Source: a virus
Strand: one strand, 5' to 3'
IMG/VR virus record: IMGVR_UViG_3300050821_003647
Coordinates: 1 to 64,000 of that record
DNA length: 64,000 bases
Part shown: positions 1-64,000 of the stretch, piece after piece
Numbering within the stretch: position 1 is the stretch's first letter
Layout of the letters: the number at the start of each line of letters is the position of its first letter
Translations under genes and position numbers: made by a program
Notes under the pieces: model-generated
What the model was told of the DNA's origin: nothing
The model's input: only the letters and a program-made list of their open reading frames with translations
Databases searched by the model: none

Positions 1-2
1 AT

Positions 3-1670
3 ATCCTCCCTAGGCTTGATCTTGCCAGTGTATGTTCTGGTGTGTTAGGCGTAGTGCATGATAAGAGCGTGATTTCCAAAGTGATCAATATGCGACGCAA
101 AGACGTTATATGGCAAACTGACTTGTGGAAACTATATTGTGATTACGCCAATGCCGATAACGAACGATCCAGAGATATATTCAAGGTATTGCTCCCGGAG
201 TTCCCCCACTCTGAACGCAAACTGATGGACCTTGTAATCCGCGCGGCGGTTCAGCCTAGGTTTATGTTAGACAAGCCACATCTGGAGAAGCATCTCTCCA
301 GCGTGCGCGGGCAGAAAGTGAAACTTCTAGAAGCATGCGGTGCTAAATTTACTGTATTTCAAGCAGGAATTAATTATCCATTACCTACACCTGAAGAAGT
401 AAAATCCGAAGTGAAGCGTATTGGGTTAATGTCCAATGTTGGTTTCCAGACAACATTGGAGAACCTTGGCGTAGAGGTGGCAATGAAGCCCGGTGCTAAT
501 GGGCTAATTCCCGCTTTCGCCAAGACTGACCAGTTCATGAAGGACCTTCAAGAGCACTGGGACACTAAGGTACAAGCGCTCGCGTGTGCGCGCCTGGGGA
601 TAAAAAGTACGATCGAGGAAACTCGCACGGAGCGATTGATTAAAATCGCTTCTCTTTCATGGGACCGTTACCGCGACGGTAATCCGCGACTTTATTCGGG
701 CGGTGAAATGCCTGTGCCTCTACGCTATTCCGGTGCCCACACGCATCGTTTAAGCGGCGACTGGAAGCTTAACATGCAGAACATGCCGCGCGGCATGCCC
801 GGTAAGCCCCCTATGTTGCGTAAGTCACTTATCGCACCGCCTGGACACGTAGTAATCGCAGGCGATCTTTCACAGATTGAAGCTAGGCTAGTGGCATGGT
901 TGGCCGGTGCCAAGGACCTACTTGCTGAATTTGCCAAGGTTGGGGGTGACCCATATAGCGCATTCGCCTCACTAATTTTTGGTATTCCTATTGACCGTAA
1001 AAAGAACAAGGGGCATGCTATTCACGGTTTCATAGGTAAAACAGGCGTGCTAGGTTTAGGATACCAATGTGGCGACGAAAAATTTTACAACATGGTGTTG
1101 ATGCTAGCGCGCATCTTAGGGATTGACCTTTCGACCGTAGTGGCGTGGACACCAGAACTTGCACACCGTACAGTGCGTACTTATCGCACCCGGTACTGGC
1201 AAATTCCACAATTGTGGAACCGGTTACAATCTGCCACTAGTGCAATCTGGTCAAATCCGCAGGCAGCTAACACGAAAATAAATATTGGTCCTATTACGAT
1301 TACCTATGCTGAGATTGAGGGGCCTAACGGGCTCTCAATGAAATACAAAAATCCACGACTTGACAATGGTGAATATATCTACAATTACGGGTGGGGCACT
1401 TACAAGATGTACGGCGGCAAGATGTTGGAGAATATAATCCAATTCCTTGCGCGCATCATTATCATGAACGCAGCGCTAAGGCTTAACGATCTAGGGTATA
1501 GGTTCTGTCTTCAAGCCCACGATGAGCTAGTGTTCATTGTCCCCATAGCTGATGAAGCCAATGCGAAGGCGATCATATATAAAGAGTTGACAAGAAAGCC
1601 TTCTTGGGGTAGCGATATTCCATTGGAGGCCGAGGTGAAATCTGGACCTACTTACGGAGATTGTAAGTGA
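3..1670 (+). CDS. DNA polymerase, family A (polymerase domain; 5' end outside window)
   Basis: Reading frame is open from nt 3, with no stop before the listed GTG at 42. Motif A DLSQIEARL, motif B KTGVLGLGYQCG, motif C QAHDELVF. Confidence 0.9.
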   Translation: MLPRLDLASVCSGVLGVVHDKSVISKVINMRRKDVIWQTDLWKLYCDYANADNERSRDIFKVLLPEFPHSERKLMDLVIRAAVQPRFMLDKPHLEKHLSSVRGQKVKLLEACGAKFTVFQAGINYPLPTPEEVKSEVKRIGLMSNVGFQTTLENLGVEVAMKPGANGLIPAFAKTDQFMKDLQEHWDTKVQALACARLGIKSTIEETRTERLIKIASLSWDRYRDGNPRLYSGGEMPVPLRYSGAHTHRLSGDWKLNMQNMPRGMPGKPPMLRKSLIAPPGHVVIAGDLSQIEARLVAWLAGAKDLLAEFAKVGGDPYSAFASLIFGIPIDRKKNKGHAIHGFIGKTGVLGLGYQCGDEKFYNMVLMLARILGIDLSTVVAWTPELAHRTVRTYRTRYWQIPQLWNRLQSATSAIWSNPQAANTKINIGPITITYAEIEGPNGLSMKYKNPRLDNGEYIYNYGWGTYKMYGGKMLENIIQFLARIIIMNAALRLNDLGYRFCLQAHDELVFIVPIADEANAKAIIYKELTRKPSWGSDIPLEAEVKSGPTYGDCK

Positions 1671-1814
1671 ATAATCCTGGACAAGTATTCGTGGTTATAC
1701 TTTGTGTGCTTGAAGCAGGAGCCACTATGTGGTATGTATGGGATGGGGATTGGCGACGTGCTATTTATTGGGCTGCTGCAACTGCTATCTCTATCGTAGT
1801 GACATGGTGACAAC

Positions 1815-2270
1815 ATGGACAAAGAAGTTATATATCTGATTGGTAGCCTGCGTAATCCTGCAATTCGTGAGTTTGCAGAGGAACTACGTTCTCATGGTTT
1901 TGAGGTATTCGAAGATTGGCACGCGGCGGGAGAACGGGCCGATGATATCTGGCAGGAGTACGAACAAGAACGAGGGCATACATATTTGGAAGCATTGCAA
2001 GGGTGGCATGCCAAGATGGTATTCGATTTTGACTACACACATTTATCCAGGGCAGGGCTTGCAGTGCTAATGTTACCTGCTGGAAAATCATCACATCTTG
2101 AGCTAGGTTTTATGCTGGGCCGCGGCAAGCGGGGATATATTCTACTGGACAAAGAGCCTGAAAGATGGGATGTTATGGTCAAGTTCGCTACTGGGATTTT
2201 CACTGACAAGCATAAGCTTATAGAGGAATTGAAAAATCCCGGTAAGCAATGGGTAGGAGAATGCTCATGA
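1815..2270 (+). CDS. nucleoside 2-deoxyribosyltransferase-like (Rcl/DNPH1-type) protein
   Basis: 151 aa. N-terminal IYLIGSLRN Rossmann-like start and SSHLELGF acidic catalytic context typical of the NDT superfamily. Confidence 0.65.
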   Translation: MDKEVIYLIGSLRNPAIREFAEELRSHGFEVFEDWHAAGERADDIWQEYEQERGHTYLEALQGWHAKMVFDFDYTHLSRAGLAVLMLPAGKSSHLELGFMLGRGKRGYILLDKEPERWDVMVKFATGIFTDKHKLIEELKNPGKQWVGECS

Positions 2271-2605
2271 GGATATATCTTTCTGGACCAATGAGCGGTT
2301 ATCCTGAGGATAATTTTCCAGCTTTTTACAAAGCTGCTGCTGAGCTACGTGCCGCGGGGCATGAAGTATATAATCCTCCTGAAGACACTGATAAGGTGTT
2401 GTCAGATGCTGGAATTCCCATTACCCTACGTGCATGTCTTAGTAAAGACCTTTCATGGATTTGTGATCATGCTGAAGGTATAGCACTTATGCTAGGATGG
2501 GAACGGTCTAAAGGTGCCAATGCTGAAAATGCTACCGCGATCGCCCTTGGACTTAAGCGCATGTTCCAGGATATCGAAGGAAAATGGGTGGGGATTGGAC
2601 AATGA
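2267..2605 (+). CDS. DUF4406-type deoxyribosyltransferase-like protein
   Basis: MRIYLSGPMSG..NFPAF N-terminus. The ATG at 2267 forms an ATGA overlap with the previous stop, and GGAG lies upstream. The listed upstream start at 2249 is less likely. Confidence 0.65.
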   Translation: MRIYLSGPMSGYPEDNFPAFYKAAAELRAAGHEVYNPPEDTDKVLSDAGIPITLRACLSKDLSWICDHAEGIALMLGWERSKGANAENATAIALGLKRMFQDIEGKWVGIGQ

Positions 2606-3156
2606 GCAGTGTAATGAAAGAAAGCCATGCAATTACGTCTGCGAAAAGTCTCAAACCAACTAATCCAAAGGACGCTCTAGGCATCAAAAAGGTGCCTATG
2701 AGCACTATCCCTGCGCCTGTGATGGCAGAACTAGGTGTTGCCATGCTTGAGGGGGCAATGAAATATGGTCGCCATAATTACCGTGTTATTGGTGTACGTG
2801 GCAGTGTGTATTACGATGCCGTCATGCGACATATGCTGTCTTGGTGGGAAGGTGAAAATTTGGACCCGGATAGCGGACTTAATCACATCACTAAAGCCAT
2901 TGCATCTTTGGTGGTTCTCCGCGATAGTATGCAGCGTGGGAATTGGGTTGATGATCGGCCACCGGCTTCACCTGATGGGTGGGTAAACCAATTCAACGAA
3001 CGTGTGCAGGGGTTGATCGAGAAATATCCCGAACCGGTGAGGCCATATACTCATGAAGGACAAACCTCTAAGCCAGCAGACCCTAGCGGAAATGTCCAAA
3101 GGAAAAGCGAGAGTGTTCTACCACACTCACTCCCAGGAAATCACCCGGTTGCGTGA
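2602..3156 (+). CDS. all-alpha NTP pyrophosphohydrolase (MazG-like, dATP/dGTP diphosphohydrolase type)
   Basis: LEGAMKYGRHNY and helical WWEGENLD..LNHITKAIASL motifs. ATGA coupling at 2602-2605. The C-terminal ~35 aa look disordered. Confidence 0.6.
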   Translation: MSSVMKESHAITSAKSLKPTNPKDALGIKKVPMSTIPAPVMAELGVAMLEGAMKYGRHNYRVIGVRGSVYYDAVMRHMLSWWEGENLDPDSGLNHITKAIASLVVLRDSMQRGNWVDDRPPASPDGWVNQFNERVQGLIEKYPEPVRPYTHEGQTSKPADPSGNVQRKSESVLPHSLPGNHPVA

Positions 3157-3349
3157 AGCCGGGTTGGAATGCGATCCAGATACACCCGAACTGTTGGCAT
3201 TCCACGTAGAGGTTGCCCGGGCTTCAGGTGTCCTACCTGAAAAAGGTAGGTATAATTGCGGATGCTGTGGGAAGACACATGCATATGGCGAACGCTGCCC
3301 AATCACCCTTCGAAGCGTTGCTCACTTGGCAACCAACCAATCAGAATGA
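3053..3349 (+). CDS. hypothetical protein with CGCCGKTHAYGERC cysteine cluster
   Basis: ATG preceded by GGTGAGG. Overlaps the 3' 104 nt of the previous ORF in another frame. Confidence 0.35.
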   Translation: MKDKPLSQQTLAEMSKGKARVFYHTHSQEITRLREAGLECDPDTPELLAFHVEVARASGVLPEKGRYNCGCCGKTHAYGERCPITLRSVAHLATNQSE

Positions 3350-3575
3350 AGAGGTCCCTGATCGAAACCAGCGCGCTAATACCATAAAACGTTGGTTATG
3401 GGATTATGACATAGAGGTAGGAAATTACGCTTCTACGCAGGTAATTACCGTGACGGTAGCAGACACAACGCTAGTTGAACGTGTGGAAGAATTTCCAAGT
3501 GTGGAGATGTATGTGAAACTAGCTTTTGCAATTAACGGAGGTATCGCTGAAAAGCGCAATAGGTTTTCATGGTGA
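3213..3575 (+). CDS. hypothetical protein
   Basis: ORF only. True ATG candidates lie at 3279 and 3285. Confidence 0.4.
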   Translation: MPGLQVSYLKKVGIIADAVGRHMHMANAAQSPFEALLTWQPTNQNEEVPDRNQRANTIKRWLWDYDIEVGNYASTQVITVTVADTTLVERVEEFPSVEMYVKLAFAINGGIAEKRNRFSW

Positions 3576-3637
3576 TCTTTATATAGGTGATGATGACTTT
3601 CTTGTGTGGAACGGAATAGAGTGGAGTAGACTTCGAA

Positions 3638-4330
3638 ATGGGTAAATTCAACTGGTCATATAGCAAGCTTGACGGTTTCGAGACTTGCGCCAAGAGGTAT
3701 TATAACTATTCGGCTGCTCCATATGAGCAGCGAGTAAAAGATACTGACACAGACAATATCAAGTGGGGGAATGAGGTTCACGATGCCATGAGGGACGCCA
3801 TAAAGGGTGGTAAACCGCTTCCCGAGTATATGGTGCCATACCAGCCGTGGGTAGATAGGGTTCTCGCCGGTCCCGGTGAACTATTTGTGGAGCAGAAATA
3901 TGGGCTTACCAATGACTTCTCCCCCTGTCCTTATTTTGCTCCTAATTTTTGGTATCGTGGTATTGCGGATGTTGTGCGTCTTGACCCTCCTGTTGGTCTT
4001 GCGATTGACTGGAAAACCGGTAAACCTAAAGAAGGATCAGTACAGCTTGGCCTTATGGCGCTATGTCTATTCCAACATTATCCGCGGCTCACGGTCGTAA
4101 GGACAGAATACGTATGGTTAAATGAAGACCCAAATAGTCCAGAGGCGACAACTATGGAGGTATTTCGCCGCAGTGAGATGCCCGAGTTCGTAGCAAAGCT
4201 GCTTCCTCGCGTGCAGAAACTGCAATGGGCACATGAGACAAGTACATTCCCGCCAACTCCTGGCGGTCTTTGTGTTAGGTACTGCAAGGTGGTAAGTTGT
4301 CCATACCATGGGAAAGGAACCAAAACATGA
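3638..4330 (+). CDS. PD-(D/E)XK nuclease, Cas4/RecB-like with 4-Cys cluster
   Basis: N-terminal Cys (FETCAKRYY) plus C-terminal CVRYCKVVSC triad, and a D..DWK nuclease core (IADV..AIDWKTGK). Confidence 0.8.
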   Translation: MGKFNWSYSKLDGFETCAKRYYNYSAAPYEQRVKDTDTDNIKWGNEVHDAMRDAIKGGKPLPEYMVPYQPWVDRVLAGPGELFVEQKYGLTNDFSPCPYFAPNFWYRGIADVVRLDPPVGLAIDWKTGKPKEGSVQLGLMALCLFQHYPRLTVVRTEYVWLNEDPNSPEATTMEVFRRSEMPEFVAKLLPRVQKLQWAHETSTFPPTPGGLCVRYCKVVSCPYHGKGTKT

Positions 4331-4719
4331 GCCCCCAAAGCAAAGCCCAAGTGTTCGAGCAATACGTGCGGAAAAATTGGAAAAATAATCCGGCGCCAGA
4401 CTGGCGTGGCATGGCAATCATGGCATGTGGAGCAGGTGGCGAGACCGGTGAATACCTGGAACATTTCAAAAAGGTGATCCGAGACTATCAAGGTAACTTT
4501 GATCTCTACCCAGCGGAAAAGCATCATGCTGCCCTGTTAGAGTTTGGTGATGCGCTACATTACATGGTGCGTATCATGCAGTATTTCGGTTTTACGCTTG
4601 AAGAAGTAATGGAAGCTAATATGGTCAAGCTTAATAAGCGATATGCCAATACTGACAAAAGTGGTATCGCTCGAAACGAAGCACCTACTCACATGGTAGT
4701 TAGGGGAGTTCCGCAATGA
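4327..4719 (+). CDS. MazG-like nucleotide pyrophosphohydrolase
   Basis: GETGEYLEHFKK and LEFGDALHYMV EXXE/EXXD helices. ATGA overlap with the upstream stop at 4327-4330. Confidence 0.8.
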   Translation: MSPQSKAQVFEQYVRKNWKNNPAPDWRGMAIMACGAGGETGEYLEHFKKVIRDYQGNFDLYPAEKHHAALLEFGDALHYMVRIMQYFGFTLEEVMEANMVKLNKRYANTDKSGIARNEAPTHMVVRGVPQ

Positions 4720-5030
4720 CCCCCGAAGGGAAAATCAAAAAGAAATTCAGCGCTGGGCTGAAAGAGTTACAAGAGCGCTATGGCAAGCTTATTATCCGCA
4801 TGCCTGTTTCTCGTGGTATGGGAAAGCCGCTTCTTGATTATCTACTTTGTGCTAATGGGCATTTTGTATTGGTGGAAGCTAAACGTAATGCTGAGCATAA
4901 ACTTACCCCCCAGCAAAGGGTAACAAAAAGTGAATTTGAAGGTGCTGGAGGGTATGTGTGGATTGTATACGATGACCGATCAATCCAACAAGTTTTGGGC
5001 ATGATAGAAAGCCTTCTATGCCAGCAGTAA
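4716..5030 (+). CDS. VRR-NUC domain nuclease
   Basis: LLDYLLCANGHFVLVEAKRN..LTPQQ pattern (D..E.K core). ATGA coupling. Confidence 0.8.
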   Translation: MTPEGKIKKKFSAGLKELQERYGKLIIRMPVSRGMGKPLLDYLLCANGHFVLVEAKRNAEHKLTPQQRVTKSEFEGAGGYVWIVYDDRSIQQVLGMIESLLCQQ

Positions 5031-6577
5031 TCGTCTCCAAACCTAATCAAGCGCTCGCGGTCCCACGTACCAAGGGTATGATAGGCTTATTCCCTGATGG
5101 GAAGCCGTTGGAAAATCTATGGGTGATCAAACATGGGCTGGCAGAATATACTCTTCTTAGGCGTCTTGGTTTTGATCTCCCTAATCCCATTATTTGTTAT
5201 TACGATTGGGCGGGTGGTACACCATTTCTGACCCAAAAGGTAACAGGGTCGCTTCTTACAGCTAACCCGAGAGCTTATGTGCTCAATGATATGGGCACCG
5301 GCAAGACCCGAGGCGCGCTATGGTCATGGGATTATCTTCGCGGTAACGGATATTGCGGGAAACTTTTGGTAGTTTGTAAATTGTCGAACACTGATCTGGT
5401 GTGGGGCAAGGAAGCCTTTGGAGCGATACCGCATCACAAAGCCGTGGTATTAACCGGTTCAAAGAAAAAGCGCCTGGAACGTCTCAATGATCCCGAGGCT
5501 GAGATTTTCATCGTCAATCATGATGGTGTGAAGGTACTCTATGAAGACCTTAAACAGCGCAAAGATATCGATGTGCTATGTATCGACGAACTTGCCACAT
5601 TCCGTAATCCTAATCCTCGCTCCAAGTTGATGGTCAATCTTGCGCAACCGATGAAATTTGTATGGGGTATGACTGGAAGCCCAATGCCCAACGATCCTGT
5701 GGACGTGTGGATGCAGTGTAAGATCATAACCCCACATACTGTCCCCCGCTGGCGCTCTCACGCCCGCGACATACTTATGACGAAACGTGGAGAGTATTTA
5801 TGGGTTCCCAAGGAAGGTGCCATCGAGAAAGCATACTCTTGGATGCAGCCTGCTGTTAGGTTCACTATGGATGACGTGCAGGAACTACCTGAGCGCGTGG
5901 AGCGTTATATAGACGTGCCACTTAGCCAAGAGCAGAGTGACACTTACACCAAAATCAAGAATGACTTTCTTGCCACTATGGACAATGGGCAGAAGATCAA
6001 TGCAGTGAATGCTGCCGCTGCAATGATTAAGTTGTTACAGGTCTCAGGCGGCTACGTGTACGATGACCAGAAAAATGTCGTGAAGCTTGAGTGTGACGGT
6101 CGCAAACAGATACTGCGCGATCTTGTTACATCTGCCAGTCACAAGGTTTTGGTGTTCTGTCCGTTCCGGCACATGGTAGAAGGGTTGTCTGAATTGTTTG
6201 GTGGTGAGGACCCTATCGAACATGCTGTTGTGCACGGGGATGTACATGAAAAAGAACGTAATCAGATATTCCAGGATTTTCAGGATACGCCTAAATACAA
6301 GATGATCCTGGCGCATCCCGGATGTATGGCACACGGTCTAACACTTACAGCCGCAGATACTATAATTTGGTACTGTCCTATGGCGTCTTTGGAGCTATAC
6401 GAGCAAGCGAATGCAAGAATTCACAGGGTAAGTCAAGTTCACCGTCATCAGATTATCCATCTGCAAGCTACACCAGTAGAGCGAAAACTTTATGCTTTAC
6501 TTAGGCGTAAGGCCAAGGTACAAGGTGAGTTATTGAGTTTGTTCGCGGATGCAACTGCACAGGCACAGGGAGCGTGA
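5018..6577 (+). CDS. SNF2-family DEAD/H helicase
   Basis: DMGTGKT Walker A, CIDELATFRN DExx box, C-terminal helicase motifs (HPGCMAHGLTL, QANARIHRVSQ). Confidence 0.9.
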   Translation: MPAVIVSKPNQALAVPRTKGMIGLFPDGKPLENLWVIKHGLAEYTLLRRLGFDLPNPIICYYDWAGGTPFLTQKVTGSLLTANPRAYVLNDMGTGKTRGALWSWDYLRGNGYCGKLLVVCKLSNTDLVWGKEAFGAIPHHKAVVLTGSKKKRLERLNDPEAEIFIVNHDGVKVLYEDLKQRKDIDVLCIDELATFRNPNPRSKLMVNLAQPMKFVWGMTGSPMPNDPVDVWMQCKIITPHTVPRWRSHARDILMTKRGEYLWVPKEGAIEKAYSWMQPAVRFTMDDVQELPERVERYIDVPLSQEQSDTYTKIKNDFLATMDNGQKINAVNAAAAMIKLLQVSGGYVYDDQKNVVKLECDGRKQILRDLVTSASHKVLVFCPFRHMVEGLSELFGGEDPIEHAVVHGDVHEKERNQIFQDFQDTPKYKMILAHPGCMAHGLTLTAADTIIWYCPMASLELYEQANARIHRVSQVHRHQIIHLQATPVERKLYALLRRKAKVQGELLSLFADATAQAQGA

Positions 6578-6580
6578 CCA

Positions 6581-7012
6581 ATGGCAGAACCGACAGAAGA
6601 GGGAGTAGTCGCGAAGCGTACAGCACAGTACCTCGCGATCAAAGCAAAGCTGAAAGAGATGGACGACGAAAACGAGAAGAATAAAAAGCCCCTACAGGAA
6701 ATTAAGGAACTTTTGGAAGGGTACTTTGAACAAGTTCTAACGCAAACAGGTGTTAAGACACTTGTGTCAAAGACTGGTACAGTTCACTGGAACCACAGAC
6801 ACTCATGCCCACTAGAAGACCCACAAGCGTTCATGGATTTCGTCATCAAGTACAATCAGTTTGACTTGCTAGACCGGCGTGCTAATCCCACGGCTGTACG
6901 AGCCTACTGCAAAGAACATGGCGTCATCCCGCCCGGCGCCAACCCTAAGACCATACGTACTATTGGGGCGCGGGTACCGGGCGCTAAAGCCAAAGCAGGA
7001 GAAGACGAATGA
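6581..7012 (+). CDS. hypothetical coiled-coil replication-module protein
   Basis: ORF with a charged coiled-coil N-terminus. ATGA coupling to the next gene. Confidence 0.6.
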   Translation: MAEPTEEGVVAKRTAQYLAIKAKLKEMDDENEKNKKPLQEIKELLEGYFEQVLTQTGVKTLVSKTGTVHWNHRHSCPLEDPQAFMDFVIKYNQFDLLDRRANPTAVRAYCKEHGVIPPGANPKTIRTIGARVPGAKAKAGEDE

Positions 7013-8199
7013 CACAGCAACTTGCAAATACCGGTGGAGTGCCTGACTGGGCAAATAGCCGACCGCCCGAAGGCTTTGAAAGCCTGTCACCTGAGGAAAG
7101 CTTGGGCGAAGGCATTGGCTCTAGTTATCCAATCATCGGGTATAAGGGTAAAATCTGGTCAATCCGGCACCAAGGGAACAACCACATCCTTGTGCGGCCT
7201 GACGATGGCTCGCCTATGAGCTATATCGACGTGGTGATCCTTCGGTCGCCCAAGGTAAAGGCCAAGTCGTATTATCCGGATGGGTTCGAAGAGAACGCAT
7301 CTTCGGGAAAGCGTCCGACTTGCGCATCTATCGACGGTGTGAAGCCTGATCCGGATGTGATCCAGCAGCAGTCACCGTTGTGTGCAACTTGCAAACACAA
7401 CGAGTTTTACACTGACCAGAATGGCCGCAAGACCCGAGACTGCTCCGACTACAAGCGGCTGGCTGTGCTCGTCATGCCTAACCAAACGGTGCGCCTGTTC
7501 GGTACGCCGCTTATGGAGCCGGCATTCTTGCGGGTGCCACCTGCGTCACTACAGAAGCTACTCACGTTTGGTGACAACATGGCGAAGCAGGGGTGGCCTT
7601 ACTCGTCATTCATCACTAGGATTTCGTTCGATCCGCAGAAATCCCATCCCGAGTTCGACTTCAAGGCCCTTCAGGCGCTGACCCCGAAGGAAGCCCCAGT
7701 GATCATTCAGATGCGTGAGGATATGGCTTCCAAGCGTATCACCGGGGAAGACGAGATTGCCCGACGTGAGCGTGTTGCTCTCGCGGCTCCAGGAACGGGT
7801 GGCGCCGGTCAAGGAACTGCTCCGGCGTTGCCGGCACAGTCTCCAGCCCCCGTCCAGCAGGGTAGTGCTGGAGGGGTTCCAACAGTAGGCACACAAGCGC
7901 GGATAACGCCGCCTACCGTTGCACCCCCTCAGGCGGTGGCGACGCCTGAACCAAATCCCGGTCTCGATGCATTCACGGCGGGTGCTCCTGTTACCGCGAA
8001 GGTAACGGTCCCGGCCAATACGGTGGTGGACCTTCAGCCTAACGCTCAAGGTGCATTCTCGATTGAGGTTCCTGTCGAGCCCAATCCAAATCCGCAGCCC
8101 GGTGCAATGGTTGGACAAACAGCCGCGGACGTTGGAGCGAGCGCAGTGGACGATCCAGATTTGGATAAAAAGATCGCTGCTATGCTCGCAACCCAGTAA
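7009..8199 (+). CDS. hypothetical replication-module protein (Cys cluster, P/A-rich C-terminal tail)
   Basis: ORF with CASIDG..CATCKHNEF..RDCSDYK cysteines. Carries the ESLGEGIG motif shared with the primase. Confidence 0.65.
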   Translation: MTQQLANTGGVPDWANSRPPEGFESLSPEESLGEGIGSSYPIIGYKGKIWSIRHQGNNHILVRPDDGSPMSYIDVVILRSPKVKAKSYYPDGFEENASSGKRPTCASIDGVKPDPDVIQQQSPLCATCKHNEFYTDQNGRKTRDCSDYKRLAVLVMPNQTVRLFGTPLMEPAFLRVPPASLQKLLTFGDNMAKQGWPYSSFITRISFDPQKSHPEFDFKALQALTPKEAPVIIQMREDMASKRITGEDEIARRERVALAAPGTGGAGQGTAPALPAQSPAPVQQGSAGGVPTVGTQARITPPTVAPPQAVATPEPNPGLDAFTAGAPVTAKVTVPANTVVDLQPNAQGAFSIEVPVEPNPNPQPGAMVGQTAADVGASAVDDPDLDKKIAAMLATQ

Positions 8200-8205
8200 G
8201 GCGTA

Positions 8206-11200
8206 ATGAGTACAAACATCCGCGATTTCCTGCTTCGCGTACTACCTTGGCCCGGGGATGATCTCCCCGGGTTCTGCAATGTGCATACCCAATGGCGTAT
8301 TGACGATAAGACCCCATGGAGCGGAGTACCAACACGTGACGTTGATATTTTTCTTCAGGAGGTGCATCGCCATAACACGATGCGTTCGCCGCCAGATATT
8401 TATATGTGTTTGTCTCGTCAATCAAATGTGAAAACTGTCGGAGACAAACAGAAAGCTGCCAAGTCCCAGCAGAACGCGCTCGCTCTAAAAGCTGTATGGC
8501 TAGATGTTGACGTTAAAGAAAAAGCGTTCCAAACTGTAGGGGAGGCTCTTGATGCAGTCAAAGAATTCTATACCAAATACAAACTCCCGCTACCTTCTGC
8601 GTATGTTGCTAGTGGTGGTGGTTTGCATGTTTATTGGATATCTGATCGCGTACTGACCCCAGCAGAGTGGCAACCATATGCCGAAGGACTTAAATCTCTC
8701 GCGATAGAATTCTTTGGTAGCAAGATTGACGCCGGTGTAATTGCTGACAGTGCAAGGGTTCTACGTGTACCTGGGACGCCGAATTTTAAGTATGATCCCC
8801 CCAAACCGGTGAAACTGCTTGGTATTAATGATGGAGGCGACTATGACTTTGCGACTGCTTTGGCTATACTCCCAAACATTGTTCCTCAGATTAATCGTCC
8901 CAATAATCAATCTCTTGCCGGTACACCTGCGAGTGCGTTTAGCGCTCTACCTGTTGAGAGCCTGGGCGAAGGAATTGGAAACAACTCCCTCCCGCCTTTG
9001 GACCCGACTGAAATGGTCCGACAGTGCGGACACTTCCGTGAAGCACTGACAACCGGTGGGAAAGACTTTTCGCAAGGGTTGTGGAATTTAACTACCCTTG
9101 CGTCTACTTTTTTGGAGGACGGTCATGCACTTGCACATAGGATGGCTAGGGGTCACAGCGGATATACGTATAACGAGACTGAAGCGCTTTGGGAGCGGAA
9201 GCTTGCTGAACGCCAGTCTATCGGTTTGGGTTGGCCCTCGTGTTCCTCTATTCAAGGCGAAGGTTGCAAACATTGCGCAACCTGTCCTATTTTGGCTAGG
9301 AACAAGTCACCCCTCCATCTGGCAAGAATTCTGCCCAAGCCGCAAGTGGCAATACAACCCGTGGCGACATATGTGGCACCTAGCCAAGTGGGAACGCCAA
9401 GGGTTCTGACCCCGCTTACAGATGCAGATATGCCTGATCCAACATATAACGTGGTCAACGGTATTATCCACAAAGTGGTTGCGCGTAATATACGTGGTCA
9501 ACCTCCTGAAATCGAGCAATTACCTTTGTTCCACTGTAGACTATATGAGCCTTGGGTGCAGGCGTGGCCTGATGCATTAAATTTTATAACCTCCGCAGAT
9601 AAGGGTTCCTACGCTGAGGTATGTTTGGAAAAGAAAAAGATGACCGCAATGGAACTAGAACGTGTTCTTTTGGATGCACGAGTGCTACATGTGCCTGAGA
9701 ACATGAAATATGTAAGGAGTTTTATCATGTCATGGCTTGGAAAATTACAGAACGCTGCTGCTGCTCATACCAATGTGCCATTTGGTTGGCATATGGACGG
9801 TAATACCTGCAAGGGGTTCTCCTATGGAAGCGTCCTGTATAAGCCAGATGGCTCACGTGGACCAATTGGACTTATTGATCCTAAACTACGCGCGAAATAT
9901 GGGCCTACCGGCGATATCGAGCCATGGTGGGAAGCCTATAGAACTATACGCAACCAAGAACGTATTGGTCTTCAAGTGATTATGGCTTCTGCTTTCGGTG
10001 CGTCCTTGATGTTCGGTGCAGGGCAATACTGCGTGCTTATGTCTGTGTTCGGAGATAGCGGTGCTAATAAATCTTCTGCGGCAAGGGTAGCCGCGGCGGT
10101 GTGGGGTAGTCCTAAACTCACGAAGGAAAACGAAAACGCTACTGAGAAGTCTGTCCTTCAGACCCTTGGGCAGATTAAACATCTCCCTTATTTTTGGGAT
10201 GAAATCAAGAATGATCAAGCCCAAAAGAAAGCGTATAACGTCCTATATATGGGAACAGGTGGCGCCGAAGGTAGTCGGCTTAATTCAGATGTAACCCAGC
10301 GTGACAAAGGGGACTGGCAAACGATTGTAGGTATTTTCTCTAACCCTTGTTTCGGAAATTACATTCTTAAGGAAAACCCCAATACTACAGCCGGTTTAAT
10401 GAGGGTGTTTGAGTGGGAAGAAAAAGAACCTCCTAAGAATGGCCCCGGTCAAATAAGCGTAAGCGATGCTGATCGTATCTTTGATAGTCTGGATCGTAAC
10501 TTTGGCCAAATTGGAAAACAATATGCAGCTTTTCTGGGAGCTAATCGAGACTTAGTATATCAAACTGTAGCTGCTAACGGACGATGGTTCGAAAAAGCTG
10601 TAGAAGACCCTAAGCGCAATACCAATGCGGAGCGGTTTTGGGTCGCATTTGCTTCAGCGATACAAACCGGTGCAGAGTTTGCAAACGCGCATGTTGGTAC
10701 TGATTTTGATATCGAAGGAATTCGTACTTTCCTTGTTCAGAAAATCCTTGCTATGCGTGCTCGTAGCCGAGAAGAAAACGTGCAAGGTGGCAGCATGGAA
10801 CATACTGAAGATATGCTCACTAACTTTCTAAAATATGAGGAACGTGCCACCTGTGTTACAAAGGGGGCACCTCCTCTTAAGCCCGGTACTCCCGGAATTA
10901 TAAATATCGACCACTCACCACAAAATGGCGTAGCTGTACAAGTTCAATGGGTAAACGGTCCCAACCCTGAACTACGTTTCTCTAAGAAAGAGTTCTACCG
11001 ATGGCTGGGACAGCCAGACGTAAAGGGCGACACCCGTGCAATTATGGAAGGTCTAAAGAAACACTACGCCGCTGTAGTGAAGCGTGGCACCTTGGCGGCT
11101 GGTACCAATCTTGCACATGGTGCGGAGCCACTAGTGTTTATACCGGTGCCAAATGGATCGGGCGTTGGAGAACTGATGCCTGATAAACCAGTGGATTTGG

Positions 11201-11241
11201 ATATTTTGATGGCTAATCCGGATGCCAAGAACGTATCTTGA
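8206..11241 (+). CDS. primase-polymerase fused to SF3 (D5/DUF927-like) helicase
   Basis: AEP motifs WLDVDVKE, GGGLHVYWIS, RVLRVPGTPNFKY. Downstream Walker A FGDSGANKSS and Walker B YFWDEI. Confidence 0.85.
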   Translation: MSTNIRDFLLRVLPWPGDDLPGFCNVHTQWRIDDKTPWSGVPTRDVDIFLQEVHRHNTMRSPPDIYMCLSRQSNVKTVGDKQKAAKSQQNALALKAVWLDVDVKEKAFQTVGEALDAVKEFYTKYKLPLPSAYVASGGGLHVYWISDRVLTPAEWQPYAEGLKSLAIEFFGSKIDAGVIADSARVLRVPGTPNFKYDPPKPVKLLGINDGGDYDFATALAILPNIVPQINRPNNQSLAGTPASAFSALPVESLGEGIGNNSLPPLDPTEMVRQCGHFREALTTGGKDFSQGLWNLTTLASTFLEDGHALAHRMARGHSGYTYNETEALWERKLAERQSIGLGWPSCSSIQGEGCKHCATCPILARNKSPLHLARILPKPQVAIQPVATYVAPSQVGTPRVLTPLTDADMPDPTYNVVNGIIHKVVARNIRGQPPEIEQLPLFHCRLYEPWVQAWPDALNFITSADKGSYAEVCLEKKKMTAMELERVLLDARVLHVPENMKYVRSFIMSWLGKLQNAAAAHTNVPFGWHMDGNTCKGFSYGSVLYKPDGSRGPIGLIDPKLRAKYGPTGDIEPWWEAYRTIRNQERIGLQVIMASAFGASLMFGAGQYCVLMSVFGDSGANKSSAARVAAAVWGSPKLTKENENATEKSVLQTLGQIKHLPYFWDEIKNDQAQKKAYNVLYMGTGGAEGSRLNSDVTQRDKGDWQTIVGIFSNPCFGNYILKENPNTTAGLMRVFEWEEKEPPKNGPGQISVSDADRIFDSLDRNFGQIGKQYAAFLGANRDLVYQTVAANGRWFEKAVEDPKRNTNAERFWVAFASAIQTGAEFANAHVGTDFDIEGIRTFLVQKILAMRARSREENVQGGSMEHTEDMLTNFLKYEERATCVTKGAPPLKPGTPGIINIDHSPQNGVAVQVQWVNGPNPELRFSKKEFYRWLGQPDVKGDTRAIMEGLKKHYAAVVKRGTLAAGTNLAHGAEPLVFIPVPNGSGVGELMPDKPVDLDILMANPDAKNVS

Positions 11242-11255
11242 CATCTCACCATTTA

Positions 11256-11284
11256 CCGAGTAAATTACATAGTAATTTACTCGG
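11256..11284. terminator. 13-bp perfect hairpin at the convergent gene junction
   Basis: ccgagtaaattac-ata-gtaatttactcgg lies between the + primase stop (11241) and the - gene stop (11277). A/T-rich stem with no clear U-tract. Confidence 0.4.
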
Positions 11285-11798
11285 GGCGTCTTGTTGTCGG
11301 AATTGCAGGTTCTAACAAACCCGCCTTCATAATTGAACCCCCAACTTTGGGATCGTCAGGGTCCGGAATTGGACCATAAGGTCCAAATCTTTTAGGGTTG
11401 CGTTCTCCACCTTCCCAAGCATTGCAACAAGCATGGGGTTTAACTTCTTCTTTCAGTTTCCACATATTAGGGAACATGCGATTAAGCTGAACATATAGAT
11501 CGCAATGTTGGTGAGATTTATCCCTATTATCAAAAGCATTGCACCGTCTGCATTGAGGCGGCCCATCAAAAAATCCTGCTTCTTTCTTGGTGACAAGACT
11601 TCTTGGTTCTTCTGTGGTGTTAGGTCCCTGGATATATAATCCACAGGTATCATTTTCGTCTACTTCATCGGCTTTGTTATTAGAGAACCAGTAACAACGA
11701 CCTTTTTCACGGTTAAACCGCGCACAGGTGCCACACGTCGCAAATTTATCCGTCTCAGGAGACGGCTCCATATAAAGAAACGTTGACCTATCGCGCAT
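11277..11798 (-). CDS. Cys-rich virion-module protein (internal duplication)
   Basis: ATG at 11798 with AAGGTGG upstream. Two CxxC..C..C(G/D)LY half-repeats. Confidence 0.65.
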   Translation of the reverse strand: MRDRSTFLYMEPSPETDKFATCGTCARFNREKGRCYWFSNNKADEVDENDTCGLYIQGPNTTEEPRSLVTKKEAGFFDGPPQCRRCNAFDNRDKSHQHCDLYVQLNRMFPNMWKLKEEVKPHACCNAWEGGERNPKRFGPYGPIPDPDDPKVGGSIMKAGLLEPAIPTTRRPE

Positions 11799-11810
11799 TA
11801 CTGCCACCTT

Positions 11811-12140
11811 TTACTGACGAGGTGTAACAGTCTTAAGGCTCTTATCCTTGCCTGGGTGCTTCTTGGCACCTTTACCATATGCCTGAGGCGAGCCCGGCTG
11901 CGGGTGGGCCATATAACCCTTACCATAAGAGGCATCCGCCGCATCGGGGCCAGCAGTATCCGCAGAGAACGGGTCCGGCTCTTTCATGAACTCACGCCGA
12001 CGCCCTAGCACCTCGCCACCTTTGGCGTAGCCAGTCTCTTCGATAGCGCCACCCTTGGCGTACTTTTTGCCAGGGTTCTGGTGTTTAGCCATAAGGCTTT
12101 CAAAAAGGGCCTTGTCCTGCGCTGCATCATCGTGTGCCAT
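11811..12140 (-). CDS. small disordered virion-module protein with two YAKGG motifs
   Basis: ORF containing KYAKGGAIEETGYAKGGEV. Confidence 0.6.
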   Translation of the reverse strand: MAHDDAAQDKALFESLMAKHQNPGKKYAKGGAIEETGYAKGGEVLGRRREFMKEPDPFSADTAGPDAADASYGKGYMAHPQPGSPQAYGKGAKKHPGKDKSLKTVTPRQ

Positions 12141-12144
12141 GGTG

Positions 12145-12378
12145 TTAACCTTTCTTAGAGTAGTTACGTGGCCCTTGTTTTCGTTGCCCGGGTGGCGGTG
12201 GGTAGGAAGAAGCAGTGCCGATTGTAGGCACGCTACCTATTTCACCGCCCATATTGAACTTCTTACCTTTGTCTGCGTCAGCAAAGTCTTGCCCAACCGA
12301 CTTAGGGATACCCAAAGTCGAGTGACCGTGTGCGGCGGCTTCCATTGCGCGGTGTTGAGGTCCACTTACGCTAGGCAT
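12145..12378 (-). CDS. small virion-module protein (DUF3008-like N-terminus)
   Basis: AGGAG SD. The GPQHRAMEAAAHGHS pattern resembles DUF3008 as I remember it. Confidence 0.55.
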   Translation of the reverse strand: MPSVSGPQHRAMEAAAHGHSTLGIPKSVGQDFADADKGKKFNMGGEIGSVPTIGTASSYPPPPGQRKQGPRNYSKKG

Positions 12379-12406
12379 GACACGCTCCTTTACCGGGACG
12401 GTAACA

Positions 12407-15400
12407 TCACCGGGTTAACCTATTGTATAATCCCTCTTCGGGATACAAACCGCCATGCTGCTGGCGGGTAAGGGCTTTCTGGCGATTGATTTGGGCTGCT
12501 TCGCGTTCATACCGTTCCGCCTTAGGACTTGGGTTCTTTATATCCGCCACCTGAGATATAAACCCACTAATAGGGCCGCGAGCATTATCCGCCGCACGCA
12601 TAGCCATCGCATACGGCGAAATAAAGTTTTGCGCCATAGAAGCTGCGCGCTGGGTTACTACTTTTCCAAGCGCTTGCATACGATTAGGTCCTTGGAATAC
12701 ACGTGTCACATCGCCCGGCTCGTTAATCGGACGCCCAGCGAAATCACGGTTAGACGCTTGCTGCATAGCACCTTGTGCTAAAGGCGAAATAGTAAGGGTG
12801 CCCTGAGGACCGGTATTAAGGGCATCTTCCTTACCTTGCGCCGCCCGTACAATATGGTTTGGCAAGGTAAGCGGACCACGACGACGGAACTCGGCATCTG
12901 GGTTACCGGTTGCCATACGTGCGATCTTATCAAGTGCTGGATATACCGCAAATGCAAGGAGCCCCATGGCAAACATCTTACCGGCAGCATCGATACGCTC
13001 CTGTCCATTGCCTTTAACGGCATCTTTCACGATATGGGCATAGGAGTTGAACACACCATAGTGGTAGGGGCCGAAGGCGAAAAGTGTGTTATCTCGCAAC
13101 ATACGAGAAGCAAGCCTGCCCCAGTCATTCGCACCTATGACATAGCTAGGTACTCGATAGTTAGGAAAATGCTTTTCTGACTGCATAATGGCATTTTCCA
13201 TAGTGGCGCCATCGTGCATACGTTCCAGGACGCGTTGGGTAAGGAACATATCGTTACCAGCCCACATCATTTTACTGGAAGCACGATACACTGCCCGCCC
13301 AAGGTCCTGTGCGCTCATACCCATAACCCGTGCGATCGGGTCCCACTTAGATGGATTACTAGCAATCGCGTGGCCAGCGGCAGTATAAATATTCTGAAGC
13401 CGGTTCTGGTTAAGTACTCCACGGTACTGCCCACCGAAGCCGTGCTCATGCAAGGTGTCCTGGAGAGTGTCTTGACTAAGCACTGACTTAATAGCCTGTG
13501 CGCTAGTTGAAGCAAGTACACGAAGCTTTTCAGGTTTGATCCAGTCCCAGCCACGATCGGTAAACCAGTGAGTACCGACGTTCGCTAAATGGAATATTGG
13601 GTCGATGAACATAAGCTTCGTAACCTTTTCACTTAGATTACGAACACGGTCCCAGGCTTCGTTTGACGTGAGACCGGGCGCAGTAAAATCATCCAAAACT
13701 GCGCGCACGTGGTCAGTCATATATAGGTCTTTGAACTGTGGCGCGATACTAGGCTTCCAACCGTTACGTTCTGCCACTTTGGCATCGGGAGTTGCCATAC
13801 CCCTTGCCACCAATTCGGCCTTAATGCTTTGAAGGTACTGAAGCCGGGCCAGCGTGTTACGAAGTTCGGCATTAGTGGCGAGCGCGCTAAGGATTGCACT
13901 CTTAATATATTTTGCTGGCTGGCCGTTGCTAAAGTTGGCATGTTGCTCAATCTCGGGAGTAAGCGCATCTTTCACGGTCTGTAGCACACCGTTATGGTCC
14001 CGGAATTGAACCCCAGGAGTTTCTTCAAACGCGGCATTCTGCCGGTATGCCGGTATATGGTTGTTCCACTCGGCATAACCATTTTCAGTCGGTGATATAA
14101 CAGTGCGGTTTCCTTGCGGGTCCTCAAGGGCCATGAACTCCCGATGTTTCAGCGTAGCAGTCATCGTAGAAAGCCCACGCTTCTTAGCCGCGGTTACGTT
14201 AGCGATAGGGTCGCCACCGAAATCCGGGTGATACCCTTGCGGAACACGCTGGATATGATTTTCAACCTTTGGACCAAGTAGTCCAGGATGAATTGCTTCG
14301 ATATTCCGGAATAGTTCATCATTGTGTTCAAACACGGGCTGAAGCTTCTGATAGTACGCTGCTTTCTCGTCAGAAGACAAGCTAGCAATATCATCGCGCT
14401 CGTGCGCGAGATATATCTTTTCATCGTTGTTCTTGATTGCGTCAGGCATAGCCGCGGCTTCCCGCTGGCGGTCGAGCCATACGCCGCCTTCCATCTTCTG
14501 CACACGGTTTAATCCGTCATCCAATGAGTTAGCGTACTCGTGCTTCGTCCCTTCTGGTTCCATAGCACGATAGCTCTCGGCGTATAGCCGGGCTTTAGGG
14601 CCAAATACACCCCGTAAGGATGCTAAAAATGCTTGTGGATTAAATGACGCGTTTTCGTCACGGAACATATCTCGCAAAAGGCCACCGTAATATTCCGCGC
14701 CAGAAGACTTCTGACTATCATAGTCTTCCAAAGACGACTTTTTACCAGCACTAGTTTCAGATTGGTACTCATCCCCGTTAGGATCAGAGGTATTCGAAAT
14801 TTCATTCTCCCACTGAGCACGATCTTCAGGAGACAAACTTTCTGTCCATTGGCGCATGGCGGTATCGATCGGGTCTTCAATAACCCGGCGCTTGTTCGTG
14901 GCAATATCAGCATCTACTTTATTGAACTCGCGAATTTCTTTGCCACTAGCACCACCACGAGCAATTTGCTCATTGCTCATAAAATCAGTAATCATTTTAG
15001 GCGTGATGCGTTTTGCGTTAACAAGCTTAGACGCAGCCCGAAGCCATTCCTGTGCAGCAGTGCGTTTACGTGGCATTGGCGACAGTGGGTCTTTGCCGAG
15101 ATTTTCCTTTTGCGCATGCTCCAACGCATCCGAGAGGCGCCGCTTAAATAGGTCCTGATCCACAACAGTGGTAGGGATTTTGTTATTAGTAGGCTGGAAT
15201 TTATCAAATGCTGACTGCGCCGCCTGAGCAGCGAATTGCTTCTCGCGAGCGACTTTGGTGCTCTCAGCCGCAACGGTTTCCTCGCCTAGATTAGCCTGTT
15301 GCTGTAAGCTTTCACGTTTAGCTTGCGCTGCACCTTCCTGAGGGTTTTCCTTCTTTTCTATTTTATCCATTATGCGGGTTACGCGTTTCATTTCTTCTGG

Positions 15401-18400
15401 AGAGACCGCACCGTGTTCCTCAATTTTGGCGGTCAAGTCCTGAAGTATTTTACGCGCCTGAGGCTCGATAGCTGGGTTCTTCTCCACTGCATCGGCAACA
15501 GCCCCAAGGTCCCGCTCACGCAATTTTGCCGCGGTATCAGCGACTGCACCCTCCACTATCCCAGTATTAGGATGGGTCGGGATTTCAGTGCCGATAGGCT
15601 GTTTATTTTCCCTCAATGCTCGTCTAGCATCGTTGCGTCCACGATCATATGCGTATTGATATTTTTTCTCTCCCGGGTAGTCGTATACACTTTCCCCAGC
15701 ATATACGTCCTTGTGCCCTTGCTGATATGCTTCTTGTGCTTTTTGATCCTTAGGATGTATCTGGTCGTGTAGGGGACCGGTAAATTTTTCTTCTGTTGTT
15801 TCCTGACCCTTCCTAGATGCAGTCATGGCATCTTGCATACCGCGATCGTATGCAGCGTTCATATCGTCGCGTTCTGGCGGCCATCGTTTATTTGCGTTAC
15901 CGGCACGGTAATCATCTTGCCCCTGCCAATATGCATCCTGTGTCTCTTTGAATGGAGGCACCTCGCGATATAGTTCACCGGGTTGACGTTCCTGTGGTTT
16001 AGGAGAAGGGAAACTTCGAACATTTTCAGGAGTAGGCGGAACCCCGTTAAGTTCTTCCTCTGTAGGTTCGCCACCACGGCGTGCTTCTAACTCTGGTAGA
16101 GGTTTCTCGTTATAAATGTCACGAGTATCCCCGTGCATCTCTTCATTTGAAGGTGTACCAGGATGCATACCTGGACCTTGACCTTCATCTTCCTCCTTAG
16201 GCCGACCCCATTTAGTTATGGCTTCAAGGTCTGGCGGAAGTTTATGCGCTCGTTGTTCCACAAGAGCCGATGTAAACGGGTCTGGTGTTAGATTAGTAAC
16301 TGAAGGGCGTCCTGGCTGTGGAGCATTTGCAACATTCTCATTTGCCGCCTCCCCGCTAAAGGGCACTCGCATACTTTTCTGCATGCGCTTATCAGCGGCT
16401 TTCAGTCCACGCGGAGGTGTATTCCGCCCAGGACCGTTATCCTGCGTAAGTGCTTGCATTACCTCTTGGGAAATTCCACCGGTAGTAGGGTCAAGGGTTT
16501 CAGCAGTTGGGTGATCTCCTGCGCCACTTGAAGTCGGATGCACGTTGCTATCCGTAGTAGTGCGGTAATCACGCTCGCTCCCCGCCGGATAGCTCTGTGG
16601 GTTGCCTATGTTCGTATCTTTGCGTGGTGGCGCCATCTCATGCGAAGTGCTAAGGGTGCTGTTAGGATCATATCCAGCATGTGCAGGAGTAGCAGCGCTC
16701 TTGTCCGCAGTAATATTTTCGTCGGTTTTCGTAGGAATATCGTTCTCAGCACCGGGGGCGGTGTTATCCGGTGGCCGGGTTCCAGGCCGAGTTATGTCTG
16801 TCCAATCTTCCCTAGGCATCTCATAGATAGGTCGAGTATTTTCACGAGGGGTCCCAGGACGCGGTGCAGCGGCCTGTGAAAAGACCTGATCGTCACCGCC
16901 TGGGTACGCGGCTGCTTCGCCTTCACTTGATACGGTGTAATCTGGCGGGGATGGGAGAGCCTTCATTGGCTCACTACCCTTGGCCATATCTGGACGGCCA
17001 GCCCTAATACCTACTTTCGCAGCAAGGCGACTACCAAGTTGCCCCAACGGTTCGCCAACCCGGTTTAGACCTGGGAATGCGGCACCGGCAGCGGCGGCCA
17101 TAGCGATATCTGACGGATCGAGTTCACCTGTATGAAGGTACTCGCTACCTGCTTCGATGGCTGCTTGACCACCGGCCATGGCAGCACGCTGAACTCCCGT
17201 AACTGCGGCGCCTCCAGTACCCATACCGACAAGGCTACCAGCGATATCTACCGCGGTCGCAAGTTTTGGGTGTTCTTGTTGAAATGCCGCGGCTTTCTCA
17301 GGATCGGGGCTGATCCCGAGTTTATCCATGAACCAGTCTTGGATTTTACGAAGACTGACGTTAGCGGCAATACCACCTACGGCGGCGCCAGCAAGAGAGC
17401 CAATAGGACCACCAAGAGAACCAACCTCAGCACCACCAATCATGGCAGGGATAGACCCGAGCCCAGGGAGCACTGCTTGTGCACCTCGTTTCAAGGCTTC
17501 GCCAGCGGTATTATATTCTACAGGTCCATTTGGATTAAGTCCTCTTTGTTGAACTTCCTCGTCAGAAAGAGGCTCATAATCTCCACCGCCAGGACCACCG
17601 GGCGGTAACCCCATTCGTTGTACTTCGTCGTCAGAAAGAGGCTCATAACCCCCTTCGACTTCGCCACCTTCAGCATATTTTTTCACATCAGGTGCACTAT
17701 CGCCTTCGCGAGTAAGCTTACGCTGTCCCGCATTGGTGAATGGCCCTTTATAAAGATCGCTAGGAGGATGCGGGTTCTTCTCTTTTTGAGTGATACCAGC
17801 CAGCTTATGCATCTGCTCCTGATAGCCGTTCCAATCAATTCCATCGGCTTCAACAGCAGCGCGTTCAGCCTTAAGAGCAAGCCTATGAGCAGGTTCATAT
17901 TTCATCCCCACGTCCATATGCTTACGTTCATCAGTCTCGTGAACTGCAAGATATTTCACAGGGTCAAAGGACTTACCTTTGACCACCATAGTCTTAGGAA
18001 CGCGCTTGTCGATGTCAAGCGTGCAATGGTTTTGGCTTATTCCCGCAAGGTAAGGATCATCTTGGGTTCGGTTGACACGCAAGGTACCCAAAGGCCGGGT
18101 GCGCCGACCCTTCTCCACCCACGACCGAAACTTGTGCGCAGGCAAGGTAGTAACCGCTCCCACGCGGTCCTTTCCGCGGCCATCGCTAAATCCTCTGTTG
18201 TAATGGTCAAGGGCGTGCTGACGGGACTGGAACCCAATAAGTGCTTTGTGCTCGTCGAATTTTCCAGTATATGCGTCCACTTGGTCAACCACGTGCACGT
18301 TGGGGTTTCCTGGGTGTGGTCCAAGGTAGGCATCTACGTGGTCTCCATCTGCGCCTTTGGTACCACGGATATAACCATAATGAGCGGGCATTGTCACGCT

Positions 18401-18634
18401 CCATGGCTTACCATCTTTACCTTTACCCGAGCGCTTCGCCCCCTTAGGTGTCTCAATAGAAAGGTCCATCCCGTGCACGCGCACGTGACCCTTACGGTAA
18501 TTCCCCGCTTCTTTTTGGGCTTCTGTAGGTGCAACCGCCCCACCGGTTGCGAATGATCTCACTGCACCGGCTGAATTAATCAATGCCGAGGTGGGACCAT
18601 CACTCAGGGCGGCCAATCTCGTTTGGTCGCTCAT
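12407..18634 (-). CDS. giant (~2075 aa) internal virion / ejection protein, multidomain
   Basis: Uninterrupted 6.2-kb ORF in the gp16-like position. ATG at 18634 overlaps the upstream TAA (TAATG). N-terminal globular domain, then a ~700-aa P/G/E/T-rich region, then a C-terminal ~900-aa globular part. Confidence 0.85.
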   Translation of the reverse strand: MSDQTRLAALSDGPTSALINSAGAVRSFATGGAVAPTEAQKEAGNYRKGHVRVHGMDLSIETPKGAKRSGKGKDGKPWSVTMPAHYGYIRGTKGADGDHVDAYLGPHPGNPNVHVVDQVDAYTGKFDEHKALIGFQSRQHALDHYNRGFSDGRGKDRVGAVTTLPAHKFRSWVEKGRRTRPLGTLRVNRTQDDPYLAGISQNHCTLDIDKRVPKTMVVKGKSFDPVKYLAVHETDERKHMDVGMKYEPAHRLALKAERAAVEADGIDWNGYQEQMHKLAGITQKEKNPHPPSDLYKGPFTNAGQRKLTREGDSAPDVKKYAEGGEVEGGYEPLSDDEVQRMGLPPGGPGGGDYEPLSDEEVQQRGLNPNGPVEYNTAGEALKRGAQAVLPGLGSIPAMIGGAEVGSLGGPIGSLAGAAVGGIAANVSLRKIQDWFMDKLGISPDPEKAAAFQQEHPKLATAVDIAGSLVGMGTGGAAVTGVQRAAMAGGQAAIEAGSEYLHTGELDPSDIAMAAAAGAAFPGLNRVGEPLGQLGSRLAAKVGIRAGRPDMAKGSEPMKALPSPPDYTVSSEGEAAAYPGGDDQVFSQAAAPRPGTPRENTRPIYEMPREDWTDITRPGTRPPDNTAPGAENDIPTKTDENITADKSAATPAHAGYDPNSTLSTSHEMAPPRKDTNIGNPQSYPAGSERDYRTTTDSNVHPTSSGAGDHPTAETLDPTTGGISQEVMQALTQDNGPGRNTPPRGLKAADKRMQKSMRVPFSGEAANENVANAPQPGRPSVTNLTPDPFTSALVEQRAHKLPPDLEAITKWGRPKEEDEGQGPGMHPGTPSNEEMHGDTRDIYNEKPLPELEARRGGEPTEEELNGVPPTPENVRSFPSPKPQERQPGELYREVPPFKETQDAYWQGQDDYRAGNANKRWPPERDDMNAAYDRGMQDAMTASRKGQETTEEKFTGPLHDQIHPKDQKAQEAYQQGHKDVYAGESVYDYPGEKKYQYAYDRGRNDARRALRENKQPIGTEIPTHPNTGIVEGAVADTAAKLRERDLGAVADAVEKNPAIEPQARKILQDLTAKIEEHGAVSPEEMKRVTRIMDKIEKKENPQEGAAQAKRESLQQQANLGEETVAAESTKVAREKQFAAQAAQSAFDKFQPTNNKIPTTVVDQDLFKRRLSDALEHAQKENLGKDPLSPMPRKRTAAQEWLRAASKLVNAKRITPKMITDFMSNEQIARGGASGKEIREFNKVDADIATNKRRVIEDPIDTAMRQWTESLSPEDRAQWENEISNTSDPNGDEYQSETSAGKKSSLEDYDSQKSSGAEYYGGLLRDMFRDENASFNPQAFLASLRGVFGPKARLYAESYRAMEPEGTKHEYANSLDDGLNRVQKMEGGVWLDRQREAAAMPDAIKNNDEKIYLAHERDDIASLSSDEKAAYYQKLQPVFEHNDELFRNIEAIHPGLLGPKVENHIQRVPQGYHPDFGGDPIANVTAAKKRGLSTMTATLKHREFMALEDPQGNRTVISPTENGYAEWNNHIPAYRQNAAFEETPGVQFRDHNGVLQTVKDALTPEIEQHANFSNGQPAKYIKSAILSALATNAELRNTLARLQYLQSIKAELVARGMATPDAKVAERNGWKPSIAPQFKDLYMTDHVRAVLDDFTAPGLTSNEAWDRVRNLSEKVTKLMFIDPIFHLANVGTHWFTDRGWDWIKPEKLRVLASTSAQAIKSVLSQDTLQDTLHEHGFGGQYRGVLNQNRLQNIYTAAGHAIASNPSKWDPIARVMGMSAQDLGRAVYRASSKMMWAGNDMFLTQRVLERMHDGATMENAIMQSEKHFPNYRVPSYVIGANDWGRLASRMLRDNTLFAFGPYHYGVFNSYAHIVKDAVKGNGQERIDAAGKMFAMGLLAFAVYPALDKIARMATGNPDAEFRRRGPLTLPNHIVRAAQGKEDALNTGPQGTLTISPLAQGAMQQASNRDFAGRPINEPGDVTRVFQGPNRMQALGKVVTQRAASMAQNFISPYAMAMRAADNARGPISGFISQVADIKNPSPKAERYEREAAQINRQKALTRQQHGGLYPEEGLYNRLTR

Positions 18635-20541
18635 TACTGACCACCCCCTTGGGCGGGCCTCCATTCAACCGAGCCCGTAGCTTTGTTGCGTACCCATTGA
18701 CCACCGGGTGAAGTCCCTGCTGCTTGAGAGCCTGCACCAGCGCGGACTTGCGGCGCCTGCGTTGCGCCCTGTTGGGGGGCAAGTAACTCTTTGAGACTTG
18801 ATCCATTTCGCTTAAGGAAGGTATCTGCGTCATCTGGGGTCATTGTCCCTTTTAGGAGGCCATTAAGGACAGTATCCTTCTGGCGAGCCTTGATTTGATC
18901 AGCAGCCGTGCCCGCTTGCTGAAGCATTTTATCGTTAGCGGTTTTCGCTACCTGTAATGTGCGCTGATCATATGATTGTGCACGAGTATTCGCAATATCT
19001 TTCTGGCCTTGTGATCTAGTAGCCTCCACGTCTTCCCGGCTTTTCGCGCCAGTCTCTGCTACTTTTTCACGGCTCTGTGCACCAGTCTCTGCCACCCGTT
19101 CACGAGACCCACCAATAATTCCAGCGTATTGGGCACGGTTCATACCTTGCTGTTGGGCAACTGCTAATTCTTGCGCATATTTTGCTTTTGTCTGTACTTG
19201 CCCAGCAAGGAACTGCATACGTTGTCCTTGCTGTGAAGACCAAGGATACATTTGCCAAGATAAATTGAACATGGCTTGGTTTATCCCAAGGGCTTTCAGG
19301 TTGTCTGGAACTACACCGTGGACCCCATCGTCTTTAACGCCTTGCGAACTAGGATCAGCCCACTGATCGTGGTTTTCACTGGCTAGTTTAGCCAAAACAG
19401 CATTGGGATCACGGACAAGATCGTAAGGAAAACCGCTATTACCTCTAAGCAATTCCCGATATTGTGAGCCAGTCAGGTTCCAACGAACAGGATCACTACC
19501 ATCTGGATGAACTACCGTGGCGGTAACAGTGCCTTCTTGCCCTGGAGAAAAATGGATATTCTCACTAAGAGGTAGCGCCTTGAATGCGCGATTACCAGCA
19601 TCAATAGACGCCTGAAGGTTATTACCGTCAAACGCAGCGGCACCCCAAGCACGAATAGAATTATAGTTCGCCACCCGGTTCTGCATAAAACCAAGTGCCG
19701 CATCAGGGCCACCTTTATCATGAGCGTACTGTAACCCAGCTTCGCTTTCGCTAGGGTGTGACCCGTCAGGGTTTATTTTGTTTACAATCGCTCCCGCAGT
19801 ATTCTGGTCCATCATATGGCTGTTGAAAAGCTGTTCAGGATCACCACCGCTAACCTGTTGGGCATAATCAATAATCTCGTGCGAAAGTTTCCTTGCTACA
19901 TTTCCATACCCCCCAGGAAGGACATTGCTAGCGGCACCTACCGCCTTACCAATACCTTCGGTAATACCTTTTGGAGAAAATGGACTTTGCCGGGCTTGTT
20001 CCTCTTCGGTAGGTCCTTGCCCGCTAGTATCCCCTTGAGCATTTTCTTGGCGTGCAGAAGCAATCTTCCCTTGCTGCGCTGTCTTAAATGCCCCGCCAAG
20101 ACCAGACTTATTAAGTGCATCCTCGCGAGTATTCAGGGCTTGTTCATTAGGCGTAAATGGACCTTGTTGTGGCCCACTTGTACCAGTCTGACCACCGCCA
20201 CTATCCATCATGGAACTAGGCGTCTCGTCAGTGCTCTGATTTGAACCCACGCCGGGAAGCGCCGGTTGACCACTATCAACCTCGCCACCGTCTTCAAACC
20301 CACGACCAATATTGTTGTATCCTGCTTGGTCTGCCAAATCACCGCTATCCGGTGGAGGGGGTGGATTATATCCCATCATATTCTTGAACCTATTACCCAG
20401 ATTTACCGCCGCATCGCCAAGACTAAGGGCGCCCCCGCTTTGAAACAGCGGCTTAACATATTGGGACAAATCCGTTGGGTCGGAAATTGCATCCTCTTTA
20501 TGGACAACATTTTCGGACTGGCTGTCATCATTGAGTTTCAT
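18634..20541 (-). CDS. internal virion protein (gp15-like position)
   Basis: 635-aa ORF with a Q/G-rich N-terminus, located between the gp14-like gene and the giant gene. Confidence 0.65.
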   Translation of the reverse strand: MKLNDDSQSENVVHKEDAISDPTDLSQYVKPLFQSGGALSLGDAAVNLGNRFKNMMGYNPPPPPDSGDLADQAGYNNIGRGFEDGGEVDSGQPALPGVGSNQSTDETPSSMMDSGGGQTGTSGPQQGPFTPNEQALNTREDALNKSGLGGAFKTAQQGKIASARQENAQGDTSGQGPTEEEQARQSPFSPKGITEGIGKAVGAASNVLPGGYGNVARKLSHEIIDYAQQVSGGDPEQLFNSHMMDQNTAGAIVNKINPDGSHPSESEAGLQYAHDKGGPDAALGFMQNRVANYNSIRAWGAAAFDGNNLQASIDAGNRAFKALPLSENIHFSPGQEGTVTATVVHPDGSDPVRWNLTGSQYRELLRGNSGFPYDLVRDPNAVLAKLASENHDQWADPSSQGVKDDGVHGVVPDNLKALGINQAMFNLSWQMYPWSSQQGQRMQFLAGQVQTKAKYAQELAVAQQQGMNRAQYAGIIGGSRERVAETGAQSREKVAETGAKSREDVEATRSQGQKDIANTRAQSYDQRTLQVAKTANDKMLQQAGTAADQIKARQKDTVLNGLLKGTMTPDDADTFLKRNGSSLKELLAPQQGATQAPQVRAGAGSQAAGTSPGGQWVRNKATGSVEWRPAQGGGQ

Positions 20542-20545
20542 CGGA

Positions 20546-22000
20546 TTACCTACTCATAGGGATGGCGCCCCCGCGGGCTTTCCGGTTGATATCGTCAAAG
20601 AACTTACGTCCGTGTTTTGCCACCGCTGCACGCGTCATTACGTGCTCACCGGCATTGAGGCGCACAGGTTCATTGGTCTGATTAACCCGAGCCCGGATAT
20701 CATCCACTTTGCGTCCACGACTAGGACTTTTAGAAACTGGAATAGCGCCACCTTCAGCATAACCGCTATCACCTGAGGTATCAACAAATGGCTGATCTCC
20801 ACTGGTGTCAAACGAAGGTTGAGAACTAGTATCCGAGGAACTCGTATCCATTGGAAGCGTACTACCGCTGCTATCGTTAGCGAAATTACCCATATCTTGG
20901 GAATACTGATCTTGTGGCAACGCGCCTTGATCGAACCCAGGCGTTGGTTGATAAGTTTCACCAGCATTGGGATCAACAGGAGACCCGCCATATTGGCTAG
21001 CATCATATACACCAGACTGATCCGCAGAAGGCTGATCACCAAGCTGCATAATACCGCCGTTACTACCACTCATTTTTGCATTTTGCTGCTGCTGTGCAAA
21101 GCCTTCCCTTTGTAGTTCAACGTCCATTGCATTAGGACCTTGAGTGTCTTGCTGATCGGGCGAACTAAGTCCTTGACTACCACCAAATGCAGGGCGCCAT
21201 GTATTATCCGCGGAATAGGTTCTACTACCCCCACCGCTCCCACTGTTACTTCCCCCACCACCTGGATTAGGGAAAGGCGGATACGACTGCGCCTGATGTA
21301 GCTGTTGAGCAACCGCCCCATGTTGTGTGGGCGAACCCAACATATTCACGCCTTCTTGGGCGTTTGCCAGTTTCGCATTCTCACCGGCGGTAGCAGCCCC
21401 CTCCGCAGCGTTATAGGCCGCAGTAGCTTGGCTAGGCATAACGGAACCCAACTGTAGCGCTTCACTCCGTAGACCACGCCCCGTGGCTTCTGTCGCCTGT
21501 TCTGCTTGAAACCCTGCACCCGCCTGCGCCGCAGCGGCCTGGGTCCTCTCCGCGGCATCCAAAGCCGCATATCGACCGCTTGATGGGTCAATACCGAATG
21601 ATTGAAGATCGGCCAGCGCAGCGTTACGCGCACCATTAAATTGCTGTGCAACGCCGCTTTCAGCAGCGCCCATAGCTTGCTGAATACGCGCTTGCGAGGA
21701 GTAATTGTTGGCATCGGTCACCAATTGCTGGTACTCAGGCGCAAAAAGCGACTGATATTGAGACATTAGCTGATTGCCAGCGCCTGTCAACTGGCCGTAT
21801 AAACTCATCAAGTTGCCAACGACCTGATCAGTAAGCTGACTATTTTGCTGGAATTGAGCCTGCCCCCACGCGTACTGCTGCTGCATAAGCTGCTCAGCGT
21901 ACTGGGAAACCGCAGTTAGTCCGGATGTAGTGCTACCAGGAGGTACCCCCGGCCCACGCCCCACATTTGGATCGTACACCGTTGAAAAATTGAAAGCCAT
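20546..22000 (-). CDS. internal virion protein (gp14-like position), Q/A/G-rich
   Basis: 484-aa ORF with helical Q-rich repeats and C-terminal GYAEGGAIPV / KARGGAIPMSR motifs. Confidence 0.65.
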   Translation of the reverse strand: MAFNFSTVYDPNVGRGPGVPPGSTTSGLTAVSQYAEQLMQQQYAWGQAQFQQNSQLTDQVVGNLMSLYGQLTGAGNQLMSQYQSLFAPEYQQLVTDANNYSSQARIQQAMGAAESGVAQQFNGARNAALADLQSFGIDPSSGRYAALDAAERTQAAAAQAGAGFQAEQATEATGRGLRSEALQLGSVMPSQATAAYNAAEGAATAGENAKLANAQEGVNMLGSPTQHGAVAQQLHQAQSYPPFPNPGGGGSNSGSGGGSRTYSADNTWRPAFGGSQGLSSPDQQDTQGPNAMDVELQREGFAQQQQNAKMSGSNGGIMQLGDQPSADQSGVYDASQYGGSPVDPNAGETYQPTPGFDQGALPQDQYSQDMGNFANDSSGSTLPMDTSSSDTSSQPSFDTSGDQPFVDTSGDSGYAEGGAIPVSKSPSRGRKVDDIRARVNQTNEPVRLNAGEHVMTRAAVAKHGRKFFDDINRKARGGAIPMSR

Positions 22001-22064
22001 TGGTTTACCTTTTGCGCCGGGAGCACAGTCCCATTGAGCAATAGACTGAAAGGGTAAACTTTCT

Positions 22065-22556
22065 CTATTTCCAGACGTAGGACTGGACTTTAACTAATCC
22101 AGCATTGATCGGGTTCGCTGCTATAGCATCAGCCACACTTTTAGTTAAATAGAACCCGCCGGCATATGTTACCGTTCCAGGTCCAGAAGGGTCCGGCTCT
22201 TTCCATATCATGACCTTAACCATAGGAAACGGCGGGTTAAATGGGTGATCTCGCCCTACATATCCAGGAGGACTATCTCCATGCCCTACCACTAGCGGTG
22301 TTATGATAGGGTCAGGAGAAGGCCCGCTTTCACCAAAATCTAAACATGGAGAGCCATAAGGCCAATTGAATGATCTTTTCGCACCTGGAGGTTGAAAAGG
22401 ACTAATTCCTAATCCGTCACCACCTAACAAGCATACATAAACTGTGGACGGATATCCAGGAGGTATAGCACTAACAGGAAAATGTATTGCAGTTATTTTA
22501 CTAAAAGGTCCAAGTGTACTGGGAGTAATACTTATCGTCACAACTTCCACTCCCAA
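22065..22556 (-). CDS. hypothetical tail-module protein
   Basis: ORF without an early ATG. Probably starts at GTG 22541 (GTGA overlap) or at GTG/TTG further upstream. Confidence 0.55.
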   Translation of the reverse strand: MGVEVVTISITPSTLGPFSKITAIHFPVSAIPPGYPSTVYVCLLGGDGLGISPFQPPGAKRSFNWPYGSPCLDFGESGPSPDPIITPLVVGHGDSPPGYVGRDHPFNPPFPMVKVMIWKEPDPSGPGTVTYAGGFYLTKSVADAIAANPINAGLVKVQSYVWK

Positions 22557-22963
22557 GTCTCGCCAGTGACGTTATCTTTCATAACCAAGCCAGTAATCTG
22601 CTGATATGTCAAAGTAGCCCCACTATTACTGTCTTTAACTGTTACTGTTGATTTAGTCCGTGATTGTTCTGTAAACCGCCCCGTCTGTCCTTTTTGCTGA
22701 GGCTTCTTATCTTGGGGGTTAGGTTTATTACTAAACTGCTGTTTAGGTGACTGAAACGAGTTACGGCCTCCACCTTGGTTCTCATTATTAGGAAAAGGAA
22801 TTTGCCCTGCAAGCCGACGAGTAGTCTCAACCAACGCACTCATAGTCGATGCCAAACCTTCAGGCGTCCCATCATATGCAGGGATAGCCGGCAATTGAGG
22901 CGCAGCAGGTTGGTCAGTGCTCTGTCCTTGGTCACCTGTTAGAAAAATGCTAGGCTGCGTCAT
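22538..22963 (-). CDS. hypothetical tail-module protein (disordered Q/P-rich N-terminal half)
   Basis: ORF with a GAGGGA SD. Confidence 0.6.
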   Translation of the reverse strand: MTQPSIFLTGDQGQSTDQPAAPQLPAIPAYDGTPEGLASTMSALVETTRRLAGQIPFPNNENQGGGRNSFQSPKQQFSNKPNPQDKKPQQKGQTGRFTEQSRTKSTVTVKDSNSGATLTYQQITGLVMKDNVTGETWEWKL

Positions 22964-22970
22964 TAATCCC

Positions 22971-25900
22971 TCACTTCATGAGCCCTAGCTCTTTTACCGT
23001 GGTCGCCATTTTCATATTTGTAACCGACACGACGCCTTCGATTTCAAGTTGCCACGTCGAATATTTCTGTGCAGCAGCAACACGCATTAATTCCTCAGAA
23101 GTGCGAATTTCGCGTTCTGTAATATACAAACCATCAGCTATAACCCGTACCACCCCAAACATACCGGGCACATAACTCATTTGTGCAACCGTCGCAGGAT
23201 GCTCTTTAAATGGGACAGTAGTGCGTTGAGATGGAGGCGATTGTGGGCCTCCAGGAGGAATGTCGAACCAAAGCCTGAACGCTGCGAAGTTTTCTTTGTG
23301 CGGTCCTTGAAATTTCTTGGATCGCCAAAGGAACGGTGTAATTGCGGGCGATTGGTCGGTGAAGTCGTAGTAATAGATGCCACCTCCTGCAACCAAGAAT
23401 GCAACGCCACTCCAAGGATCAGAAAGAACATTATCAATGTTAAGAGAAATTGGGCTAGTGAGAGGACTAAAACCAATCCTATGGCCACCAACTTGAGGCC
23501 AAAGAGTGAAGCTATTTCGATCAGCTTCACTAAGTTCAAGTGTGAAACCTTGTTGAGCAACTGAGTTATCCACTTGCCCATTTGTCACTCCCGTAGAAGC
23601 AAACGCGAAATACGTGCTCACATTCTTGACGGCACGGATAAACTTCTGTGGGGTGAACTTATCCCACTGCTCCCTGGTAAACCAACTTTGAGTTATATTC
23701 CCTACAGTACCAGCGCCTCCCACCTTTATAAGTCCGTTGGCACTAGCGTAATAAACCCCGTTGTCAGTAGAGAGCACGCTACCTCGCGAGATACACGGCT
23801 CTGGCAGAGGAATACGCGCCTGCGTAATGGTGGTAGGGTTTACACCCGTAAATGTCTGAGGGTTCTTTACCGTGGCTGCTACAAGCGTTATACCGGTTAC
23901 ACCTAACCCCACGATAGGGTAGTCCGTGGTAACAACATACTGTGATGGCCATGCATGAGGCCGATAAGGTTCGCAGAACCACACCTCATTTCCTACAAAT
24001 CCGGCCATCATCCCGTTAGGCATCGAGACAAAGCCCTGGAGAGTAGCCGGTGGACCGAACCAGTTTGTCGAGGGTAGGATGAGATTACCTGCAACCACAT
24101 CGTCTGTAACCGCATCGATAAATGTCGTAGCTGTTGCAGCGACTGACCCCACAAAGAAGAATACCGTTCCGCCCTGGACCGAAGCCATGGTGCGGTAAAT
24201 ATTGGCTTTGACGATATTACGTAAGGTGCCCATATCTTGTGCGAGGGGCGGCTGTAACCCAACAACCCACGTCGAGTTGACAAAGGACGTGAGGATTGCT
24301 GGAGGGCTCGGCGGACCTTCTTCATTGTACGCGGTGACCCACGTGTACACATACGCTCTTGTCTCCTGTAATGCTTGGCTCCCTGGAGCCACGTCTGCCC
24401 ACAACTGCAAATCAGGATAATTTGCTGTCATAGCAGGCGCTTGTGGTGCTCCTGTTGCCGGATCAGTCGGATAAACTACCGATCCGCCAGACACAGTAAA
24501 GGTTCCGGAAAAACCTTGGGTCCCGGTGTCAGATAACTGAAATTGAAGTCCTACGGGGGAAACCCCAGATGGCTGTCCTACGCAAACCACTCCAATCCAA
24601 TACTGGGTATTCGGTAACAAAGTGGGAGGCACAGTAAATGCAGATACAACTGTAAGGGGAGAACTAAGCGGCCCCGTAGGAAGTTGCGGAGTACCAAAAG
24701 AAATAACATCTCCTGGATTACCAGAAGAATTAGATGCACAAAGAATACCAAATAATGAAAATCCTACTCCAGCCGGTAACTGAGCAACCATAAAGCTAAT
24801 GTCATTAAGTGCTACTTGTACAGTAGTGGAAACTGGGTAGAGAATAACAGTCGGGTTACCAGGAGGAACATTCTGGGTATTAGAATTAGATGATCCTGGG
24901 AACCCGATCTGTGTCGGTGTCCCACCACCGATAATAGACAAAGCTGGCGCAATTGGCGGCGCTGGCACTCCAAGGTAAAAAGCGGGGAGGGACCGTGATA
25001 TACGGTCGTAAGTGTTGTACTGCGGGGGCACAGACGGGCTCGCAAAGTAGTACCTCTGAAACGTGTCGTCCACCACCGGTGTTCTCAATACATCCGTGTC
25101 CTGGTCCAGGAATTCTAACCATGTCGATGCTCCTGTGAACGTGGTGTCAGAAGTCTGGTTTGCACCACCAGTAAATGTCGCCCCGGCCCAAGACAACCGT
25201 GCACCTCCGGTGCTTTCGGCAACCGGCGTCTTATTAAACGCCGTGCCGTAGGCCGGGGCTTGCAGCGTAATTACCGTCCCGGTAATATTGTTGAATGGAT
25301 CATTAGAGTTCAACGTCGAAGACGTACCCCATATCTGCCAATTCGGCTGACCGAGATTATATCTCGTTTGCAAAGAGCCAACGGTCGTACCTCCGGTTGT
25401 CACCCCACTAATAGAGGTTGTTTGGAAGGGGTTCGGGGGACCGTTGGTGTACTTGTTCGAATTGGAAACAGCGATCGTACCATTGCTTGATAACTGAAGC
25501 GGGATCGCGGTATCCATGATGAAGCCAAGCCAGTATGTCCGGCCAGCCTGGAGTGTAAGCGGTATAGCTAGAACGCTGGAAACAGTCGTTCCAGCAGTGC
25601 ATCCAACCACTTCACTACCCGTACCCAGAAGCGAGGACGGGATGTTGACATATGCCGTGCCGGCCGTGTTGATCGTGTTGACGTTGTCATAGATCACCCC
25701 CTTGAACTTGGCACCGCCAACCGTGGCCTGCGGCACACAGTTGATAGCGCTAACATTCATAGTCGCGTATGGGGTAACCGGAATAAGGACAATAGTGTTA
25801 GCCCCGGGCGTATTTGTGGTGCCCTGGAGCGCAAATGGGAAGCCGACAAATGGGTTAGCACTAGTCGAAGCAGGATTTGCAGGAGTATTATTCCCTACAA

Positions 25901-26258
25901 CTGCTATGTCAGAAGAACCTGTATTTATAGCTTGGAATAGGGCTTGGGCAGACTTAGTAGCAGTACCGCCCAGTAACACATCGTATGGGTTTGTAGGTGT
26001 ATTCACAAATTTATAGGTTATTTCACCCACTGTCACCGTATCATTGGCAAGTGGATTACCCAGAAAAGTAAGAATATCCTGGGCTATACCCTGAGTTATT
26101 GTGGGGATACGGTAAGCAGACTTAGCAGCCGAGTTAGTGAGGGCACGCAGTAACTTTGGTTTTCTCCACCCTATAATGGCCCCGGAGTAAAGATATGTAT
26201 TTTGGCAAAAAGAAGCCTGATCTTCCGGGAGAAATCTACTATCCCAGGCGGGCAACAT
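22971..26258 (-). CDS. large tail (nozzle / tubular-B-like position) protein
   Basis: ~1095 aa, beta-rich. ATG at 26258 lies 20 nt after the HNH stop and avoids the 62-nt overlap implied by the longest ORF. Confidence 0.7.
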   Translation of the reverse strand: MLPAWDSRFLPEDQASFCQNTYLYSGAIIGWRKPKLLRALTNSAAKSAYRIPTITQGIAQDILTFLGNPLANDTVTVGEITYKFVNTPTNPYDVLLGGTATKSAQALFQAINTGSSDIAVVGNNTPANPASTSANPFVGFPFALQGTTNTPGANTIVLIPVTPYATMNVSAINCVPQATVGGAKFKGVIYDNVNTINTAGTAYVNIPSSLLGTGSEVVGCTAGTTVSSVLAIPLTLQAGRTYWLGFIMDTAIPLQLSSNGTIAVSNSNKYTNGPPNPFQTTSISGVTTGGTTVGSLQTRYNLGQPNWQIWGTSSTLNSNDPFNNITGTVITLQAPAYGTAFNKTPVAESTGGARLSWAGATFTGGANQTSDTTFTGASTWLEFLDQDTDVLRTPVVDDTFQRYYFASPSVPPQYNTYDRISRSLPAFYLGVPAPPIAPALSIIGGGTPTQIGFPGSSNSNTQNVPPGNPTVILYPVSTTVQVALNDISFMVAQLPAGVGFSLFGILCASNSSGNPGDVISFGTPQLPTGPLSSPLTVVSAFTVPPTLLPNTQYWIGVVCVGQPSGVSPVGLQFQLSDTGTQGFSGTFTVSGGSVVYPTDPATGAPQAPAMTANYPDLQLWADVAPGSQALQETRAYVYTWVTAYNEEGPPSPPAILTSFVNSTWVVGLQPPLAQDMGTLRNIVKANIYRTMASVQGGTVFFFVGSVAATATTFIDAVTDDVVAGNLILPSTNWFGPPATLQGFVSMPNGMMAGFVGNEVWFCEPYRPHAWPSQYVVTTDYPIVGLGVTGITLVAATVKNPQTFTGVNPTTITQARIPLPEPCISRGSVLSTDNGVYYASANGLIKVGGAGTVGNITQSWFTREQWDKFTPQKFIRAVKNVSTYFAFASTGVTNGQVDNSVAQQGFTLELSEADRNSFTLWPQVGGHRIGFSPLTSPISLNIDNVLSDPWSGVAFLVAGGGIYYYDFTDQSPAITPFLWRSKKFQGPHKENFAAFRLWFDIPPGGPQSPPSQRTTVPFKEHPATVAQMSYVPGMFGVVRVIADGLYITEREIRTSEELMRVAAAQKYSTWQLEIEGVVSVTNMKMATTVKELGLMK

Positions 26259-26277
26259 TCCACCGCCCTTGTCGATC

Positions 26278-26715
26278 CTAATTCCTCCCACGATGTTTCT
26301 CCACATAATCTGCAAGAGAACGAAGCCGTTCTGGATCATCTTTAGCGTGACCTAGCGTCATATTACATGGGCCACATAAAATACCTCTAACTTTACCAGT
26401 CACATGATCATGGTCTGTATGCCAATATCCGTTACCAAAAGGTTCTATTGACGGACAAGACGCACAACGACATCCTTGAGCCGCAAACATGTCAGCCCAT
26501 TCTATTTCTGTAATTCTATAAAGTTTCCATAGATCATACCGGCGATGGCCGCCTCCACGCAATCGCTCAGTTCGTTTCAATCTAGATTTTGCACGGCTCG
26601 GTTCGGCTAATATAACCGCCTTATTTTCTGCGTATCGCTTACGTTTATATGCCTTACGCTTTTCTCTAGCATGTCCAGGCGCAGGATATTTACGAACTTG
26701 GGGTTTTCTGGCCAT
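26278..26715 (-). CDS. HNH endonuclease, endonuclease VII type
   Basis: CASCPS..HTDHDHVTGKVRGILCGPCNMTLG. Paralogous to 49133..49474. Confidence 0.85.
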   Translation of the reverse strand: MARKPQVRKYPAPGHAREKRKAYKRKRYAENKAVILAEPSRAKSRLKRTERLRGGGHRRYDLWKLYRITEIEWADMFAAQGCRCASCPSIEPFGNGYWHTDHDHVTGKVRGILCGPCNMTLGHAKDDPERLRSLADYVEKHRGRN

Positions 26716-27067
26716 TATTCGATCCAACTCTCCGCATTAATGCGCCAAGCTGCTGATTAACCGGCATACCGTTAACGCTTGTCACTCGATCAGCATATAC
26801 CGTATTTGGCCTGAACACTTCAACGTTAAACCCTTGTGCCCGTCGCTCTGCCTCAGAAATAATTCTAGGAGGACGATTAGCCATCTCACGTGCACACTGC
26901 TCCACACGCCTCTTGCCAGCCTCGATTTCCAGTTCACGTGTGGTCTTGGCACGCGCAGGTTCAACATACGCCTGACCTGTTTTCTCTGGTTCAGGCTTTT
27001 TCACGTAGTCAACGCTCGTAGGCGTCACGATAGCTTCGTATGCACCTTCATCACTAACTTCGGGCAT
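26690..27067 (-). CDS. hypothetical protein
   Basis: ATG at 27067 preceded by GAGGA. The longer listed ORF would overlap a better small ORF. Confidence 0.55.
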   Translation of the reverse strand: MPEVSDEGAYEAIVTPTSVDYVKKPEPEKTGQAYVEPARAKTTRELEIEAGKRRVEQCAREMANRPPRIISEAERRAQGFNVEVFRPNTVYADRVTSVNGMPVNQQLGALMRRVGSNNGQKTPSS

Positions 27068-27077
27068 GGGGGTATCC

Positions 27078-27257
27078 TCACTTACCTTTGTGGTTCCAAT
27101 GTTTAGCGTTTTCGGCAAATGTAGCCCGCTTGCGCACTGCCGGATCAGCAGAGTTCTTCGCAGAAGCCAACTTGCCAGATGGGATAGGCTTACCTTGCGG
27201 TACGCCAAGGTTCTTATGAAGCAGTCCTTCGTGGCTCTTTTTGATATGGATGGCCAT
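27078..27257 (-). CDS. 59-aa basic protein (below the ORF-track cutoff)
   Basis: Hand translation: MAIHIKKSHEGLLHKNLGVPQGKPIPSGKLASAKNSADPAVRKRATFAENAKHWNHKGK. AGGAGA SD 6 nt upstream. Fills the 27068-27266 gap exactly. Confidence 0.6.
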   Translation of the reverse strand: MAIHIKKSHEGLLHKNLGVPQGKPIPSGKLASAKNSADPAVRKRATFAENAKHWNHKGK

Positions 27258-27266
27258 GTGGGTCTC

Positions 27267-27635
27267 CTATTTACGCATACCAGCAGCAAAATAAAATGTG
27301 ACAATCATCACAAAGATCGTCGCAAGGTTACCTCCAAGTGCTGGTGTAGAGGTAGCTCCCCCCATTACCACATTATCCCAAACAACACAACGCCAAACAT
27401 ACAAGACAAAAGGCAAAGCAAAGAGAGGCGGTATAGCCGCAACAAACCACCACTTTACCTGCACTTCACTTTGCATCTGGAGGACCGCGACTGCTGTATC
27501 TCGATCACACTGAAGCCGTGCCATAATCTGTTGGGTCTGTGCATCGTAGTGAGCCTTTACCCACGTCTGCCCAAGCCCAGTAAGCCCAGGAACAAGCTGG
27601 AAAAATTGCCCGATTAGTCCAAGGAAAGCTATCAT
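27267..27635 (-). CDS. membrane protein, holin-like (about 3 TM)
   Basis: Hydrophobic segments IAFLGLIGQFF, WWFVAAIPPLFALPFVLYVW, LATIFVMIVTFYFAAG. ATGA coupling. Confidence 0.5.
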   Translation of the reverse strand: MIAFLGLIGQFFQLVPGLTGLGQTWVKAHYDAQTQQIMARLQCDRDTAVAVLQMQSEVQVKWWFVAAIPPLFALPFVLYVWRCVVWDNVVMGGATSTPALGGNLATIFVMIVTFYFAAGMRK

Positions 27636-27862
27636 TGTGGGTCTCTCTTTAGAGTACGCATGCGAGCAGCCAAAGTAATAGCAGCAATACCAAGAGTATA
27701 GTGCCCAAGATAATTAGGAGGGACATATTGCGCTAGTCCTACTTGCTGTGCCACATCAGGAAACTGGTATAGGGCTTCCTGTGCGAGCCCGACCCACAGG
27801 AGAAAATGGGACCATGCCACCGTGAGAGAGTTCCAATGGAACGCTTTGATCTTTGTCCACAT
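27632..27862 (-). CDS. membrane protein, holin/antiholin-like (2 TM)
   Basis: ATG at 27862 sits just after the upstream TAA. Segments LTVAWSHFLLWVGLA and HYTLGIAAITLAA. Confidence 0.5.
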   Translation of the reverse strand: MWTKIKAFHWNSLTVAWSHFLLWVGLAQEALYQFPDVAQQVGLAQYVPPNYLGHYTLGIAAITLAARMRTLKRDPQ

Positions 27863-27863
27863 G

Positions 27864-29506
<1,643 letters not shown>

Positions 29507-29518
29507 TATGGGCAAACC

Positions 29519-29911
29519 TTATGGATTAGCAGGCCAACCAGAGTTTATGTTAATAGCTTGCACAGCAGCGGGGGTTGCTGCCGCTGCAATAGATGCACGA
29601 AGCGTACGATAATTATTACATATAGTCGCCAAAAAGTTTCCCACCTGTGTACCCGTTACATTTGTCAACGTACCTGCGCGAATGAACGCATTCAAATTCA
29701 TGAATTGATCTAAAAATATATCGAGATTAGATTGCCAAATAGCCTGCCATTGCGATAAAGTTAAGCTATTATTCCATGTAGTTACAGCAGCAGCAAACGT
29801 AGATGCATTATACACTGCCAAAATCATCCCAGAAGGCGGCGTATATGAAGATGAACCGTCCCATAAAATCACATTAGGAGGTCCATTTCCTGTAAGCATA
29901 TAAACAGCCAT
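29519..29911 (-). CDS. hypothetical fibre-cassette protein
   Basis: ORF tightly packed with its neighbours. Confidence 0.6.
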   Translation of the reverse strand: MAVYMLTGNGPPNVILWDGSSSYTPPSGMILAVYNASTFAAAVTTWNNSLTLSQWQAIWQSNLDIFLDQFMNLNAFIRAGTLTNVTGTQVGNFLATICNNYRTLRASIAAAATPAAVQAININSGWPANP

Positions 29912-29912
29912 A

Positions 29913-30887
29913 TTATGTCTCTATAGTTAGAAGCCATCCAGCGCCGCCAGTACCGCCAGTTCCCGGCGTATTAGCATTCAAACATGATCCGCCACCACCA
30001 CCACCGCCACCTTGTATACCATTTCCACCATTTCCTGCATTTCCTGCTGAATTCCCATATCCGCCGCCACCACCATGACCAGGAACATATAGTTCAATAA
30101 GCGCTGGGGAATTAGCACCGTTTGGAGTACCGGATGTACCTCCTAATCCGCCTACGTTAGTATTCCCACCAGAAAAAGCTACCCCACCATTTCCACCATT
30201 ATTAGATGCAGGAGCGGAAGTAATGCCGCCGCCAGAACCACCACCCGCACCTCCGTTTAAGCAAATGCCTCCTGCAAAAGCTACACCAGTTGCGCCACAT
30301 CCAGCACCACTGCTCCCCACGCCGTAAACAGAAGTGTTACTACCATTTGCGCCACTGCCGCCAGCATTACCAAAATTTCCAGCGGCTCCACCAGCAGTAC
30401 CTGAAGAGTTTCCCCCATCAACACCGTTATTTGAACCCGTACCCCATGATGCTGATCCACCCCCACCACTAGCAGCATTAAGCTGGCCCCCAGCACCGCC
30501 ACCGCCTCGTCCTGCATAAGCTAAATTACCAAATGTAGTCGCACCACCTGCTCCACCATTACCTCCAGCAGTAGAATTTACGGTAGCTGCTATACCCGCT
30601 TGACCAGCAGCACCGATAGTAATAGCTTGAGATACTCCTAAATCAGAAATACGAAACGTAGTATCAAATTTACCACCGCCACCGCCGCCTCCAGCCCCAG
30701 AAGCGGCGGTGCCAGACGCTTGTTTAGCACCGCCACCGCCGCCACCGCCACCCCCTTGTCCAATCGCCCGGCAAGTGGAACATCCTGGTGTTGGAATATA
30801 AGTAGAAGAAGACGTATAAAGCGTGAAGACGGCCCCTCCGTGGAGCCATCTTCGCGCGTATAGTCTGCTTTGGGCGTTGGTGAACAT
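29913..30887 (-). CDS. glycine-rich (GGxGG) fibre-cassette protein
   Basis: ATG at 30887. Poly-Gly runs (GQGGGGGGGGGA, GGGGGGGK, GGGGGGGGSC), not collagen-periodic. Confidence 0.7.
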   Translation of the reverse strand: MFTNAQSRLYARRWLHGGAVFTLYTSSSTYIPTPGCSTCRAIGQGGGGGGGGGAKQASGTAASGAGGGGGGGKFDTTFRISDLGVSQAITIGAAGQAGIAATVNSTAGGNGGAGGATTFGNLAYAGRGGGGAGGQLNAASGGGGSASWGTGSNNGVDGGNSSGTAGGAAGNFGNAGGSGANGSNTSVYGVGSSGAGCGATGVAFAGGICLNGGAGGGSGGGITSAPASNNGGNGGVAFSGGNTNVGGLGGTSGTPNGANSPALIELYVPGHGGGGGYGNSAGNAGNGGNGIQGGGGGGGGSCLNANTPGTGGTGGAGWLLTIET

Positions 30888-30888
30888 C

Positions 30889-31314
30889 TTAGAAATCACC
30901 ACCCATAACGTTGACGCTGATCAGCTTGCCGCTGGTCACGGTAGTGAGCGCAGAAACCGTCAACGTGTCGCTCGCGCTAAGCAAGAAAATAAACGGATTG
31001 CCATCGCTATCTACGGCGAGACCCGGCAACTGTGTACTGTTAAAACCATTCACAGACGGAACGGAGCCAGAGTTACCGGCACCGATAGGCACAGTGACAG
31101 TTCCCAGCACGTAAGATGTGCCACCGTTCGTAATGGAAATCTGCACATCGCGCGCAGATGTATCAGTCGATGAAAAGATAAGCCCCACCAACTTACTACC
31201 GTTTGCGCCACCCGTATACACGGTCTTCTGGGTCTGCGCATCCCCATTAGCAATCTGAACCTTACCGTTCTTCGGCGTTTGAACGGTAACAATTGAGTTA
31301 GGTGTCGTAGCCAT
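30889..31314 (-). CDS. beta-rich structural protein
   Basis: AGGAGGA SD. 141-aa T/S/G/V-rich ORF. Confidence 0.65.
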   Translation of the reverse strand: MATTPNSIVTVQTPKNGKVQIANGDAQTQKTVYTGGANGSKLVGLIFSSTDTSARDVQISITNGGTSYVLGTVTVPIGAGNSGSVPSVNGFNSTQLPGLAVDSDGNPFIFLLSASDTLTVSALTTVTSGKLISVNVMGGDF

Positions 31315-31366
31315 GGTTAAGTTCCTCCTAGTTGATCGAACCTACGTGAAAACTCTATACTTTCAG

Positions 31367-32775
<1,409 letters not shown>

Positions 32776-32779
<4 letters not shown>

Positions 32780-33159
32780 GTCGGTGGTAGGGTTATTCCC
32801 TGCTCCACGTGTATTTTGCCATAGAACAAACCATCCACTTGCCCACTGGAAATGGTCTGCATCAAACAGTCATAGATGTAATCCCCTTCAGGTAGAGCAT
32901 TACGAATAGTCGCATCAGGCACATTCATACCTAGTATGCGATTGATCGGATCAACTACCTGAATTTGACCAGCAGCACTAGTTAGTGCGAGTATCGGGGT
33001 TGCATCGTCATCTGTGTTCTTGATGCTGAGATAAAAGTTTGCACCGCTTAACGTCCACGAAAAATCACTAGGATCACCAAGCTGCAATTGGTCATCCCAC
33101 CACACATTGTTTCCAATGGTAAAATCTACACGGGTTATACCGCGGCGATCGATATCCAT
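32776..33159 (-). CDS. hypothetical beta-sandwich-like structural protein
   Basis: ORF with ATGA coupling to the downstream collagen gene. Confidence 0.6.
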
Positions 33160-33160
33160 T

Positions 33161-33973
33161 TTACAGGTTCCACCATTGTCCGGTTGAAACTACCCAACCT
33201 TGCTGCGAACGAGTACGGAAATTCTGTGGGTATGCCCACGCCTGCGATCCGTTAGTATTCTGGCGCATAGCTGCCACACGTGCGATATTTACACCTTGTC
33301 GGAAATACTGATAATTCAACGAACCCATTTTAGGGTCTGAATATGGGCGATTAGGTTGAAGCATAAGTTTAGCTTTAATGCCAGCCAATAAATATGGCTC
33401 ATACTTATCCATAATCGACTGTGGTATATCCGGCAAATCTGGGTCTTGCGGCCTGTCAACGCTCTTTACTACTACCGCAAAAACAGGAGTGGTTACACTC
33501 TGCGGATATTGGATTTGCAAAACGTTTAGTTGCGGCATAGCCGCCGTAATAAAGATACCATTCAAATCAAGTACACCAGTAAGCGCAATAATCTTACCAG
33601 CAGGGATAGGATCACCAAGGCTCTGTGGTTGACCCGGCACAAGTTGATATAAGACTATCCCAGGCAAAAGAAGCCCTGGAATTTGCTCGATCCATACTTT
33701 GCTATCGTTGAAGAACTCAACGAACACATCGTACATAGCCATACGTATCATGGCGTCACTGGCGCCTACTAGCTCAATTCGTGCTCGCTTATATAGATAG
33801 CCAGTATGGGGCTCAACTGGTACCACCGTTCCAGCAGCGGGACCACTAGCACCGGTCACACCAAAAAACGCTGGGCCAGTTACCGCTCCGGTAATTCCCA
33901 GGAAGGCTGGGCCGCTGGCACCGGTGGCGCCAGTAGGACCAAGCCAAAATTCATTCCAGCCGTCGTCTGACAT
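33161..33973 (-). CDS. adaptor/tail-tubular-A-position protein with degenerate collagen-like N-terminus
   Basis: GPTGATGASGPAFLGITGAVTGPAFFGVTGASGP followed by a 220-aa globular domain. Function assigned from position after the connector. Confidence 0.55.
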   Translation of the reverse strand: MSDDGWNEFWLGPTGATGASGPAFLGITGAVTGPAFFGVTGASGPAAGTVVPVEPHTGYLYKRARIELVGASDAMIRMAMYDVFVEFFNDSKVWIEQIPGLLLPGIVLYQLVPGQPQSLGDPIPAGKIIALTGVLDLNGIFITAAMPQLNVLQIQYPQSVTTPVFAVVVKSVDRPQDPDLPDIPQSIMDKYEPYLLAGIKAKLMLQPNRPYSDPKMGSLNYQYFRQGVNIARVAAMRQNTNGSQAWAYPQNFRTRSQQGWVVSTGQWWNL

Positions 33974-33975
33974 TT

Positions 33976-34413
33976 TTAACCCTTCGGCGGTGCCATACCT
34001 TTAGTGGATTTCTCTTCAGTGAGAATATTCTCGAAAGTCATCAACCGTGCAAGAGCACGTTCATCTTCGATATCCTCTTGATCACGCTGCATAGCATGAC
34101 CGACGATCCCAAACACTAGTGCGCGGCGGAATGGCTGTTCTATTGGCACCCACATGGTCCATGTAGGGTTATCGTCATCATCAAAGTTAGCATCTACACC
34201 AGGAACAAGCGTAGAAGCTGCGTCATTCCACTCATACTGAGGCACATTATCGAGGTAGTCGATAAGAAGATCAGGGCGAAGCCGTCGCACGTCCATCATT
34301 GTGAGATTTAGGGCGTTGATCAGGTCAGACGTGGAATATCGATACGGGACGAGTTGGTCCTGGAGCAAGGTCCTGGCATCGTCTAGATAGTCGCCCACAA
34401 TGTCGAATGCCAT
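33976..34413 (-). CDS. head-tail connector/completion-like protein
   Basis: 145-aa ORF immediately after the capsid gene. Assignment from position only. Confidence 0.45.
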   Translation of the reverse strand: MAFDIVGDYLDDARTLLQDQLVPYRYSTSDLINALNLTMMDVRRLRPDLLIDYLDNVPQYEWNDAASTLVPGVDANFDDDDNPTWTMWVPIEQPFRRALVFGIVGHAMQRDQEDIEDERALARLMTFENILTEEKSTKGMAPPKG

Positions 34414-34422
34414 GTGAACCTC

Positions 34423-34454
34423 ATAATAAAGCCCCCCGTTATTACACGGGGGGC
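34423..34454 (-). terminator. rho-independent terminator after the capsid gene
   Basis: On the minus strand: GCCCCCCG-tgtaataa-CGGGGGGC followed by TTTATTAT. Confidence 0.75.
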
Positions 34455-34482
34455 CTTAAGTTCGTGTTAAAGGCTGGCTTTA

Positions 34483-35490
34483 TTACGAGCCAGGGGTAAC
34501 CTGGGCCTGGACCAGCGCCTTGCCGTCCACAACCTGATAGCCATAGACTTGGAGGCCACGAAGCACCTGACCAAAGGTCAACTCGCTTCGCAGCGTTTCG
34601 ACCTTCGAAATCTGGCTGGCGAACGTGAGCCCATGTGCATGGCCCGCGTAGATCGGCCACTCACCCGGAGCAAAGTTCACAGCGTCCGTGCTGTTGTTCG
34701 GAAGCAGGTTGCTGATATAGAGCGTGAACCGGTCAATCATGCCCAGCCGCCCATTACGCAACATGCTAACGCTGTCACCAGACAGATAAGCCTGACGGAG
34801 TTCAGACTGCTTGACCATCCTGCCAGCCCACGCCGGCATAACGACCCATCGGCCGACTTCCGGAATGTTCTGCTCGTCAAGAACCTGACCCATACGCATG
34901 AGCACATCGAGCAACTCAACTTCGCCCGAGGTAGGATCACGCGCCACAACAGAAAGTGGCGAGCCAGTCACGCCAAGGTTGACGTTACCGGTGATGACGC
35001 CCGCAGCCGTCCCACGGTTAGCAGCAACCATCTGGTTGGCAATGCCATCCAGAACGTCGGTGTCAACAGCGATCTTAAGCTGCTGGGCAGCATCGTCTGA
35101 CCACATAGAGAGAATATTCAGATCGCTCTGAATTTCCATCACGTCGTCAAGGATCAGCGAGAAGAACTTACCGTTACCGATATAAAGTTCCACCGTGCCA
35201 CCGCTTGGGCGGTCCAGAGGAAGCAATTCGTCGGCAGAGTAGTTTCTAATGGTGATCGTGGGCTTCGTTCGGATTTTCACCCGGTCGCCCTTATTACGAA
35301 TTTCACCCTCGTAGTCCGTGTTGCTAATCGCAGCAAGGACAGTGCTTGCGTAGAACTTCTCCACAAGCTTGCCGCTCCAGATTTCCGGGATAAACCCAGT
35401 CGCCTGAAGGGTGTTAGCAGTACCGCCAGCCGGATAAATACTAGTGCCACCAGCCGGGGCAATAGGAAATGCACCAGAAGGAATGGGCAT
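34483..35490 (-). CDS. major capsid protein
   Basis: 335 aa, directly after the scaffold-like gene and followed by a strong terminator. GFIPEIWSGKLVEKFY N-terminal region typical of HK97-fold podoviral coats. Confidence 0.7.
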   Translation of the reverse strand: MPIPSGAFPIAPAGGTSIYPAGGTANTLQATGFIPEIWSGKLVEKFYASTVLAAISNTDYEGEIRNKGDRVKIRTKPTITIRNYSADELLPLDRPSGGTVELYIGNGKFFSLILDDVMEIQSDLNILSMWSDDAAQQLKIAVDTDVLDGIANQMVAANRGTAAGVITGNVNLGVTGSPLSVVARDPTSGEVELLDVLMRMGQVLDEQNIPEVGRWVVMPAWAGRMVKQSELRQAYLSGDSVSMLRNGRLGMIDRFTLYISNLLPNNSTDAVNFAPGEWPIYAGHAHGLTFASQISKVETLRSELTFGQVLRGLQVYGYQVVDGKALVQAQVTPGS

Positions 35491-35507
35491 GACTAACCCC
35501 TATGTTT

Positions 35508-35540
35508 GGGAGTTAGCCATGTCTATGGTCAATAACTCCC
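35508..35540 (-). promoter_or_regulatory. 8-bp stem hairpin between the scaffold and capsid genes
   Basis: gggagtta-N17-taactccc in the 54-nt intergenic gap. Possible RNA processing or translation-control element. Confidence 0.35.
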
Positions 35541-35544
35541 TTGA

Positions 35545-36600
35545 TTAACGAACACGACCAGCGCGTTGGCATTCGAAAATGATCGCTTCATCGTTCATGC
35601 GATCCTGTTCTCTGCCTGCGTACACGCCTTCACGCACATTCTTATAGAACTGCGTGATTTGGCCGCGAGTGATCCAGATGGGAGCATCAGCGGACTGCCC
35701 CGGTTGGGTACCGGTAGCCGGCTTTGCATGGCCAGGGGCTGCGAGCGTTTGAAGCTCTACTGACGGGGTGGCAGGCTGGGCAGTGAGCGCAGGCTGTTGG
35801 TTCGTCAGAAACTCAGTGGACCCTGTAGCTTCTTCCTCAGCGAGGAAGCCCTTGAAGAACGCAACCACCGCGGCGGCATCAGCGGCCTTATGTGCTTGGT
35901 TCAGCAAATCCTGTCTTACTTGACGTGAGTAAACATCTCGTAAACGCAACCAAGCCTTAAAACGGGGGCTCACATTAATTTGTGGCCAATTAGGAACCTC
36001 AGTATCAAGCGTAGCCTCGATACTTTGATTGGCTTGGTTTTGTAGCCGTTGTTCCAGACGCCTATTATCTTGCTCAAGCTTCATCAACGTAGGCTGCACC
36101 GCCTGTAAAGCGGCGCGCTGTGCCACACTTAAGAAGTCCTGCCCATAAGTTTCCACGTCTTCCTTGGTGATCAAAGGAACAGGTGGAGTAGGAGTAACCG
36201 GTGGTGGCTGGTTCACAGGCTGGCGGACCTGGGTACTAGCAAGCGCAGCAGTTACTTCGGATAGGCTTGATTGGAGCGATTGGACAGTTTCCTGGGTCTG
36301 CTTAAACCGTCCTTCCATGGACTTGGCTTGGTGCATCCATTCGTTAACGCCCCAGGAAGCACGGTCATCGTTAGGTTGAGAAGGTGCTGGAGTTACAATA
36401 GTAACCGGTTGAACAGTCGGCGACGATGTTACCGGTACAGTAACAACAGGTGGATTAGCCTGTGGGCTGTATGCCTGGGCATGAAGCTGGGCGGCGCGAT
36501 CGGCTTCCAGCTTAACTCTTGGGGGGACAACAACATTCGGATCAATCGGTGGCAAGGGCATACCCTTTGCATCCACCGTCTTTTCAATCGGGGCAACCAT
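35545..36600 (-). CDS. scaffolding protein
   Basis: 351 aa, Q/A/P-rich with coiled-coil segments, upstream of the capsid gene. AGGAGAA SD. Confidence 0.6.
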   Translation of the reverse strand: MVAPIEKTVDAKGMPLPPIDPNVVVPPRVKLEADRAAQLHAQAYSPQANPPVVTVPVTSSPTVQPVTIVTPAPSQPNDDRASWGVNEWMHQAKSMEGRFKQTQETVQSLQSSLSEVTAALASTQVRQPVNQPPPVTPTPPVPLITKEDVETYGQDFLSVAQRAALQAVQPTLMKLEQDNRRLEQRLQNQANQSIEATLDTEVPNWPQINVSPRFKAWLRLRDVYSRQVRQDLLNQAHKAADAAAVVAFFKGFLAEEEATGSTEFLTNQQPALTAQPATPSVELQTLAAPGHAKPATGTQPGQSADAPIWITRGQITQFYKNVREGVYAGREQDRMNDEAIIFECQRAGRVR

Positions 36601-36620
36601 TTTATTCTCCTGTCATCTGG

Positions 36621-36878
36621 CTACGGCATGAAGGCGTAGGCAGGGTCCATCAATGTAGTCGGTGATGTTGGCACATCAAGATGAGTGAAGACATTCAGCC
36701 AGCCTTTATTGGCCAGGGCAAATCCCTTCGCTGTCATGATGTTGGCAGCATCCGCTTCGGTCACAGCATCTACGGCTTCCGCCGTGTATTCGTTAAATAC
36801 CTTAACGAATTGATCCCACTCTTCGGGCGCACGGGCGCGAAGGTGACGGCAAACTTCCTTGATATCAGCTTCTTTCAT
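36621..36878 (-). CDS. small acidic hypothetical protein
   Basis: ORF with a TAATG overlap to the upstream gene. Confidence 0.55.
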   Translation of the reverse strand: MKEADIKEVCRHLRARAPEEWDQFVKVFNEYTAEAVDAVTEADAANIMTAKGFALANKGWLNVFTHLDVPTSPTTLMDPAYAFMP

Positions 36879-37150
36879 TACACCATGCCCTGGTCTTGGC
36901 CAGGAGCACCACCAGCGCCCATTCCCATAGGAGGTGCGCCCATAGGCGGGGCACCCATTCCACCACCCATCGGTGGCGGAGGAGGCGTAGGCAATGGGGT
37001 TGCCTTGGCATAGTTATTGAGTGAGGGCGCTGCTTGCGTCAAAGCCCCAGGTTTTGGTTGTGGCGGGAAAGGCTTAGCGCCCTTACCCGCATGCTTAACA
37101 ACCTGTCCATGCTTACTGAGTGGGGTCAAGTGTTTGATGAGAGGTCCCAT
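36878..37150 (-). CDS. small disordered P/G/M-rich protein
   Basis: ATG at 37150 (TGATG overlap). PPPPPMGGGMGAPPMGAPPMGMGAGG. Confidence 0.5.
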   Translation of the reverse strand: MGPLIKHLTPLSKHGQVVKHAGKGAKPFPPQPKPGALTQAAPSLNNYAKATPLPTPPPPPMGGGMGAPPMGAPPMGMGAGGAPGQDQGMV

Positions 37151-37389
37151 CAAGTTTCTCCTGTTAAACCTGTAGAGCCAAACGAAGATTTCGACCCTTC
37201 AGTGGCACCAAGAGGCTGTTCTGCGCCCATCTCAGGCTTCGCATAATCCCTACGGGAAACCTTCACCCGTGGAAAATTAGTAGGTGCTCGAACCGCTTGC
37301 TGAAACCTAGGACCCCCAGACGTACTTCCGGTCTTAGGAACCTTCGGTGTCCCACCAATTCCAGGACCTTTAGGCGAAAATCCCGCCAT
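37150..37389 (-). CDS. small disordered basic G/P/S-rich protein
   Basis: ORF with TAATG coupling. Confidence 0.5.
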   Translation of the reverse strand: MAGFSPKGPGIGGTPKVPKTGSTSGGPRFQQAVRAPTNFPRVKVSRRDYAKPEMGAEQPLGATEGSKSSFGSTGLTGET

Positions 37390-37724
37390 TACCGGGCGCT
37401 CGTAATACCGTCACGCGCGGGAACCGAACCTTGGTACCCAAACATCTTGGTCGAGCCACCCTTGGCAAACTTGTCACCCGTACCGGTGGATTGGTCCGAA
37501 CCGGTATCATGCTCAGTCACGCCTTCCTTTTGGGGTTCAGCGGCCTGATGGCCAAACATCGGGGTGTCGCCACCCTCAGCAAACTTCGCAGGCTTCCCAC
37601 CAACTGCATTACCCTCAGCCTTACCCTTAGGCATAGAATAGCCGGCAGTCGTGGAACCCTTGGAACCGGAACCCTTATGGACGTTATCGCCCTCGCCGTA
37701 ACCGCCTTCACCGCCCTTAGCCAT
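37389..37724 (-). CDS. small disordered protein with three [FK]A[EK]GG motifs
   Basis: AGGAGA SD. MAKGGEGG, KFAEGGDTPMFG, KFAKGGSTKMFG. Confidence 0.6.
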   Translation of the reverse strand: MAKGGEGGYGEGDNVHKGSGSKGSTTAGYSMPKGKAEGNAVGGKPAKFAEGGDTPMFGHQAAEPQKEGVTEHDTGSDQSTGTGDKFAKGGSTKMFGYQGSVPARDGITSAR

Positions 37725-37771
37725 GGAAATCTCCTATGATCATGATCAAGATCATAAGTAGCACCTGCTGG

Positions 37772-38782
37772 TTAAAAAATCCTGTCGGTCCAGGTCTTAG
37801 GACAATATGGGCGCTGGATTTCAATTGGGAGATGATATTGGAATGGCCTTGGGCCACGCTTAATCATGGCATCAGCCATTTTCGTAAGACCTTTGTAAAG
37901 CGTAGTTTTTGTCTGGTAACCTAGTAATTTTCGCGCCTTCTTAGAGGAACAAAGTGCAATCTTAACTTCTTGAGGGCGTCCAGGCATATAAATTGGTTGG
38001 AGATTAAAGAAATTAGTTACAGAGGCAACTTCATTTGCTAATTCATTAATTGTTATAGGTTGTTCATCTGGCCCAATATTAATCACGTGGCCTACAACAT
38101 CCTTCTGAAAGCCCATCTTAACCAAACAAGACAAACAATCGTCGATAAACGAGAAACATCGTTGTTGGCGTCCATCTCCGTAAATAATTGGCTGCTTCCC
38201 CTGAAGCATACGGTTCATCATAATCGAAGCCACATTACGGAATGGATCATCATATTTCTGGCGCGGACCAATGATATTGTGGGGAACAGCAATCACATAC
38301 TCCGTCTCGTGCGTATCACATAGATTGATCAGAATTTTTTCCGCTGCCACCTTGGCGATCCCATAAGGGTCCTGTGGGTAAGTCAAATGCCATTCCTCAA
38401 ATGGGGGTTGACCAGCACCATAGCGCGCCATAGACGAACAATGGACAATCCGCTTTACGTTAGCCTGGATAGCGGCAGAGAAAACAGCCGTTGACGCACC
38501 CACTATACTCTCTACCACAGTGTGCGGCGAAAAGACGCTTAACCCTTCATAAGCAAGAGCGGCGCAATGGTATACAAGGTCTACTTGTCGCATAACAATT
38601 GGGTTGTGTACCAATTGCTGGCAATCCATCTGATAAAAATCCAAACCGATAGCGTCCGGAATATTATCCCTATCTCCACCAATCATGTTGTCAATTCCGA
38701 CAACCGTATGACCGTCCTTCAGCATCGCATCCGCAAGGTGGCTACCGAGAAATCCGGCAACACCAGTAATTAGAACCTTCAT
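37772..38782 (-). CDS. NAD-dependent NDP-sugar epimerase/dehydratase (extended SDR)
   Basis: GVAGFLGSH Rossmann motif, catalytic SS..YGIAK (YxxxK). 336 aa. Confidence 0.85.
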   Translation of the reverse strand: MKVLITGVAGFLGSHLADAMLKDGHTVVGIDNMIGGDRDNIPDAIGLDFYQMDCQQLVHNPIVMRQVDLVYHCAALAYEGLSVFSPHTVVESIVGASTAVFSAAIQANVKRIVHCSSMARYGAGQPPFEEWHLTYPQDPYGIAKVAAEKILINLCDTHETEYVIAVPHNIIGPRQKYDDPFRNVASIMMNRMLQGKQPIIYGDGRQQRCFSFIDDCLSCLVKMGFQKDVVGHVINIGPDEQPITINELANEVASVTNFFNLQPIYMPGRPQEVKIALCSSKKARKLLGYQTKTTLYKGLTKMADAMIKRGPRPFQYHLPIEIQRPYCPKTWTDRIF

Positions 38783-39402
38783 GGCGCAATCCGCTCAAAA
38801 GTAATCAGCCATTCATGAGGTTGAACCTTGGGACCAAGACCACCAGTAATAACATGGCATATGGCCAGAAATTTAGAACCTAATTCTTGCGGAACAGACT
38901 GGAAAATAGGTGCAAACTGTTCCACTCCTGGTGCTGTACCAAGGTCCTCAATCACATAGACCCCGCCCACATTTACAAAGGGCAAAAGGGTCTTGAGTGA
39001 TGTAATCTGGTGCTCACGCACATGTGAACCGTCATCCACGATCAAATCGAACAAGGGCGCGTCTTGATCGAATTTCGACAAGACTTCGACAAGTTGGCGC
39101 GGGTTGTTTTGGTCTGCTGTAAAAACACTAATTCGTTCTTCTTGATGCCTGAGGCAATCAGCGTTACTATCGATCCCCACGATATGGGCGTTAGGGAAGT
39201 ATTCCTTCCACATCCGGAGGCTCGATCCTGCATGCACGCCAATCTCCAGTACGTGTTTAATTTCATCGCGATGCTCCCCAAATAATTCGTGATACACAGG
39301 TGTGTATTCATGACAAGTATCACTATCGCCACCACCATACCGGTAGTGCTGACCACCCTTATCGGTTTCGTATTTTTTAGCTAGCTCGCAAAGTGGGGTC
39401 AT
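38779..39402 (-). CDS. class I SAM-dependent methyltransferase (TylF/CmcI-like, sugar O-methyltransferase-type)
   Basis: KYETDKG start, motif I VLEIGVHAGSSLRMW, DLIVDDGSH. AGGAGGA SD. Confidence 0.75.
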   Translation of the reverse strand: MTPLCELAKKYETDKGGQHYRYGGGDSDTCHEYTPVYHELFGEHRDEIKHVLEIGVHAGSSLRMWKEYFPNAHIVGIDSNADCLRHQEERISVFTADQNNPRQLVEVLSKFDQDAPLFDLIVDDGSHVREHQITSLKTLLPFVNVGGVYVIEDLGTAPGVEQFAPIFQSVPQELGSKFLAICHVITGGLGPKVQPHEWLITFERIAP

Positions 39403-40096
39403 ACGGTCCTCCTGGATAGTTGTCTAGTTGCGAAGCGTCGTACTCAGCAGCATACCATTGGAAAGGAAGCTTAGATACTTGCTCAACCAACGCCCAAATT
39501 GGCAGATCAAGCGGCACGGTCTTATGTCGAGAAATCCACTCTTTTAGTGTGTTTTTATACACAAGATCAATAGCCGGAATATAGGGGTCCGGCCAGATAT
39601 GTGTAGAACCACAGAAACGCCAATTATTGCAACCTGAATAGACCATTCCTTTTTTAGCAATTCCAGGGAATGGAATATAATTCATCGGCTTCTGTGACAA
39701 AGAAACACGCGCCAGAAAAGTTTTAACGCTATTCTCTGTCACAGGGTTATTCCGCCACGCTCCCTGCTTCAAAATACCATAATCCAACCAGCACCAAACC
39801 TCTACATCCGGGTGGACCTTTGATGCTTGTTCCGCCCAAGTCGTGCGCTGATGCTGCACAATATGCGACATAACATTGACTTCAGGCGATACATACCGAT
39901 CCGCAGGCACTGGCATATCAGTTGGAAGACCAGTACAAAGATTGTAAGCCCAACAATTCTCCAGCTTTCCACCTCCGACAAAAAACGTATGACCCTCGCA
40001 CGCCCTCGATAGCTTCCGCCCCAATTCATGGTAATCATCCTCTGACAGATGCTTCACAGGAAGCGGGATAAATCCAGTGACTACGCCGACCTTCAT
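39377..40096 (-). CDS. uncharacterised protein, paralogue A (candidate glycosyltransferase)
   Basis: Shares VVTG(F/Y)I..P, VQHQ(R/K)..W, VW(C/I).(L/I)DYGI and WRFCG(S/G) blocks with 40305..40970. Confidence 0.6.
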   Translation of the reverse strand: MKVGVVTGFIPLPVKHLSEDDYHELGRKLSRACEGHTFFVGGGKLENCWAYNLCTGLPTDMPVPADRYVSPEVNVMSHIVQHQRTTWAEQASKVHPDVEVWCWLDYGILKQGAWRNNPVTENSVKTFLARVSLSQKPMNYIPFPGIAKKGMVYSGCNNWRFCGSTHIWPDPYIPAIDLVYKNTLKEWISRHKTVPLDLPIWALVEQVSKLPFQWYAAEYDASQLDNYPGGPYDPTLRAS

Positions 40097-40308
40097 AGTG
40101 ACCCCGCCAATTTCTTAATCTTAGCTTTTACTTTTAACCCGCGTCGTGTTGCACTAGTCGCCCGTTTGTCTCGCCAAATTTGTACCCTTTTTACCTCACG
40201 AGAAAATTTGAAAATATGAGTTAGTCCACAATCACAACACCTTATTCGAAGAACTTTAGGCCAACTATCATAATCTCCACTTTTAACTTGCTCATATTTT
40301 GTACTCAT
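40093..40308 (-). CDS. 71-aa basic protein with CCDCGLTH motif
   Basis: ORF ATGA-coupled at both ends. Confidence 0.55.
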   Translation of the reverse strand: MSTKYEQVKSGDYDSWPKVLRIRCCDCGLTHIFKFSREVKRVQIWRDKRATSATRRGLKVKAKIKKLAGSL

Positions 40309-40970
40309 GGGGCACCTGTAAATATCGTTTCATTATGATCCGCTTGATACCATGCCATAGGAACTTGGTCAAGAAGTTCCAGCCTAGCAAGGGTGTTAAC
40401 TTCCCACTCCACGTTACGGGTCTCACTAATATAGCGAGCCGCGGTTCCCATCGCATACGCCGTAAACGGCTTTACCAGTGCACGAGGCACGATCATTACG
40501 CCGCCGCAAAAACGCCAGCATGGGTGTGCTGGATCGATATCCTGTTTCTTAATCCAACAGCCAGGGAGTGTCACCTTTCCATAACTGTCCACCCGGTTTA
40601 GGAACTTACTAATTACCGAGGCGGTAACACCGGGTACATGCATGATGCCGTAGTCAATCCAGACAAATATTTCAGCCTCTTTATCTTCCGCTGCCGCAGT
40701 ACGCAACCATTCAAACTTTTGGTGCTGCACACAGTGATACGCAATTGTATTCTTGTCGGGGTTATCCGACACTGAATGAGACAGATTTGGTACACCTTTG
40801 ATAAAAGACGCTAGCCACGTATCCTGTACCTTCTGTTGCTCGCTGTCGAACACAAGCGCTTCAACGTCCCCTAGAGAACCCAATAGCTGTTCCCCTAGCG
40901 CCTTGTAGTCGTGGGCACCACGAGGGTGATTAGGAATATCGATATACCCAGTGACGACCTTTACGCCCAT
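40305..40970 (-). CDS. uncharacterised protein, paralogue B (candidate glycosyltransferase)
   Basis: ATG at 40970 (GAGGGA SD) gives MGVKVVTGYI.., colinear with paralogue A's MKVGVVTGFI.. Confidence 0.6.
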   Translation of the reverse strand: MGVKVVTGYIDIPNHPRGAHDYKALGEQLLGSLGDVEALVFDSEQQKVQDTWLASFIKGVPNLSHSVSDNPDKNTIAYHCVQHQKFEWLRTAAAEDKEAEIFVWIDYGIMHVPGVTASVISKFLNRVDSYGKVTLPGCWIKKQDIDPAHPCWRFCGGVMIVPRALVKPFTAYAMGTAARYISETRNVEWEVNTLARLELLDQVPMAWYQADHNETIFTGAP

Positions 40971-42979
40971 AGCAAATCCCTCACTTCGTGCTCGTCTATT
41001 GTTGCAAGCCATGCTTCACGATCAAGCACACCAAACGAGACGATGAACCTATTGAAATGCTCGTCGTGCGCTAATCCCGCAACAAATTCAATTTGCTTAT
41101 CAAAGAATACAAATGGTTTAGAGATTTTAACCAACTCATAGTTCTGGTTAAACCACACAAATCGGTGCTGGTAATATCTCTTTCCGTTGGTAGGGTCCGG
41201 ACGTGCCTCGTGAACGATTGCAACCCAACCACCGTCAAACGGTATACACTGACCACCACCTGAAAGTTGATCTATTGCCTTGGTAACCGGTTGCCGGCCT
41301 ATAACATTACCCTTTTCATCAATTCTAATTTCAGGTTTATAAATAAACTCAACACCCTTTTCTTTCAATGGTCCATCCCAACTATCCATGTAGTTTTTAT
41401 TACCTAGTATAGGCATCCAATTCTTTTGGTTTTCTTTAGGGTATATTCGCGGCTCGATATATCGCCAGTCTGTAACCTCGCCAGTATCTGGGTTAAGCTT
41501 CATAAAAAACTGTTCACGCCATGCTTGTGGGTTTTGTTCAAGCACACATCCGTTTGCCCAAAGTTCTCCGTTTATCGGGATAAGTCTCATATCCTCAACA
41601 TCAAGCACATCCTTGAACACAGGTTCGGGGAACCCAGTAGGACGCTGAAGTTCTACCGCTTTTTCGAGGAACCACCCCTGGTGATTTTCATTAAAATCAG
41701 CCAAATAGCTAGTGGTACGAATAGCAGAGTTACCGTTATAATCGTAGCTACCATCAGGTCTAATCCTATAACTAACCGTTCGCACAATTGCCTTCACCTT
41801 ATCGCCCACGAAAGCAACAGATGGGTTAGAATTCACAAACTTGCTATCCGGATTTACCTCCGGAATACGCCACGCCTTAAAAGACCGTGCGTAATTCTTG
41901 ATCGGCTGCAAATACCAGAACAAGTTCCGCCTAGCAGTCTCACGGACAACATCGGGCACCTTGCGCATAAGGGAAAGCTTATCAGCAGCAGCAAAGCCAA
42001 TATCCCGTGTCTTATCGTTGTAAGCCCCCAGTATAGACAGTTCCTCAGTGAACCCATAATCATAAACATGTTCCTCGACAAACAACAAATCACCCGGCTT
42101 CTTTATCTTCGACCCAGCCTGGGCAAAAAGCCAGCCAGACTGTTGTTGATTGTCCTTTTCACGATAATGCCGGGCAAGATCGTAAAGGGGTTCTGCCCGC
42201 GAGGGCCGCGAGTTATATGCATCCAAAGACGCTTGAATAAATTCAGCCTCTTTACCTAGGGCTCGGTAGCACCGTGCGATGGCGAGTTTGGCGTACCAAC
42301 ATTCTTCGTCCCATCCGCCAACGTCAACTCTGCGTCGGTAGAACTCGATCGCCCGGGTATGGTCACCACTGTCACGGTAAGTCTGGGCAAGATAAAATAG
42401 AGTGCGCCCGTCGTTAGGGTGGCTATTAAGATACTCAGTAAGAAGTCGTGTATCACGGACATATTTTTCACTCCTATTGGAACCTGTAGCATGGTCTCGA
42501 AACCACCAGCAATCGGTTGAAAGCTTAGCCGGTGGTGCATCAAGGTACTCGTGCGTCACACCGTGGTACTTGCGATCCGAGCCTTTTCGCAAAAGTCTTG
42601 CATTGTAATACGCAAGCGATCCTTGGCGCTGCAAAAGGCTATAACATTCTTCGGTAAGTTTTGGTAGTGGTCCATCAACCACTAGTTCCATGTCTGCATC
42701 GCAGAACATGATATAGTCAAACCCTGCATGGAACCGTTGCGCATAGAACAACGCCTTATTGCGGGCTTGCTCAAAATTCTTGAACTCACCCTCTACAATC
42801 TGATGTGGGATACTATGTGTATTAAACATGGACCGCATAAGCGCTTGTGATCCATCCGTGGACCCTGTATCAAAAATTACCGCCGCGGTAATATGTGGAC
42901 ACACGCTCGCAAGCATACGAGGCAAGTTCACCATTTCATTCTTGATGATGGCATTAAGACAAATGCGTGGCTGCGACAT
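40961..42979 (-). CDS. family-2 glycosyltransferase fused to TPR repeats and a ~380-aa C-terminal beta-rich domain
   Basis: IIKNE..VIFDTGSTDGS..FCDADM (GT-A DxD). TPR-like FYLAQTYRDSGDHTRAIEFYRRR..WYAKLAIARCYRALGK. I could not assign the C-terminal domain. Confidence 0.8.
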   Translation of the reverse strand: MSQPRICLNAIIKNEMVNLPRMLASVCPHITAAVIFDTGSTDGSQALMRSMFNTHSIPHQIVEGEFKNFEQARNKALFYAQRFHAGFDYIMFCDADMELVVDGPLPKLTEECYSLLQRQGSLAYYNARLLRKGSDRKYHGVTHEYLDAPPAKLSTDCWWFRDHATGSNRSEKYVRDTRLLTEYLNSHPNDGRTLFYLAQTYRDSGDHTRAIEFYRRRVDVGGWDEECWYAKLAIARCYRALGKEAEFIQASLDAYNSRPSRAEPLYDLARHYREKDNQQQSGWLFAQAGSKIKKPGDLLFVEEHVYDYGFTEELSILGAYNDKTRDIGFAAADKLSLMRKVPDVVRETARRNLFWYLQPIKNYARSFKAWRIPEVNPDSKFVNSNPSVAFVGDKVKAIVRTVSYRIRPDGSYDYNGNSAIRTTSYLADFNENHQGWFLEKAVELQRPTGFPEPVFKDVLDVEDMRLIPINGELWANGCVLEQNPQAWREQFFMKLNPDTGEVTDWRYIEPRIYPKENQKNWMPILGNKNYMDSWDGPLKEKGVEFIYKPEIRIDEKGNVIGRQPVTKAIDQLSGGGQCIPFDGGWVAIVHEARPDPTNGKRYYQHRFVWFNQNYELVKISKPFVFFDKQIEFVAGLAHDEHFNRFIVSFGVLDREAWLATIDEHEVRDLLWA

Positions 42980-43011
42980 GGAGTGGGGCTCCTGTTTCGC
43001 TATGTACTACC

Positions 43012-43884
43012 TTAGCCAGCAGAGATTGTCAAGGTCCCCTGAAGGGCATTCACACCGGTAGCACCGGGCGCAGCCCCGTCGTAGAACGTATCCGTGTAGT
43101 CAAGGTTCGCAACCAACTTAAACCACACCGCGCCATTGATATGTGGGTCCCAAGTTGGCGGGATAAACAGCCCACCGGTTGGACCAGTAACACCTTGGGT
43201 AACGTCAGCACCATCATTACCATCCGCAGCACCAGACCCGCCACCCGGAGTAACAATTCGTTGGATCGTTTTGAAGGCGCCAAACACACCTGGACCAGTA
43301 GGACCAGTAGGACCAGTTTGACCAGTAGGACCAGTCGGCGGATTAGGACCAGTAGGACCGGTACCGCCAGCCCCAGTAATGCCCGTTGGCCCTGTAGACA
43401 ACGTAGGTCCAGTAGGCCCCGTAGGGCCACTATTACCATAAAGCCCAGTAGGACCGGTATCACCCTGTCGTGGCTTCACACCTGTTGGACCGGTCACACC
43501 AGTAAAGCTTGACCCTGAAGGACCAGTAGGACCGGAAATACCCTGAGCACCAGTCGGTGTAGTGGGGAAAAATCCAGTAGGACCGGCAACGCCAGTAGGA
43601 CCAGTAGGACCGGTCGAAGGTCCAGTGACGCCAGTAAACCCTGTTTGACCCGTAGGTCCGGTAGGCCCCCGTGGCGCAGCACCGGTAGGACCAGTCGCAC
43701 CGGTCTTACCAGTAGGACCAGTTGGTCCACCCACATTGGTAAAGCCAGCCGTGCACCCGCCAAGATTGACGATATCCACAACCTGCTTCAGAATGTCACG
43801 GATATACCCGCCCCATGCCTTATCATAATTTCGCGCAGAGCGAATGCCAGGACCGTTAAATGCGCCAGTAGCACCGGTTGCCAT
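43012..43884 (-). CDS. collagen-like fibre protein (portal-proximal pair, member 2)
   Basis: [13 protein letters not shown]-terminal domain, G-X-T runs, C-terminal DPHINGAVW...GTLTISAG. Confidence 0.8.
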
Positions 43885-43896
43885 TCCAATCTCCTA

Positions 43897-44511
43897 TTAA
43901 CCAGCCGAGACGGTCAGCACACCTGCGTTGCTCCAAACCGCGCCCTTGATATGTGGATCGCTGGTCGGCGCCACAAAGAGCCAATTGCCACCCTGAGCAC
44001 CGGTATTCCCAGTAGCACCAGTAGGTCCAGTCGAAGCACCAGTAGGTCCAGTCGCTGAATTAGGACCAGTAGGGCCTGTTGGCCCAGTAGCAGGACCTGG
44101 ACCGGTCACACCAGTTGGCCCCGTCTGACCAGTCGGACCTGTTGCCCCACCCGTCGCAGCCGGCCCCGCTACACCCGTAGGACCAGTCACACCAGTCGCG
44201 TTTGCACCAGTAACACCGGTTGGCCCGGTAGGCCCTGTAGGCCCACCAGCCGGCCCGGTAGGACCAGTAACGCCGGTATAACCAGTTGCAGGAGAAGTAC
44301 CAGTCGGACCCGTGTTACCGGTTGGACCAGTTGGTCCAGTTGGCCCAGTAGTACCAGTCGCACCACCAGTTGGTCCAGTAGCCCCAGTGTTTGCCTGAGG
44401 ACCAGTCGGCCCACCAATATTACCCGCATTGATCGCATCCACAACCTGCTTAAGAACAGGACCGATCGTTTGCAAATCATAGAAACGCGAACTGCGGATG
44501 TTGTAGGTCAT
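43897..44511 (-). CDS. collagen-like fibre protein (portal-proximal pair, member 1)
   Basis: [13 protein letters not shown]-terminal domain, G-X-T runs, C-terminal [20 protein letters not shown]. Confidence 0.8.
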
Positions 44512-44569
44512 GATCCTATCTCCGAAGAATTCTTCACCATGGTCTTACTTGGTCCAGGTAAACATACCG

Positions 44570-44938
44570 TTAGGGGCGAACTTCCCAGTCAATCGAACCA
44601 TCGCAATCGCCCGCACTTGCTGTCGAAGCACTCGCCCCGGAAGCAGTCGTAATTGCCCAAGCCATACCGTTAACACATTTCAAACCAGCCAAACCCGTGT
44701 ACTGAGCAGGAGGCGCTCCCTGGTTAGCCGATGTACCAGCAGAAATACCAAACTGCCACGTTGGTTTATCCACCCCCAAAACCGGTGCCCGCCCTAGATC
44801 AAAAATCTGCAAATAGCGGATAGACGTAGTGTGATTAAACACATAAAATGCGCTAACCTTACAAAAACCAATATGAACCAACTGAGTTGCCGGTGTAACC
44901 GATAAATCAACTGGTGAAAAACCAAACGGGTTACCCAT
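44570..44938 (-). CDS. hypothetical beta-rich head-module protein
   Basis: GGAGA SD. 122-aa ORF directly after the portal gene. Confidence 0.6.
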   Translation of the reverse strand: MGNPFGFSPVDLSVTPATQLVHIGFCKVSAFYVFNHTTSIRYLQIFDLGRAPVLGVDKPTWQFGISAGTSANQGAPPAQYTGLAGLKCVNGMAWAITTASGASASTASAGDCDGSIDWEVRP

Positions 44939-44949
44939 GGCTATCTCCC

Positions 44950-47316
44950 TTAACCGGCGCCACCTTGAATAGGTATAGCTCCAGGTCCTTTAGAATTCCC
45001 TACCGTCGCAGTTTGCGGTCCCATGTGGTTAGTACTCAACTGACTTGGCCGTGATCCTTGCGCACGGGCAGCGGCGTGAGCCGGGCTTGAAGGTGGTCCT
45101 TGAGGACCAGATGGCTTTCCTGGCCCACCAGACTGGCCTTGGGAACCCCCAGGAGCCGACTGGCTCCCAGGAGGCCCACCGGGCGTACCACCCCCTGGAG
45201 CAGTTCCTAGGTGGACGGGAGGCCCAAGGGGAAGCCTCTCGTCTTGAGCAAGTTGGCCTGCGGTCAACTCTTTAGTAATCTGCTGTACACCGGCCTGGAC
45301 ACCAGCCTGGACACCCTTGGAGACAGCCTGGGCCGCGGCAGCACCTTGCGCATTATCTTGTTCTGCCTTTTGCATCTGATCAAGCTTATCGTCATCCGGA
45401 ACGATCTCTTCGCCACACAGACCAATCGTGCTAGATACCGCCCGCAGAACTTGACCTCGGCCTTTAAGTCCAACGATCTTCTGATCAACCGGGTTCGCAG
45501 TCGCCTGAAGGAACTCGATCTGGCGTTGACGTTGAGTTTCACGCTGGATTGCCACATTCACACCCTGGACGCTCACTCTCTCTTCGCCAGTAAGCAAGCC
45601 ACTTGTGTCGGTTAGCAAAATAAGATCGAAAAGCTGAAGCAGAGCTAGCTCCATCACTTCTCGGTCTACATTAGCGGATACAGTCTGCAAAATTTTTGAC
45701 GCGTTGCCCATAAGCATGGCCAGCCCTGACGCGGTACGCCCCGCGTTGCCGCCAGCTTGTCCACCGATATATTTCGGAATTGCAGAAACATCGTCCGCTA
45801 CTTCCGTCAGATACTGCAACACCTTCACGAGTTTGTCCGAATTGTCCATCGGTTGGAAAAAACCCATTGGCTCCCTGGTTGCCGTAGTGCCCGTGAGATA
45901 ATTCTTCCTGATATGCCACCGCTTCCATGGGAACATATCCTCTGTGTTCTCATTTGGGTCCATCTGATCGTCATCGATCCACACCTGGGGACCAGACGCG
46001 ATCGAAAGGTTATTGATCAGCGACCGCATCGTTGCGTTAGAAGCTTCTTGAATATCGGAAAGGAGGTCGGTAAGTCCGTTTCCAACTGGCGTTCCCGGGA
46101 CTTTTTCAAATGAAGTAATGAAATAAGGGTGACGCATTCGCGGCGACGGTGACAACTGCGCTTTAATGACGTGGGAACCGATGCACCACACTTGCATGTG
46201 GTAATCCCTAAGTTCATCTTGCACAGCGAGCCCGTAGTCTTGAAGAACTCGACCTTGGACATTACCGTTAAACTCCATCATCGACAACATGCCAGACCGG
46301 TTCCAAGCAGGGTTCTCCCTACTCTCAAGAACAGCCCGTTCAGCATCTGTCAGGTCCCAATTATCATATAGACCACCGCGGCCATATTCGTCAAGAACCG
46401 CCTGAATTTCAGCATTATTATATCCAGGCAAACCAAGCAATTCATTCAACTCAGCACGAGTAACCTGCTTCTTTTCGATGATATTCGCATTCTCAATCGA
46501 AGCAACGCCAGGGGTCCACCACAAATCAAACGGAGACACACGCTCCCATGTCAATGTCGGCTTCATCTCAACAGTAGGCTGGCCTTGGCCACCTTGAGGC
46601 CATGTTACCGTTGGCACCATACGGACAATAGGGCCTTTGATACAGGCAAATGGGAAAATGGGAAGATCAACAAGAAACTCAGCAAGAGCATGGTAAAAAC
46701 CGCCTTCTCGAAGGATTTCGTCAATCTTATCCTCACTGTCCCGTGCCTGATCACTTGCCTTCTTTTTGGCCGCATCCATAGCACTCTCAAGAAGTGCCTG
46801 TTTACGCTTCTGAACATCAACAGGCGACGGCGGTTGACCTATAGTCTGTTGGATCATCCCAGCTTCTTGCTGGACCAATTGGTCAATTTTTTGCTTAATT
46901 TCATCGGGAATTTGCGGATCGCTAGTTGGTTTCAATCCCCATGGCCGATCCGGACCTAGATAAATATCACGCAAAAGAGAACTTGCAGCCCTGCACTTCT
47001 GCGCAATCATACGCATGTAGACTTCGGACCCACCCCAACGGCGTATCTGCTGTAGCTTGGTGGCGTCATATTGACCGTTAAAGGCGCGCAAAGCGATCAA
47101 AAGGCGCTCAGACCAACCCTGCTGCGTATTCCGGTGATTACGGAAAATTTCATACTGCCCCTTGATATAAGACACCAAGGTTGACACATCAGGCTGTGTC
47201 TGCGATTGTGCATTGGCATTGGCCTGCGCCTGCATAGACGCCTGCTTCTGTTGCTGGGCATCTAAAATAGCAGGGGGGACAACTTGAATTACACCGTTTT
47301 GCCCAAGAGCAGCCAT
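44950..47316 (-). CDS. portal protein
   Basis: ~788 aa, first gene of the virion operon and divergent from the packaging genes. G/P/S/Q-rich C-terminal tail. ATG at 47316. Confidence 0.65.
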   Translation of the reverse strand: MAALGQNGVIQVVPPAILDAQQQKQASMQAQANANAQSQTQPDVSTLVSYIKGQYEIFRNHRNTQQGWSERLLIALRAFNGQYDATKLQQIRRWGGSEVYMRMIAQKCRAASSLLRDIYLGPDRPWGLKPTSDPQIPDEIKQKIDQLVQQEAGMIQQTIGQPPSPVDVQKRKQALLESAMDAAKKKASDQARDSEDKIDEILREGGFYHALAEFLVDLPIFPFACIKGPIVRMVPTVTWPQGGQGQPTVEMKPTLTWERVSPFDLWWTPGVASIENANIIEKKQVTRAELNELLGLPGYNNAEIQAVLDEYGRGGLYDNWDLTDAERAVLESRENPAWNRSGMLSMMEFNGNVQGRVLQDYGLAVQDELRDYHMQVWCIGSHVIKAQLSPSPRMRHPYFITSFEKVPGTPVGNGLTDLLSDIQEASNATMRSLINNLSIASGPQVWIDDDQMDPNENTEDMFPWKRWHIRKNYLTGTTATREPMGFFQPMDNSDKLVKVLQYLTEVADDVSAIPKYIGGQAGGNAGRTASGLAMLMGNASKILQTVSANVDREVMELALLQLFDLILLTDTSGLLTGEERVSVQGVNVAIQRETQRQRQIEFLQATANPVDQKIVGLKGRGQVLRAVSSTIGLCGEEIVPDDDKLDQMQKAEQDNAQGAAAAQAVSKGVQAGVQAGVQQITKELTAGQLAQDERLPLGPPVHLGTAPGGGTPGGPPGSQSAPGGSQGQSGGPGKPSGPQGPPSSPAHAAARAQGSRPSQLSTNHMGPQTATVGNSKGPGAIPIQGGAG

Positions 47317-47353
47317 GAACAATCCATTAGGGGAACTAGGTTAAGAACTCGTC

Positions 47354-47899
47354 ATGACACAGATAGTCCCCACGCTGCCCGCTGTTACCGTGCCGGTAAT
47401 CCCGGATGCACCACAACTCACCATTGTTATAGTCGCCGGCCTAGCCAGGGAAATTGCAATGGGGATACGGGAGGTACCCGATATCCTTGAGACCTACAAG
47501 CTATCGCCAGCAGATTACGAAAAACTTAAGGATCACGAGGTCTTCGTTAAGCTGGTTGACAGCGCCCGAATTGAATGGCATGCTGCGACTAACACTCCAG
47601 GGAGAACCCAGATAGAAGCAGCCGCCGCCCTCGAACAGGCTATTCCAGTAGCCTACGCACGAGCAATCAGCGGTAATGAGGCAATGAACCATGTCACTGA
47701 CTTCCTCAAGCTTCTCGCAGATATCGGAGGTGTCCGGAAAGACCCAAGCAAAGCCTCCCCGGGAGAGAGGTTCCAAATCAACATCAACCTTGGGGCTGAT
47801 ACGACGATTTCACTCGATGGGTCTAAGATGCCCATCTCAGGTGATCCAGTCCTACAAGCCCTTCCGATGCCTGAGATTGATAAAGAGGAGCGCGTCTAA
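47354..47899 (+). CDS. hypothetical protein (small-terminase position)
   Basis: 181-aa ORF, first gene of the packaging operon. No motif recognised. Confidence 0.55.
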   Translation: MTQIVPTLPAVTVPVIPDAPQLTIVIVAGLAREIAMGIREVPDILETYKLSPADYEKLKDHEVFVKLVDSARIEWHAATNTPGRTQIEAAAALEQAIPVAYARAISGNEAMNHVTDFLKLLADIGGVRKDPSKASPGERFQININLGADTTISLDGSKMPISGDPVLQALPMPEIDKEERV

Positions 47900-49140
47900 T
47901 GCCTACATTAATCAGCAAACGCATTGAGAACATGGATAATGACGAACTATTGAAAACCGTAGAGCTAATCAAACAACATGGGAGCTATAGAAAAACATCA
48001 CAAGCAACTGGAATACCACGTACCGAACTTGAAGCTCGTATGCTCTGCGCCTCGCGGCGCGGGCTAAACGGGCTCACACAGACCCCGCTACCAGAATTTG
48101 AAATTACACAAGTCACAACTGACGGGGATGGCAATCCAACCAGTGTTCAGTCTAAACCTGCTCCACTCGAACCATTCAAGCTTCATGATGGGTTGGAAAT
48201 CTACGGCATATCTTCTTTTTTAGATGCCGAAGGCCGAGTAACCCGTCAATGGATCAAGACCCGCCAAGGTAAAATCGAGGTAGACTGGTCTACGGTATTC
48301 AGTCAAGCCTTCAAAGACTACGAAGGTCGTGCAGTCCCAACCGCCAGCCCTGGCCATCTCAAAGAAGACCTTCTTACCCTTATACCGTGCAATGACTGGC
48401 ATATAAATATGATGGGGTGGGAACGTGAAGTTGGCGAAAATTGGGACGTGAAAATCGCTGAAAGGACCATCGGTGCGGCGATTAACGAGGTTATTCTCCG
48501 CAGTCCGCCAGCCAAAACCGCAGTTGTACTTGGTGGTGGCGACTTAATGCATAATGACGACAACACAAACCGTACCGCCAAATCCCACAATGTGCTAGAC
48601 TGCGATGGTCGCTTCCAAAAAGGGCTTGAAGCCGCCCAACGACTTAAGGTCCATACTATTGATGCCGCACTAAACAGACACGAAAATGTAATAGTTCGTG
48701 TACTTCAGGGGAACCATGATGAATACTCCAGTGTTGCGATCGGACATTTCCTGGCTGCATGGTATAGAAACGAACCAAGGGTGGTGGTGGACTTGGACGC
48801 ATCATTGTTCTGGTGGTATCGTTTCGGAAGTGTCCTCTTGGGGGCCACCCACGGGCACACTGTTAAGCTGTCCCAAATGCCACAAATCATGGCACATCGC
48901 CGCGCGCCAGACTGGGGTGCCACCAAATTCCGATACATCCACGGGTTCCACATCCACCACAAAGAAGTCTTGGCTACAGAAGGTCAAGGCGTGGTTTGTG
49001 AGGCCCACCAAGCCCCCATACCTCAAGACGCATGGCACTGGGGCTCAGGATTTCTATCAAACCGGTCTATGCAGACGATCACCTACCACCGCGACTATGG
49101 AGAGACCGGTCGTGTAAGAGAGGCAATTTTGGATGCCTAA
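47899..49140 (+). CDS. HTH domain fused to calcineurin-like metallophosphoesterase
   Basis: All five MPE blocks are present: NDWH, GGGDLMHND, GNHDE, ATHGH, HGFHIHH. N-terminal SYRKTSQATGIPRTELEARM looks like a helix-turn-helix. Confidence 0.75.
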   Translation: MPTLISKRIENMDNDELLKTVELIKQHGSYRKTSQATGIPRTELEARMLCASRRGLNGLTQTPLPEFEITQVTTDGDGNPTSVQSKPAPLEPFKLHDGLEIYGISSFLDAEGRVTRQWIKTRQGKIEVDWSTVFSQAFKDYEGRAVPTASPGHLKEDLLTLIPCNDWHINMMGWEREVGENWDVKIAERTIGAAINEVILRSPPAKTAVVLGGGDLMHNDDNTNRTAKSHNVLDCDGRFQKGLEAAQRLKVHTIDAALNRHENVIVRVLQGNHDEYSSVAIGHFLAAWYRNEPRVVVDLDASLFWWYRFGSVLLGATHGHTVKLSQMPQIMAHRRAPDWGATKFRYIHGFHIHHKEVLATEGQGVVCEAHQAPIPQDAWHWGSGFLSNRSMQTITYHRDYGETGRVREAILDA

Positions 49141-49474
49141 ATCATCCCCCCAACGAAAAGCCTATAATCGTGGTTATTATAAACATCGTAAGCAAATGTT
49201 TATAGAAGCCCAAATGAAATGTACCTACGGACCATACGCTGTTGATATTTGGCATATGGCGATAAGAGAACAAGTAGGACTTTGTAAAAATTGTGGAGGA
49301 CAGGGACTAGAAAGTAAAAAACGACAAGGACTTGAATATGATCATGACCATATAACCGGAAAATTTCGCGGATTGCTTTGTGGAAAATGTAATAAAGCGA
49401 TTGGGATGTTAGGCGATAACGAAGCTGGTATTCTTCGCGCGCTTTCATATATACGCGGAGATAGTAATGTTTGA
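49133..49474 (+). CDS. HNH endonuclease, endonuclease VII type
   Basis: CKNCGG..EYDHDHITGKFRGLLCGKCNKAIG. Overlaps the TerL start. Confidence 0.85.
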   Translation: MPKSSPQRKAYNRGYYKHRKQMFIEAQMKCTYGPYAVDIWHMAIREQVGLCKNCGGQGLESKKRQGLEYDHDHITGKFRGLLCGKCNKAIGMLGDNEAGILRALSYIRGDSNV

Positions 49475-50921
49475 TTACACAGCCCCACCTACAGTTGCTC
49501 AATTTGCCAAATCTGAAAAATACGGGCGCCTTATTGCGGGACCGGTGGGATCAGGTAAAACCACTGGTGTAATTGTAGAATTATTACGACGTGCATGGCA
49601 GCAAAGACCAGGAGATGACGGGTTAAAATATACACGCTTTGCTATTACCCGCCAGACACTTAAACAATTAAAGGATACGGTGTTGAAAGATTGCGATACT
49701 TGGTTAAGCGCAAACGGAATTGGAGAGTGGAAAGTCTCAGAAAGTTGCTACCATGTAAATTTCGACCGTGTACGAAGTGAATGGATATTTCTACCCCTGG
49801 AGGATGCAGCGGACCAAGGACGCTTACTCTCTATGCAGCTTACCGGTGCGTGGCTTAGTGAATGCATAGAAATGAATATAGACATACTTGGTCCTCTCTC
49901 TGGACGTATTGGACGATATCCTAGCGGAAGTAAAGGTGCCCCTACTTGGAACGGAATAGTCTGTGATACCAATATGCCACCTGAATTAACTCAATGGCAT
50001 AAGTTCATGACTGAACCTAGGATGGATTGGCAAATTTTTATTCAACCGTCGGGACTAGCCTGGAATGCTGAAAACCTTGACCATCTTCTCCAAACTGAAG
50101 ACACTCGTAAACTCCCAATTGGACATCCTGATAGGATCGCTCGTGGGCGCGAGTATTACAATAGGATGGTTCGCGATCATGGTATTGATAGTGATTATGT
50201 CAAGCGGTATGTGAAAGCGGAATATGGCGATGACCCAACAGGACGCGCAGTCTTTCGTGAAACCTTCCGATCCAATTGGCACGTTGTTGATGACACAAAT
50301 GTTATACCAGGATATCCTATACTTGTTGGGCAAGACTTCGGACGTGACCCTTGGTCTCTCATTTGTCAACCTGATCACATGGGAAGGCTTATCGTCCACG
50401 AAGAAATCCTTGCTGAGAACATCGGCCTTGAAAAACACTGTACTCAGTCCCTACGAGGACGCCTATTGCAGTCTAAGTATATGGGATGTAAAATAGCTCT
50501 AGTAGGAGACCCAGCCGGTGTCGCAAAATCAACCCACTCCGAAGAAACTAGTTTTGATCTCTTGGGAAGACTTGGTTTCCCTTGCTTCCCCGCTCCCACA
50601 AATGACCTTGATCCAAGACTGCGAGCCGTTGAAAGTTTCCTTGGTAGACACACCAACGGCGGACCCTCTATGCTTATCAATCGTGAGGGTTGTCCCCACC
50701 TCATTCGGGCGCTCGCTGGCGGATACAGATTTGAATTCGCTGCCCAAACAGGATTGAGGAAACCCACCCCACGTAAGGACGAATATTCCCACGTGTCAGA
50801 CTGTCTACAGTATGTATGTTTGGCCTGCCATGGCGGCATGCTGTACGGGATTGCACGAGAATTACAAGGATCAGGCCGAAAGCAAAAACAACTAGCTATG
50901 CCGTCAGGTGCCTGGACTTAG
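49467..50921 (+). CDS. terL: terminase large subunit
   Basis: Walker A AGPVGSGKTT. Acidic nuclease-domain residues in the C-terminal half. 484 aa. Confidence 0.85.
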   Translation: MFDYTAPPTVAQFAKSEKYGRLIAGPVGSGKTTGVIVELLRRAWQQRPGDDGLKYTRFAITRQTLKQLKDTVLKDCDTWLSANGIGEWKVSESCYHVNFDRVRSEWIFLPLEDAADQGRLLSMQLTGAWLSECIEMNIDILGPLSGRIGRYPSGSKGAPTWNGIVCDTNMPPELTQWHKFMTEPRMDWQIFIQPSGLAWNAENLDHLLQTEDTRKLPIGHPDRIARGREYYNRMVRDHGIDSDYVKRYVKAEYGDDPTGRAVFRETFRSNWHVVDDTNVIPGYPILVGQDFGRDPWSLICQPDHMGRLIVHEEILAENIGLEKHCTQSLRGRLLQSKYMGCKIALVGDPAGVAKSTHSEETSFDLLGRLGFPCFPAPTNDLDPRLRAVESFLGRHTNGGPSMLINREGCPHLIRALAGGYRFEFAAQTGLRKPTPRKDEYSHVSDCLQYVCLACHGGMLYGIARELQGSGRKQKQLAMPSGAWT

Positions 50922-51187
50922 TGTAGCGGCCACATTTTTGTCAAAAATCCTGACAATCCGGCAACAATAACCCCACCGATTACTCCAAATCCGCCTGCAA
51001 CCTTCCATTGTATCTTTTCAACTTCGGTAATCCTTTTACCCTGCTCACAGATTAATCTCTTAATTTCTTTCAAATCTTCTTGAACAGATTTCTCAAACCT
51101 GTCCATACGTTCAGGCAGCGTGGATACGACCCCCGCAATTTCGCCAAGTTGAAATCTAGTATTCTCGCGGTCTGACCGTTCTACCAT
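50918..51187 (-). CDS. tail-anchored coiled-coil membrane protein
   Basis: Charged helix followed by the C-terminal TM segment GGFGVIGGVIVAGLSGFL. Its stop codon overlaps the TerL stop on the opposite strand. Confidence 0.55.
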   Translation of the reverse strand: MVERSDRENTRFQLGEIAGVVSTLPERMDRFEKSVQEDLKEIKRLICEQGKRITEVEKIQWKVAGGFGVIGGVIVAGLSGFLTKMWPLH

Positions 51188-51225
51188 GGAACCCTACCTA
51201 TTACCTACGCGGTAACATAGGAAGG

Positions 51226-51492
51226 TTAAGCAGGCGTCTCTGGTTCCTCCTTGTCTATAGAGGGCGCCTCTGGCTTATAAGCATCCACCGAAGGAATGCA
51301 CGAATAAGACACTGCAACCTTAAAATCTCTGCCGTGCGCCTTTACCATATTATTTAATCCTATTAAAACCCATTTTTGAAAAATGGGAATAGCTTTCACG
51401 CAAGCAACTTTTGTGGGGTACTCCTGCACAGAATAAAGAAGGTTAGCATCACCTAACTGAATAAACCCTATGAGTGCGATTACTTTCCACAT
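51226..51492 (-). CDS. hypothetical secreted/membrane-anchored protein
   Basis: ATG at 51492 has a perfect AGGAGGA SD. Hydrophobic N-terminus MWKVIALIGFIQLG. Confidence 0.5.
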   Translation of the reverse strand: MWKVIALIGFIQLGDANLLYSVQEYPTKVACVKAIPIFQKWVLIGLNNMVKAHGRDFKVAVSYSCIPSVDAYKPEAPSIDKEEPETPA

Positions 51493-51685
51493 GGTGTCCT
51501 CCTGTGTTGGGTACTGCCCAGTATTCCCATACCCCTTCTTCCCTACGACGTTGTACCAGATGAACCTCGCCTTTTTCATACTGCTTCCATAATCGAGTAG
51601 CAATCCTATCCAAATGCTTGTTCCAACCAAGCAACCTATCATACATCAAAAATCCAATATGGTAAAGGATTGCATTATTATGCAT
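51449..51685 (-). CDS. hypothetical protein
   Basis: 78-aa ORF that overlaps both neighbours by a few codons. Confidence 0.35.
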   Translation of the reverse strand: MHNNAILYHIGFLMYDRLLGWNKHLDRIATRLWKQYEKGEVHLVQRRREEGVWEYWAVPNTGGHHVESNRTHRVYSVR

Positions 51686-52196
51686 TGATCAATTCCCACG
51701 CCTTATTTCGGTACTCTTCACTCATTTCGTATCCGATAGAGTGGATTGTATTCATTTTTAGCCCTAGAGGGGCCAATTTCTTCCTTAATTTACACACTAC
51801 AACGTCAACAATCTTAATATCTGTTTCTTCGTCTGGGTTCCCTCGGTTATCCTCTACCGCCATATGAAGCTGCTCCCGCGAAGCATGCCCCCGACGTAAG
51901 AGCACAAGTAAAATTCTGCTCTCTAGTTTTGTAGTCTTAAGCTTGCGAGCCATACGCATGGTAGTCTCGCGATCATCCTCACCAAGCTTATGAGCAGCCA
52001 CTGTAGGGGTACGTTTATCTCGGGGGGTAAGCGGTGGCCAATCTTCACGGGGCATTTCTAGAATTCTGCCGCTATTAACTGCCTCATGCAACAATTTACG
52101 AATATCAGACGAATTATGGCTTTGGCTAAAAATACGAGCTAGGGCTCCAATAGGTACACCCTCATCAGCAGCACGTACTATCTCGGTATTACTCAT
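51678..52196 (-). CDS. transcriptional regulator with OmpR/PhoB-type winged helix
   Basis: C-terminal LESRILLVLLRRGHASREQL...IKIVDVVVCKLRKKL...IHSIGYEM matches the Trans_reg_C pattern. ATG at 52196. Confidence 0.65.
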   Translation of the reverse strand: MSNTEIVRAADEGVPIGALARIFSQSHNSSDIRKLLHEAVNSGRILEMPREDWPPLTPRDKRTPTVAAHKLGEDDRETTMRMARKLKTTKLESRILLVLLRRGHASREQLHMAVEDNRGNPDEETDIKIVDVVVCKLRKKLAPLGLKMNTIHSIGYEMSEEYRNKAWELINA

Positions 52197-52298
52197 AATA
52201 ATCTCGTACGGGTCCGCCACCAACGCCCCCACTAGGCAGAGACTACTCGATGCCAGCGCCAGCGACGGACCCAATTCGCAAGCCTAGTCTGAGCAAGT

Positions 52299-52340
52299 TA
52301 AAAAGTCCCCTCCCCGTGGGGAGCAACAGGGAGGGGACTT
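52299..52340 (-). terminator. rho-independent terminator
   Basis: Minus strand: AAGTCCCCTCCC-N14-GGGAGGGGACTT followed by TTTAAC (five Ts counting the stem end). Lies downstream of 52350..52574. Confidence 0.75.
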
Positions 52341-52349
52341 TACACCGGA

Positions 52350-52574
52350 CTAAGTCTTGGCCGGCGGGTTAACCGGTGGAGTATTGGGGGGATTAAACCC
52401 ACGCTCAAGCTGCTGTACACGTAGTTCAAGCCGTAAGAAGTCAGCCTTGGCCACTGAGAACCAACCAGAAATCTCAGTCATAACCCACTGCAAGCCGTGC
52501 TTACCGACCTGATAGGTAAACACTAGAACCCCAAAGAGCGCAAACGCACGTAGAACCCAATCAGCCCAATTCAT
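52350..52574 (-). CDS. small membrane protein
   Basis: GGAGGG SD. TM segment VLRAFALFGVLVFTY. Confidence 0.55.
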   Translation of the reverse strand: MNWADWVLRAFALFGVLVFTYQVGKHGLQWVMTEISGWFSVAKADFLRLELRVQQLERGFNPPNTPPVNPPAKT

Positions 52575-52583
52575 GTTGCCCTC

Positions 52584-52829
52584 CTAAAACTCAATACCGT
52601 GTTTTCCATCTGGCGTTTGCCAACGAATAGCAAGCCAGCCGTGTTTTATATACATCCCAACTTCTTTATCATTTTCCTTGACGATCAACCGATGACGATC
52701 CCCGTCATTACGTTTATCAAGAAGCATAGTCACTGCGCCAACGACACGAAGCACAGACCCATCTGGATACATATATTCACGCCAGGCTTCATTTGAAATA
52801 TCAAACTTTGACATATCTTCCACTTTCAT
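52584..52829 (-). CDS. hypothetical protein
   Basis: ORF coupled to the upstream stop. Confidence 0.55.
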   Translation of the reverse strand: MKVEDMSKFDISNEAWREYMYPDGSVLRVVGAVTMLLDKRNDGDRHRLIVKENDKEVGMYIKHGWLAIRWQTPDGKHGIEF

Positions 52830-53131
52830 TACCCTACCTCCTGCTTTGGCTTAATTTCCTCTAGGAATTCAAGCAACGTTGTCTTTGGCACGGTTACATC
52901 TACACCCAAACGCTCGCTCTCGTCAAGTAGCTTGATGATCTTGGCAACCGTGAACTTACAGTACGCTTCCCGCATAACTAGTTGCGCATCATCATCCACT
53001 AACATCCAATTATCGTTAGGGGCTCTCCATCCAAAACGAGCAATATGAGCACGGCTACCCAAAGAACTCTGCAAGTTCTCAATCTGCCGTCGCAGCGCTT
53101 CGATTTTGGTTACCTGTTCGAATGTGATCAT
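52829..53131 (-). CDS. hypothetical protein
   Basis: ATG at 53131 with AGGTGG upstream. Confidence 0.5.
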   Translation of the reverse strand: MITFEQVTKIEALRRQIENLQSSLGSRAHIARFGWRAPNDNWMLVDDDAQLVMREAYCKFTVAKIIKLLDESERLGVDVTVPKTTLLEFLEEIKPKQEVG

Positions 53132-53162
53132 ATTCTTATCCCACCTACACCCTTTTAACCAT

Positions 53163-53540
53163 TCAAAACTGACCTGGGTCGAAGCCATGGGCTGCACAAA
53201 CCTCTAACGCATATTTCTTGAATGCAGCGTCGTGAGATTTCTTACCTCGGTTCACACAATTGTGTCGTTGGTGTACATGTATCATCTCATGCGCCATTGT
53301 CAACATCAAACTTGCCGTATGGTGGTGGTGGTTCTCTGAAATATCTATCGAGAATTCACACCTATCTCCAGGATCATGAATTGTGCAATGAGTACACCCC
53401 ATTGCTTGTCCCGTACCCTTAGCTGGTTTTGTTACCTTAAAACCGATATCTTCTCCATCCGGAAGGTTCCACTTGTTAAATGGTTCCGTCTCAGAAAGAT
53501 AATTATACGCTGCACGAAGTATCTCGGGAGTAAGCTGCAT
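53163..53540 (-). CDS. SprT-like zinc metalloprotease domain protein
   Basis: HEMIHVHQ (HExxH) with upstream Cys/His residues. 125 aa. Confidence 0.65.
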   Translation of the reverse strand: MQLTPEILRAAYNYLSETEPFNKWNLPDGEDIGFKVTKPAKGTGQAMGCTHCTIHDPGDRCEFSIDISENHHHHTASLMLTMAHEMIHVHQRHNCVNRGKKSHDAAFKKYALEVCAAHGFDPGQF

Positions 53541-53554
53541 TTATATTCACTCTT

Positions 53555-53875
53555 TTAAATACGTTGGAGATGCTTATTCAATAATCCCGCCATAAGCAAT
53601 GATGCCCCAGGAGACGGTGGCGCCCATACATATCTTGGGTACTGGTACACATCCTCCTGCTCTGGGTGTGGTGACCGCATGGCGATATAGATCATATCCG
53701 GCTGTGGAATACGATCGTGCTCAATATCGTTGATAAGTTCTCTGAGCACATCTACCGCGTTTTTCCAAGGTGCCTCAGGGGGCGGCCCAACCGCTGGGAT
53801 CGCCTTCTTTGGGAAATTCAAAATCTTCCCGCCCTTAAAGATTTCTGGTCCCAGTGGAAGCTTATCATCACTCAT
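53555..53875 (-). CDS. hypothetical protein
   Basis: ORF overlapping the upstream gene by 8 nt. Confidence 0.55.
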   Translation of the reverse strand: MSDDKLPLGPEIFKGGKILNFPKKAIPAVGPPPEAPWKNAVDVLRELINDIEHDRIPQPDMIYIAMRSPHPEQEDVYQYPRYVWAPPSPGASLLMAGLLNKHLQRI

Positions 53876-54083
53876 TGGCTTGAACCTTCTCTACAGGCCA
53901 CTCATGTACAGCAACATTTTGAGTTTCCGTCACCGTAAATTCTTGCGACTGTCCATCTGACAGAATATGCTTACTGATTGTAGTAACCAAGGATATGTTC
54001 GAAGGTCCTTTCACGGTAGAAAAGTTAGTTACCGTCACGGTAGCATGGTGATTATGTGCAGTCACTTTCACTGTAGTTGTCAT
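53868..54083 (-). CDS. hypothetical T/V-rich small protein
   Basis: AGGAGAG SD. Confidence 0.55.
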   Translation of the reverse strand: MTTTVKVTAHNHHATVTVTNFSTVKGPSNISLVTTISKHILSDGQSQEFTVTETQNVAVHEWPVEKVQANE

Positions 54084-54190
54084 TTCACTCTCCTATGTTA
54101 CCGTCACGGTAGATCGGGCTCCTGACCACAGCCGTAGCATTCTCGCGTACCTGTGGTTGGCTTTGTCGGTACGACTTCTACCGTGACGGT
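54028..54190. repeat. three copies of a TACCGT(C/G)ACGGTA palindromic box
   Basis: gttaccgtcacggtag occurs at 54028-54043 and 54097-54112. The inverse accgtcacggtag occurs at 54178-54190, abutting the tRNA-Asn 3' end. Confidence 0.7.
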
Positions 54191-54264
54191 GGAGACAGGA
54201 GTTGGGATTGAACCAACGACCAGCGGCTTAACAGACCACCGCTCTACCACTGAGCTATCCTGTC
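54190..54264 (-). tRNA. tRNA-Asn(GUU): tRNA-Asn (anticodon GUU), CCA encoded
   Basis: Hand-folded cloverleaf: acceptor GACAGGA/TCCTGTC, D arm GCTC/GAGC, anticodon loop CTGTTAA, T arm GTTGG-TTCAATC-CCAAC, 3' TCCA. Confidence 0.85.
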
Positions 54265-55036
54265 ATAGTCTCCAGAACGCGTCAAGCAACTCTTGCACCA
54301 GTCCACCTTGTGCCACTGCCGGCTTAGTAGACGGTGGAACGGTGGCAGGCTTAGGCGGTACAACTATTACAGGGTGTGATGGTGGCACCACTACAATCCC
54401 TGGCGATCCCGCGAACTGGATGCTCTTGTCGAGCAATTGCATGCGCTTGAGAATGGGGGCACACCCTTCTTGTACATCCACAGCACTATCCCTATAAACA
54501 TGATCAGCAACAAACTTTCCGGATGTGTACTGATCAGTCCCACTCCACACATAAGCAGAGGGAACACCACGAATAGCGTAACCCAGTCCATTGTATTCCT
54601 CCAACAGTGTAAGCGCGCCACCCGGGGTCCAGTCATGCCACAACGCTGCATGCGGAGGACAACTGATTAGAGCGTCCAATGCACCACGAAGCCAAGCATT
54701 ATTAAGGTTGTTATCGCCAGGATGATCAAGAAAAGGACCTCTACCCGCTGGATCATGCCGGGAGATTTCACTAAGCGGGTCCCCTTGACCAAGATTTTTG
54801 TCCCAATGCGGCGGTCCACCATATTCTCTCTCCGCAATTACCGCGATTGCAAACCACGGCACAGGTTGATAACCAGCAAGTTGCAAGCGAGAGGTGACAG
54901 CTTGAAACTGACCTTTGGAAGCAGGTTGGCATAATCGCTGCGCGGTACTATCAAATTTAGGCACGCGGGCAGCATCAAGCTTTACGTTATCCCACCGTTC
55001 CTGGTTCTTTTTGATCAGCGCAGGGATATCTGTCAT
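54263..55036 (-). CDS. lysozyme-family protein (COG5526-like), probable endolysin
   Basis: WFAIAVIAEREYGG..GQGDPL..GRGPF..GGALTLLEEYNGLGYA..GKFVAD..EGCAPILK matches the alphaproteobacterial 'lysozyme family protein' pattern as I remember it. Confidence 0.65.
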   Translation of the reverse strand: MTDIPALIKKNQERWDNVKLDAARVPKFDSTAQRLCQPASKGQFQAVTSRLQLAGYQPVPWFAIAVIAEREYGGPPHWDKNLGQGDPLSEISRHDPAGRGPFLDHPGDNNLNNAWLRGALDALISCPPHAALWHDWTPGGALTLLEEYNGLGYAIRGVPSAYVWSGTDQYTSGKFVADHVYRDSAVDVQEGCAPILKRMQLLDKSIQFAGSPGIVVVPPSHPVIVVPPKPATVPPSTKPAVAQGGLVQELLDAFWRL

Positions 55037-55047
55037 TTTTGTCTCCC

Positions 55048-55440
55048 TTAGGGTATTTGTCCTATATTTTTAGCAAGTGTGTTGTTATTACTTGGATGTA
55101 CGTTATCTCTTGCCGGGGAAAAAGATACTACCCTATCCTGGTTCAACCCTGCCACTTGTATCACCGCCTTTGCAGCACGTTGATTTATTGGCAGTATCCA
55201 AATTACCTTCCCGGTAATTTTCGTCCTGATACTTACAAGGTTCTCCGTCAGCCTAGGGTTATCCGGATCGTTACTCCCAGCAGAAATAATTACCACCGTT
55301 GCACTGTTTATTCGTGGGTCTTGCACCCGTCCAATAATTGCCGCAGACCCGATCCCTATCTTTGCATCCATAATACAATGCGGGAATTTATACGCCAAGT
55401 CAACTGCTATACTGTCACCGATTATCGCGCAATCGATCAT
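55048..55440 (-). CDS. minimal SGNH/GDSL-type hydrolase
   Basis: Block I IIGDSIA, block III SAGSNDP, block V DNVHP. 130 aa. ATG at 55440. Confidence 0.65.
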   Translation of the reverse strand: MIDCAIIGDSIAVDLAYKFPHCIMDAKIGIGSAAIIGRVQDPRINSATVVIISAGSNDPDNPRLTENLVSIRTKITGKVIWILPINQRAAKAVIQVAGLNQDRVVSFSPARDNVHPSNNNTLAKNIGQIP

Positions 55441-55442
55441 GA

Positions 55443-55802
55443 TCAATTCCCATCATCCACTAAGAAGCATCTTAAAACCCAAACCTCTTCTTCATAGTCA
55501 TACCGCCACCATGCCCTAGCATAACCAATTCTATTGGGTGTTATTAAAGAGCCTTTATCAACCGGATACCAAGTAACACTATCAGGTGCAAGAACTTCAT
55601 ATCCAGTTTCCGTGTTGCCATATCTCCATTCCGCAGCTACACCGTCAGCATCATCACAACATGGAATTTTGGAATTTGGTGCACGAAGGTTTTGTATCCA
55701 TTCTCGCTGCTCAGGGGTGAGTTTGTACTTTAGACCATCTGTGTCTACTGCATATGCGGATATAGACAGAAGCATGCATATTGTCAATATGAAACTACGC
55801 AT
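55443..55802 (-). CDS. secreted protein (signal peptide)
   Basis: ATG at 55802 with an AGGAGA SD. MRSFILTICMLLSISAYA followed by a Cys/Trp-rich domain. Confidence 0.6.
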   Translation of the reverse strand: MRSFILTICMLLSISAYAVDTDGLKYKLTPEQREWIQNLRAPNSKIPCCDDADGVAAEWRYGNTETGYEVLAPDSVTWYPVDKGSLITPNRIGYARAWWRYDYEEEVWVLRCFLVDDGN

Positions 55803-55938
55803 GTGGTCTCCTGTTAATCGAGTAGGCGTGATCCGACGCCTCGTTCTTTTTCTAGATGCGTCCCTGTGGTTATGCTCCACTAAGCCGATCCCAGGCGGGG
55901 AGAGGAATTACTCTTACCTCTAGGCTCTCGATCTCCTA

Positions 55939-56015
55939 TGGTCAGGGTGGCAGGATTTGAACCTACGACTTCCTCCTTCCAAGGGAGGTACGCTACCGGG
56001 CTACGTCACACCCTG
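55939..56015 (-). tRNA. tRNA-Pro(UGG): tRNA-Pro (anticodon UGG), CCA encoded
   Basis: Acceptor CAGGGTG/CACCCTG, anticodon stem CCTCC/GGAGG with loop CTTGGAA, T arm GTAGG-TTCAAAT-CCTGC, 3' ACCA. Confidence 0.85.
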
Positions 56016-56038
56016 TTACTGATCTAGGCGTCAACTGT

Positions 56039-56067
56039 TGGATATACGTGATCCCGCATAATGTCAA
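56039..56067 (-). promoter_or_regulatory. candidate sigma70-type promoter for tRNA-Pro and the downstream lysis genes
   Basis: Minus strand: TTGACA (56067-56062), then N17, then TATCCA; alternatively N15 then TATATC. About 25 nt upstream of the tRNA 5' end. Confidence 0.3.
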
Positions 56068-56088
56068 GTTATACATTTACGCGTATAT

Positions 56089-56321
56089 GGGGGCCACCTT
56101 ATACGCTTGCTGCCTTGGGGTGACCCCCTGACCGTGCCCTACTGCCGCAGCAGGGGGTGACACGGTGTAGTGTGTGGATAGCATAGAAAGGGGACCGAGG
56201 CAAGGGCTACTTGCGTGTCGGTCCCCTGTAGGTCCGAGATAATGCACCCGGTGGCCACCACCTACGTGGGACCGTGCTACCGTTAAGGGGTTAAGGTATC
56301 CTTAAGACCCTTAATATTTTT
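56089..56321. ncRNA. GC-rich, hairpin-dense non-coding segment (candidate structured RNA; strand unresolved)
   Basis: No credible ORF. Hairpins: ggggaccga/tcggtcccc (56190-56226), accgtg..cacggt (~56131-56166), ttaagg-tat-ccttaa followed by a T-run (56287-56321). Palindrome ggtggccacc. Confidence 0.3.
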
Positions 56322-56490
56322 CCCCAGAAATTTTGGAAACGAGTTGTCCATCTTTTAATACCCAATCCGTGACACCCCTCCTACCATACATAGGTAACTA
56401 TTTCCTTAACAGGGGTTTTGGTACCAAATATCACCGTGAAACACGTCTTCGCGTGCATAGGGGGCGGCGTCGGGACGGTGTACCTGGGGG

Positions 56491-56526
56491 CAAAAGAAAA
56501 CCCGCCGCGGCTTGCGCCGGGCGGGT
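56491..56526 (-). terminator. rho-independent terminator of the 56789 gene
   Basis: Minus strand: ACCCGCC-N13-GGCGGGT followed by TTTCTTTTG. Confidence 0.7.
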
Positions 56527-56606
56527 GTCACGGTCTCAACCGTACCTATATTGGAGATATTCCCATCTCCAAAGGCTGCGCCGTAGCGCTCGCCTCAATC
56601 TCCTCT

Positions 56607-56789
56607 TCATCGCACCGTGGCATTCATGGACAGCGACACGGGACCATGGGGGGTCTGGACCGACGTGAAACCATGGGTTGTGGCCAAGACCTTGGTTTTG
56701 CCAGACTTGGACGGTTCAGCCTTGGCAACTAGGTCTTTAGTCACCGGGATGATGATGACAAGCTGATTATCGATGTATTCGATCTTCAT
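56607..56789 (-). CDS. 60-aa early protein
   Basis: ATG at 56789 with a GGAG SD. MKIEYIDNQLVIIIPV..SKSGKTKVLATTHGF.. Confidence 0.55.
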   Translation of the reverse strand: MKIEYIDNQLVIIIPVTKDLVAKAEPSKSGKTKVLATTHGFTSVQTPHGPVSLSMNATVR

Positions 56790-56832
56790 GGTGTGTACTC
56801 CGTTCAGGGGTGGCGGGTTGCCGACCCGACAC

Positions 56833-56859
56833 CATTGGCCGGTTGGTGTTTGGTTAACG
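56833..56859. repeat. 27-bp inverted repeat, left copy
   Basis: cattggccggttggtgtttggttaacg is the reverse complement of 57961-57987 with one mismatch. Confidence 0.9.
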
Positions 56860-56953
56860 GCCGGTAACAAATCACCAATTGACGGTTGCACGGTATCGCG
56901 CGCTTACACGTTCCCATATAGTGTGGGAAATATTGCAATTTGTCAAAGGCACT

Positions 56954-57262
56954 AAACTACGTAGACTAATTATTCGGCACGTTGAAATCACTGGGGAAAC
57001 CGTTACACCGTAAATTGAACGGCATTTTTTATTTTGAAGACTTATATACCGTGTTCGTACCACATGCATGGGACGACGAAAAGTGGGACTATATGGGACA
57101 AAAATGCCTATAAATAGAAAAATGAATATAAACTTAACAATTCATCCCATGTGGTGGAAACACGGCTTATGTACCTCTCTAAATAAAAAAGGGGGTTCAA
57201 TTCACAATTACGGTGAAAAGGTGTGACGGATCAACGGTCGGAATAATTAGTCTACGTAGTTT
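56954..57262. repeat. ~310-bp A/T-rich imperfect palindrome with perfect 22-bp terminal inverted repeats
   Basis: aaactacgtagactaattattc (56954-56975) pairs with gaataattagtctacgtagttt (57241-57262). The inner arms align over about 125 nt each: ccgt(t/c)acacc, gtaa(a)ttg, attgaac..tttttt attt, ccgtgtt..accacatg..ggga. Confidence 0.85.
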
Positions 57263-57280
57263 TTGCCCCCTGCGAATTGA

Positions 57281-57331
57281 TTGACTTTCTCCACCTTGTG
57301 TGATATAACGCGTTATTCTCACACAAGGTGG
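57281..57331 (+). promoter_or_regulatory. sigma70-like promoter overlapped by a 41-bp near-perfect palindrome (operator candidate)
   Basis: TTGACT (57281-86), N17, TATAAC (57304-09). ccaccttgtgtga (57291-57303) pairs with tcacacaaggtgg (57319-57331), around the ataacgcgttat core. Confidence 0.55.
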
Positions 57332-57351
57332 GAAATTCTCAGGAGAAGACC

Positions 57352-57966
57352 ATGCCCAAATCAGCACTTTTACCACATCCTACCATCCCACATGCTATGA
57401 TAATCCCAGCCGAAGCGTTAAGGACGCGCATTGACCGCTATTTGCATACACTACTACCTTACCGATCGTTAATATATAAACGTAAAGAAAATGGCTTCTT
57501 TGTGCAAATTACAGGGGATGGACCAAATGATCCTCGACATATGAGCCTGCAAGGTCCATATTACTTTGCACATTTCGCCGGGCTAGCGCGTATGTTGAAT
57601 ATGTTCAATGAACGTGGAACTGGCCCATTGCCACCTGTTTGGGTTGTAGACCGTCAAGGCAGAGAGTATTCGGAAAGCCCGTTACCATCTAAATTACGCT
57701 TCCAGGTAATCACGCCAGCCTTGTCCCGTGCAATTGAATTGCTTCGGGCAATTCCACCTGAAGACCAGAACAAGATATGGGAAACGATCAAAGCTAATCC
57801 TCATAAAGAGACTGAGGACCAAAAAACACGTAATTTTGTAAAAGCTACATACCTTGTTACCGACGCGGTAAATCACGAAATACAAGAGCAGGAGAAGGCT
57901 GAGGAATATGAAGAACTCACTGAAGAACAAGAGCGCATTCTCATTGGCTTGGACCCGGGGCGTTAA
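57352..57966 (+). CDS. first rightward early protein, unknown function
   Basis: ATG at 57352 with an AGGAGAAG SD. 204 aa with an acidic C-terminus. Confidence 0.65.
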   Translation: MPKSALLPHPTIPHAMIIPAEALRTRIDRYLHTLLPYRSLIYKRKENGFFVQITGDGPNDPRHMSLQGPYYFAHFAGLARMLNMFNERGTGPLPPVWVVDRQGREYSESPLPSKLRFQVITPALSRAIELLRAIPPEDQNKIWETIKANPHKETEDQKTRNFVKATYLVTDAVNHEIQEQEKAEEYEELTEEQERILIGLDPGR

Positions 57967-57987
57967 CCAAACGCCAACCGGCCAATG
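57961..57987. repeat. 27-bp inverted repeat, right copy
   Basis: cgttaaccaaacgccaaccggccaatg. Overlaps the stop codon of 57352..57966. Confidence 0.9.
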
Positions 57988-58036
57988 ACGTGAGCCGCGC
58001 CTCGGCGGCCCGCCCTTAGGACATGGAGTGAAGACT

Positions 58037-58219
58037 ATGGCAAAGGAAATCGCGTTGGTCGAGCAGAATGACATGGTGGCACGGTTTGACGCTCTGAGAG
58101 CGCGCATTGGACAGGGCACCACTAGTGATGCCATCTCTATCCGGGAACGCCTGGACGCGCGTCTCTTGCAGCATATCGAGTATCGTGCTACTGAATTGAT
58201 TGACGCGGTGCTGGCGTAA
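58037..58219 (+). CDS. 60-aa helical early protein
   Basis: ATG at 58037 with a GGAG SD. Confidence 0.55.
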   Translation: MAKEIALVEQNDMVARFDALRARIGQGTTSDAISIRERLDARLLQHIEYRATELIDAVLA

Positions 58220-58252
58220 CAAGCGCCAGGGCAGGGGATATCCTCCCCTGCC
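58211..58252 (+). terminator. tandem hairpins after the 58219 stop
   Basis: ctggcg-taacaa-cgccag, then ggcagggga-tatcc-tcccctgcc. Weak T-tract. Confidence 0.4.
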
Positions 58253-58421
58253 TCCTACCAATTCAACAAGAGTGCTGGCGCAAGAGTTTCCCCCAAGAGG
58301 GCCGAGCAAGCGAGTATGGGTAACCAATCCCACGGCGGGAATAAGGGAAAGCGTAGTGTGGCAGTCTGACCAACTAACGACCACTATTGCAGCATTCGGT
58401 CATAACAACGGGAGAAGCACA

Positions 58422-58751
58422 ATGAAAGAAGATGTGAAGGATAAGTGGGTTGCCGCACTGCGCAGTGGCAATTATAAGCAAACCAGGGGCGCACTGAAGA
58501 AAGATGGGGGGCACTGCTGCCTTGGCGTTCTGTGCGAGGTGCTGGGGCATATTGCTGAGTGGAATGGGTATAAATATAGTTATAATGGGAGTAAATCGGT
58601 GTTGGAGACTTATATCCAAGAAGAGGCTGGAATGAAAACGCCTCTTGGATCGTGGGCAGATAACAAGAGATCTCTCATAGAACTGAACGATGACGGCAAG
58701 TCATTCGATGAGATTGCCGACATTATCGAAGAGAACTGGCGAAGCCTCTAA
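58422..58751 (+). CDS. hypothetical protein (KWVAALRSGNYKQ..HCCLGVLCEV family)
   Basis: ATG at 58422 preceded by GGAGAAGCACA. Confidence 0.6.
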   Translation: MKEDVKDKWVAALRSGNYKQTRGALKKDGGHCCLGVLCEVLGHIAEWNGYKYSYNGSKSVLETYIQEEAGMKTPLGSWADNKRSLIELNDDGKSFDEIADIIEENWRSL

Positions 58752-58765
58752 ATAGGAGAAGCACA

Positions 58766-59173
58766 ATGGCAAATAAACTTACAGCGAAGCAACGCAAGTG
58801 GCTTGAGTATATGGCGCTCAAACTAGAACTGCACCACGACAACGGCACACGGTTCGATTTGGGCCTTTGGATAACCGACACCGCCCGAGAGGATGATTGG
58901 TGTGGCACTAAGGGCTGTGCATGTGGCCTCGCGACACTTGATCCCACATTTACCAATGCTGGGTTCCCCAAATATCTTAATTGGGTCGAAGTGCATAAAT
59001 TTTTCAAGATCAGCTATAAACAAGCTGAATGGCTGTTCTCTGCGGAGAGCTACAAAGGCGAGACTTACGGTGACAAGGCTGCACGGAAGGTAGCCCGGCG
59101 CATCCGTGAATTCATTGCCAGCAATGGCAAGGTGCCGAATAATTTCAAGAGCCGAATCCATGTTCACATATAA
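58766..59173 (+). CDS. hypothetical protein
   Basis: ATG preceded by the same GGAGAAGCACA cassette. Contains CGTKGCACGLA. Confidence 0.6.
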   Translation: MANKLTAKQRKWLEYMALKLELHHDNGTRFDLGLWITDTAREDDWCGTKGCACGLATLDPTFTNAGFPKYLNWVEVHKFFKISYKQAEWLFSAESYKGETYGDKAARKVARRIREFIASNGKVPNNFKSRIHVHI

Positions 59174-59191
59174 CGGCACAACTTATCACCC

Positions 59192-59229
59192 GTGCACGGT
59201 ATCACGGTTTAGGTTCTGGTACCGTGCAC
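59192..59229 (+). terminator. 10-bp stem hairpin after the 59173 stop
   Basis: gtgcacggta-N18-taccgtgcac followed by ttgtcgcttctct. Confidence 0.4.
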
Positions 59230-59266
59230 TTGTCGCTTCTCTCCACATCGCACTGGGAAAAATCAC

Positions 59267-59440
59267 ATGATCACACAGGCTAGCGCTGCACGTCTCACGC
59301 CCAAGCAATGGGTAGAAGACAACCGGCAGTGGAAGCGGATCGATAATATCGATCATGCCAAGTATCAGCTTGCTAGGCCCTCTAGCAACAAGGTGTTCTG
59401 GAATAGTGTGCTGGAATTGCTGGGAGGGTGTGTACAATGA
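59267..59440 (+). CDS. 57-aa protein (below the ORF-track cutoff)
   Basis: Hand translation: MITQASAARLTPKQWVEDNRQWKRIDNIDHAKYQLARPSSNKVFWNSVLELLGGCVQ. Its stop forms an ATGA with the next ATG (59437). Confidence 0.4.
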   Translation: MITQASAARLTPKQWVEDNRQWKRIDNIDHAKYQLARPSSNKVFWNSVLELLGGCVQ

Positions 59441-59721
59441 ACTGGTCACGCGAACGGATTGAGGCAATGGAGCGATATGTGGCAAATGATCGCTCTGACC
59501 CTTTCACCCTTGCACGGTGCAAGCTGCATATGCGAAATAATATCGCAGGGTTCCGAATGGAAAAAGGCAATATGCCATGGATGGGTGAAACCATTCACCG
59601 CGATCTTGGAGAGGATACGTTCTATGGTGCAACGGCACACACTGAAATGCGCACTGTGTCACAGGGAACGTTTCATCTTACCTTCCCGGTAACAGTGTAT
59701 AGGAACATGGTGCGACCATGA
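59437..59721 (+). CDS. hypothetical early protein
   Basis: ATG at 59437 (MNWSRERIEAM..). Confidence 0.55.
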   Translation: MNWSRERIEAMERYVANDRSDPFTLARCKLHMRNNIAGFRMEKGNMPWMGETIHRDLGEDTFYGATAHTEMRTVSQGTFHLTFPVTVYRNMVRP

Positions 59722-59906
59722 AACTGCTAGGCGCTAAATACAAGACCAGAGCGGGCGCATTCAAACGTTGCCGGTTTGAGAACGCCATGGCGAAAGGTGA
59801 ATTTGAGCGAGGCGACAAAGCCAAACACTATCGTTATCATGTAACGCAAGATAGCGAAGGTATGTGGCGTGTTTTCAGAAGCCTACAACGATGCACAGGA
59901 GAGTGA
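59718..59906 (+). CDS. hypothetical early protein
   Basis: ATGA coupling. Confidence 0.5.
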   Translation: MKLLGAKYKTRAGAFKRCRFENAMAKGEFERGDKAKHYRYHVTQDSEGMWRVFRSLQRCTGE

Positions 59907-59908
59907 CC

Positions 59909-60109
59909 ATGTATAACTTGCGCCTTGTAGTGGATAACACGTTGCCAAAGTTCACAGACGAGGAACTTGAAGAGGCGCTCTTTAATTTATATGACGAGCG
60001 TACGGATGGACGTAATGACAGCATAAGCGAACAAGATCGACGCGCTATGGCGCGATGGTTTGGACAGTGCGAGATTGAACCAATCTCGACAGGAAGGACC
60101 TTCAAATGA
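59909..60109 (+). CDS. hypothetical early protein
   Basis: ATG at 59909 (MYNLRLVVDN..). Confidence 0.5.
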   Translation: MYNLRLVVDNTLPKFTDEELEEALFNLYDERTDGRNDSISEQDRRAMARWFGQCEIEPISTGRTFK

Positions 60110-60324
60110 GTATGTTTCAAAAGCGGCACTATGAAACAATTGCTCTTGTGATGCAAGGTTCACATCCAGGAGAAGGGTTAAGTCACGACAATCGCGCCGT
60201 AGTACAGTGGCTAGAGCAAATAAGAGATTTGGCGGAAATGTTCGAACGTGATAATAAGGGCTTCGATATCATCCGCTTTATGAAAGCTTGTAAGCCGGGC
60301 GCAAATGTGAGGGCAAGATCATGA
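60106..60324 (+). CDS. hypothetical early protein
   Basis: ATGA coupling with an AGGAAGGA SD. Confidence 0.55.
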   Translation: MSMFQKRHYETIALVMQGSHPGEGLSHDNRAVVQWLEQIRDLAEMFERDNKGFDIIRFMKACKPGANVRARS

Positions 60325-60581
60325 GCCTATGTGAACTTACCGTCCCGGTAACACCGGACACTGTTACACCGCAATTCGATCGAGTGCGGGCGCTTCATTG
60401 GTGCCCCAAATGCAAGCGGTCGAAAAATCAGGGCTTGCTTGTTTGCTGGCCTTGTAATACAAGATTGAAGCGGGCTTATGATGGCACCTATGGCCCGCTT
60501 GAACGGTTGCTTCCACGCCTTGATGCATACTTGTTCGACCACAACGAGAGTGCCGCACTATCGTGGTTAGGAGAGGCATGA
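60321..60581 (+). CDS. zinc-ribbon protein
   Basis: HWCPKCKRS..LVCWPCNTRL (CxxC..CxxC). Confidence 0.55.
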   Translation: MSLCELTVPVTPDTVTPQFDRVRALHWCPKCKRSKNQGLLVCWPCNTRLKRAYDGTYGPLERLLPRLDAYLFDHNESAALSWLGEA

Positions 60582-60721
60582 GCAATCTTTGGTTGGTTCT
60601 AGCGGTTGCCATAGTGGTAATCGTCACACTTGGAGGAATGAAAAATGACAAAGCCAGCAAACGACAACAAGAAATCCAGTGGGTGGACAAAGCCCGATCC
60701 GGAACAAGCAGCCAACGCTGA
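60578..60721 (+). CDS. 47-aa single-TM protein (below the ORF-track cutoff)
   Basis: AGGAGAGG SD and ATGA coupling. MSNLWLVLAVAIVVIVTLGG.. Overlaps the next gene by 77 nt in another frame. Confidence 0.35.
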   Translation: MSNLWLVLAVAIVVIVTLGGMKNDKASKRQQEIQWVDKARSGTSSQR

Positions 60722-61037
60722 ATATGAAAAGCTTAAGGCTGCGTGCGAAGGCGTGCAGGGTTCACGTCTTAAGGATGAGAATGGCAATACGATTGAGCAA
60801 GAGAAGCCCGCAGAGAAGCTGGAATTCACTAGGGCAGACGTTTTTAAAGCATTTAATCTTGGCCAGTGGTACGGCAAGCGCTGGGGGCAACTTTACTCTC
60901 TACAGCGCACTGTGCCCCATATCGAGAAGCAGAATACACGCCTACAAAAGGCAGGTCGCAAGGTGGGAATTCTAAAACAAGCCCTTCGTGCCCAGATTGA
61001 CGCCAACACTCTTGCTGCTGAGGCGCTTGATGACTGA
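60645..61037 (+). CDS. hypothetical early protein
   Basis: GGAGGA SD. Confidence 0.6.
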   Translation: MTKPANDNKKSSGWTKPDPEQAANAEYEKLKAACEGVQGSRLKDENGNTIEQEKPAEKLEFTRADVFKAFNLGQWYGKRWGQLYSLQRTVPHIEKQNTRLQKAGRKVGILKQALRAQIDANTLAAEALDD

Positions 61038-61422
61038 CCTGGAAGCTAAGCTACGCGATATGGCAGATAAGGGTTTACTCTCGCATTTGTCAGTCTATGC
61101 GCAGTGGGGGGCACATAAATCCCCCACTGTGTTCCACGCCAGCGTTATAACAATCCATGGTCAAGGGCATTATGAGAGCACCGATATTGTAGAGGCGGTA
61201 TTGGTTGCTATAGAAGAGGCTCCGAAGCAAGCTAGGAGACATACGCCAGTGGTACCAAACAAAGATAGGCCAGGAAGGGACGTGTGCACCCTATCGGTAC
61301 CACTGGCGCCTGCCCCCGTAGTGAGCCAACCTGTCAAGCCTGTAAGGCAACAAAACGACAGGAAAACTCCGCGGGGGCAGACTGATACCCCCGTGCCAAA
61401 CCTAATGGAGTTATTCAAGTGA
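61030..61422 (+). CDS. hypothetical early protein
   Basis: ATG at 61030 (MTDLEAKLRDM..). Confidence 0.55.
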   Translation: MTDLEAKLRDMADKGLLSHLSVYAQWGAHKSPTVFHASVITIHGQGHYESTDIVEAVLVAIEEAPKQARRHTPVVPNKDRPGRDVCTLSVPLAPAPVVSQPVKPVRQQNDRKTPRGQTDTPVPNLMELFK

Positions 61423-61637
61423 CACGAAAAGATTGGGATATTATTGCACGTATTCTTAGAGAAGCTAGGAGGCCAAATTGGCCCCAACAAGCATTTCCTG
61501 AAGCGCCTAGCGCAGAATGGACGCGGCAACGTATTATCCGAGCATTCTGTGTTGAGTTCAATATGAAAGAAGACCAAGATAACGCATTTTGCAAGGCGGC
61601 AGGCATGCCTATCAAACAGGAAAGGACCTTCAAATGA
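61419..61637 (+). CDS. hypothetical early protein
   Basis: GTGA-coupled start. Confidence 0.45.
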   Translation: MTRKDWDIIARILREARRPNWPQQAFPEAPSAEWTRQRIIRAFCVEFNMKEDQDNAFCKAAGMPIKQERTFK

Positions 61638-62431
61638 CAAGCCCTACGATATTGGTACATGATACCAAGAATGATACTCGCTTCGATGATCTTCTCAACG
61701 AGAGTGAGAAGCTTGGTAGTGTGACTGGCCAAGCTGAGGATGCACAAGTGAAGCATCTTCTGCTGGTCACACAAGCAGCTTTTGAATGCGTGATCGATAA
61801 CACCAAGAATAAGCACGGCGCAGACCGTGACGATGCCACGGTGATCGCTGAAAAGTATTGGGGTGCACGGCACAAGAACGTGATTTTTAACCCCAAGGCT
61901 GGCAACCAGCGCAAGACCATTTCATGCATGCGCCAGTGCATCACAATGGGTGGATGGTCTAAGGGTGGCCCGGGCGAACCGATGGGCATGCTCAATCGTG
62001 CCATGACTATGTATAAGAACCTTCGCAAGGTCCCAGGCAATACCAAGCGCATGATTGATCCTGCCAACTATGTAATTGGGCTTGCTCGCAAGCTTAAGCG
62101 TAGTGACTATGTGCTGGACGATGCCACCATGAACGATATGGCGTTCAAAAAGGACGCTGAGGTGGCCACGGTGGCGGATGTGCTCGACAAGGCCAGGGCG
62201 ACCCTTAAGAAGCTATATGACGGCAAGCACCCCGCCGGAACATGTAACACGGCTCATGTTGATAACGCCATCAAGGCAATCAACAAGGAACTGAAAGAGA
62301 TCGCTGCTGGCAAGCACGCCGCAGCACAGAACGAAGCAGTGGCCTTAGCTGCTGAGGTAATCGGTAAAGAAGCAGATAAGGCTGGCGATGCCGCGCCAGT
62401 GAGCGTTCCATCCGGCGCAGACAATGCATAA
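61634..62431 (+). CDS. hypothetical early protein (265 aa)
   Basis: ATG at 61634 with an AGGAAAGGA SD and ATGA coupling. Confidence 0.6.
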   Translation: MTSPTILVHDTKNDTRFDDLLNESEKLGSVTGQAEDAQVKHLLLVTQAAFECVIDNTKNKHGADRDDATVIAEKYWGARHKNVIFNPKAGNQRKTISCMRQCITMGGWSKGGPGEPMGMLNRAMTMYKNLRKVPGNTKRMIDPANYVIGLARKLKRSDYVLDDATMNDMAFKKDAEVATVADVLDKARATLKKLYDGKHPAGTCNTAHVDNAIKAINKELKEIAAGKHAAAQNEAVALAAEVIGKEADKAGDAAPVSVPSGADNA

Positions 62432-62451
62432 CCGTATGGGGTAAACGCTCG

Positions 62452-62498
62452 CCGGGGGCAGGGGCTTCCTTCCGTTCACCCTGCCCCCGGTTCTTACT
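62452..62498 (+). terminator. rho-independent terminator
   Basis: ccgggggcaggg-N15-ccctgcccccgg followed by ttcttact. Confidence 0.7.
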
Positions 62499-62630
62499 AA
62501 ATCTACGCGACACCTGCCGGGCCGGTAAGATACCGGATGATTGCAAGGGTACACGTGCTTCGCGCAGCCTCTTGCGGTTTAGAGTGGTGTGACAGACCGG
62601 AGAGACGGTCAACTTACCGTAGAGGTAACA

Positions 62631-63551
62631 ATGGCCCAATCACGAAAAACACAAGTGATTTGCATGGGGCTCTCTAAAGAGCTACGCCTTATTGCACGTT
62701 CACGGTCATATAGGGTACAGATAAAAGGCCAAATTAATTCCCGGCTTAATAGTTTCAAACAGTGTTATTCAGTACAATGGCACGATGTACAGATTATTCC
62801 TCGTACACAAAGGCGGGAAGATATACCTTTTGAGGTAGTTACTGCTGAGGCTGCGTTTAGACGACGTGAAAAAGAGCTATCTACATGGTTTGCTTCTGAA
62901 TTACACTACAAAATAAAAAATATAATCAATAGTGTGGTCGGTTCCGGAACATATAGGGGGTCCCAAACATGGACTGCTATATGCTCTGCAATCGACCAGG
63001 AGTTTCAACCGACTGTTAATAACAAAAATGTGGCTTTCAACTGTAGGGGAACGGTTACAGGTAGATGTGGTGGAAAATCTAATTTCCAGGAAATCTGGAA
63101 ATATTGCCACGAAATAATGGCTATGAAACACGAACAGTTAGAAAAGGCTCTAATGAATAGCCCATACATTTGGGGCCATAACGGTAGCATGGGCATGGGC
63201 AATCTAGTAACGGGAGTATATGGAAATGAGCTTAAATCTGGTACAGGCAAAACGCGCAATGCTACTAAACACTCAAGCTGGGAACGCTACGCTTCTCCGC
63301 AGTCCGTCGGGCTTCGGCAAAAGTACAATGCAGATGCAAGCCTTCGACGAATTGCGCTCCAAGAACGCCAAGAACGGGAAAACGACAGGCTTAGGCGTCT
63401 TGTTTCTCGCTACGCAAACGCCCAGCGATTTAATCGGGCTTCCATGGAAAGGGGAAAAACGGTTCACATTGCCTTCCCCCGATCCATCGAATGGCCAGGA
63501 AGAGGTTACCATCACGGTAACGGACCCGTCATATCCGATGTGGATGCTTGA
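62631..63551 (+). CDS. hypothetical protein in a low-GC segment (moron-like)
   Basis: ATG at 62631 with a GAGG SD. One 60-nt line (62881) counted at 30% GC. Confidence 0.6.
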   Translation: MAQSRKTQVICMGLSKELRLIARSRSYRVQIKGQINSRLNSFKQCYSVQWHDVQIIPRTQRREDIPFEVVTAEAAFRRREKELSTWFASELHYKIKNIINSVVGSGTYRGSQTWTAICSAIDQEFQPTVNNKNVAFNCRGTVTGRCGGKSNFQEIWKYCHEIMAMKHEQLEKALMNSPYIWGHNGSMGMGNLVTGVYGNELKSGTGKTRNATKHSSWERYASPQSVGLRQKYNADASLRRIALQERQERENDRLRRLVSRYANAQRFNRASMERGKTVHIAFPRSIEWPGRGYHHGNGPVISDVDA

Positions 63552-64000
63552 CGTATTCACAGGTAAGCCTGCAACGTTGTTCGATCAGTTTGTGCTTATC
63601 ATAGAGGAGTACGGTCAAGGTGAACCAGATACAAAGCGTGCGGCGGCGGAAATATTCCTCAATGGGGGCACACCGCCTTTCTATCTACCAAAGGGGAGTG
63701 CTAGATGGGCGAGCACAAATACAGGTGCGCGTTATGGAGTTACTAAAGATTTTCTTTTCGCTATCGCCCGACGAACAATCATCGATATTGCACAGGATAT
63801 CGATGTTCTAGTAGATCATTGGGACAAACCATATGCGTTTCAAGGGCGCAACTGGCAAATGTCGGCAGTCTGGAAAGCCTGGGCAAAAACCGCAGGGTCG
63901 AGTGTCATCTTCGAAGCAGAACCAAAAGAAGATGGGCCATGGTGTAACCCGCGCACCATGAGCGCGGCTGATCGGGTATACCAATGCCTGATCGAGGATA
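63538..64000 (+). CDS. hypothetical protein, 3' end outside window
   Basis: I translated this frame codon by codon from 63544 to 64000 with no stop. It is not in the ORF track because it is incomplete. Confidence 0.6.
   Translation, partial: MWMLDVFTGKPATLFDQFVLIIEEYGQGEPDTKRAAAEIFLNGGTPPFYLPKGSARWASTNTGARYGVTKDFLFAIARRTIIDIAQDIDVLVDHWDKPYAFQGRNWQMSAVWKAWAKTAGSSVIFEAEPKEDGPWCNPRTMSAADRVYQCLIED

Follow-up and report, generated by a model that had tools for sequence, protein, structure and literature searches.

Why does a phage carry genes for sugar-modifying enzymes inside the operon that encodes its virion, and which molecules would these enzymes modify? The question is raised by positions 37772-42979 of the window, that is, of the whole 64,000-nucleotide stretch of DNA analysed here, where six co-oriented ORFs on the minus strand are flanked by the portal and two collagen-like genes on one side and by the scaffold and major capsid protein (MCP) genes on the other. 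A sequence-only reading had proposed that the phage makes a sugar (possibly a methylated deoxy-sugar) and attaches it to its own collagen-like fibres or capsid. We consider it probable that the cassette is a late-expressed system for protein O-glycosylation in the cytoplasm, and that its acceptors are the G-x-T collagen-like proteins of the phage's own virion. This core was strengthened by homology to the C. difficile enzyme SgtA, by the linkage of the enzyme family to G-x-T genes and by an island-less phage devoid of a collagen-like gene, whilst the deoxy-sugar, a recent acquisition and the enzyme classes of the BclA pathway could not be upheld.

Layout and composition of the island

The six ORFs, their coordinates and overlaps, and their location between the portal-proximal collagen-like genes and the scaffold/capsid genes were verified, as was every motif quoted earlier (GVAGFLG, YGIAK, LEIGVHAGSS, DDGSH and DTGSTD..DAD). 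Successive ORFs overlap (-52, -4, -4, -26 and -4 nt), with all three -4 overlaps being ATGA couplings, and promoter- or terminator-like sites were not enriched within the island block. A conserved 122-aa protein (44570..44938, minus strand, as are all features below) is encoded between the portal and collagen-like genes; it had no family match in profile searches, and its syntenic homologues in relatives share 33-75% identity.

Horizontal acquisition had been suggested on the basis of single 60-nt lines, the GC fractions of which (0.35 and 0.38, against 0.63 in the capsid gene) were counted correctly but are unrepresentative. In a windowed profile the island (46.4% GC) fell in the lowest 0.5% of all 5.2-kb windows (mean 49.8%, sd 1.6), yet just ~3 points under their mean, and its codon usage was ordinary, with 58% of null gene blocks at least as distant. 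The islands of relatives have 54-57% GC in genomes of 57-60% GC. Since the dip is small and tracks genome GC in relatives, and codon usage is unremarkable, the island has long been resident and is not a recent import. The genome, which has its own replication genes, looks lytic-type, since no integrase match was found among the ten largest other proteins of the window. The source phage is a soil phage.

Predicted functions of the island proteins

The call of a GT2-TPR enzyme for the 672-aa protein was borne out by profile searches (PF00535, 5.7e-6; phrog_13126, 6e-22). Residues 1-165 (42485..42979) constitute an SgtA-like GT-A (GT2) catalytic domain, in which DTGSTD and DAD are invariant across 69 homologues. 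They are followed by a TPR/helical domain (residues ~170-355; 41915..42472) that has TPR Pfam matches, aligns with the TPR region of SgtA and is modelled by AF2 as helices (residues 171-355, pLDDT ~96). The N-terminal half matched SgtA in BLASTP (E 1e-15 over 356 columns, 23% identity) and in hhalign (99.2%, E 3.6e-19, spanning the GT-A and TPR domains), and is, as judged from these alignments, a true SgtA homologue; its best solved structural match in Foldseek was SunS/ThuS (E 6e-13). SgtA adds beta-O-GlcNAc to Thr in the GPT repeats of BclA3, a collagen-like glycoprotein of the exosporium, in vitro, its gene adjoins bclA3, and its domain layout has been described (PMC7157674). The sgtA/bclA3 gene pair was also present in L188. 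To our knowledge, SgtA is the only enzyme proven to glycosylate bacterial collagen-like (Gly-x-Thr) repeats. The phage GT-A domain is predicted to start a glycan on Thr of G-x-T repeats, and the TPR/helical domain to be the binding site for the repeat-peptide acceptor.

The remainder of the enzyme (residues ~365-672; 40964..41887) was recognized by Foldseek as a five-bladed beta-propeller of the GH130/GT108 type, matching GH130 mannoside phosphorylases/synthase (E 2e-9, TMt 0.5-0.58). No match to GH130 was found at the sequence level, the likeness being of fold only and the catalytic residues not superposable. From the model, the propeller is predicted to be a second glycosyl-transfer domain.

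The two proteins of ~220-240 aa were confirmed as paralogues (27% identity, E 4e-25). They comprise parB (235 aa; 40305..41012), which is syntenic in relatives and likely starts at Met15 (position 40970), and parA (239 aa; 39377..40096). The AF2 model of parA (pLDDT 96.4) matched A64R (E 1e-6), the GT domain of LH3 (4e-4) and GT34/GT6 in Foldseek, with TMq values of 0.70-0.73 against giant-virus glycosyltransferases; R655/R699 and PLOD-like GT domains were also among its structural matches. The nearest solved structure for both proteins is chlorovirus A64R (PDB 2p6w; ~12% identity, TM 0.51-0.58), and both carry WLDYG in place of the canonical DXD. On this structural evidence parA and parB are GT-A-fold glycosyltransferases of an orphan family, and parA is predicted to elongate the glycan.

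The extended-SDR NDP-sugar enzyme (37772..38782) was confirmed in its family (PF01370, E 3e-46). Among its closest solved relatives, aligned over the full length, are proteins deposited as UDP-glucose 4-epimerase (3e-36 to 2e-31), and it has YGIAK as well as a catalytic Ser in CSS-MARYG. In 4,6-dehydratases an acidic residue occupies this position; it is absent here. A deoxy-sugar product is unsupported on both counts. The protein scored under every NCBIfam equivalog cutoff, so that no substrate can be named, and from its sequence it is most likely a 4-epimerase supplying one donor sugar. Some relatives (L014, L015) lack the SDR altogether. The island had been said to hold the same enzyme classes as the rhamnose/anthrose pathway of BclA, but family searches of it found no dehydratase, aminotransferase or rhamnose-pathway gene.

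The neighbouring gene (38779..39402; phrog_21658, 7.5e-23) encodes the core domain only of a TylF/MycE-type SAM-dependent sugar O-methyltransferase, in agreement with the earlier call; motifs DDGSH and YVIEDL align with TylF-like 8ia9 (E 5e-24) and MycE 3ssm (E 3e-21). The 71-aa ORF (40093..40308; GC 0.38) had been counted as an island member. Alignment with L002, L009 and L005 showed it to be a clean 213-bp insertion in this genome alone, outside the conserved cassette, and tblastn found no match to it in any viral or bacterial locus compared.

Collagen-like proteins and their linkage to the enzyme family

At least six G-x-T proteins had been counted in the operon; five are clear, with Thr at about 70-78% of Y positions, and all five are predicted acceptors. 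Directly upstream of the GT gene, and syntenic in relatives, is a 290-aa protein (43012..43884; 35 G-x-T, Y = Thr in 27/41 triplets), which has N- and C-terminal motifs in common with a 204-aa protein (43897..44511; 30 G-x-T, Thr in 26/34, PF01391 1.3e-8). The tail-proximal portion of the operon encodes a 470-aa protein (31367..32779; 61 G-x-T, Y = Thr in 56/72 triplets), and the others are of 201 aa (28910..29515; 28 G-x-T) and 353 aa (27864..28925; 32 G-x-T and a non-repeat C-terminal domain). Interruptions of the G-x-y runs are frequent, and no perfect run in the two island-adjacent proteins exceeds 7-8 triplets. Of the further candidates, ORF 29913-30902 was rejected as poly-Gly-rich, and a 270-aa virion structural protein (33161..33973; phrog_437), with just 7 triplets, is a possible minor acceptor. 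The N-terminal G-x-T/S tag (~45 aa) of the latter is kept in L002, L004 and L005, absent from L018, L152 and the Rhizobium phage, and is, by this comparison, lineage-specific.

Collagen-like ORFs were found at 62 of 80 bacterial loci of the enzyme family, 59 of them within 2.7 kb of the enzyme gene, and filled 22-33% of flanking bases at 1-4 kb against 8-11% at 6-10 kb; betaproteobacterial collagen loci also contain parB homologues. Amongst 79 viral loci, 51 had a collagen-like ORF within 3 kb and 53 a G-x-T/S tract within 2.5 kb (0 in shuffled flanks), and where at least 8 kb was available on both sides, 18 of 19 were positive. The podophage family order (portal, G-x-T genes, GT, parB, parA, MT/SDR, scaffold, MCP) persists as GT identity drops to 35-50%. 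Independent contexts were provided by a 102-kb contig (L019) and an 88-kb contig (L165), the latter having a collagen-like ORF of 692 aa located 73 bp downstream. A further one is the cultured jumbo phage Tunturi_5, in which 3.7 kb separate gp35 from a G-x-T tail fibre of 1474 aa. The parts of the cassette are further linked by fusions: MT+GT2+TPR+propeller form one protein in L019, the methyltransferase domain is also fused to a GT in P0243, and parA-family domains occur fused to GT2, GT25, methyltransferase and TPR. The nearest island-less phage, Rhizobium phage RHph_TM3_14A (MCP 65% identical), has neither the island nor a collagen-like ORF. Conversely, a subclade with ~61% identical portals (e.g. 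L128, L141, L157) keeps GT+parB+parA beside a small protein of 0-3 G-x-T triplets, indicating that a long repeat protein next door is not a strict requirement of the cassette; the majority of these loci end before the tail region.

Proposed mechanism, alternatives and known systems

Beside the observed domain identities, SgtA homology, folds and gene linkage, and the lack of membrane segments in all six island proteins, we infer which proteins are modified and with which sugars, in what order the steps occur and when the genes are expressed. The TPR domain would hold the repeat peptide whilst the GT-A domain moves a first sugar, by analogy with SgtA perhaps a HexNAc such as GlcNAc, onto Thr at Y. 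Three modules, namely the fused propeller, parB and parA, would then extend the glycan. The SDR may turn a host NDP-sugar into its 4-epimer, a donor that the host may not supply, and the methyltransferase would O-methylate a hydroxyl of one of the sugars, probably to cap the chain. If so, the fibres would bear a coat of short methylated oligosaccharide.

The cassette could instead glycosylate other virion proteins (major capsid, decoration or tail-tube), with the collagen-like genes as bystanders or one of several acceptors. The position of the island between portal and scaffold/MCP genes, the subclade that retains the enzymes almost without a G-x-T tract, the capsid-glycosylating A64R as best solved match of parA and the literature connecting mycobacteriophage GTs with capsid glycosylation all favour this. 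We nonetheless regard it as unlikely, as the SgtA homology indicates G-x-T repeats, the linkage extends to bacteria, where there are no capsids, a Ser/Thr-rich tail is missing from the MCP, and the 65%-identical MCP of the island-less sister phage shows that the capsid can do without the cassette. More doubtful still is that the enzymes act in the infected cell on the host surface (LPS, EPS or host glycoproteins), for superinfection exclusion or release, which is the usual interpretation of phage GTs near tail-fibre genes and has been published for similar ones (PMC7029224, PMC10202952, PMC11924767); polysaccharides are common products of GT2 and GT-A enzymes, and genes for a flippase, an aminotransferase and an acyltransferase lie close to one Mesorhizobium homologue. 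Against it stand the absence of membrane segments from the island proteins, the lytic-type look of the genome, the translational coupling of the genes within the late virion operon, and the SgtA homology with G-x-T linkage. That the propeller, perhaps the whole enzyme, is a catabolic mannoside phosphorylase salvaging host glycans is highly improbable despite its best structural matches being phosphorylases, as in >1900 homologues it comes permanently joined to an SgtA-like transferase, in some with methyltransferase or GT1 domains as well, reversed phosphorylases are synthetic, and the fold includes true mannosyltransferases and dual-activity enzymes (PMC12814180).

The proposed glycosylation of the phage's own collagen-like proteins has partial parallels elsewhere. 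Mycobacteriophages also have GTs among virion genes that are thought to modify virion proteins; their acceptors are capsid and tail-tube proteins, we know of no SgtA-like+propeller enzyme or collagen-like acceptor in these systems, and they are without the parA family, for which tblastn over 50,697 phage records found no match. Chlorovirus PBCV-1 A064R shares the GT-A fold of parA/parB and a virus-encoded cytoplasmic machinery, which in PBCV-1 includes a sugar methyltransferase domain, but belongs to a eukaryotic giant virus whose acceptor is a capsid protein with atypical N-linked glycans rather than collagen-like repeats. Mimivirus likewise encodes both collagen-like proteins and fibre-glycosylating enzymes (L230 hydroxylase/glucosyltransferase; R655/R699 GTs); its enzymes are of other families, its host is eukaryotic and its collagen is glycosylated on hydroxylysine, whereas bacterial-type Thr O-glycosylation is predicted here. 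SunS/ThuS, too, are GT2 enzymes that act on peptides and bind their substrate through a helical domain, but they S-glycosylate Cys of a bacteriocin precursor (glycocin), and their sequence similarity to the phage enzyme is marginal (E 0.011), far weaker than that of SgtA.

Bacillus anthracis BclA has similar Thr-rich GPT collagen-like repeats, which bear short, partly O-methylated glycans of rhamnose, 3-O-methyl-rhamnose and anthrose. The phage has no dTDP-rhamnose or anthrose pathway genes, and its sugars are probably not 6-deoxyhexoses, since the SDR lacks the dehydratase signature. From SgtA/BclA3 the phage system differs in its fused ~300-aa propeller, two extra GT-A enzymes, epimerase-like SDR and sugar O-methyltransferase, and in being phage-encoded inside a virion operon; the enzymes share just 23% identity, and GlcNAc is only a putative donor sugar here. 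In common with SgtA, it has a soluble enzyme of GT-A + TPR architecture with the motifs IVKNE, DTGSTD and DAD (LDAD in SgtA), encoded beside a G-x-T collagen-like gene.

Organisation and composition of the island

The island (37772-42979, minus strand) was situated within a minus-strand stretch of virion genes of approximately 35 kb, and the six minus-strand ORFs proposed for it by the sequence-only reading were all present, encoding in operon order a 672-aa enzyme (GT, 40964-42979), parB (235 aa, 40305..41012), a 71-aa product (40093-40308), parA (239 aa, 39377..40096), a methyltransferase (MT, 38779..39402) and an NDP-sugar enzyme (SDR, 37772..38782). The tight coupling claimed for these genes also held, with successive overlaps of 52, 4, 4, 26 and 4 nt, all three of the 4-nt overlaps being ATGA couplings. 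The operon commenced with the portal gene (44950-47322, minus strand), followed by genes for a 122-aa protein and two collagen-like proteins, the island, and genes for four small Gly/Pro-rich proteins, the scaffold, the MCP and further structural proteins, one of them an internal virion protein. Between positions 34000 and 48000, 12 promoter-like and 16 terminator-like consensus sites were counted, relative to 13.3 and 14.1 in shuffled sequences; as neither number was in excess, there was no sign of a promoter or terminator belonging to the island, and nothing suggests that it is transcribed separately.

Taken whole, the window resembles the genome of a lytic podovirus-type phage, encoding a DNA polymerase, helicase, primase-like protein, exonuclease and large terminase of its own. 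A 1011-aa protein (8206-11241, plus strand) matched primase/helicase-like PHROGs and not integrases. A protein of approximately 1000 aa in a similar position in a Rhizobium phage (MN988472, EVB41_076) is annotated as a ‘putative integrase’, a label that may be wrong; in both genomes the preceding protein is of approximately 400 aa, with 396 aa for that of the window and 409 aa for its Rhizobium phage counterpart. The window has a tRNA gene for Asn(GTT) at 54190-54264 and another for Pro(TGG) at 55939-56015 (both minus strand), and their serving the repeat genes was ruled out, there being no special codon demand.

The 71-aa ORF was found to be a precise, AT-rich 213-bp insertion (GC 0.38) that separates the stop codon of parB from the start of parA, with ATGA coupling retained at both ends. 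It had no family match and did not occur in any relative examined, even one with a 97%-identical portal. This ‘CCDC’ protein was ruled out as a component of the system, being an insertion specific to the window genome.

The three 60-nt GC counts from which a horizontally acquired island had been proposed were correct but unrepresentative. The island has a GC content of 46.4%, compared with a mean of 49.8% (sd 1.6) for all 5.2-kb windows; this dip of 3.4 points places it among the lowest 0.5% of such windows, though it is only about 3 GC points low. Its codon usage was ordinary, in that 58% of random contiguous gene blocks were at least as far from the genome, and relatives with genomes of 57-60% GC had islands of 54-57% GC. 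These profiles ruled out a strong compositional island, and with it recent horizontal acquisition. Since the dip is small, the codon usage ordinary and the islands of relatives likewise lower in GC, the island is an old, ameliorated resident and not a recent import.

Pairing with G-x-T proteins in phages and bacteria

The island had been proposed to glycosylate the phage's own collagen-like G-x-T fibres or its capsid. The count of ‘at least six’ G-x-T proteins in the window was reduced to five clear cases, with Thr at about 70-78% of Y positions. A tail-proximal 329-aa protein (29913-30902, minus strand) consists largely of poly-Gly/Ala/Asn/Ser runs (GGGGGGG) and not of G-x-T. The ORF at 33161-33973 (minus strand) has a short G-x-T tag of 7 triplets, and its product is a conserved virion structural protein (phrog_437) with an N-terminal G-x-T/S tag of ~45 aa. 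As this tag was kept in the closest island-bearing relatives (L002, L004 and L005) and was missing from L018, L152 and the Rhizobium phage homologue, the phrog_437 protein may be an extra glycosylation target.

The gene order of portal, one to three G-x-T genes, GT, parB, parA, MT/SDR, scaffold and MCP recurs across a large podophage family of at least 581 viral contigs, with identities of 58-97% for the portal, 70-99% for the MCP and down to 35-50% for the GT. A collagen-like ORF lay within 3 kb of the GT in 51 of 79 viral loci. A criterion of at least 80 aa and at least 10 triplets per ORF wrongly scored one subclade as negative, in which manual inspection revealed mini-ORFs with short G-T-T tails. 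Four or more consecutive G-x-T/S triplets occurred within 2.5 kb in 53 of the 79, and in none of the shuffled flanks; 18 of the 19 loci flanked on each side by 8 kb or more were positive. About 13 loci were negative even under the relaxed criterion.

The subclade (portal ~61% identical) retains GT, parB and parA, and in the slot between portal and GT encodes a small protein with an N-domain of ~50 aa and only 0-5 G-x-T triplets. The small proteins that fill this slot in L152 (9514-10010), L128, L134, L141, L157 and L166 measure 48-131 aa and have the N-domain in common, with a G-x-T tail of 0 to 8 triplets. The 204-aa collagen-like protein in the same slot of the window has ~30 triplets and a loosely similar N-terminus. 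Because the subclade keeps the enzymes with few triplets, repeat length appears to be very plastic, and the cassette can persist in the absence of a long adjacent repeat; most of the subclade loci end before the tail region, where the window has three more G-x-T genes. In one podophage relative, a LAGLIDADG-type ORF (L005, 15084-15563; weak PF00961) between the scaffold gene and a shortened MCP gene call suggests that the capsid gene holds a homing endonuclease or intron.

The pairing was also observed in other phages. In an 88-kb contig (L165), a collagen-like ORF of 692 aa follows the GT after 73 bp. The cultured jumbo phage Tunturi_5, which infects Tunturiibacter psychrotolerans, encodes a 367-aa GT2-TPR homologue (gp35, 37% identical) at a distance of 3.7 kb from its tail fibre gp29, a protein of 1474 aa that has 110 G-x-y triplets; in the Tunturi paper gp35 appears just as an AMG and collagen is not mentioned. 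A different and larger element, on a 102-kb forest-soil contig (L019, 1-20708), carries a parA homologue, an SDR, a B12-binding radical-SAM enzyme and a 1091-aa MT, GT2, TPR and propeller fusion, all among four collagen-like genes of up to 1786 aa. The closest cultured phage, Rhizobium phage RHph_TM3_14A (MCP 65% identical), served as a negative control: it has no island, its order being portal, three small ORFs, scaffold and MCP, and its whole 60.9-kb genome contains no collagen-like ORF. Other virion acceptors such as the capsid are considered unlikely.

A scan of one bacterial genome per species found 326 GT relatives, and amongst the best 80 loci, 62 had a collagen-like ORF, within 2.7 kb in 59 cases. 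The taxa represented included Mesorhizobium, Bradyrhizobium and other Alpha- and Betaproteobacteria, Acidobacteriaceae and Verrucomicrobiia, and the G-x-T count of their collagen-like proteins nearly equalled the triplet count. As an internal control, the share of flank bases covered by collagen-like ORFs was 22-33% at a distance of 1-4 kb from the GT, versus 8-11% at 6-10 kb. A TylF-like MT was beside the GT in most bacterial loci, and parB-like genes were present in the betaproteobacterial ones. Giant G-x-T proteins of up to 2943 aa and 893 triplets adjoin the GT homologue and TylF-like MT, examples within loci L021-L100 being L049 (an Acidobacteriaceae MAG), L021 (Mesorhizobium sp. CU3) and L045 and L062 (Bradyrhizobium). 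In the two loci with gene calls (L006 and L007) the collagen-like neighbours bear DUF4347. Our literature search found no paper on these giant bacterial proteins and nothing relevant for DUF4347.

Predicted activities of the island enzymes

The GT2 and TPR assignments of the 672-aa enzyme were borne out by Pfam matches for both, in addition to phrog_13126, and its predicted structure (pLDDT 93.7) has three parts. Residues 6-327 aligned by BLASTP with residues 4-338 of Clostridioides difficile SgtA (23% identity, 356 columns, E = 1e-15), and hhalign of the 69-member GT family against SgtA gave 99.2% (E = 3.6e-19, 257 columns), such that the homology spans both the GT-A and TPR domains. Residues D36, T37, G38, S39, D41, D93 and D95 are invariant in 69 homologues and align with the VDTGSTD and LDAD motifs of SgtA. 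The top structural matches of the GT-A and helical half were the peptide S-glycosyltransferases SunS and ThuS (E = 6e-13), though sequence similarity to SunS (E = 0.011) is far weaker than that to SgtA. SgtA is a 358-aa GT-A and TPR enzyme, encoded immediately upstream of bclA3, which in vitro transfers beta-O-GlcNAc from UDP-GlcNAc onto Thr of GPT collagen repeats; the enzymes that elongate the BclA3 glycan could not be found in that study (PMC7157674). We retrieved the sgtA-bclA3 pair from a metagenome via a cloning primer printed in the same paper (PMC7157674). Like sgtA, the gene of the 672-aa enzyme adjoins a G-x-T gene, in this case one of 290 aa across a 32-nt gap; by analogy the phage enzyme may transfer a HexNAc such as GlcNAc to Thr, beta-GlcNAc transfer to GPT peptides being established solely for SgtA.

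The two proteins that the sequence-only reading could not place, parA and parB, are paralogues as it had proposed (27% identity, E = 4e-25), and belong to no Pfam, PHROG or NCBIfam family. The AlphaFold model of parA, made from 75 homologues (pLDDT 96.4), has a predicted GT-A Rossmann-like fold, the best solved match being A64R (2p6w, E = 1e-6, TM 0.51/0.58), a glycosyltransferase that acts on the PBCV-1 capsid. Further structural matches included the human LH3 collagen glycosyltransferase domain, GT34 and GT6 enzymes and Mimivirus R655/R699, and the nearest predicted viral structures were giant-virus GT-A proteins (TMq 0.70-0.73). The parA sequence profile reached A64R alone, weakly, across the A64R DXD region. 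Both proteins share a WLDYG motif, in which W102 and D104 are invariant, and have no full DXD; D104 aligns with the first Asp of ‘WLDSD’ in A64R, whereas the second Asp is replaced by Gly. Neither parA (tblastn) nor the island region (megablast) had a match in 50,697 phage records. Few proteins belong to the parA family (730 of 1.84 billion representative clusters), and its fusion partners comprise GT2, GT25, FkbM, TylF-like methyltransferase and TPR domains. On the basis of the modelled GT-A fold and these fusion partners, parA and parB are predicted to be glycosyltransferases of an undescribed GT-A family.

The SDR call was upheld (PF01370, E = 3e-46), as the motifs GVAGFLG, CSS (116-117) and YGIAK align with solved enzymes and supply the GxxGxxG, Ser and YxxxK elements. 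The protein aligned over its full length, the top solved relative being deposited as a UDP-glucose 4-epimerase and the next two, which have generic depositor names, presumably being 4-epimerases also; it fell below every curated equivalog cutoff (GalE, 85 bits vs 262; LegB-like, 131 vs 475; RmlB, 80 vs 365). In 4,6-dehydratases one or more acidic residues directly follow the catalytic Ser/Thr (T-D-E or S-x-E). The SDR lacks this signature, reading C-S-S-M-A-R-Y-G, and with a 4-epimerase among its nearest solved relatives the deoxy-sugar route suggested earlier was rejected as unsupported. The SDR is missing in some island-bearing relatives or replaced, so the donor-supply step is variable. At the SDR position one locus (L014, 18336-19097) encodes a 253-aa 2OG-Fe(II) oxygenase (PF13640, E = 1e-13), a family that we take to include prolyl-4-hydroxylase-type enzymes, and this oxygenase may modify Pro-rich repeats.

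The methyltransferase was likewise correctly called, matching two solved enzymes, 8ia9, a TylF-like demethylmacrocin O-methyltransferase (E = 5e-24), and 3ssm, which is MycE (E = 3e-21), with the core motifs DDGSH and ‘GGvYviED’ (YVIEDL) identical in the alignments. The alignment of the 207-aa MT covered just part of each chain, residues 165-308 of 397 in 8ia9 and 198-329 of 419 in 3ssm; unlike the macrolide enzymes it is missing the N-terminal auxiliary domain of ~160 aa.

No membrane segment was found in the six island proteins (maximum 19-residue hydropathy at most 1.52), which argues for cytoplasmic chemistry, in the compartment where virion proteins fold. In published phage papers, GTs of this kind are taken to modify the host surface or DNA, or are classed as AMGs, hence a collagen-directed reading is not the current default (PMC7029224, PMC10202952, PMC11924767). 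Modification of the host surface is nonetheless improbable here, as Gtr-type seroconversion, with its membrane-embedded transferase or flippase and its temperate phages, is at odds with the lack of membrane segments and of any integrase match in a scan that covered the ten largest of the other window proteins.

The C-terminal 300 residues of the 672-aa enzyme were modelled as a five-bladed beta-propeller of the GH130/GT108 type, for which Foldseek matched GH130 beta-mannoside phosphorylases and a mannoside synthase (5ay9, 4udk, 1vkd, 5b0q and 9erg; E = 2e-9 to 5e-9, TMt 0.5-0.58). By sequence, there was no Glyco_hydro_130 Pfam or NCBIfam match, and ‘GH43/DUF377’ labels for homologues occurred solely in some JGI annotations. 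Residues E461, D462, R464, H589, Y602, H604 and R605 are invariant and may include the catalytic Asp and the basic residues that would bind phosphate. The C-domain profile (A4) retrieved no GH130 chain from PDB sequences at E of 10 or below, which leaves the link to GH130 as one of fold only. A catabolic propeller, as the phosphorylases amongst these matches might imply, is highly improbable, and the GH130/GT108 fold takes in true GDP-Man or Man-1-P-dependent mannosyltransferases (PMC12814180).

Proposed chemistry and known systems

In the mechanism that we favour, the SgtA-like half would start the glycan on Thr of the G-x-T repeats, with the TPR domain holding the repeats, and the propeller, parB and parA would then extend it; the SDR would supply a 4-epimerised donor and the MT would O-methylate a sugar. 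The acceptor, the sugars and the order of steps are as we infer them.

More broadly, we tentatively suggest, as a possibility short of an even chance, that the SgtA-like and propeller enzyme marks an unrecognised, widespread class of glycosylated G-x-T surface fibres in soil Alpha- and Betaproteobacteria, Acidobacteriota and Verrucomicrobiota, including the DUF4347 giants of up to ~2900 aa. The podophage family, like two or more further phage lineages, would have adopted this chemistry for a methylated-oligosaccharide fibre coat, with elongation by parA, parB and the GH130-like domain acting as a protein-glycan transferase. Through such a coat adsorption, stability or evasion could be tuned, and it might also mimic glycosylated fibres of the host.

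If this is true, the receptor-binding or decoration fibres of tailed phages that infect Gram-negative soil bacteria would be glycosylated post-translationally by enzymes of the phages themselves, and many annotations would need rereading, since GTs beside tail-fibre genes are routinely labelled as host-surface or DNA modifiers or AMGs. It would also provide candidate elongating enzymes for collagen-repeat glycans, a function for an orphan GT-A family and for a GH130-like domain on a glycoprotein, and would draw attention to giant glycosylated collagen-like proteins, in rhizobia and soil bacteria besides, as a class not yet studied. The central claim is open to a direct test in Tunturi_5, a phage in culture that has the gp35/gp29 pair.

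Virion glycosylation in mycobacteriophages and the glycosylation of collagen and fibrils in giant viruses are already known. The O-glycosylation of GPT collagen repeats by SgtA has also been described (PMC7157674). New relative to these systems are the SgtA-like and propeller fusion family, whose pairing with G-x-T proteins is systematic in phages as well as soil bacteria, the orphan GT-A family of parA and parB, and a complete predicted cassette of an epimerase, four transferase modules and a methyltransferase inside the virion operon of a tailed phage.

What the first reader, a model, noticed from the sequence alone, without database searches (positions are those of the whole stretch)
56954..57262. 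310-bp A/T-rich imperfect palindrome capped by perfect 22-bp inverted repeats at the divergent early-gene switch point
The termini aaactacgtagactaattattc and gaataattagtctacgtagttt are perfect reverse complements. The inner ~125-nt arms remain alignable (roughly three quarters identical by eye, with indels). Outward-facing TTGACA (56946-56941, minus strand) and TTGACT (57281-86, plus strand) -35-like boxes sit just outside each arm. The element lies exactly where leftward and rightward transcription diverge and has no credible ORF. Candidates are a replication origin or cruciform, a symmetric binding platform for a regulator controlling both early promoters, or duplicated divergent promoter/UP regions.
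Basis: seen in the sequence. Interest (0 to 1): 0.65.

Follow-up and report, generated by a model that had tools for sequence, protein, structure and literature searches.

The report
Palindromic probable replication origin in phage
A 309-bp A/T-rich imperfect palindrome between the two divergent early promoters of a new ~68-kb soil phage is kept as a palindrome in related phages while its sequence turns over, and it is built like the origins used by self-loading initiator helicases, so it is most likely the phage's bidirectional replication origin and early control region.

Summary
Window 56954-57262 is the strongest palindrome and the most A/T-rich 300 bp in the 64-kb window. It has no conserved ORF and lies between a leftward gene (gpL1) and a rightward gene (gpR1).

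Four metagenomic relatives (TerL 80-95% identical) carry a 300-440-bp palindrome at the same place. Each arm is most similar to its partner in the same genome, so the arms evolve in concert.

The parts conserved across genomes are:
- an outer block, TAATTATTC..CGTTGA;
- pentamer boxes ACC[GT]T-N3-ACC[GT]T, which point in opposite directions in the two arms;
- an asymmetric A/T-rich centre.

A 60%-TerL relative keeps inverted boxes around an A/T-rich dip but has no long palindrome. The perfect 22-bp caps are specific to this lineage.

The phage encodes a PrimPol-DUF927 helicase related to Cch and SaPI Rep. Origins of those initiators have the same layout: iterons facing opposite ways around an A/T-rich centre.

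Best reading: a bidirectional origin that also serves as the upstream control region of both early promoters (confidence about 0.5). The main rival is a purely transcriptional operator platform, because the boxes also occur at other early-region sites. MITE, inverton, telomere-resolution site and structured RNA are disfavoured. Nothing was shown experimentally.

The parts
56954..57262 (.). The whole 309-bp A/T-rich imperfect palindrome (dyad axis near 57108).
   Evidence: It is the strongest palindrome and the lowest-GC 300 bp of the window. Palindromes at the same position in L005, L041, L043 and L047.
56954..57076 (+). Left arm.
   Evidence: Aligns to the reverse complement of the right arm at 80% of aligned positions. 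Innermost pairing 57067-57076/57142-57151 (I17).
57142..57262 (-). Right arm.
56954..56975 (+). Left perfect 22-nt cap. It contains the small palindromes CTACGTAG and TAATTA. Only TAATTATTC is conserved in relatives.
57241..57262 (-). Right perfect 22-nt cap.
56967..56985 (+). Outer conserved block A, left copy: TAATTATTCGGCACGTTGA. It includes the first pentamer-like box, [AC]C[CA]CGTTGA.
   Evidence: Invariant or nearly so in both arms of the window and L005 and across four genomes. CCGTTGA is also present in the L047 arms. L021 has ACCGTTGA.
57231..57249 (-). Outer conserved block A, right copy: TAATTATTCCGACCGTTGA on the minus strand.
56999..57011 (+). Double pentamer box ACCGT-TAC-ACCGT in the left arm.
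   Evidence: Equivalent boxes in the arms of L005, L041, L043, L044 and L047.
57210..57222 (-). Double pentamer box ACCTT-TTC-ACCGT in the right arm, pointing the opposite way.
57077..57141 (+). Asymmetric A/T-rich centre and putative DNA-unwinding region. Conserved core about 57087-57135 (GACTATATGGGACAAAAATGCCTATAAATAGAAAAATGAATATAAAC).
   Evidence: Does not self-pair. Aligns with the L005 centre only in the same orientation (36 against 4 flipped; 45 against 16). The central 100 nt are 30-36% GC in all five genomes.
56941..56946 (-). -35-like TTGACA of the leftward early promoter PL, 8 nt outside the left cap. The -10 is weak (CACTAT).
   Evidence: TTTACA at the equivalent place in L005 and L041. 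Not scored by the consensus scan.
57281..57309 (+). Rightward early promoter PR: TTGACT, 17 nt, TGaTATAAC.
   Evidence: Same arrangement in L005, L043 and L047; L041 has TTGACT-N17-TAGAAG.
57291..57331 (.). Perfect 13-bp inverted repeat (CCACCTTGTGTGA / TCACACAAGGTGG) straddling the PR -10. Operator-like.
   Evidence: (I6).
56607..56789 (-). gpL1, a 60-aa first leftward gene. It is followed by a terminator-like hairpin at 56490-56526 on the minus strand.
   Evidence: 80-85% identical in L041 and L043. Terminator read by eye.
57352..57966 (+). gpR1, a 204-aa first rightward gene. Fast-evolving, no family assignment, always next to the palindrome.
   Evidence: 41-51% identical in L005, L041, L043 and L047. 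The structure model was unusable.
56882..56894 (-). Extra box ACCGTGCAACCGT in the gpL1 leader, 60 nt left of the palindrome.
   Evidence: The orthologous box is in L041.
56271..56283 (+). Extra box ACCGTGCTACCGT in the non-coding stretch left of gpL1.
   Evidence: Orthologous boxes in L005, L041 and L043.
59196..59208 (-). Extra box ACCGTGATACCGT in an intergenic gap of the rightward operon, inside a GTGCACGGTA...TACCGTGCAC palindrome.
   Evidence: The orthologous box is in L005.
8206..11241 (+). PrimPol-DUF927 primase-helicase, the candidate initiator that would use the origin.
   Evidence: phrog_25314, primase and helicase hits. Pfam DUF927 at 5.6e-13. PDB 5DGK Cch at 2.1e-7 and 8TCH SaPI protein at 3.2e-4.
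51678..52274 (-). Winged-helix (Trans_reg_C) regulator found in most relatives whose contig reaches that position. Alternative candidate binder of the boxes.

Best explanation
The element is most likely the phage's bidirectional replication origin, placed in the shared upstream region of the two divergent early promoters.

Each arm carries, from outside inward:
- a conserved block, TAATTATTC-nn-[AC]C[CA]CGTTGA;
- 7-15 nt further in, a double pentamer box ACC[GT]T-N3-ACC[GT]T.

This gives about three pentamer sites per arm, and the sites in the two arms point in opposite directions. Between the arms lies a 65-90-nt A/T-rich, non-symmetric core.

Inferred mechanism: the phage's PrimPol-DUF927 primase-helicase (8206-11241) recognises the boxes, presumably through a C-terminal DNA-binding domain. 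It assembles one hexamer on each arm, melts the A/T-rich core, and starts two forks moving outward. SaPI Rep proteins (including the SaPIbov1 Rep related to Cch) work this way; for SCCmec Cch itself only helicase activity is shown and no origin has been identified. Because the assembly sits directly upstream of the -35 boxes of PL and PR, occupancy would also couple early transcription to initiation.

The long palindromic spacers between the boxes and the core evolve fast but in concert within each genome. Either arm-to-arm correction (template switching on snap-back hairpins) or selection for symmetry could cause this.

Shown here: the anatomy, its conservation, the concerted evolution, the box enrichment and the presence of the initiator gene.
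Inferred, not shown: binding, melting and origin activity.
For: 1. The palindrome is statistically exceptional in the window. It is the lowest-GC 300 bp and lies at the global minimum of cumulative GC skew, with the maximum at the convergent point near 11 kb. The plus-strand gene block 47354-50921, which lies left of the element, has skew 0.001. The plus-strand blocks on the other side have +0.075 and +0.080. This fits a replication component added to a transcription component.

2. A 303-442-bp palindrome lies at the same place, between the gpL1-like and gpR1-like genes, in:
- L041 (TerL 94.6%);
- L005 (93.4%);
- L043 (92.1%);
- L047 (80.3%; 152-nt arms, 86% complementary without gaps).
Weaker versions occur in L006 and L044.

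3. In all five genomes each arm's best match is its partner arm (61-87%), ahead of any arm from another genome. There is no left-left or right-right preference.

4. Block A and the pentamer boxes are the conserved islands of the element. They are inverted between arms.

5. L021 and L022 (TerL 60%, about 60% GC) have inverted boxes (13907 plus strand; 14258 and 14301 minus strand) around a dip to 33% GC, without a long palindrome.

6. Boxes are enriched: 9 in the window against 0.46 expected (maximum 3 in 200 simulations), and 97 against 4.2 expected in 557 kb of family loci.

7. The phage encodes a PrimPol-DUF927 helicase matching Cch (5DGK) and a SaPI protein (8TCH). PMC9371898 describes SaPI origins as follows: 6-12 penta- or hexanucleotide iterons, an A/T-rich centre, at least two iterons on each side pointing in opposite directions, Rep self-loading as two hexamers, and recognition through a C-terminal winged helix. 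PMC7581432 shows 5-nt iterons for Cch2 and states that Cch (DUF927) is related to SaPIbov1 Rep.

8. No tandem iteron array or other origin-like non-coding region exists elsewhere in the window. Only 35 bp follow the helicase gene.
Against: - No experimental or read-depth evidence of initiation could be obtained. Only assembled contigs were available, and no RNA runs were found.
- GC skew is largely confounded with gene orientation.
- The same boxes occur at other conserved early-region sites (56271, 56882, 59196). That looks more like the regulon of a transcription factor than like origin-only iterons.
- The element is not next to the helicase gene. In SaPI and SCCmec the origin is directly downstream of it.
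- The pentamer alone is only 5.6-fold enriched in the element.
- A test for co-variation between box type and protein was inconclusive. L047 has all-ACCTT boxes. Its helicase C-terminus is no more diverged than the rest of the protein (53-57% against 55-64%), while its winged-helix regulator is unusually diverged (31.6%). However, ACCTT boxes also occur in L044 and L046.
- The closest cultured relatives (Rhizobium phage RHph_TM27A, TerL 48%) have the same divergent switch but no palindrome.
Confidence: 0.5

Rival explanations
1. The element is a purely transcriptional control platform. The boxes and the outer block would be operators for a phage regulator, such as the winged-helix protein at 51678-52274, gpL1 or gpR1. 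The regulator would bind symmetrically upstream of PL and PR and switch both early promoters together. The palindrome would have no origin function.
For: - The element lies immediately upstream of both -35 boxes.
- The box ACC[GT]T-N3-ACC[GT]T also occurs at orthologous positions outside the palindrome: in the gpL1 leader, in the non-coding stretch left of gpL1, and in an intergenic gap of the rightward operon. It is enriched across the family's early regions.
- A Trans_reg_C winged-helix protein, a class that typically binds tandem direct repeats, is encoded next to TerL in most relatives whose contig reaches that position.
- In L047 an all-ACCTT box set coincides with an unusually diverged regulator.
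Against: - It does not explain why 100-150 nt of fast-evolving spacer are kept complementary between the arms in five genomes.
- It does not explain the 65-90-nt A/T-rich core at the dyad, nor the 33%-GC island in a 60%-GC relative.
- An 8-bp repeat period is unusual for OmpR/PhoB-type domains, which usually use 10-11 bp (own knowledge).
- Box type does not track regulator divergence cleanly.
Confidence: 0.3
2. The palindrome is a self-perpetuating DNA structure with little function of its own. An old inverted duplication of the intergenic region would be kept palindromic by a mutational process, quasipalindrome template switching or arm-to-arm conversion. Only the embedded short motifs would be functional.
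For: - Arm mismatches are of random type. Wobble-compatible classes make up 69 of 203, which is the one-third expected by chance.
- Inner-arm sequences are unrelated between clades.
- More distant relatives do without the long palindrome.
Against: - Long palindromes are normally unstable and are lost (own knowledge: SbcCD cleavage, slipped-strand deletion). This one persists at a single position through complete sequence turnover, and it is largest and most perfect in a relative with 80% TerL identity.
- It always centres on an A/T-rich core flanked by the conserved boxes.
Confidence: 0.1
3. The element is a mobile or switchable DNA segment: either a MITE-like non-autonomous transposon bounded by the 22-bp terminal inverted repeats, or an invertible promoter segment (inverton).
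For: Perfect 22-bp terminal inverted repeats bound a roughly 265-bp segment, a size typical of MITEs and invertons.
Against: - There is no target-site duplication (flanks are ggcact and ttgccc).
- There is a single copy in the window. IMG/VR holds none. The one 19-nt match in 596 Gb of genomes is a chance hit at the end of a gene.
- The element sits at the same locus in diverged relatives and has diverged along with them.
- The outer half of the repeat is not conserved.
- No recombinase or transposase was found among the ORFs that were scanned.
- All independent contigs covering the window's own element carry it in one orientation. The asymmetric centre aligns in that same orientation in L005 and L041, significantly so for window-L005 and L005-L041.
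Confidence: 0.04
The RNA would act as a regulator or decoy.
For: - The consensus scan reports an inward TTGTCA-16-TAGACT site at 56940-56967.
- The RNA fold has z about -11 on both strands.
Against: - The fold is equally good on both strands and as DNA, as for any palindrome.
- Mismatches show no G:U preference on either strand (28 against 41, with 134 of other types).
- The inward promoter-like sites are not conserved in relatives.
- There is no Rfam match even at E<=1.
- PL and PR fire away from the element.
Confidence: 0.05

Closest known systems
SaPI replication origins served by self-loading Rep helicases, and the related SCCmec Cch/Cch2 systems (Staphylococcus)
   Same: - Short penta- or hexanucleotide iterons lie on both sides of an A/T-rich centre, with at least two per side pointing in opposite directions. 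The helicase is thought to load as two hexamers (PMC9371898).
- Cch2 uses 5-nt iterons, and the DUF927 helicase Cch is related to SaPIbov1 Rep (PMC7581432).
- This phage encodes a PrimPol-DUF927 protein that matches Cch (5DGK) and a SaPI protein (8TCH) by sequence.
   Different: - The element is not immediately downstream of the helicase gene. It is separated from it by the whole early operon.
- The iteron sets are embedded in a 300-440-bp palindrome whose spacers are also complementary.
- It lies between divergent promoters.
- Boxes also occur elsewhere in the early region.
- Binding has not been tested.
Herpes simplex virus oriS/oriL and the SV40/polyomavirus core origin (own knowledge)
   Same: - Palindromic origins with initiator-helicase sites in inverted orientation around an A/T-rich centre.
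- Located in the control region between divergently transcribed genes.
- Pentanucleotide sites (GAGGC) in SV40.
- oriL is a long palindrome (144 bp).
   Different: - The initiators are unrelated (UL9 is an SF2 helicase, large T antigen is SF3).
- The hosts are eukaryotic.
- Those palindromes are shorter and, for oriL, perfect through the centre. Here the centre is asymmetric and the arms are imperfect.
- The resemblance is analogy only, not homology.
Satellite phage P4 ori/crr bound by the alpha primase-helicase (own knowledge)
   Same: A multifunctional primase-helicase-origin-binding protein recognises short repeated boxes in direct and inverted orientation, at an origin that is not adjacent to its gene.
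   Different: - P4 uses octamer iterons and a second cis element (crr).
- It has no long palindrome.
- The alpha protein is of a different primase and helicase type.
Quasipalindrome correction and arm-to-arm gene conversion of inverted repeats (own knowledge)
   Same: It explains why the two arms of one genome stay more alike than orthologous arms of different genomes.
   Different: It is a mutational mechanism, not a function. It does not explain the fixed position, the conserved boxes or the A/T-rich core.

Membership tests
SaPI/Cch-type iteron origin | The element's genome encodes a cognate self-loading initiator helicase (Rep, Cch or DUF927 type). | tested here: met
   The protein at 8206-11241 hits Pfam DUF927 at 5.6e-13. 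It also matches PDB 5DGK (Cch) at 2.1e-7 and 8TCH (SaPI protein) at 3.2e-4.
SaPI/Cch-type iteron origin | Six to twelve penta- or hexanucleotide iterons. | tested here: inconclusive
   There are about three ACC[GT]T-like pentamers per arm, block A plus the double box. The pentamer alone is only 5.6-fold enriched. The composite box is strongly enriched.
SaPI/Cch-type iteron origin | An A/T-rich centre with at least two iterons on each side pointing in opposite directions. | tested here: met
   Boxes lie at 56999-57011 (plus strand) and 57210-57222 (minus strand) around the 65-nt centre. The central 100 nt are 36% GC. The same layout is seen in L005, L043, L044, L047 and L021.
SaPI/Cch-type iteron origin | The origin lies directly downstream of the helicase gene. 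| tested here: not met
   The helicase gene ends at 11241 and the next gene starts at 11277. The element is at 56954-57262.
SaPI/Cch-type iteron origin | The initiator's C-terminal winged helix binds the iterons and melts the centre without ATP. | not testable with these tools
   This needs EMSA, footprinting or permanganate probing.
MITE / non-autonomous IS | Terminal inverted repeats flanked by a target-site duplication. | tested here: not met
   Terminal repeats are present, but the flanks ggcact and ttgccc are not duplicated.
MITE / non-autonomous IS | Multiple dispersed copies in the phage, the host or related genomes. | tested here: not met
   Two matches in the window, which are the two caps themselves. 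None in IMG/VR. One chance 19-mer in the GTDB genomes.
Invertible promoter (inverton) | Both orientations of the segment are present in the population, and a site-specific recombinase is encoded nearby. | tested here: inconclusive
   Only one orientation appears in all contigs covering the window's own element, and the centre aligns in that orientation in L005 and L041. No recombinase was seen among the ORFs scanned. Raw reads were not available, so a minority orientation cannot be excluded.
Protelomerase target site (telRL) | Perfect dyad symmetry through the centre, and a protelomerase gene. | tested here: not met
   The centre 57077-57141 does not self-pair (self score 8). No protelomerase was found among the ORFs that were scanned.
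Structured non-coding RNA | Pairing is maintained with wobble-tolerant covariation on the transcribed strand, or the sequence matches a known family. | tested here: not met
   Mismatch classes are random: G:T on the plus strand 28, on the minus strand 41, other 134. There is no Rfam hit even at E<=1.

The most novel reading that the evidence does not exclude
The long palindrome itself, and not only the short boxes, is required for initiation. After the A/T-rich core is melted, the complementary arms would snap back into hairpins on each strand. These hairpins would position or prime the two PrimPol-helicase hexamers, or act as single-strand promoters. Selection for this intrastrand pairing would then drive the concerted evolution of the arms. 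That would make this a bacteriophage counterpart of the herpesvirus oriL-type palindromic origin, maintained across a whole clade of soil phages.
Probability: 0.15. Interest if true: 0.75.

Novelty: new variant of a known kind. Interest (0 to 1): 0.55.

Why it matters
Replication origins are unknown for almost all uncultured phages. Here a single sequence signature could mark the origin of an abundant family of roughly 66-68-kb soil phages that encode PrimPol-DUF927 initiators. The signature is inverted ACC[GT]T-N3-ACC[GT]T boxes and a CCGTTGA block around an A/T-rich core at the early divergent switch.

The family also offers a natural series. Some members have only inverted boxes, and others have a 390-bp palindrome with 86% complementary arms. 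With this series one can ask whether arm complementarity is selected or is simply a by-product of template switching.

If the origin function is confirmed, the element would extend the SaPI/SCCmec self-loading-helicase model to lytic-type phages. It would also provide a compact origin-plus-initiator pair for building replicons.

Tried and rejected
- **GenBank phages.** A DNA search found no homologue of the region. Near mode gave nothing and distant mode gave only tRNA hits. The closest cultured phages (Rhizobium RHph_TM27A group, TerL 48%) share the divergent switch but not the palindrome.
- **gpR1 as a handle.** It has no PHROG or Pfam family and no database homologue, and its peptides found nothing in IMG/VR. 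The single-sequence AlphaFold model had mean pLDDT 41.5 and was not used.
- **Identical contigs.** ENA contigs L001-L003 and the Logan contigs carry no variation in the element.
- **MITE idea.** Rejected: single copy, no target-site duplication, and only a chance hit in the genome collection.
- **Arm profile search.** An nhmmer profile of the arms finds the window, L005 and L041, plus one borderline hit (E = 0.012) at the start of L044, so sequence homology of the arms does not extend reliably beyond them. The remaining relatives were recognised by position, self-complementarity and the short motifs.
- **T7-like promoter idea.** ACTATATGGGA occurs at 57088 (plus strand) and 56912 (minus strand) and resembles T7-class promoters. 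I dropped this because no phage RNA polymerase was found among the large ORFs.
- **Short repeated k-mers.** No 6-8-mer is repeated within the element and shared with L005, apart from what the palindrome itself produces.
- **Inward-facing promoters in the arms.** TTGCTA-17-TATAAT in L005 and TTGAAA-17-TATTAC in L041 are not conserved in the window.
- **Co-variation of box type with helicase C-terminus or regulator.** Inconclusive.
- **RNA-seq.** No RNA run holds the region.
- **Rfam.** Only the tRNAs match.
- **Greedy ORF-based detection of divergent gaps.** Unreliable because of spurious ORFs.
Full report
**1. The observation**

AAACTACGTAGACTAATTATTC at 56954-56975 is the exact reverse complement of 57241-57262, and the repeat extends to 32 nt at 91%. 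The 22-mer occurs nowhere else in the window, with 0 matches expected by chance.

Inward of the caps the arms stay alignable to about 57076 and 57142. Identity is 76/95 = 80% of aligned positions, or 70% counting gaps. The global arm score is 39, against -18.7 +/- 5.5 for shuffled arms. A 65-nt centre (57077-57141) is not self-complementary.

In a 400-bp sliding scan of self-complementarity the element scores 74, against a window median of 14 and a 99th percentile of 30. It is 37.9% GC in a 48-51% GC genome and contains the lowest-GC 300 bp of the window. As a single strand it folds with z about -11 as DNA or RNA, on either strand. That is what any palindrome does, and it says nothing about which molecule matters.

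**2. Context**

The window is most of a ~67.7-kb phage genome from soil metagenomes. It encodes:
- a DNA polymerase, an SNF2 helicase and a PrimPol-DUF927 primase-helicase;
- a PD-(D/E)XK nuclease;
- portal, major head and internal virion proteins, and collagen-like tail fibres;
- an exonuclease and a large terminase.

It has no DNA-level relative in GenBank phages. The nearest cultured phages are the Rhizobium RHph_TM27A group, with TerL 48% and primase-helicase 32% identical.

The element lies between two genes. gpL1 (56789 to 56607, 60 aa) is on the minus strand and is followed by a terminator-like hairpin. gpR1 (57352-57966, 204 aa) is on the plus strand and has no family assignment. The ORFs inside the element are not conserved in relatives, whereas gpL1 and gpR1 are.

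The rightward promoter is TTGACT-17 nt-TGaTATAAC. TTGAC[AT]-N17-TAnnnn recurs to the right of the palindrome in L005, L043 and L047, and L041 has TTGACT-N17-TAGAAG. The leftward TTGACA is 8 nt outside the left cap, but its -10 is weak. The consensus promoter scan scored neither outward promoter. Both promoters fire away from the element, so it is upstream DNA for both.

**3. Relatives**

A TerL search of IMG/VR and lookups of lysozyme homologues retrieved a family of soil phages. A palindrome sits at the same position in four of them:

| Locus | TerL identity | Palindrome |
|---|---|---|
| L041 | 94.6% | 303 bp |
| L005 | 93.4% | 328 bp |
| L043 | 92.1% | 442 bp |
| L047 | 80.3% | 391 bp; 152-nt arms, 86% complementary without gaps; 87-nt centre |

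L006 (80.5%) has only 64-nt arms at 75%. The L044 contig (77.5%) starts inside a weak version. Relatives at 59-65% TerL and the Rhizobium phages show no long palindrome there.

A profile of the window and L005 arms also finds L041, gives only a borderline hit in L044, and finds none of the others. The arm sequence has therefore turned over while the palindromic form stayed.

**4. Concerted evolution of the arms**

In all five genomes each arm's best match is the other arm of the same genome: 61, 76, 62, 67 and 87% in a common scoring scheme. Between genomes the figures are mostly 20-50%.

For the window and L005, within-genome identity is 80% and 90.5%. Between genomes it is 70-77%, with no left-left or right-right preference.

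The mismatches between arms are of random type. G:T on the plus strand occurs 28 times, G:T on the minus strand 41 times, and other types 134 times. The wobble-compatible fraction is 34%, which is the chance value. This argues against a selected RNA fold. It leaves two options: DNA-level arm correction, or symmetric protein constraints.

**5. What is conserved**

A four-genome alignment shows conserved islands. The first is an outer block, TAATTATTC-nn-[AC]C[CA]CGTTGA. The second, 7-15 nt further in, is a double pentamer box ACC[GT]T-N3-ACC[GT]T. Both are present in both arms and therefore point in opposite directions.

L047 keeps the same order with CCGTTGA followed by ACCTT-N3-ACCTT.

The centre is A/T-rich in all five genomes, at 30-36% GC over 100 nt. 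Its similarity to the window centre is always higher in the same orientation than flipped: 45/16, 27/14, 23/14 and 30/12. The similarity is significant only for window-L005 and L005-L041.

The outer AAACTACGTAGAC is specific to this lineage.

**6. The box motif across the family**

The window holds 9 boxes, against 0.46 expected (maximum 3 in 200 Markov simulations). Six of them lie at 54.3-59.2 kb. Over 557 kb of family loci there are 97 boxes against 4.2 expected.

Orthologous extra boxes occur in three places: the gpL1 leader (56882), the non-coding stretch left of gpL1 (56271), and an intergenic gap of the rightward operon (59196).

In L021 and L022 (TerL 60%, about 60% GC), boxes at 13907 (plus strand) and at 14258 and 14301 (minus strand) flank a dip to 33% GC. 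This is the same layout without the long palindrome.

**7. Mechanism**

The phage's 1011-aa primase-helicase carries DUF927. It matches the solved Cch helicase of SCCmec (5DGK, 2.1e-7) and a SaPI protein (8TCH, 3.2e-4).

PMC9371898 describes SaPI origins and their Rep initiators as follows:
- Rep proteins are self-loading initiator helicases.
- A C-terminal winged helix recognises penta- or hexanucleotide iterons.
- Origins have 6-12 iterons with an A/T-rich region at the centre.
- At least two iterons on each side point in opposite directions.
- Two hexamers are thought to load, one on each side.

PMC7581432 relates Cch (DUF927) to SaPIbov1 Rep and shows 5-nt iterons for Cch2. The anatomy found here fits that description.

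Other observations point the same way:
- The element lies at the global minimum of cumulative GC skew.
- The plus-strand genes to its left have skew near zero, while the plus-strand blocks on the other side have about +0.08. This evidence is weak, because skew is largely confounded with gene orientation.
- There is no other repeat-rich non-coding candidate in the window.
- There is no room for an origin after the helicase gene.

I therefore favour a bidirectional origin embedded in the shared upstream region of PL and PR, with confidence about 0.5. Binding, melting and initiation are inferred, not shown.

**8. Rivals**

The main rival (0.3) is a purely transcriptional operator platform. The dispersed extra boxes look like a regulon. 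A Trans_reg_C winged-helix protein is encoded next to TerL in most relatives whose contig reaches that position. In L047, all-ACCTT boxes coincide with an unusually diverged regulator (31.6%), while the helicase C-terminus there is no more diverged than the rest of the protein. However, ACCTT boxes also occur in L044 and L046, so this co-variation test is inconclusive. This rival also fails to explain the complementary spacers and the A/T-rich core.

The other rivals score lower:
- **Neutral, self-correcting palindrome (0.1).** It fits the random mismatch spectrum, but not the fixed position and persistence.
- **MITE or inverton (0.04).** Disfavoured by the single copy, the absence of a target-site duplication, the absence of a recombinase among scanned ORFs, one orientation in all contigs, and the non-conserved outer repeat.
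- **Hairpin RNA (0.05).** Disfavoured by the mismatch spectrum, the absence of an Rfam match, and the lack of conserved inward promoters.
- **Telomere-resolution site.** Excluded by the asymmetric centre.

**9. Comparison with known systems, and verdict**

In function the closest match is the SaPI/SCCmec type of origin. Herpesvirus oriS/oriL and the SV40 core origin are analogues: palindromic origins with inverted initiator sites and an A/T-rich centre, placed between divergent promoters (own knowledge).

This element differs from the SaPI type in four ways. It lies far from the initiator gene. It is embedded in a 300-440-bp palindrome that evolves in concert. It lies between early promoters. 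Its boxes are shared with other early-region sites.

I class it as a new variant of a known kind. It is of moderate interest and directly testable.

Noticed in passing
window 56833-56862 and 57958-57987: A second inverted repeat (30 nt, 93%) places the same ~80-nt sequence in the 5' leaders just upstream of the start codons of gpL1 (leftward) and gpR2 (58028, rightward). It is the best-conserved non-coding block across the window, L005, L041 and L043. It may be a shared leader RNA element or operator. There is no Rfam match.
   Followed up: partly
window 57291-57331: A perfect 13-bp inverted repeat, CCACCTTGTGTGA-N15-TCACACAAGGTGG, straddles the -10 of the rightward early promoter. It looks like a dimeric repressor operator. 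An equivalent was not evident in L005.
   Followed up: partly
window 56016-56606: A ~590-nt GC-rich non-coding stretch lies between tRNA-Pro and gpL1. It has a terminator-like hairpin (56490-56526, minus strand) after gpL1 and a conserved ACCGTGCTACCGT box at 56271. Parts of it are conserved in L041 and L043. It could hold a promoter for the next leftward operon or a non-coding RNA.
   Followed up: no
window 2584-3156: This ORF matches Pfam dGTP_diPhyd_N (dATP/dGTP diphosphohydrolase, MazZ-like, 1e-25). In some phages this family accompanies modified-base (2-aminoadenine) pathways. No PurZ-like gene was looked for.
   Followed up: no
window 54190-54264 and 55939-56015: Two phage tRNA genes (Asn-GTT and Pro-TGG) lie on the minus strand within the leftward early/middle operon.
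   Followed up: yes
L047 2328-2718 (ENA ERZ25039470 contig_100514): A relative with only 80% TerL identity carries the longest and most perfect version of the palindrome: 152-nt arms, 86% complementary without gaps. All four of its boxes, including two outside the palindrome, are of the ACCTT type rather than ACCGT.
   Followed up: partly
L041 4292-4639 and L043 2696-3034: The deposited gene calls place a 112-115-aa ORF on the strand opposite gpL1. The conserved 60-aa gpL1 reading frame (80-85% identical, with conservative substitutions) indicates that the long call is spurious.
   Followed up: yes
window 28680-32663 and 43292-44358: Many 9-nt-period tandem repeats encode collagen-like Gly-X-Y tracts in several tail-fibre-like genes.
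   Followed up: no
window 58047-58258: One soil run (X2) holds a second contig about 90% identical over gpR2 (22 differences in about 210 nt). A closely related variant phage therefore co-occurs in that sample. No variant contig covered the palindrome.
   Followed up: no
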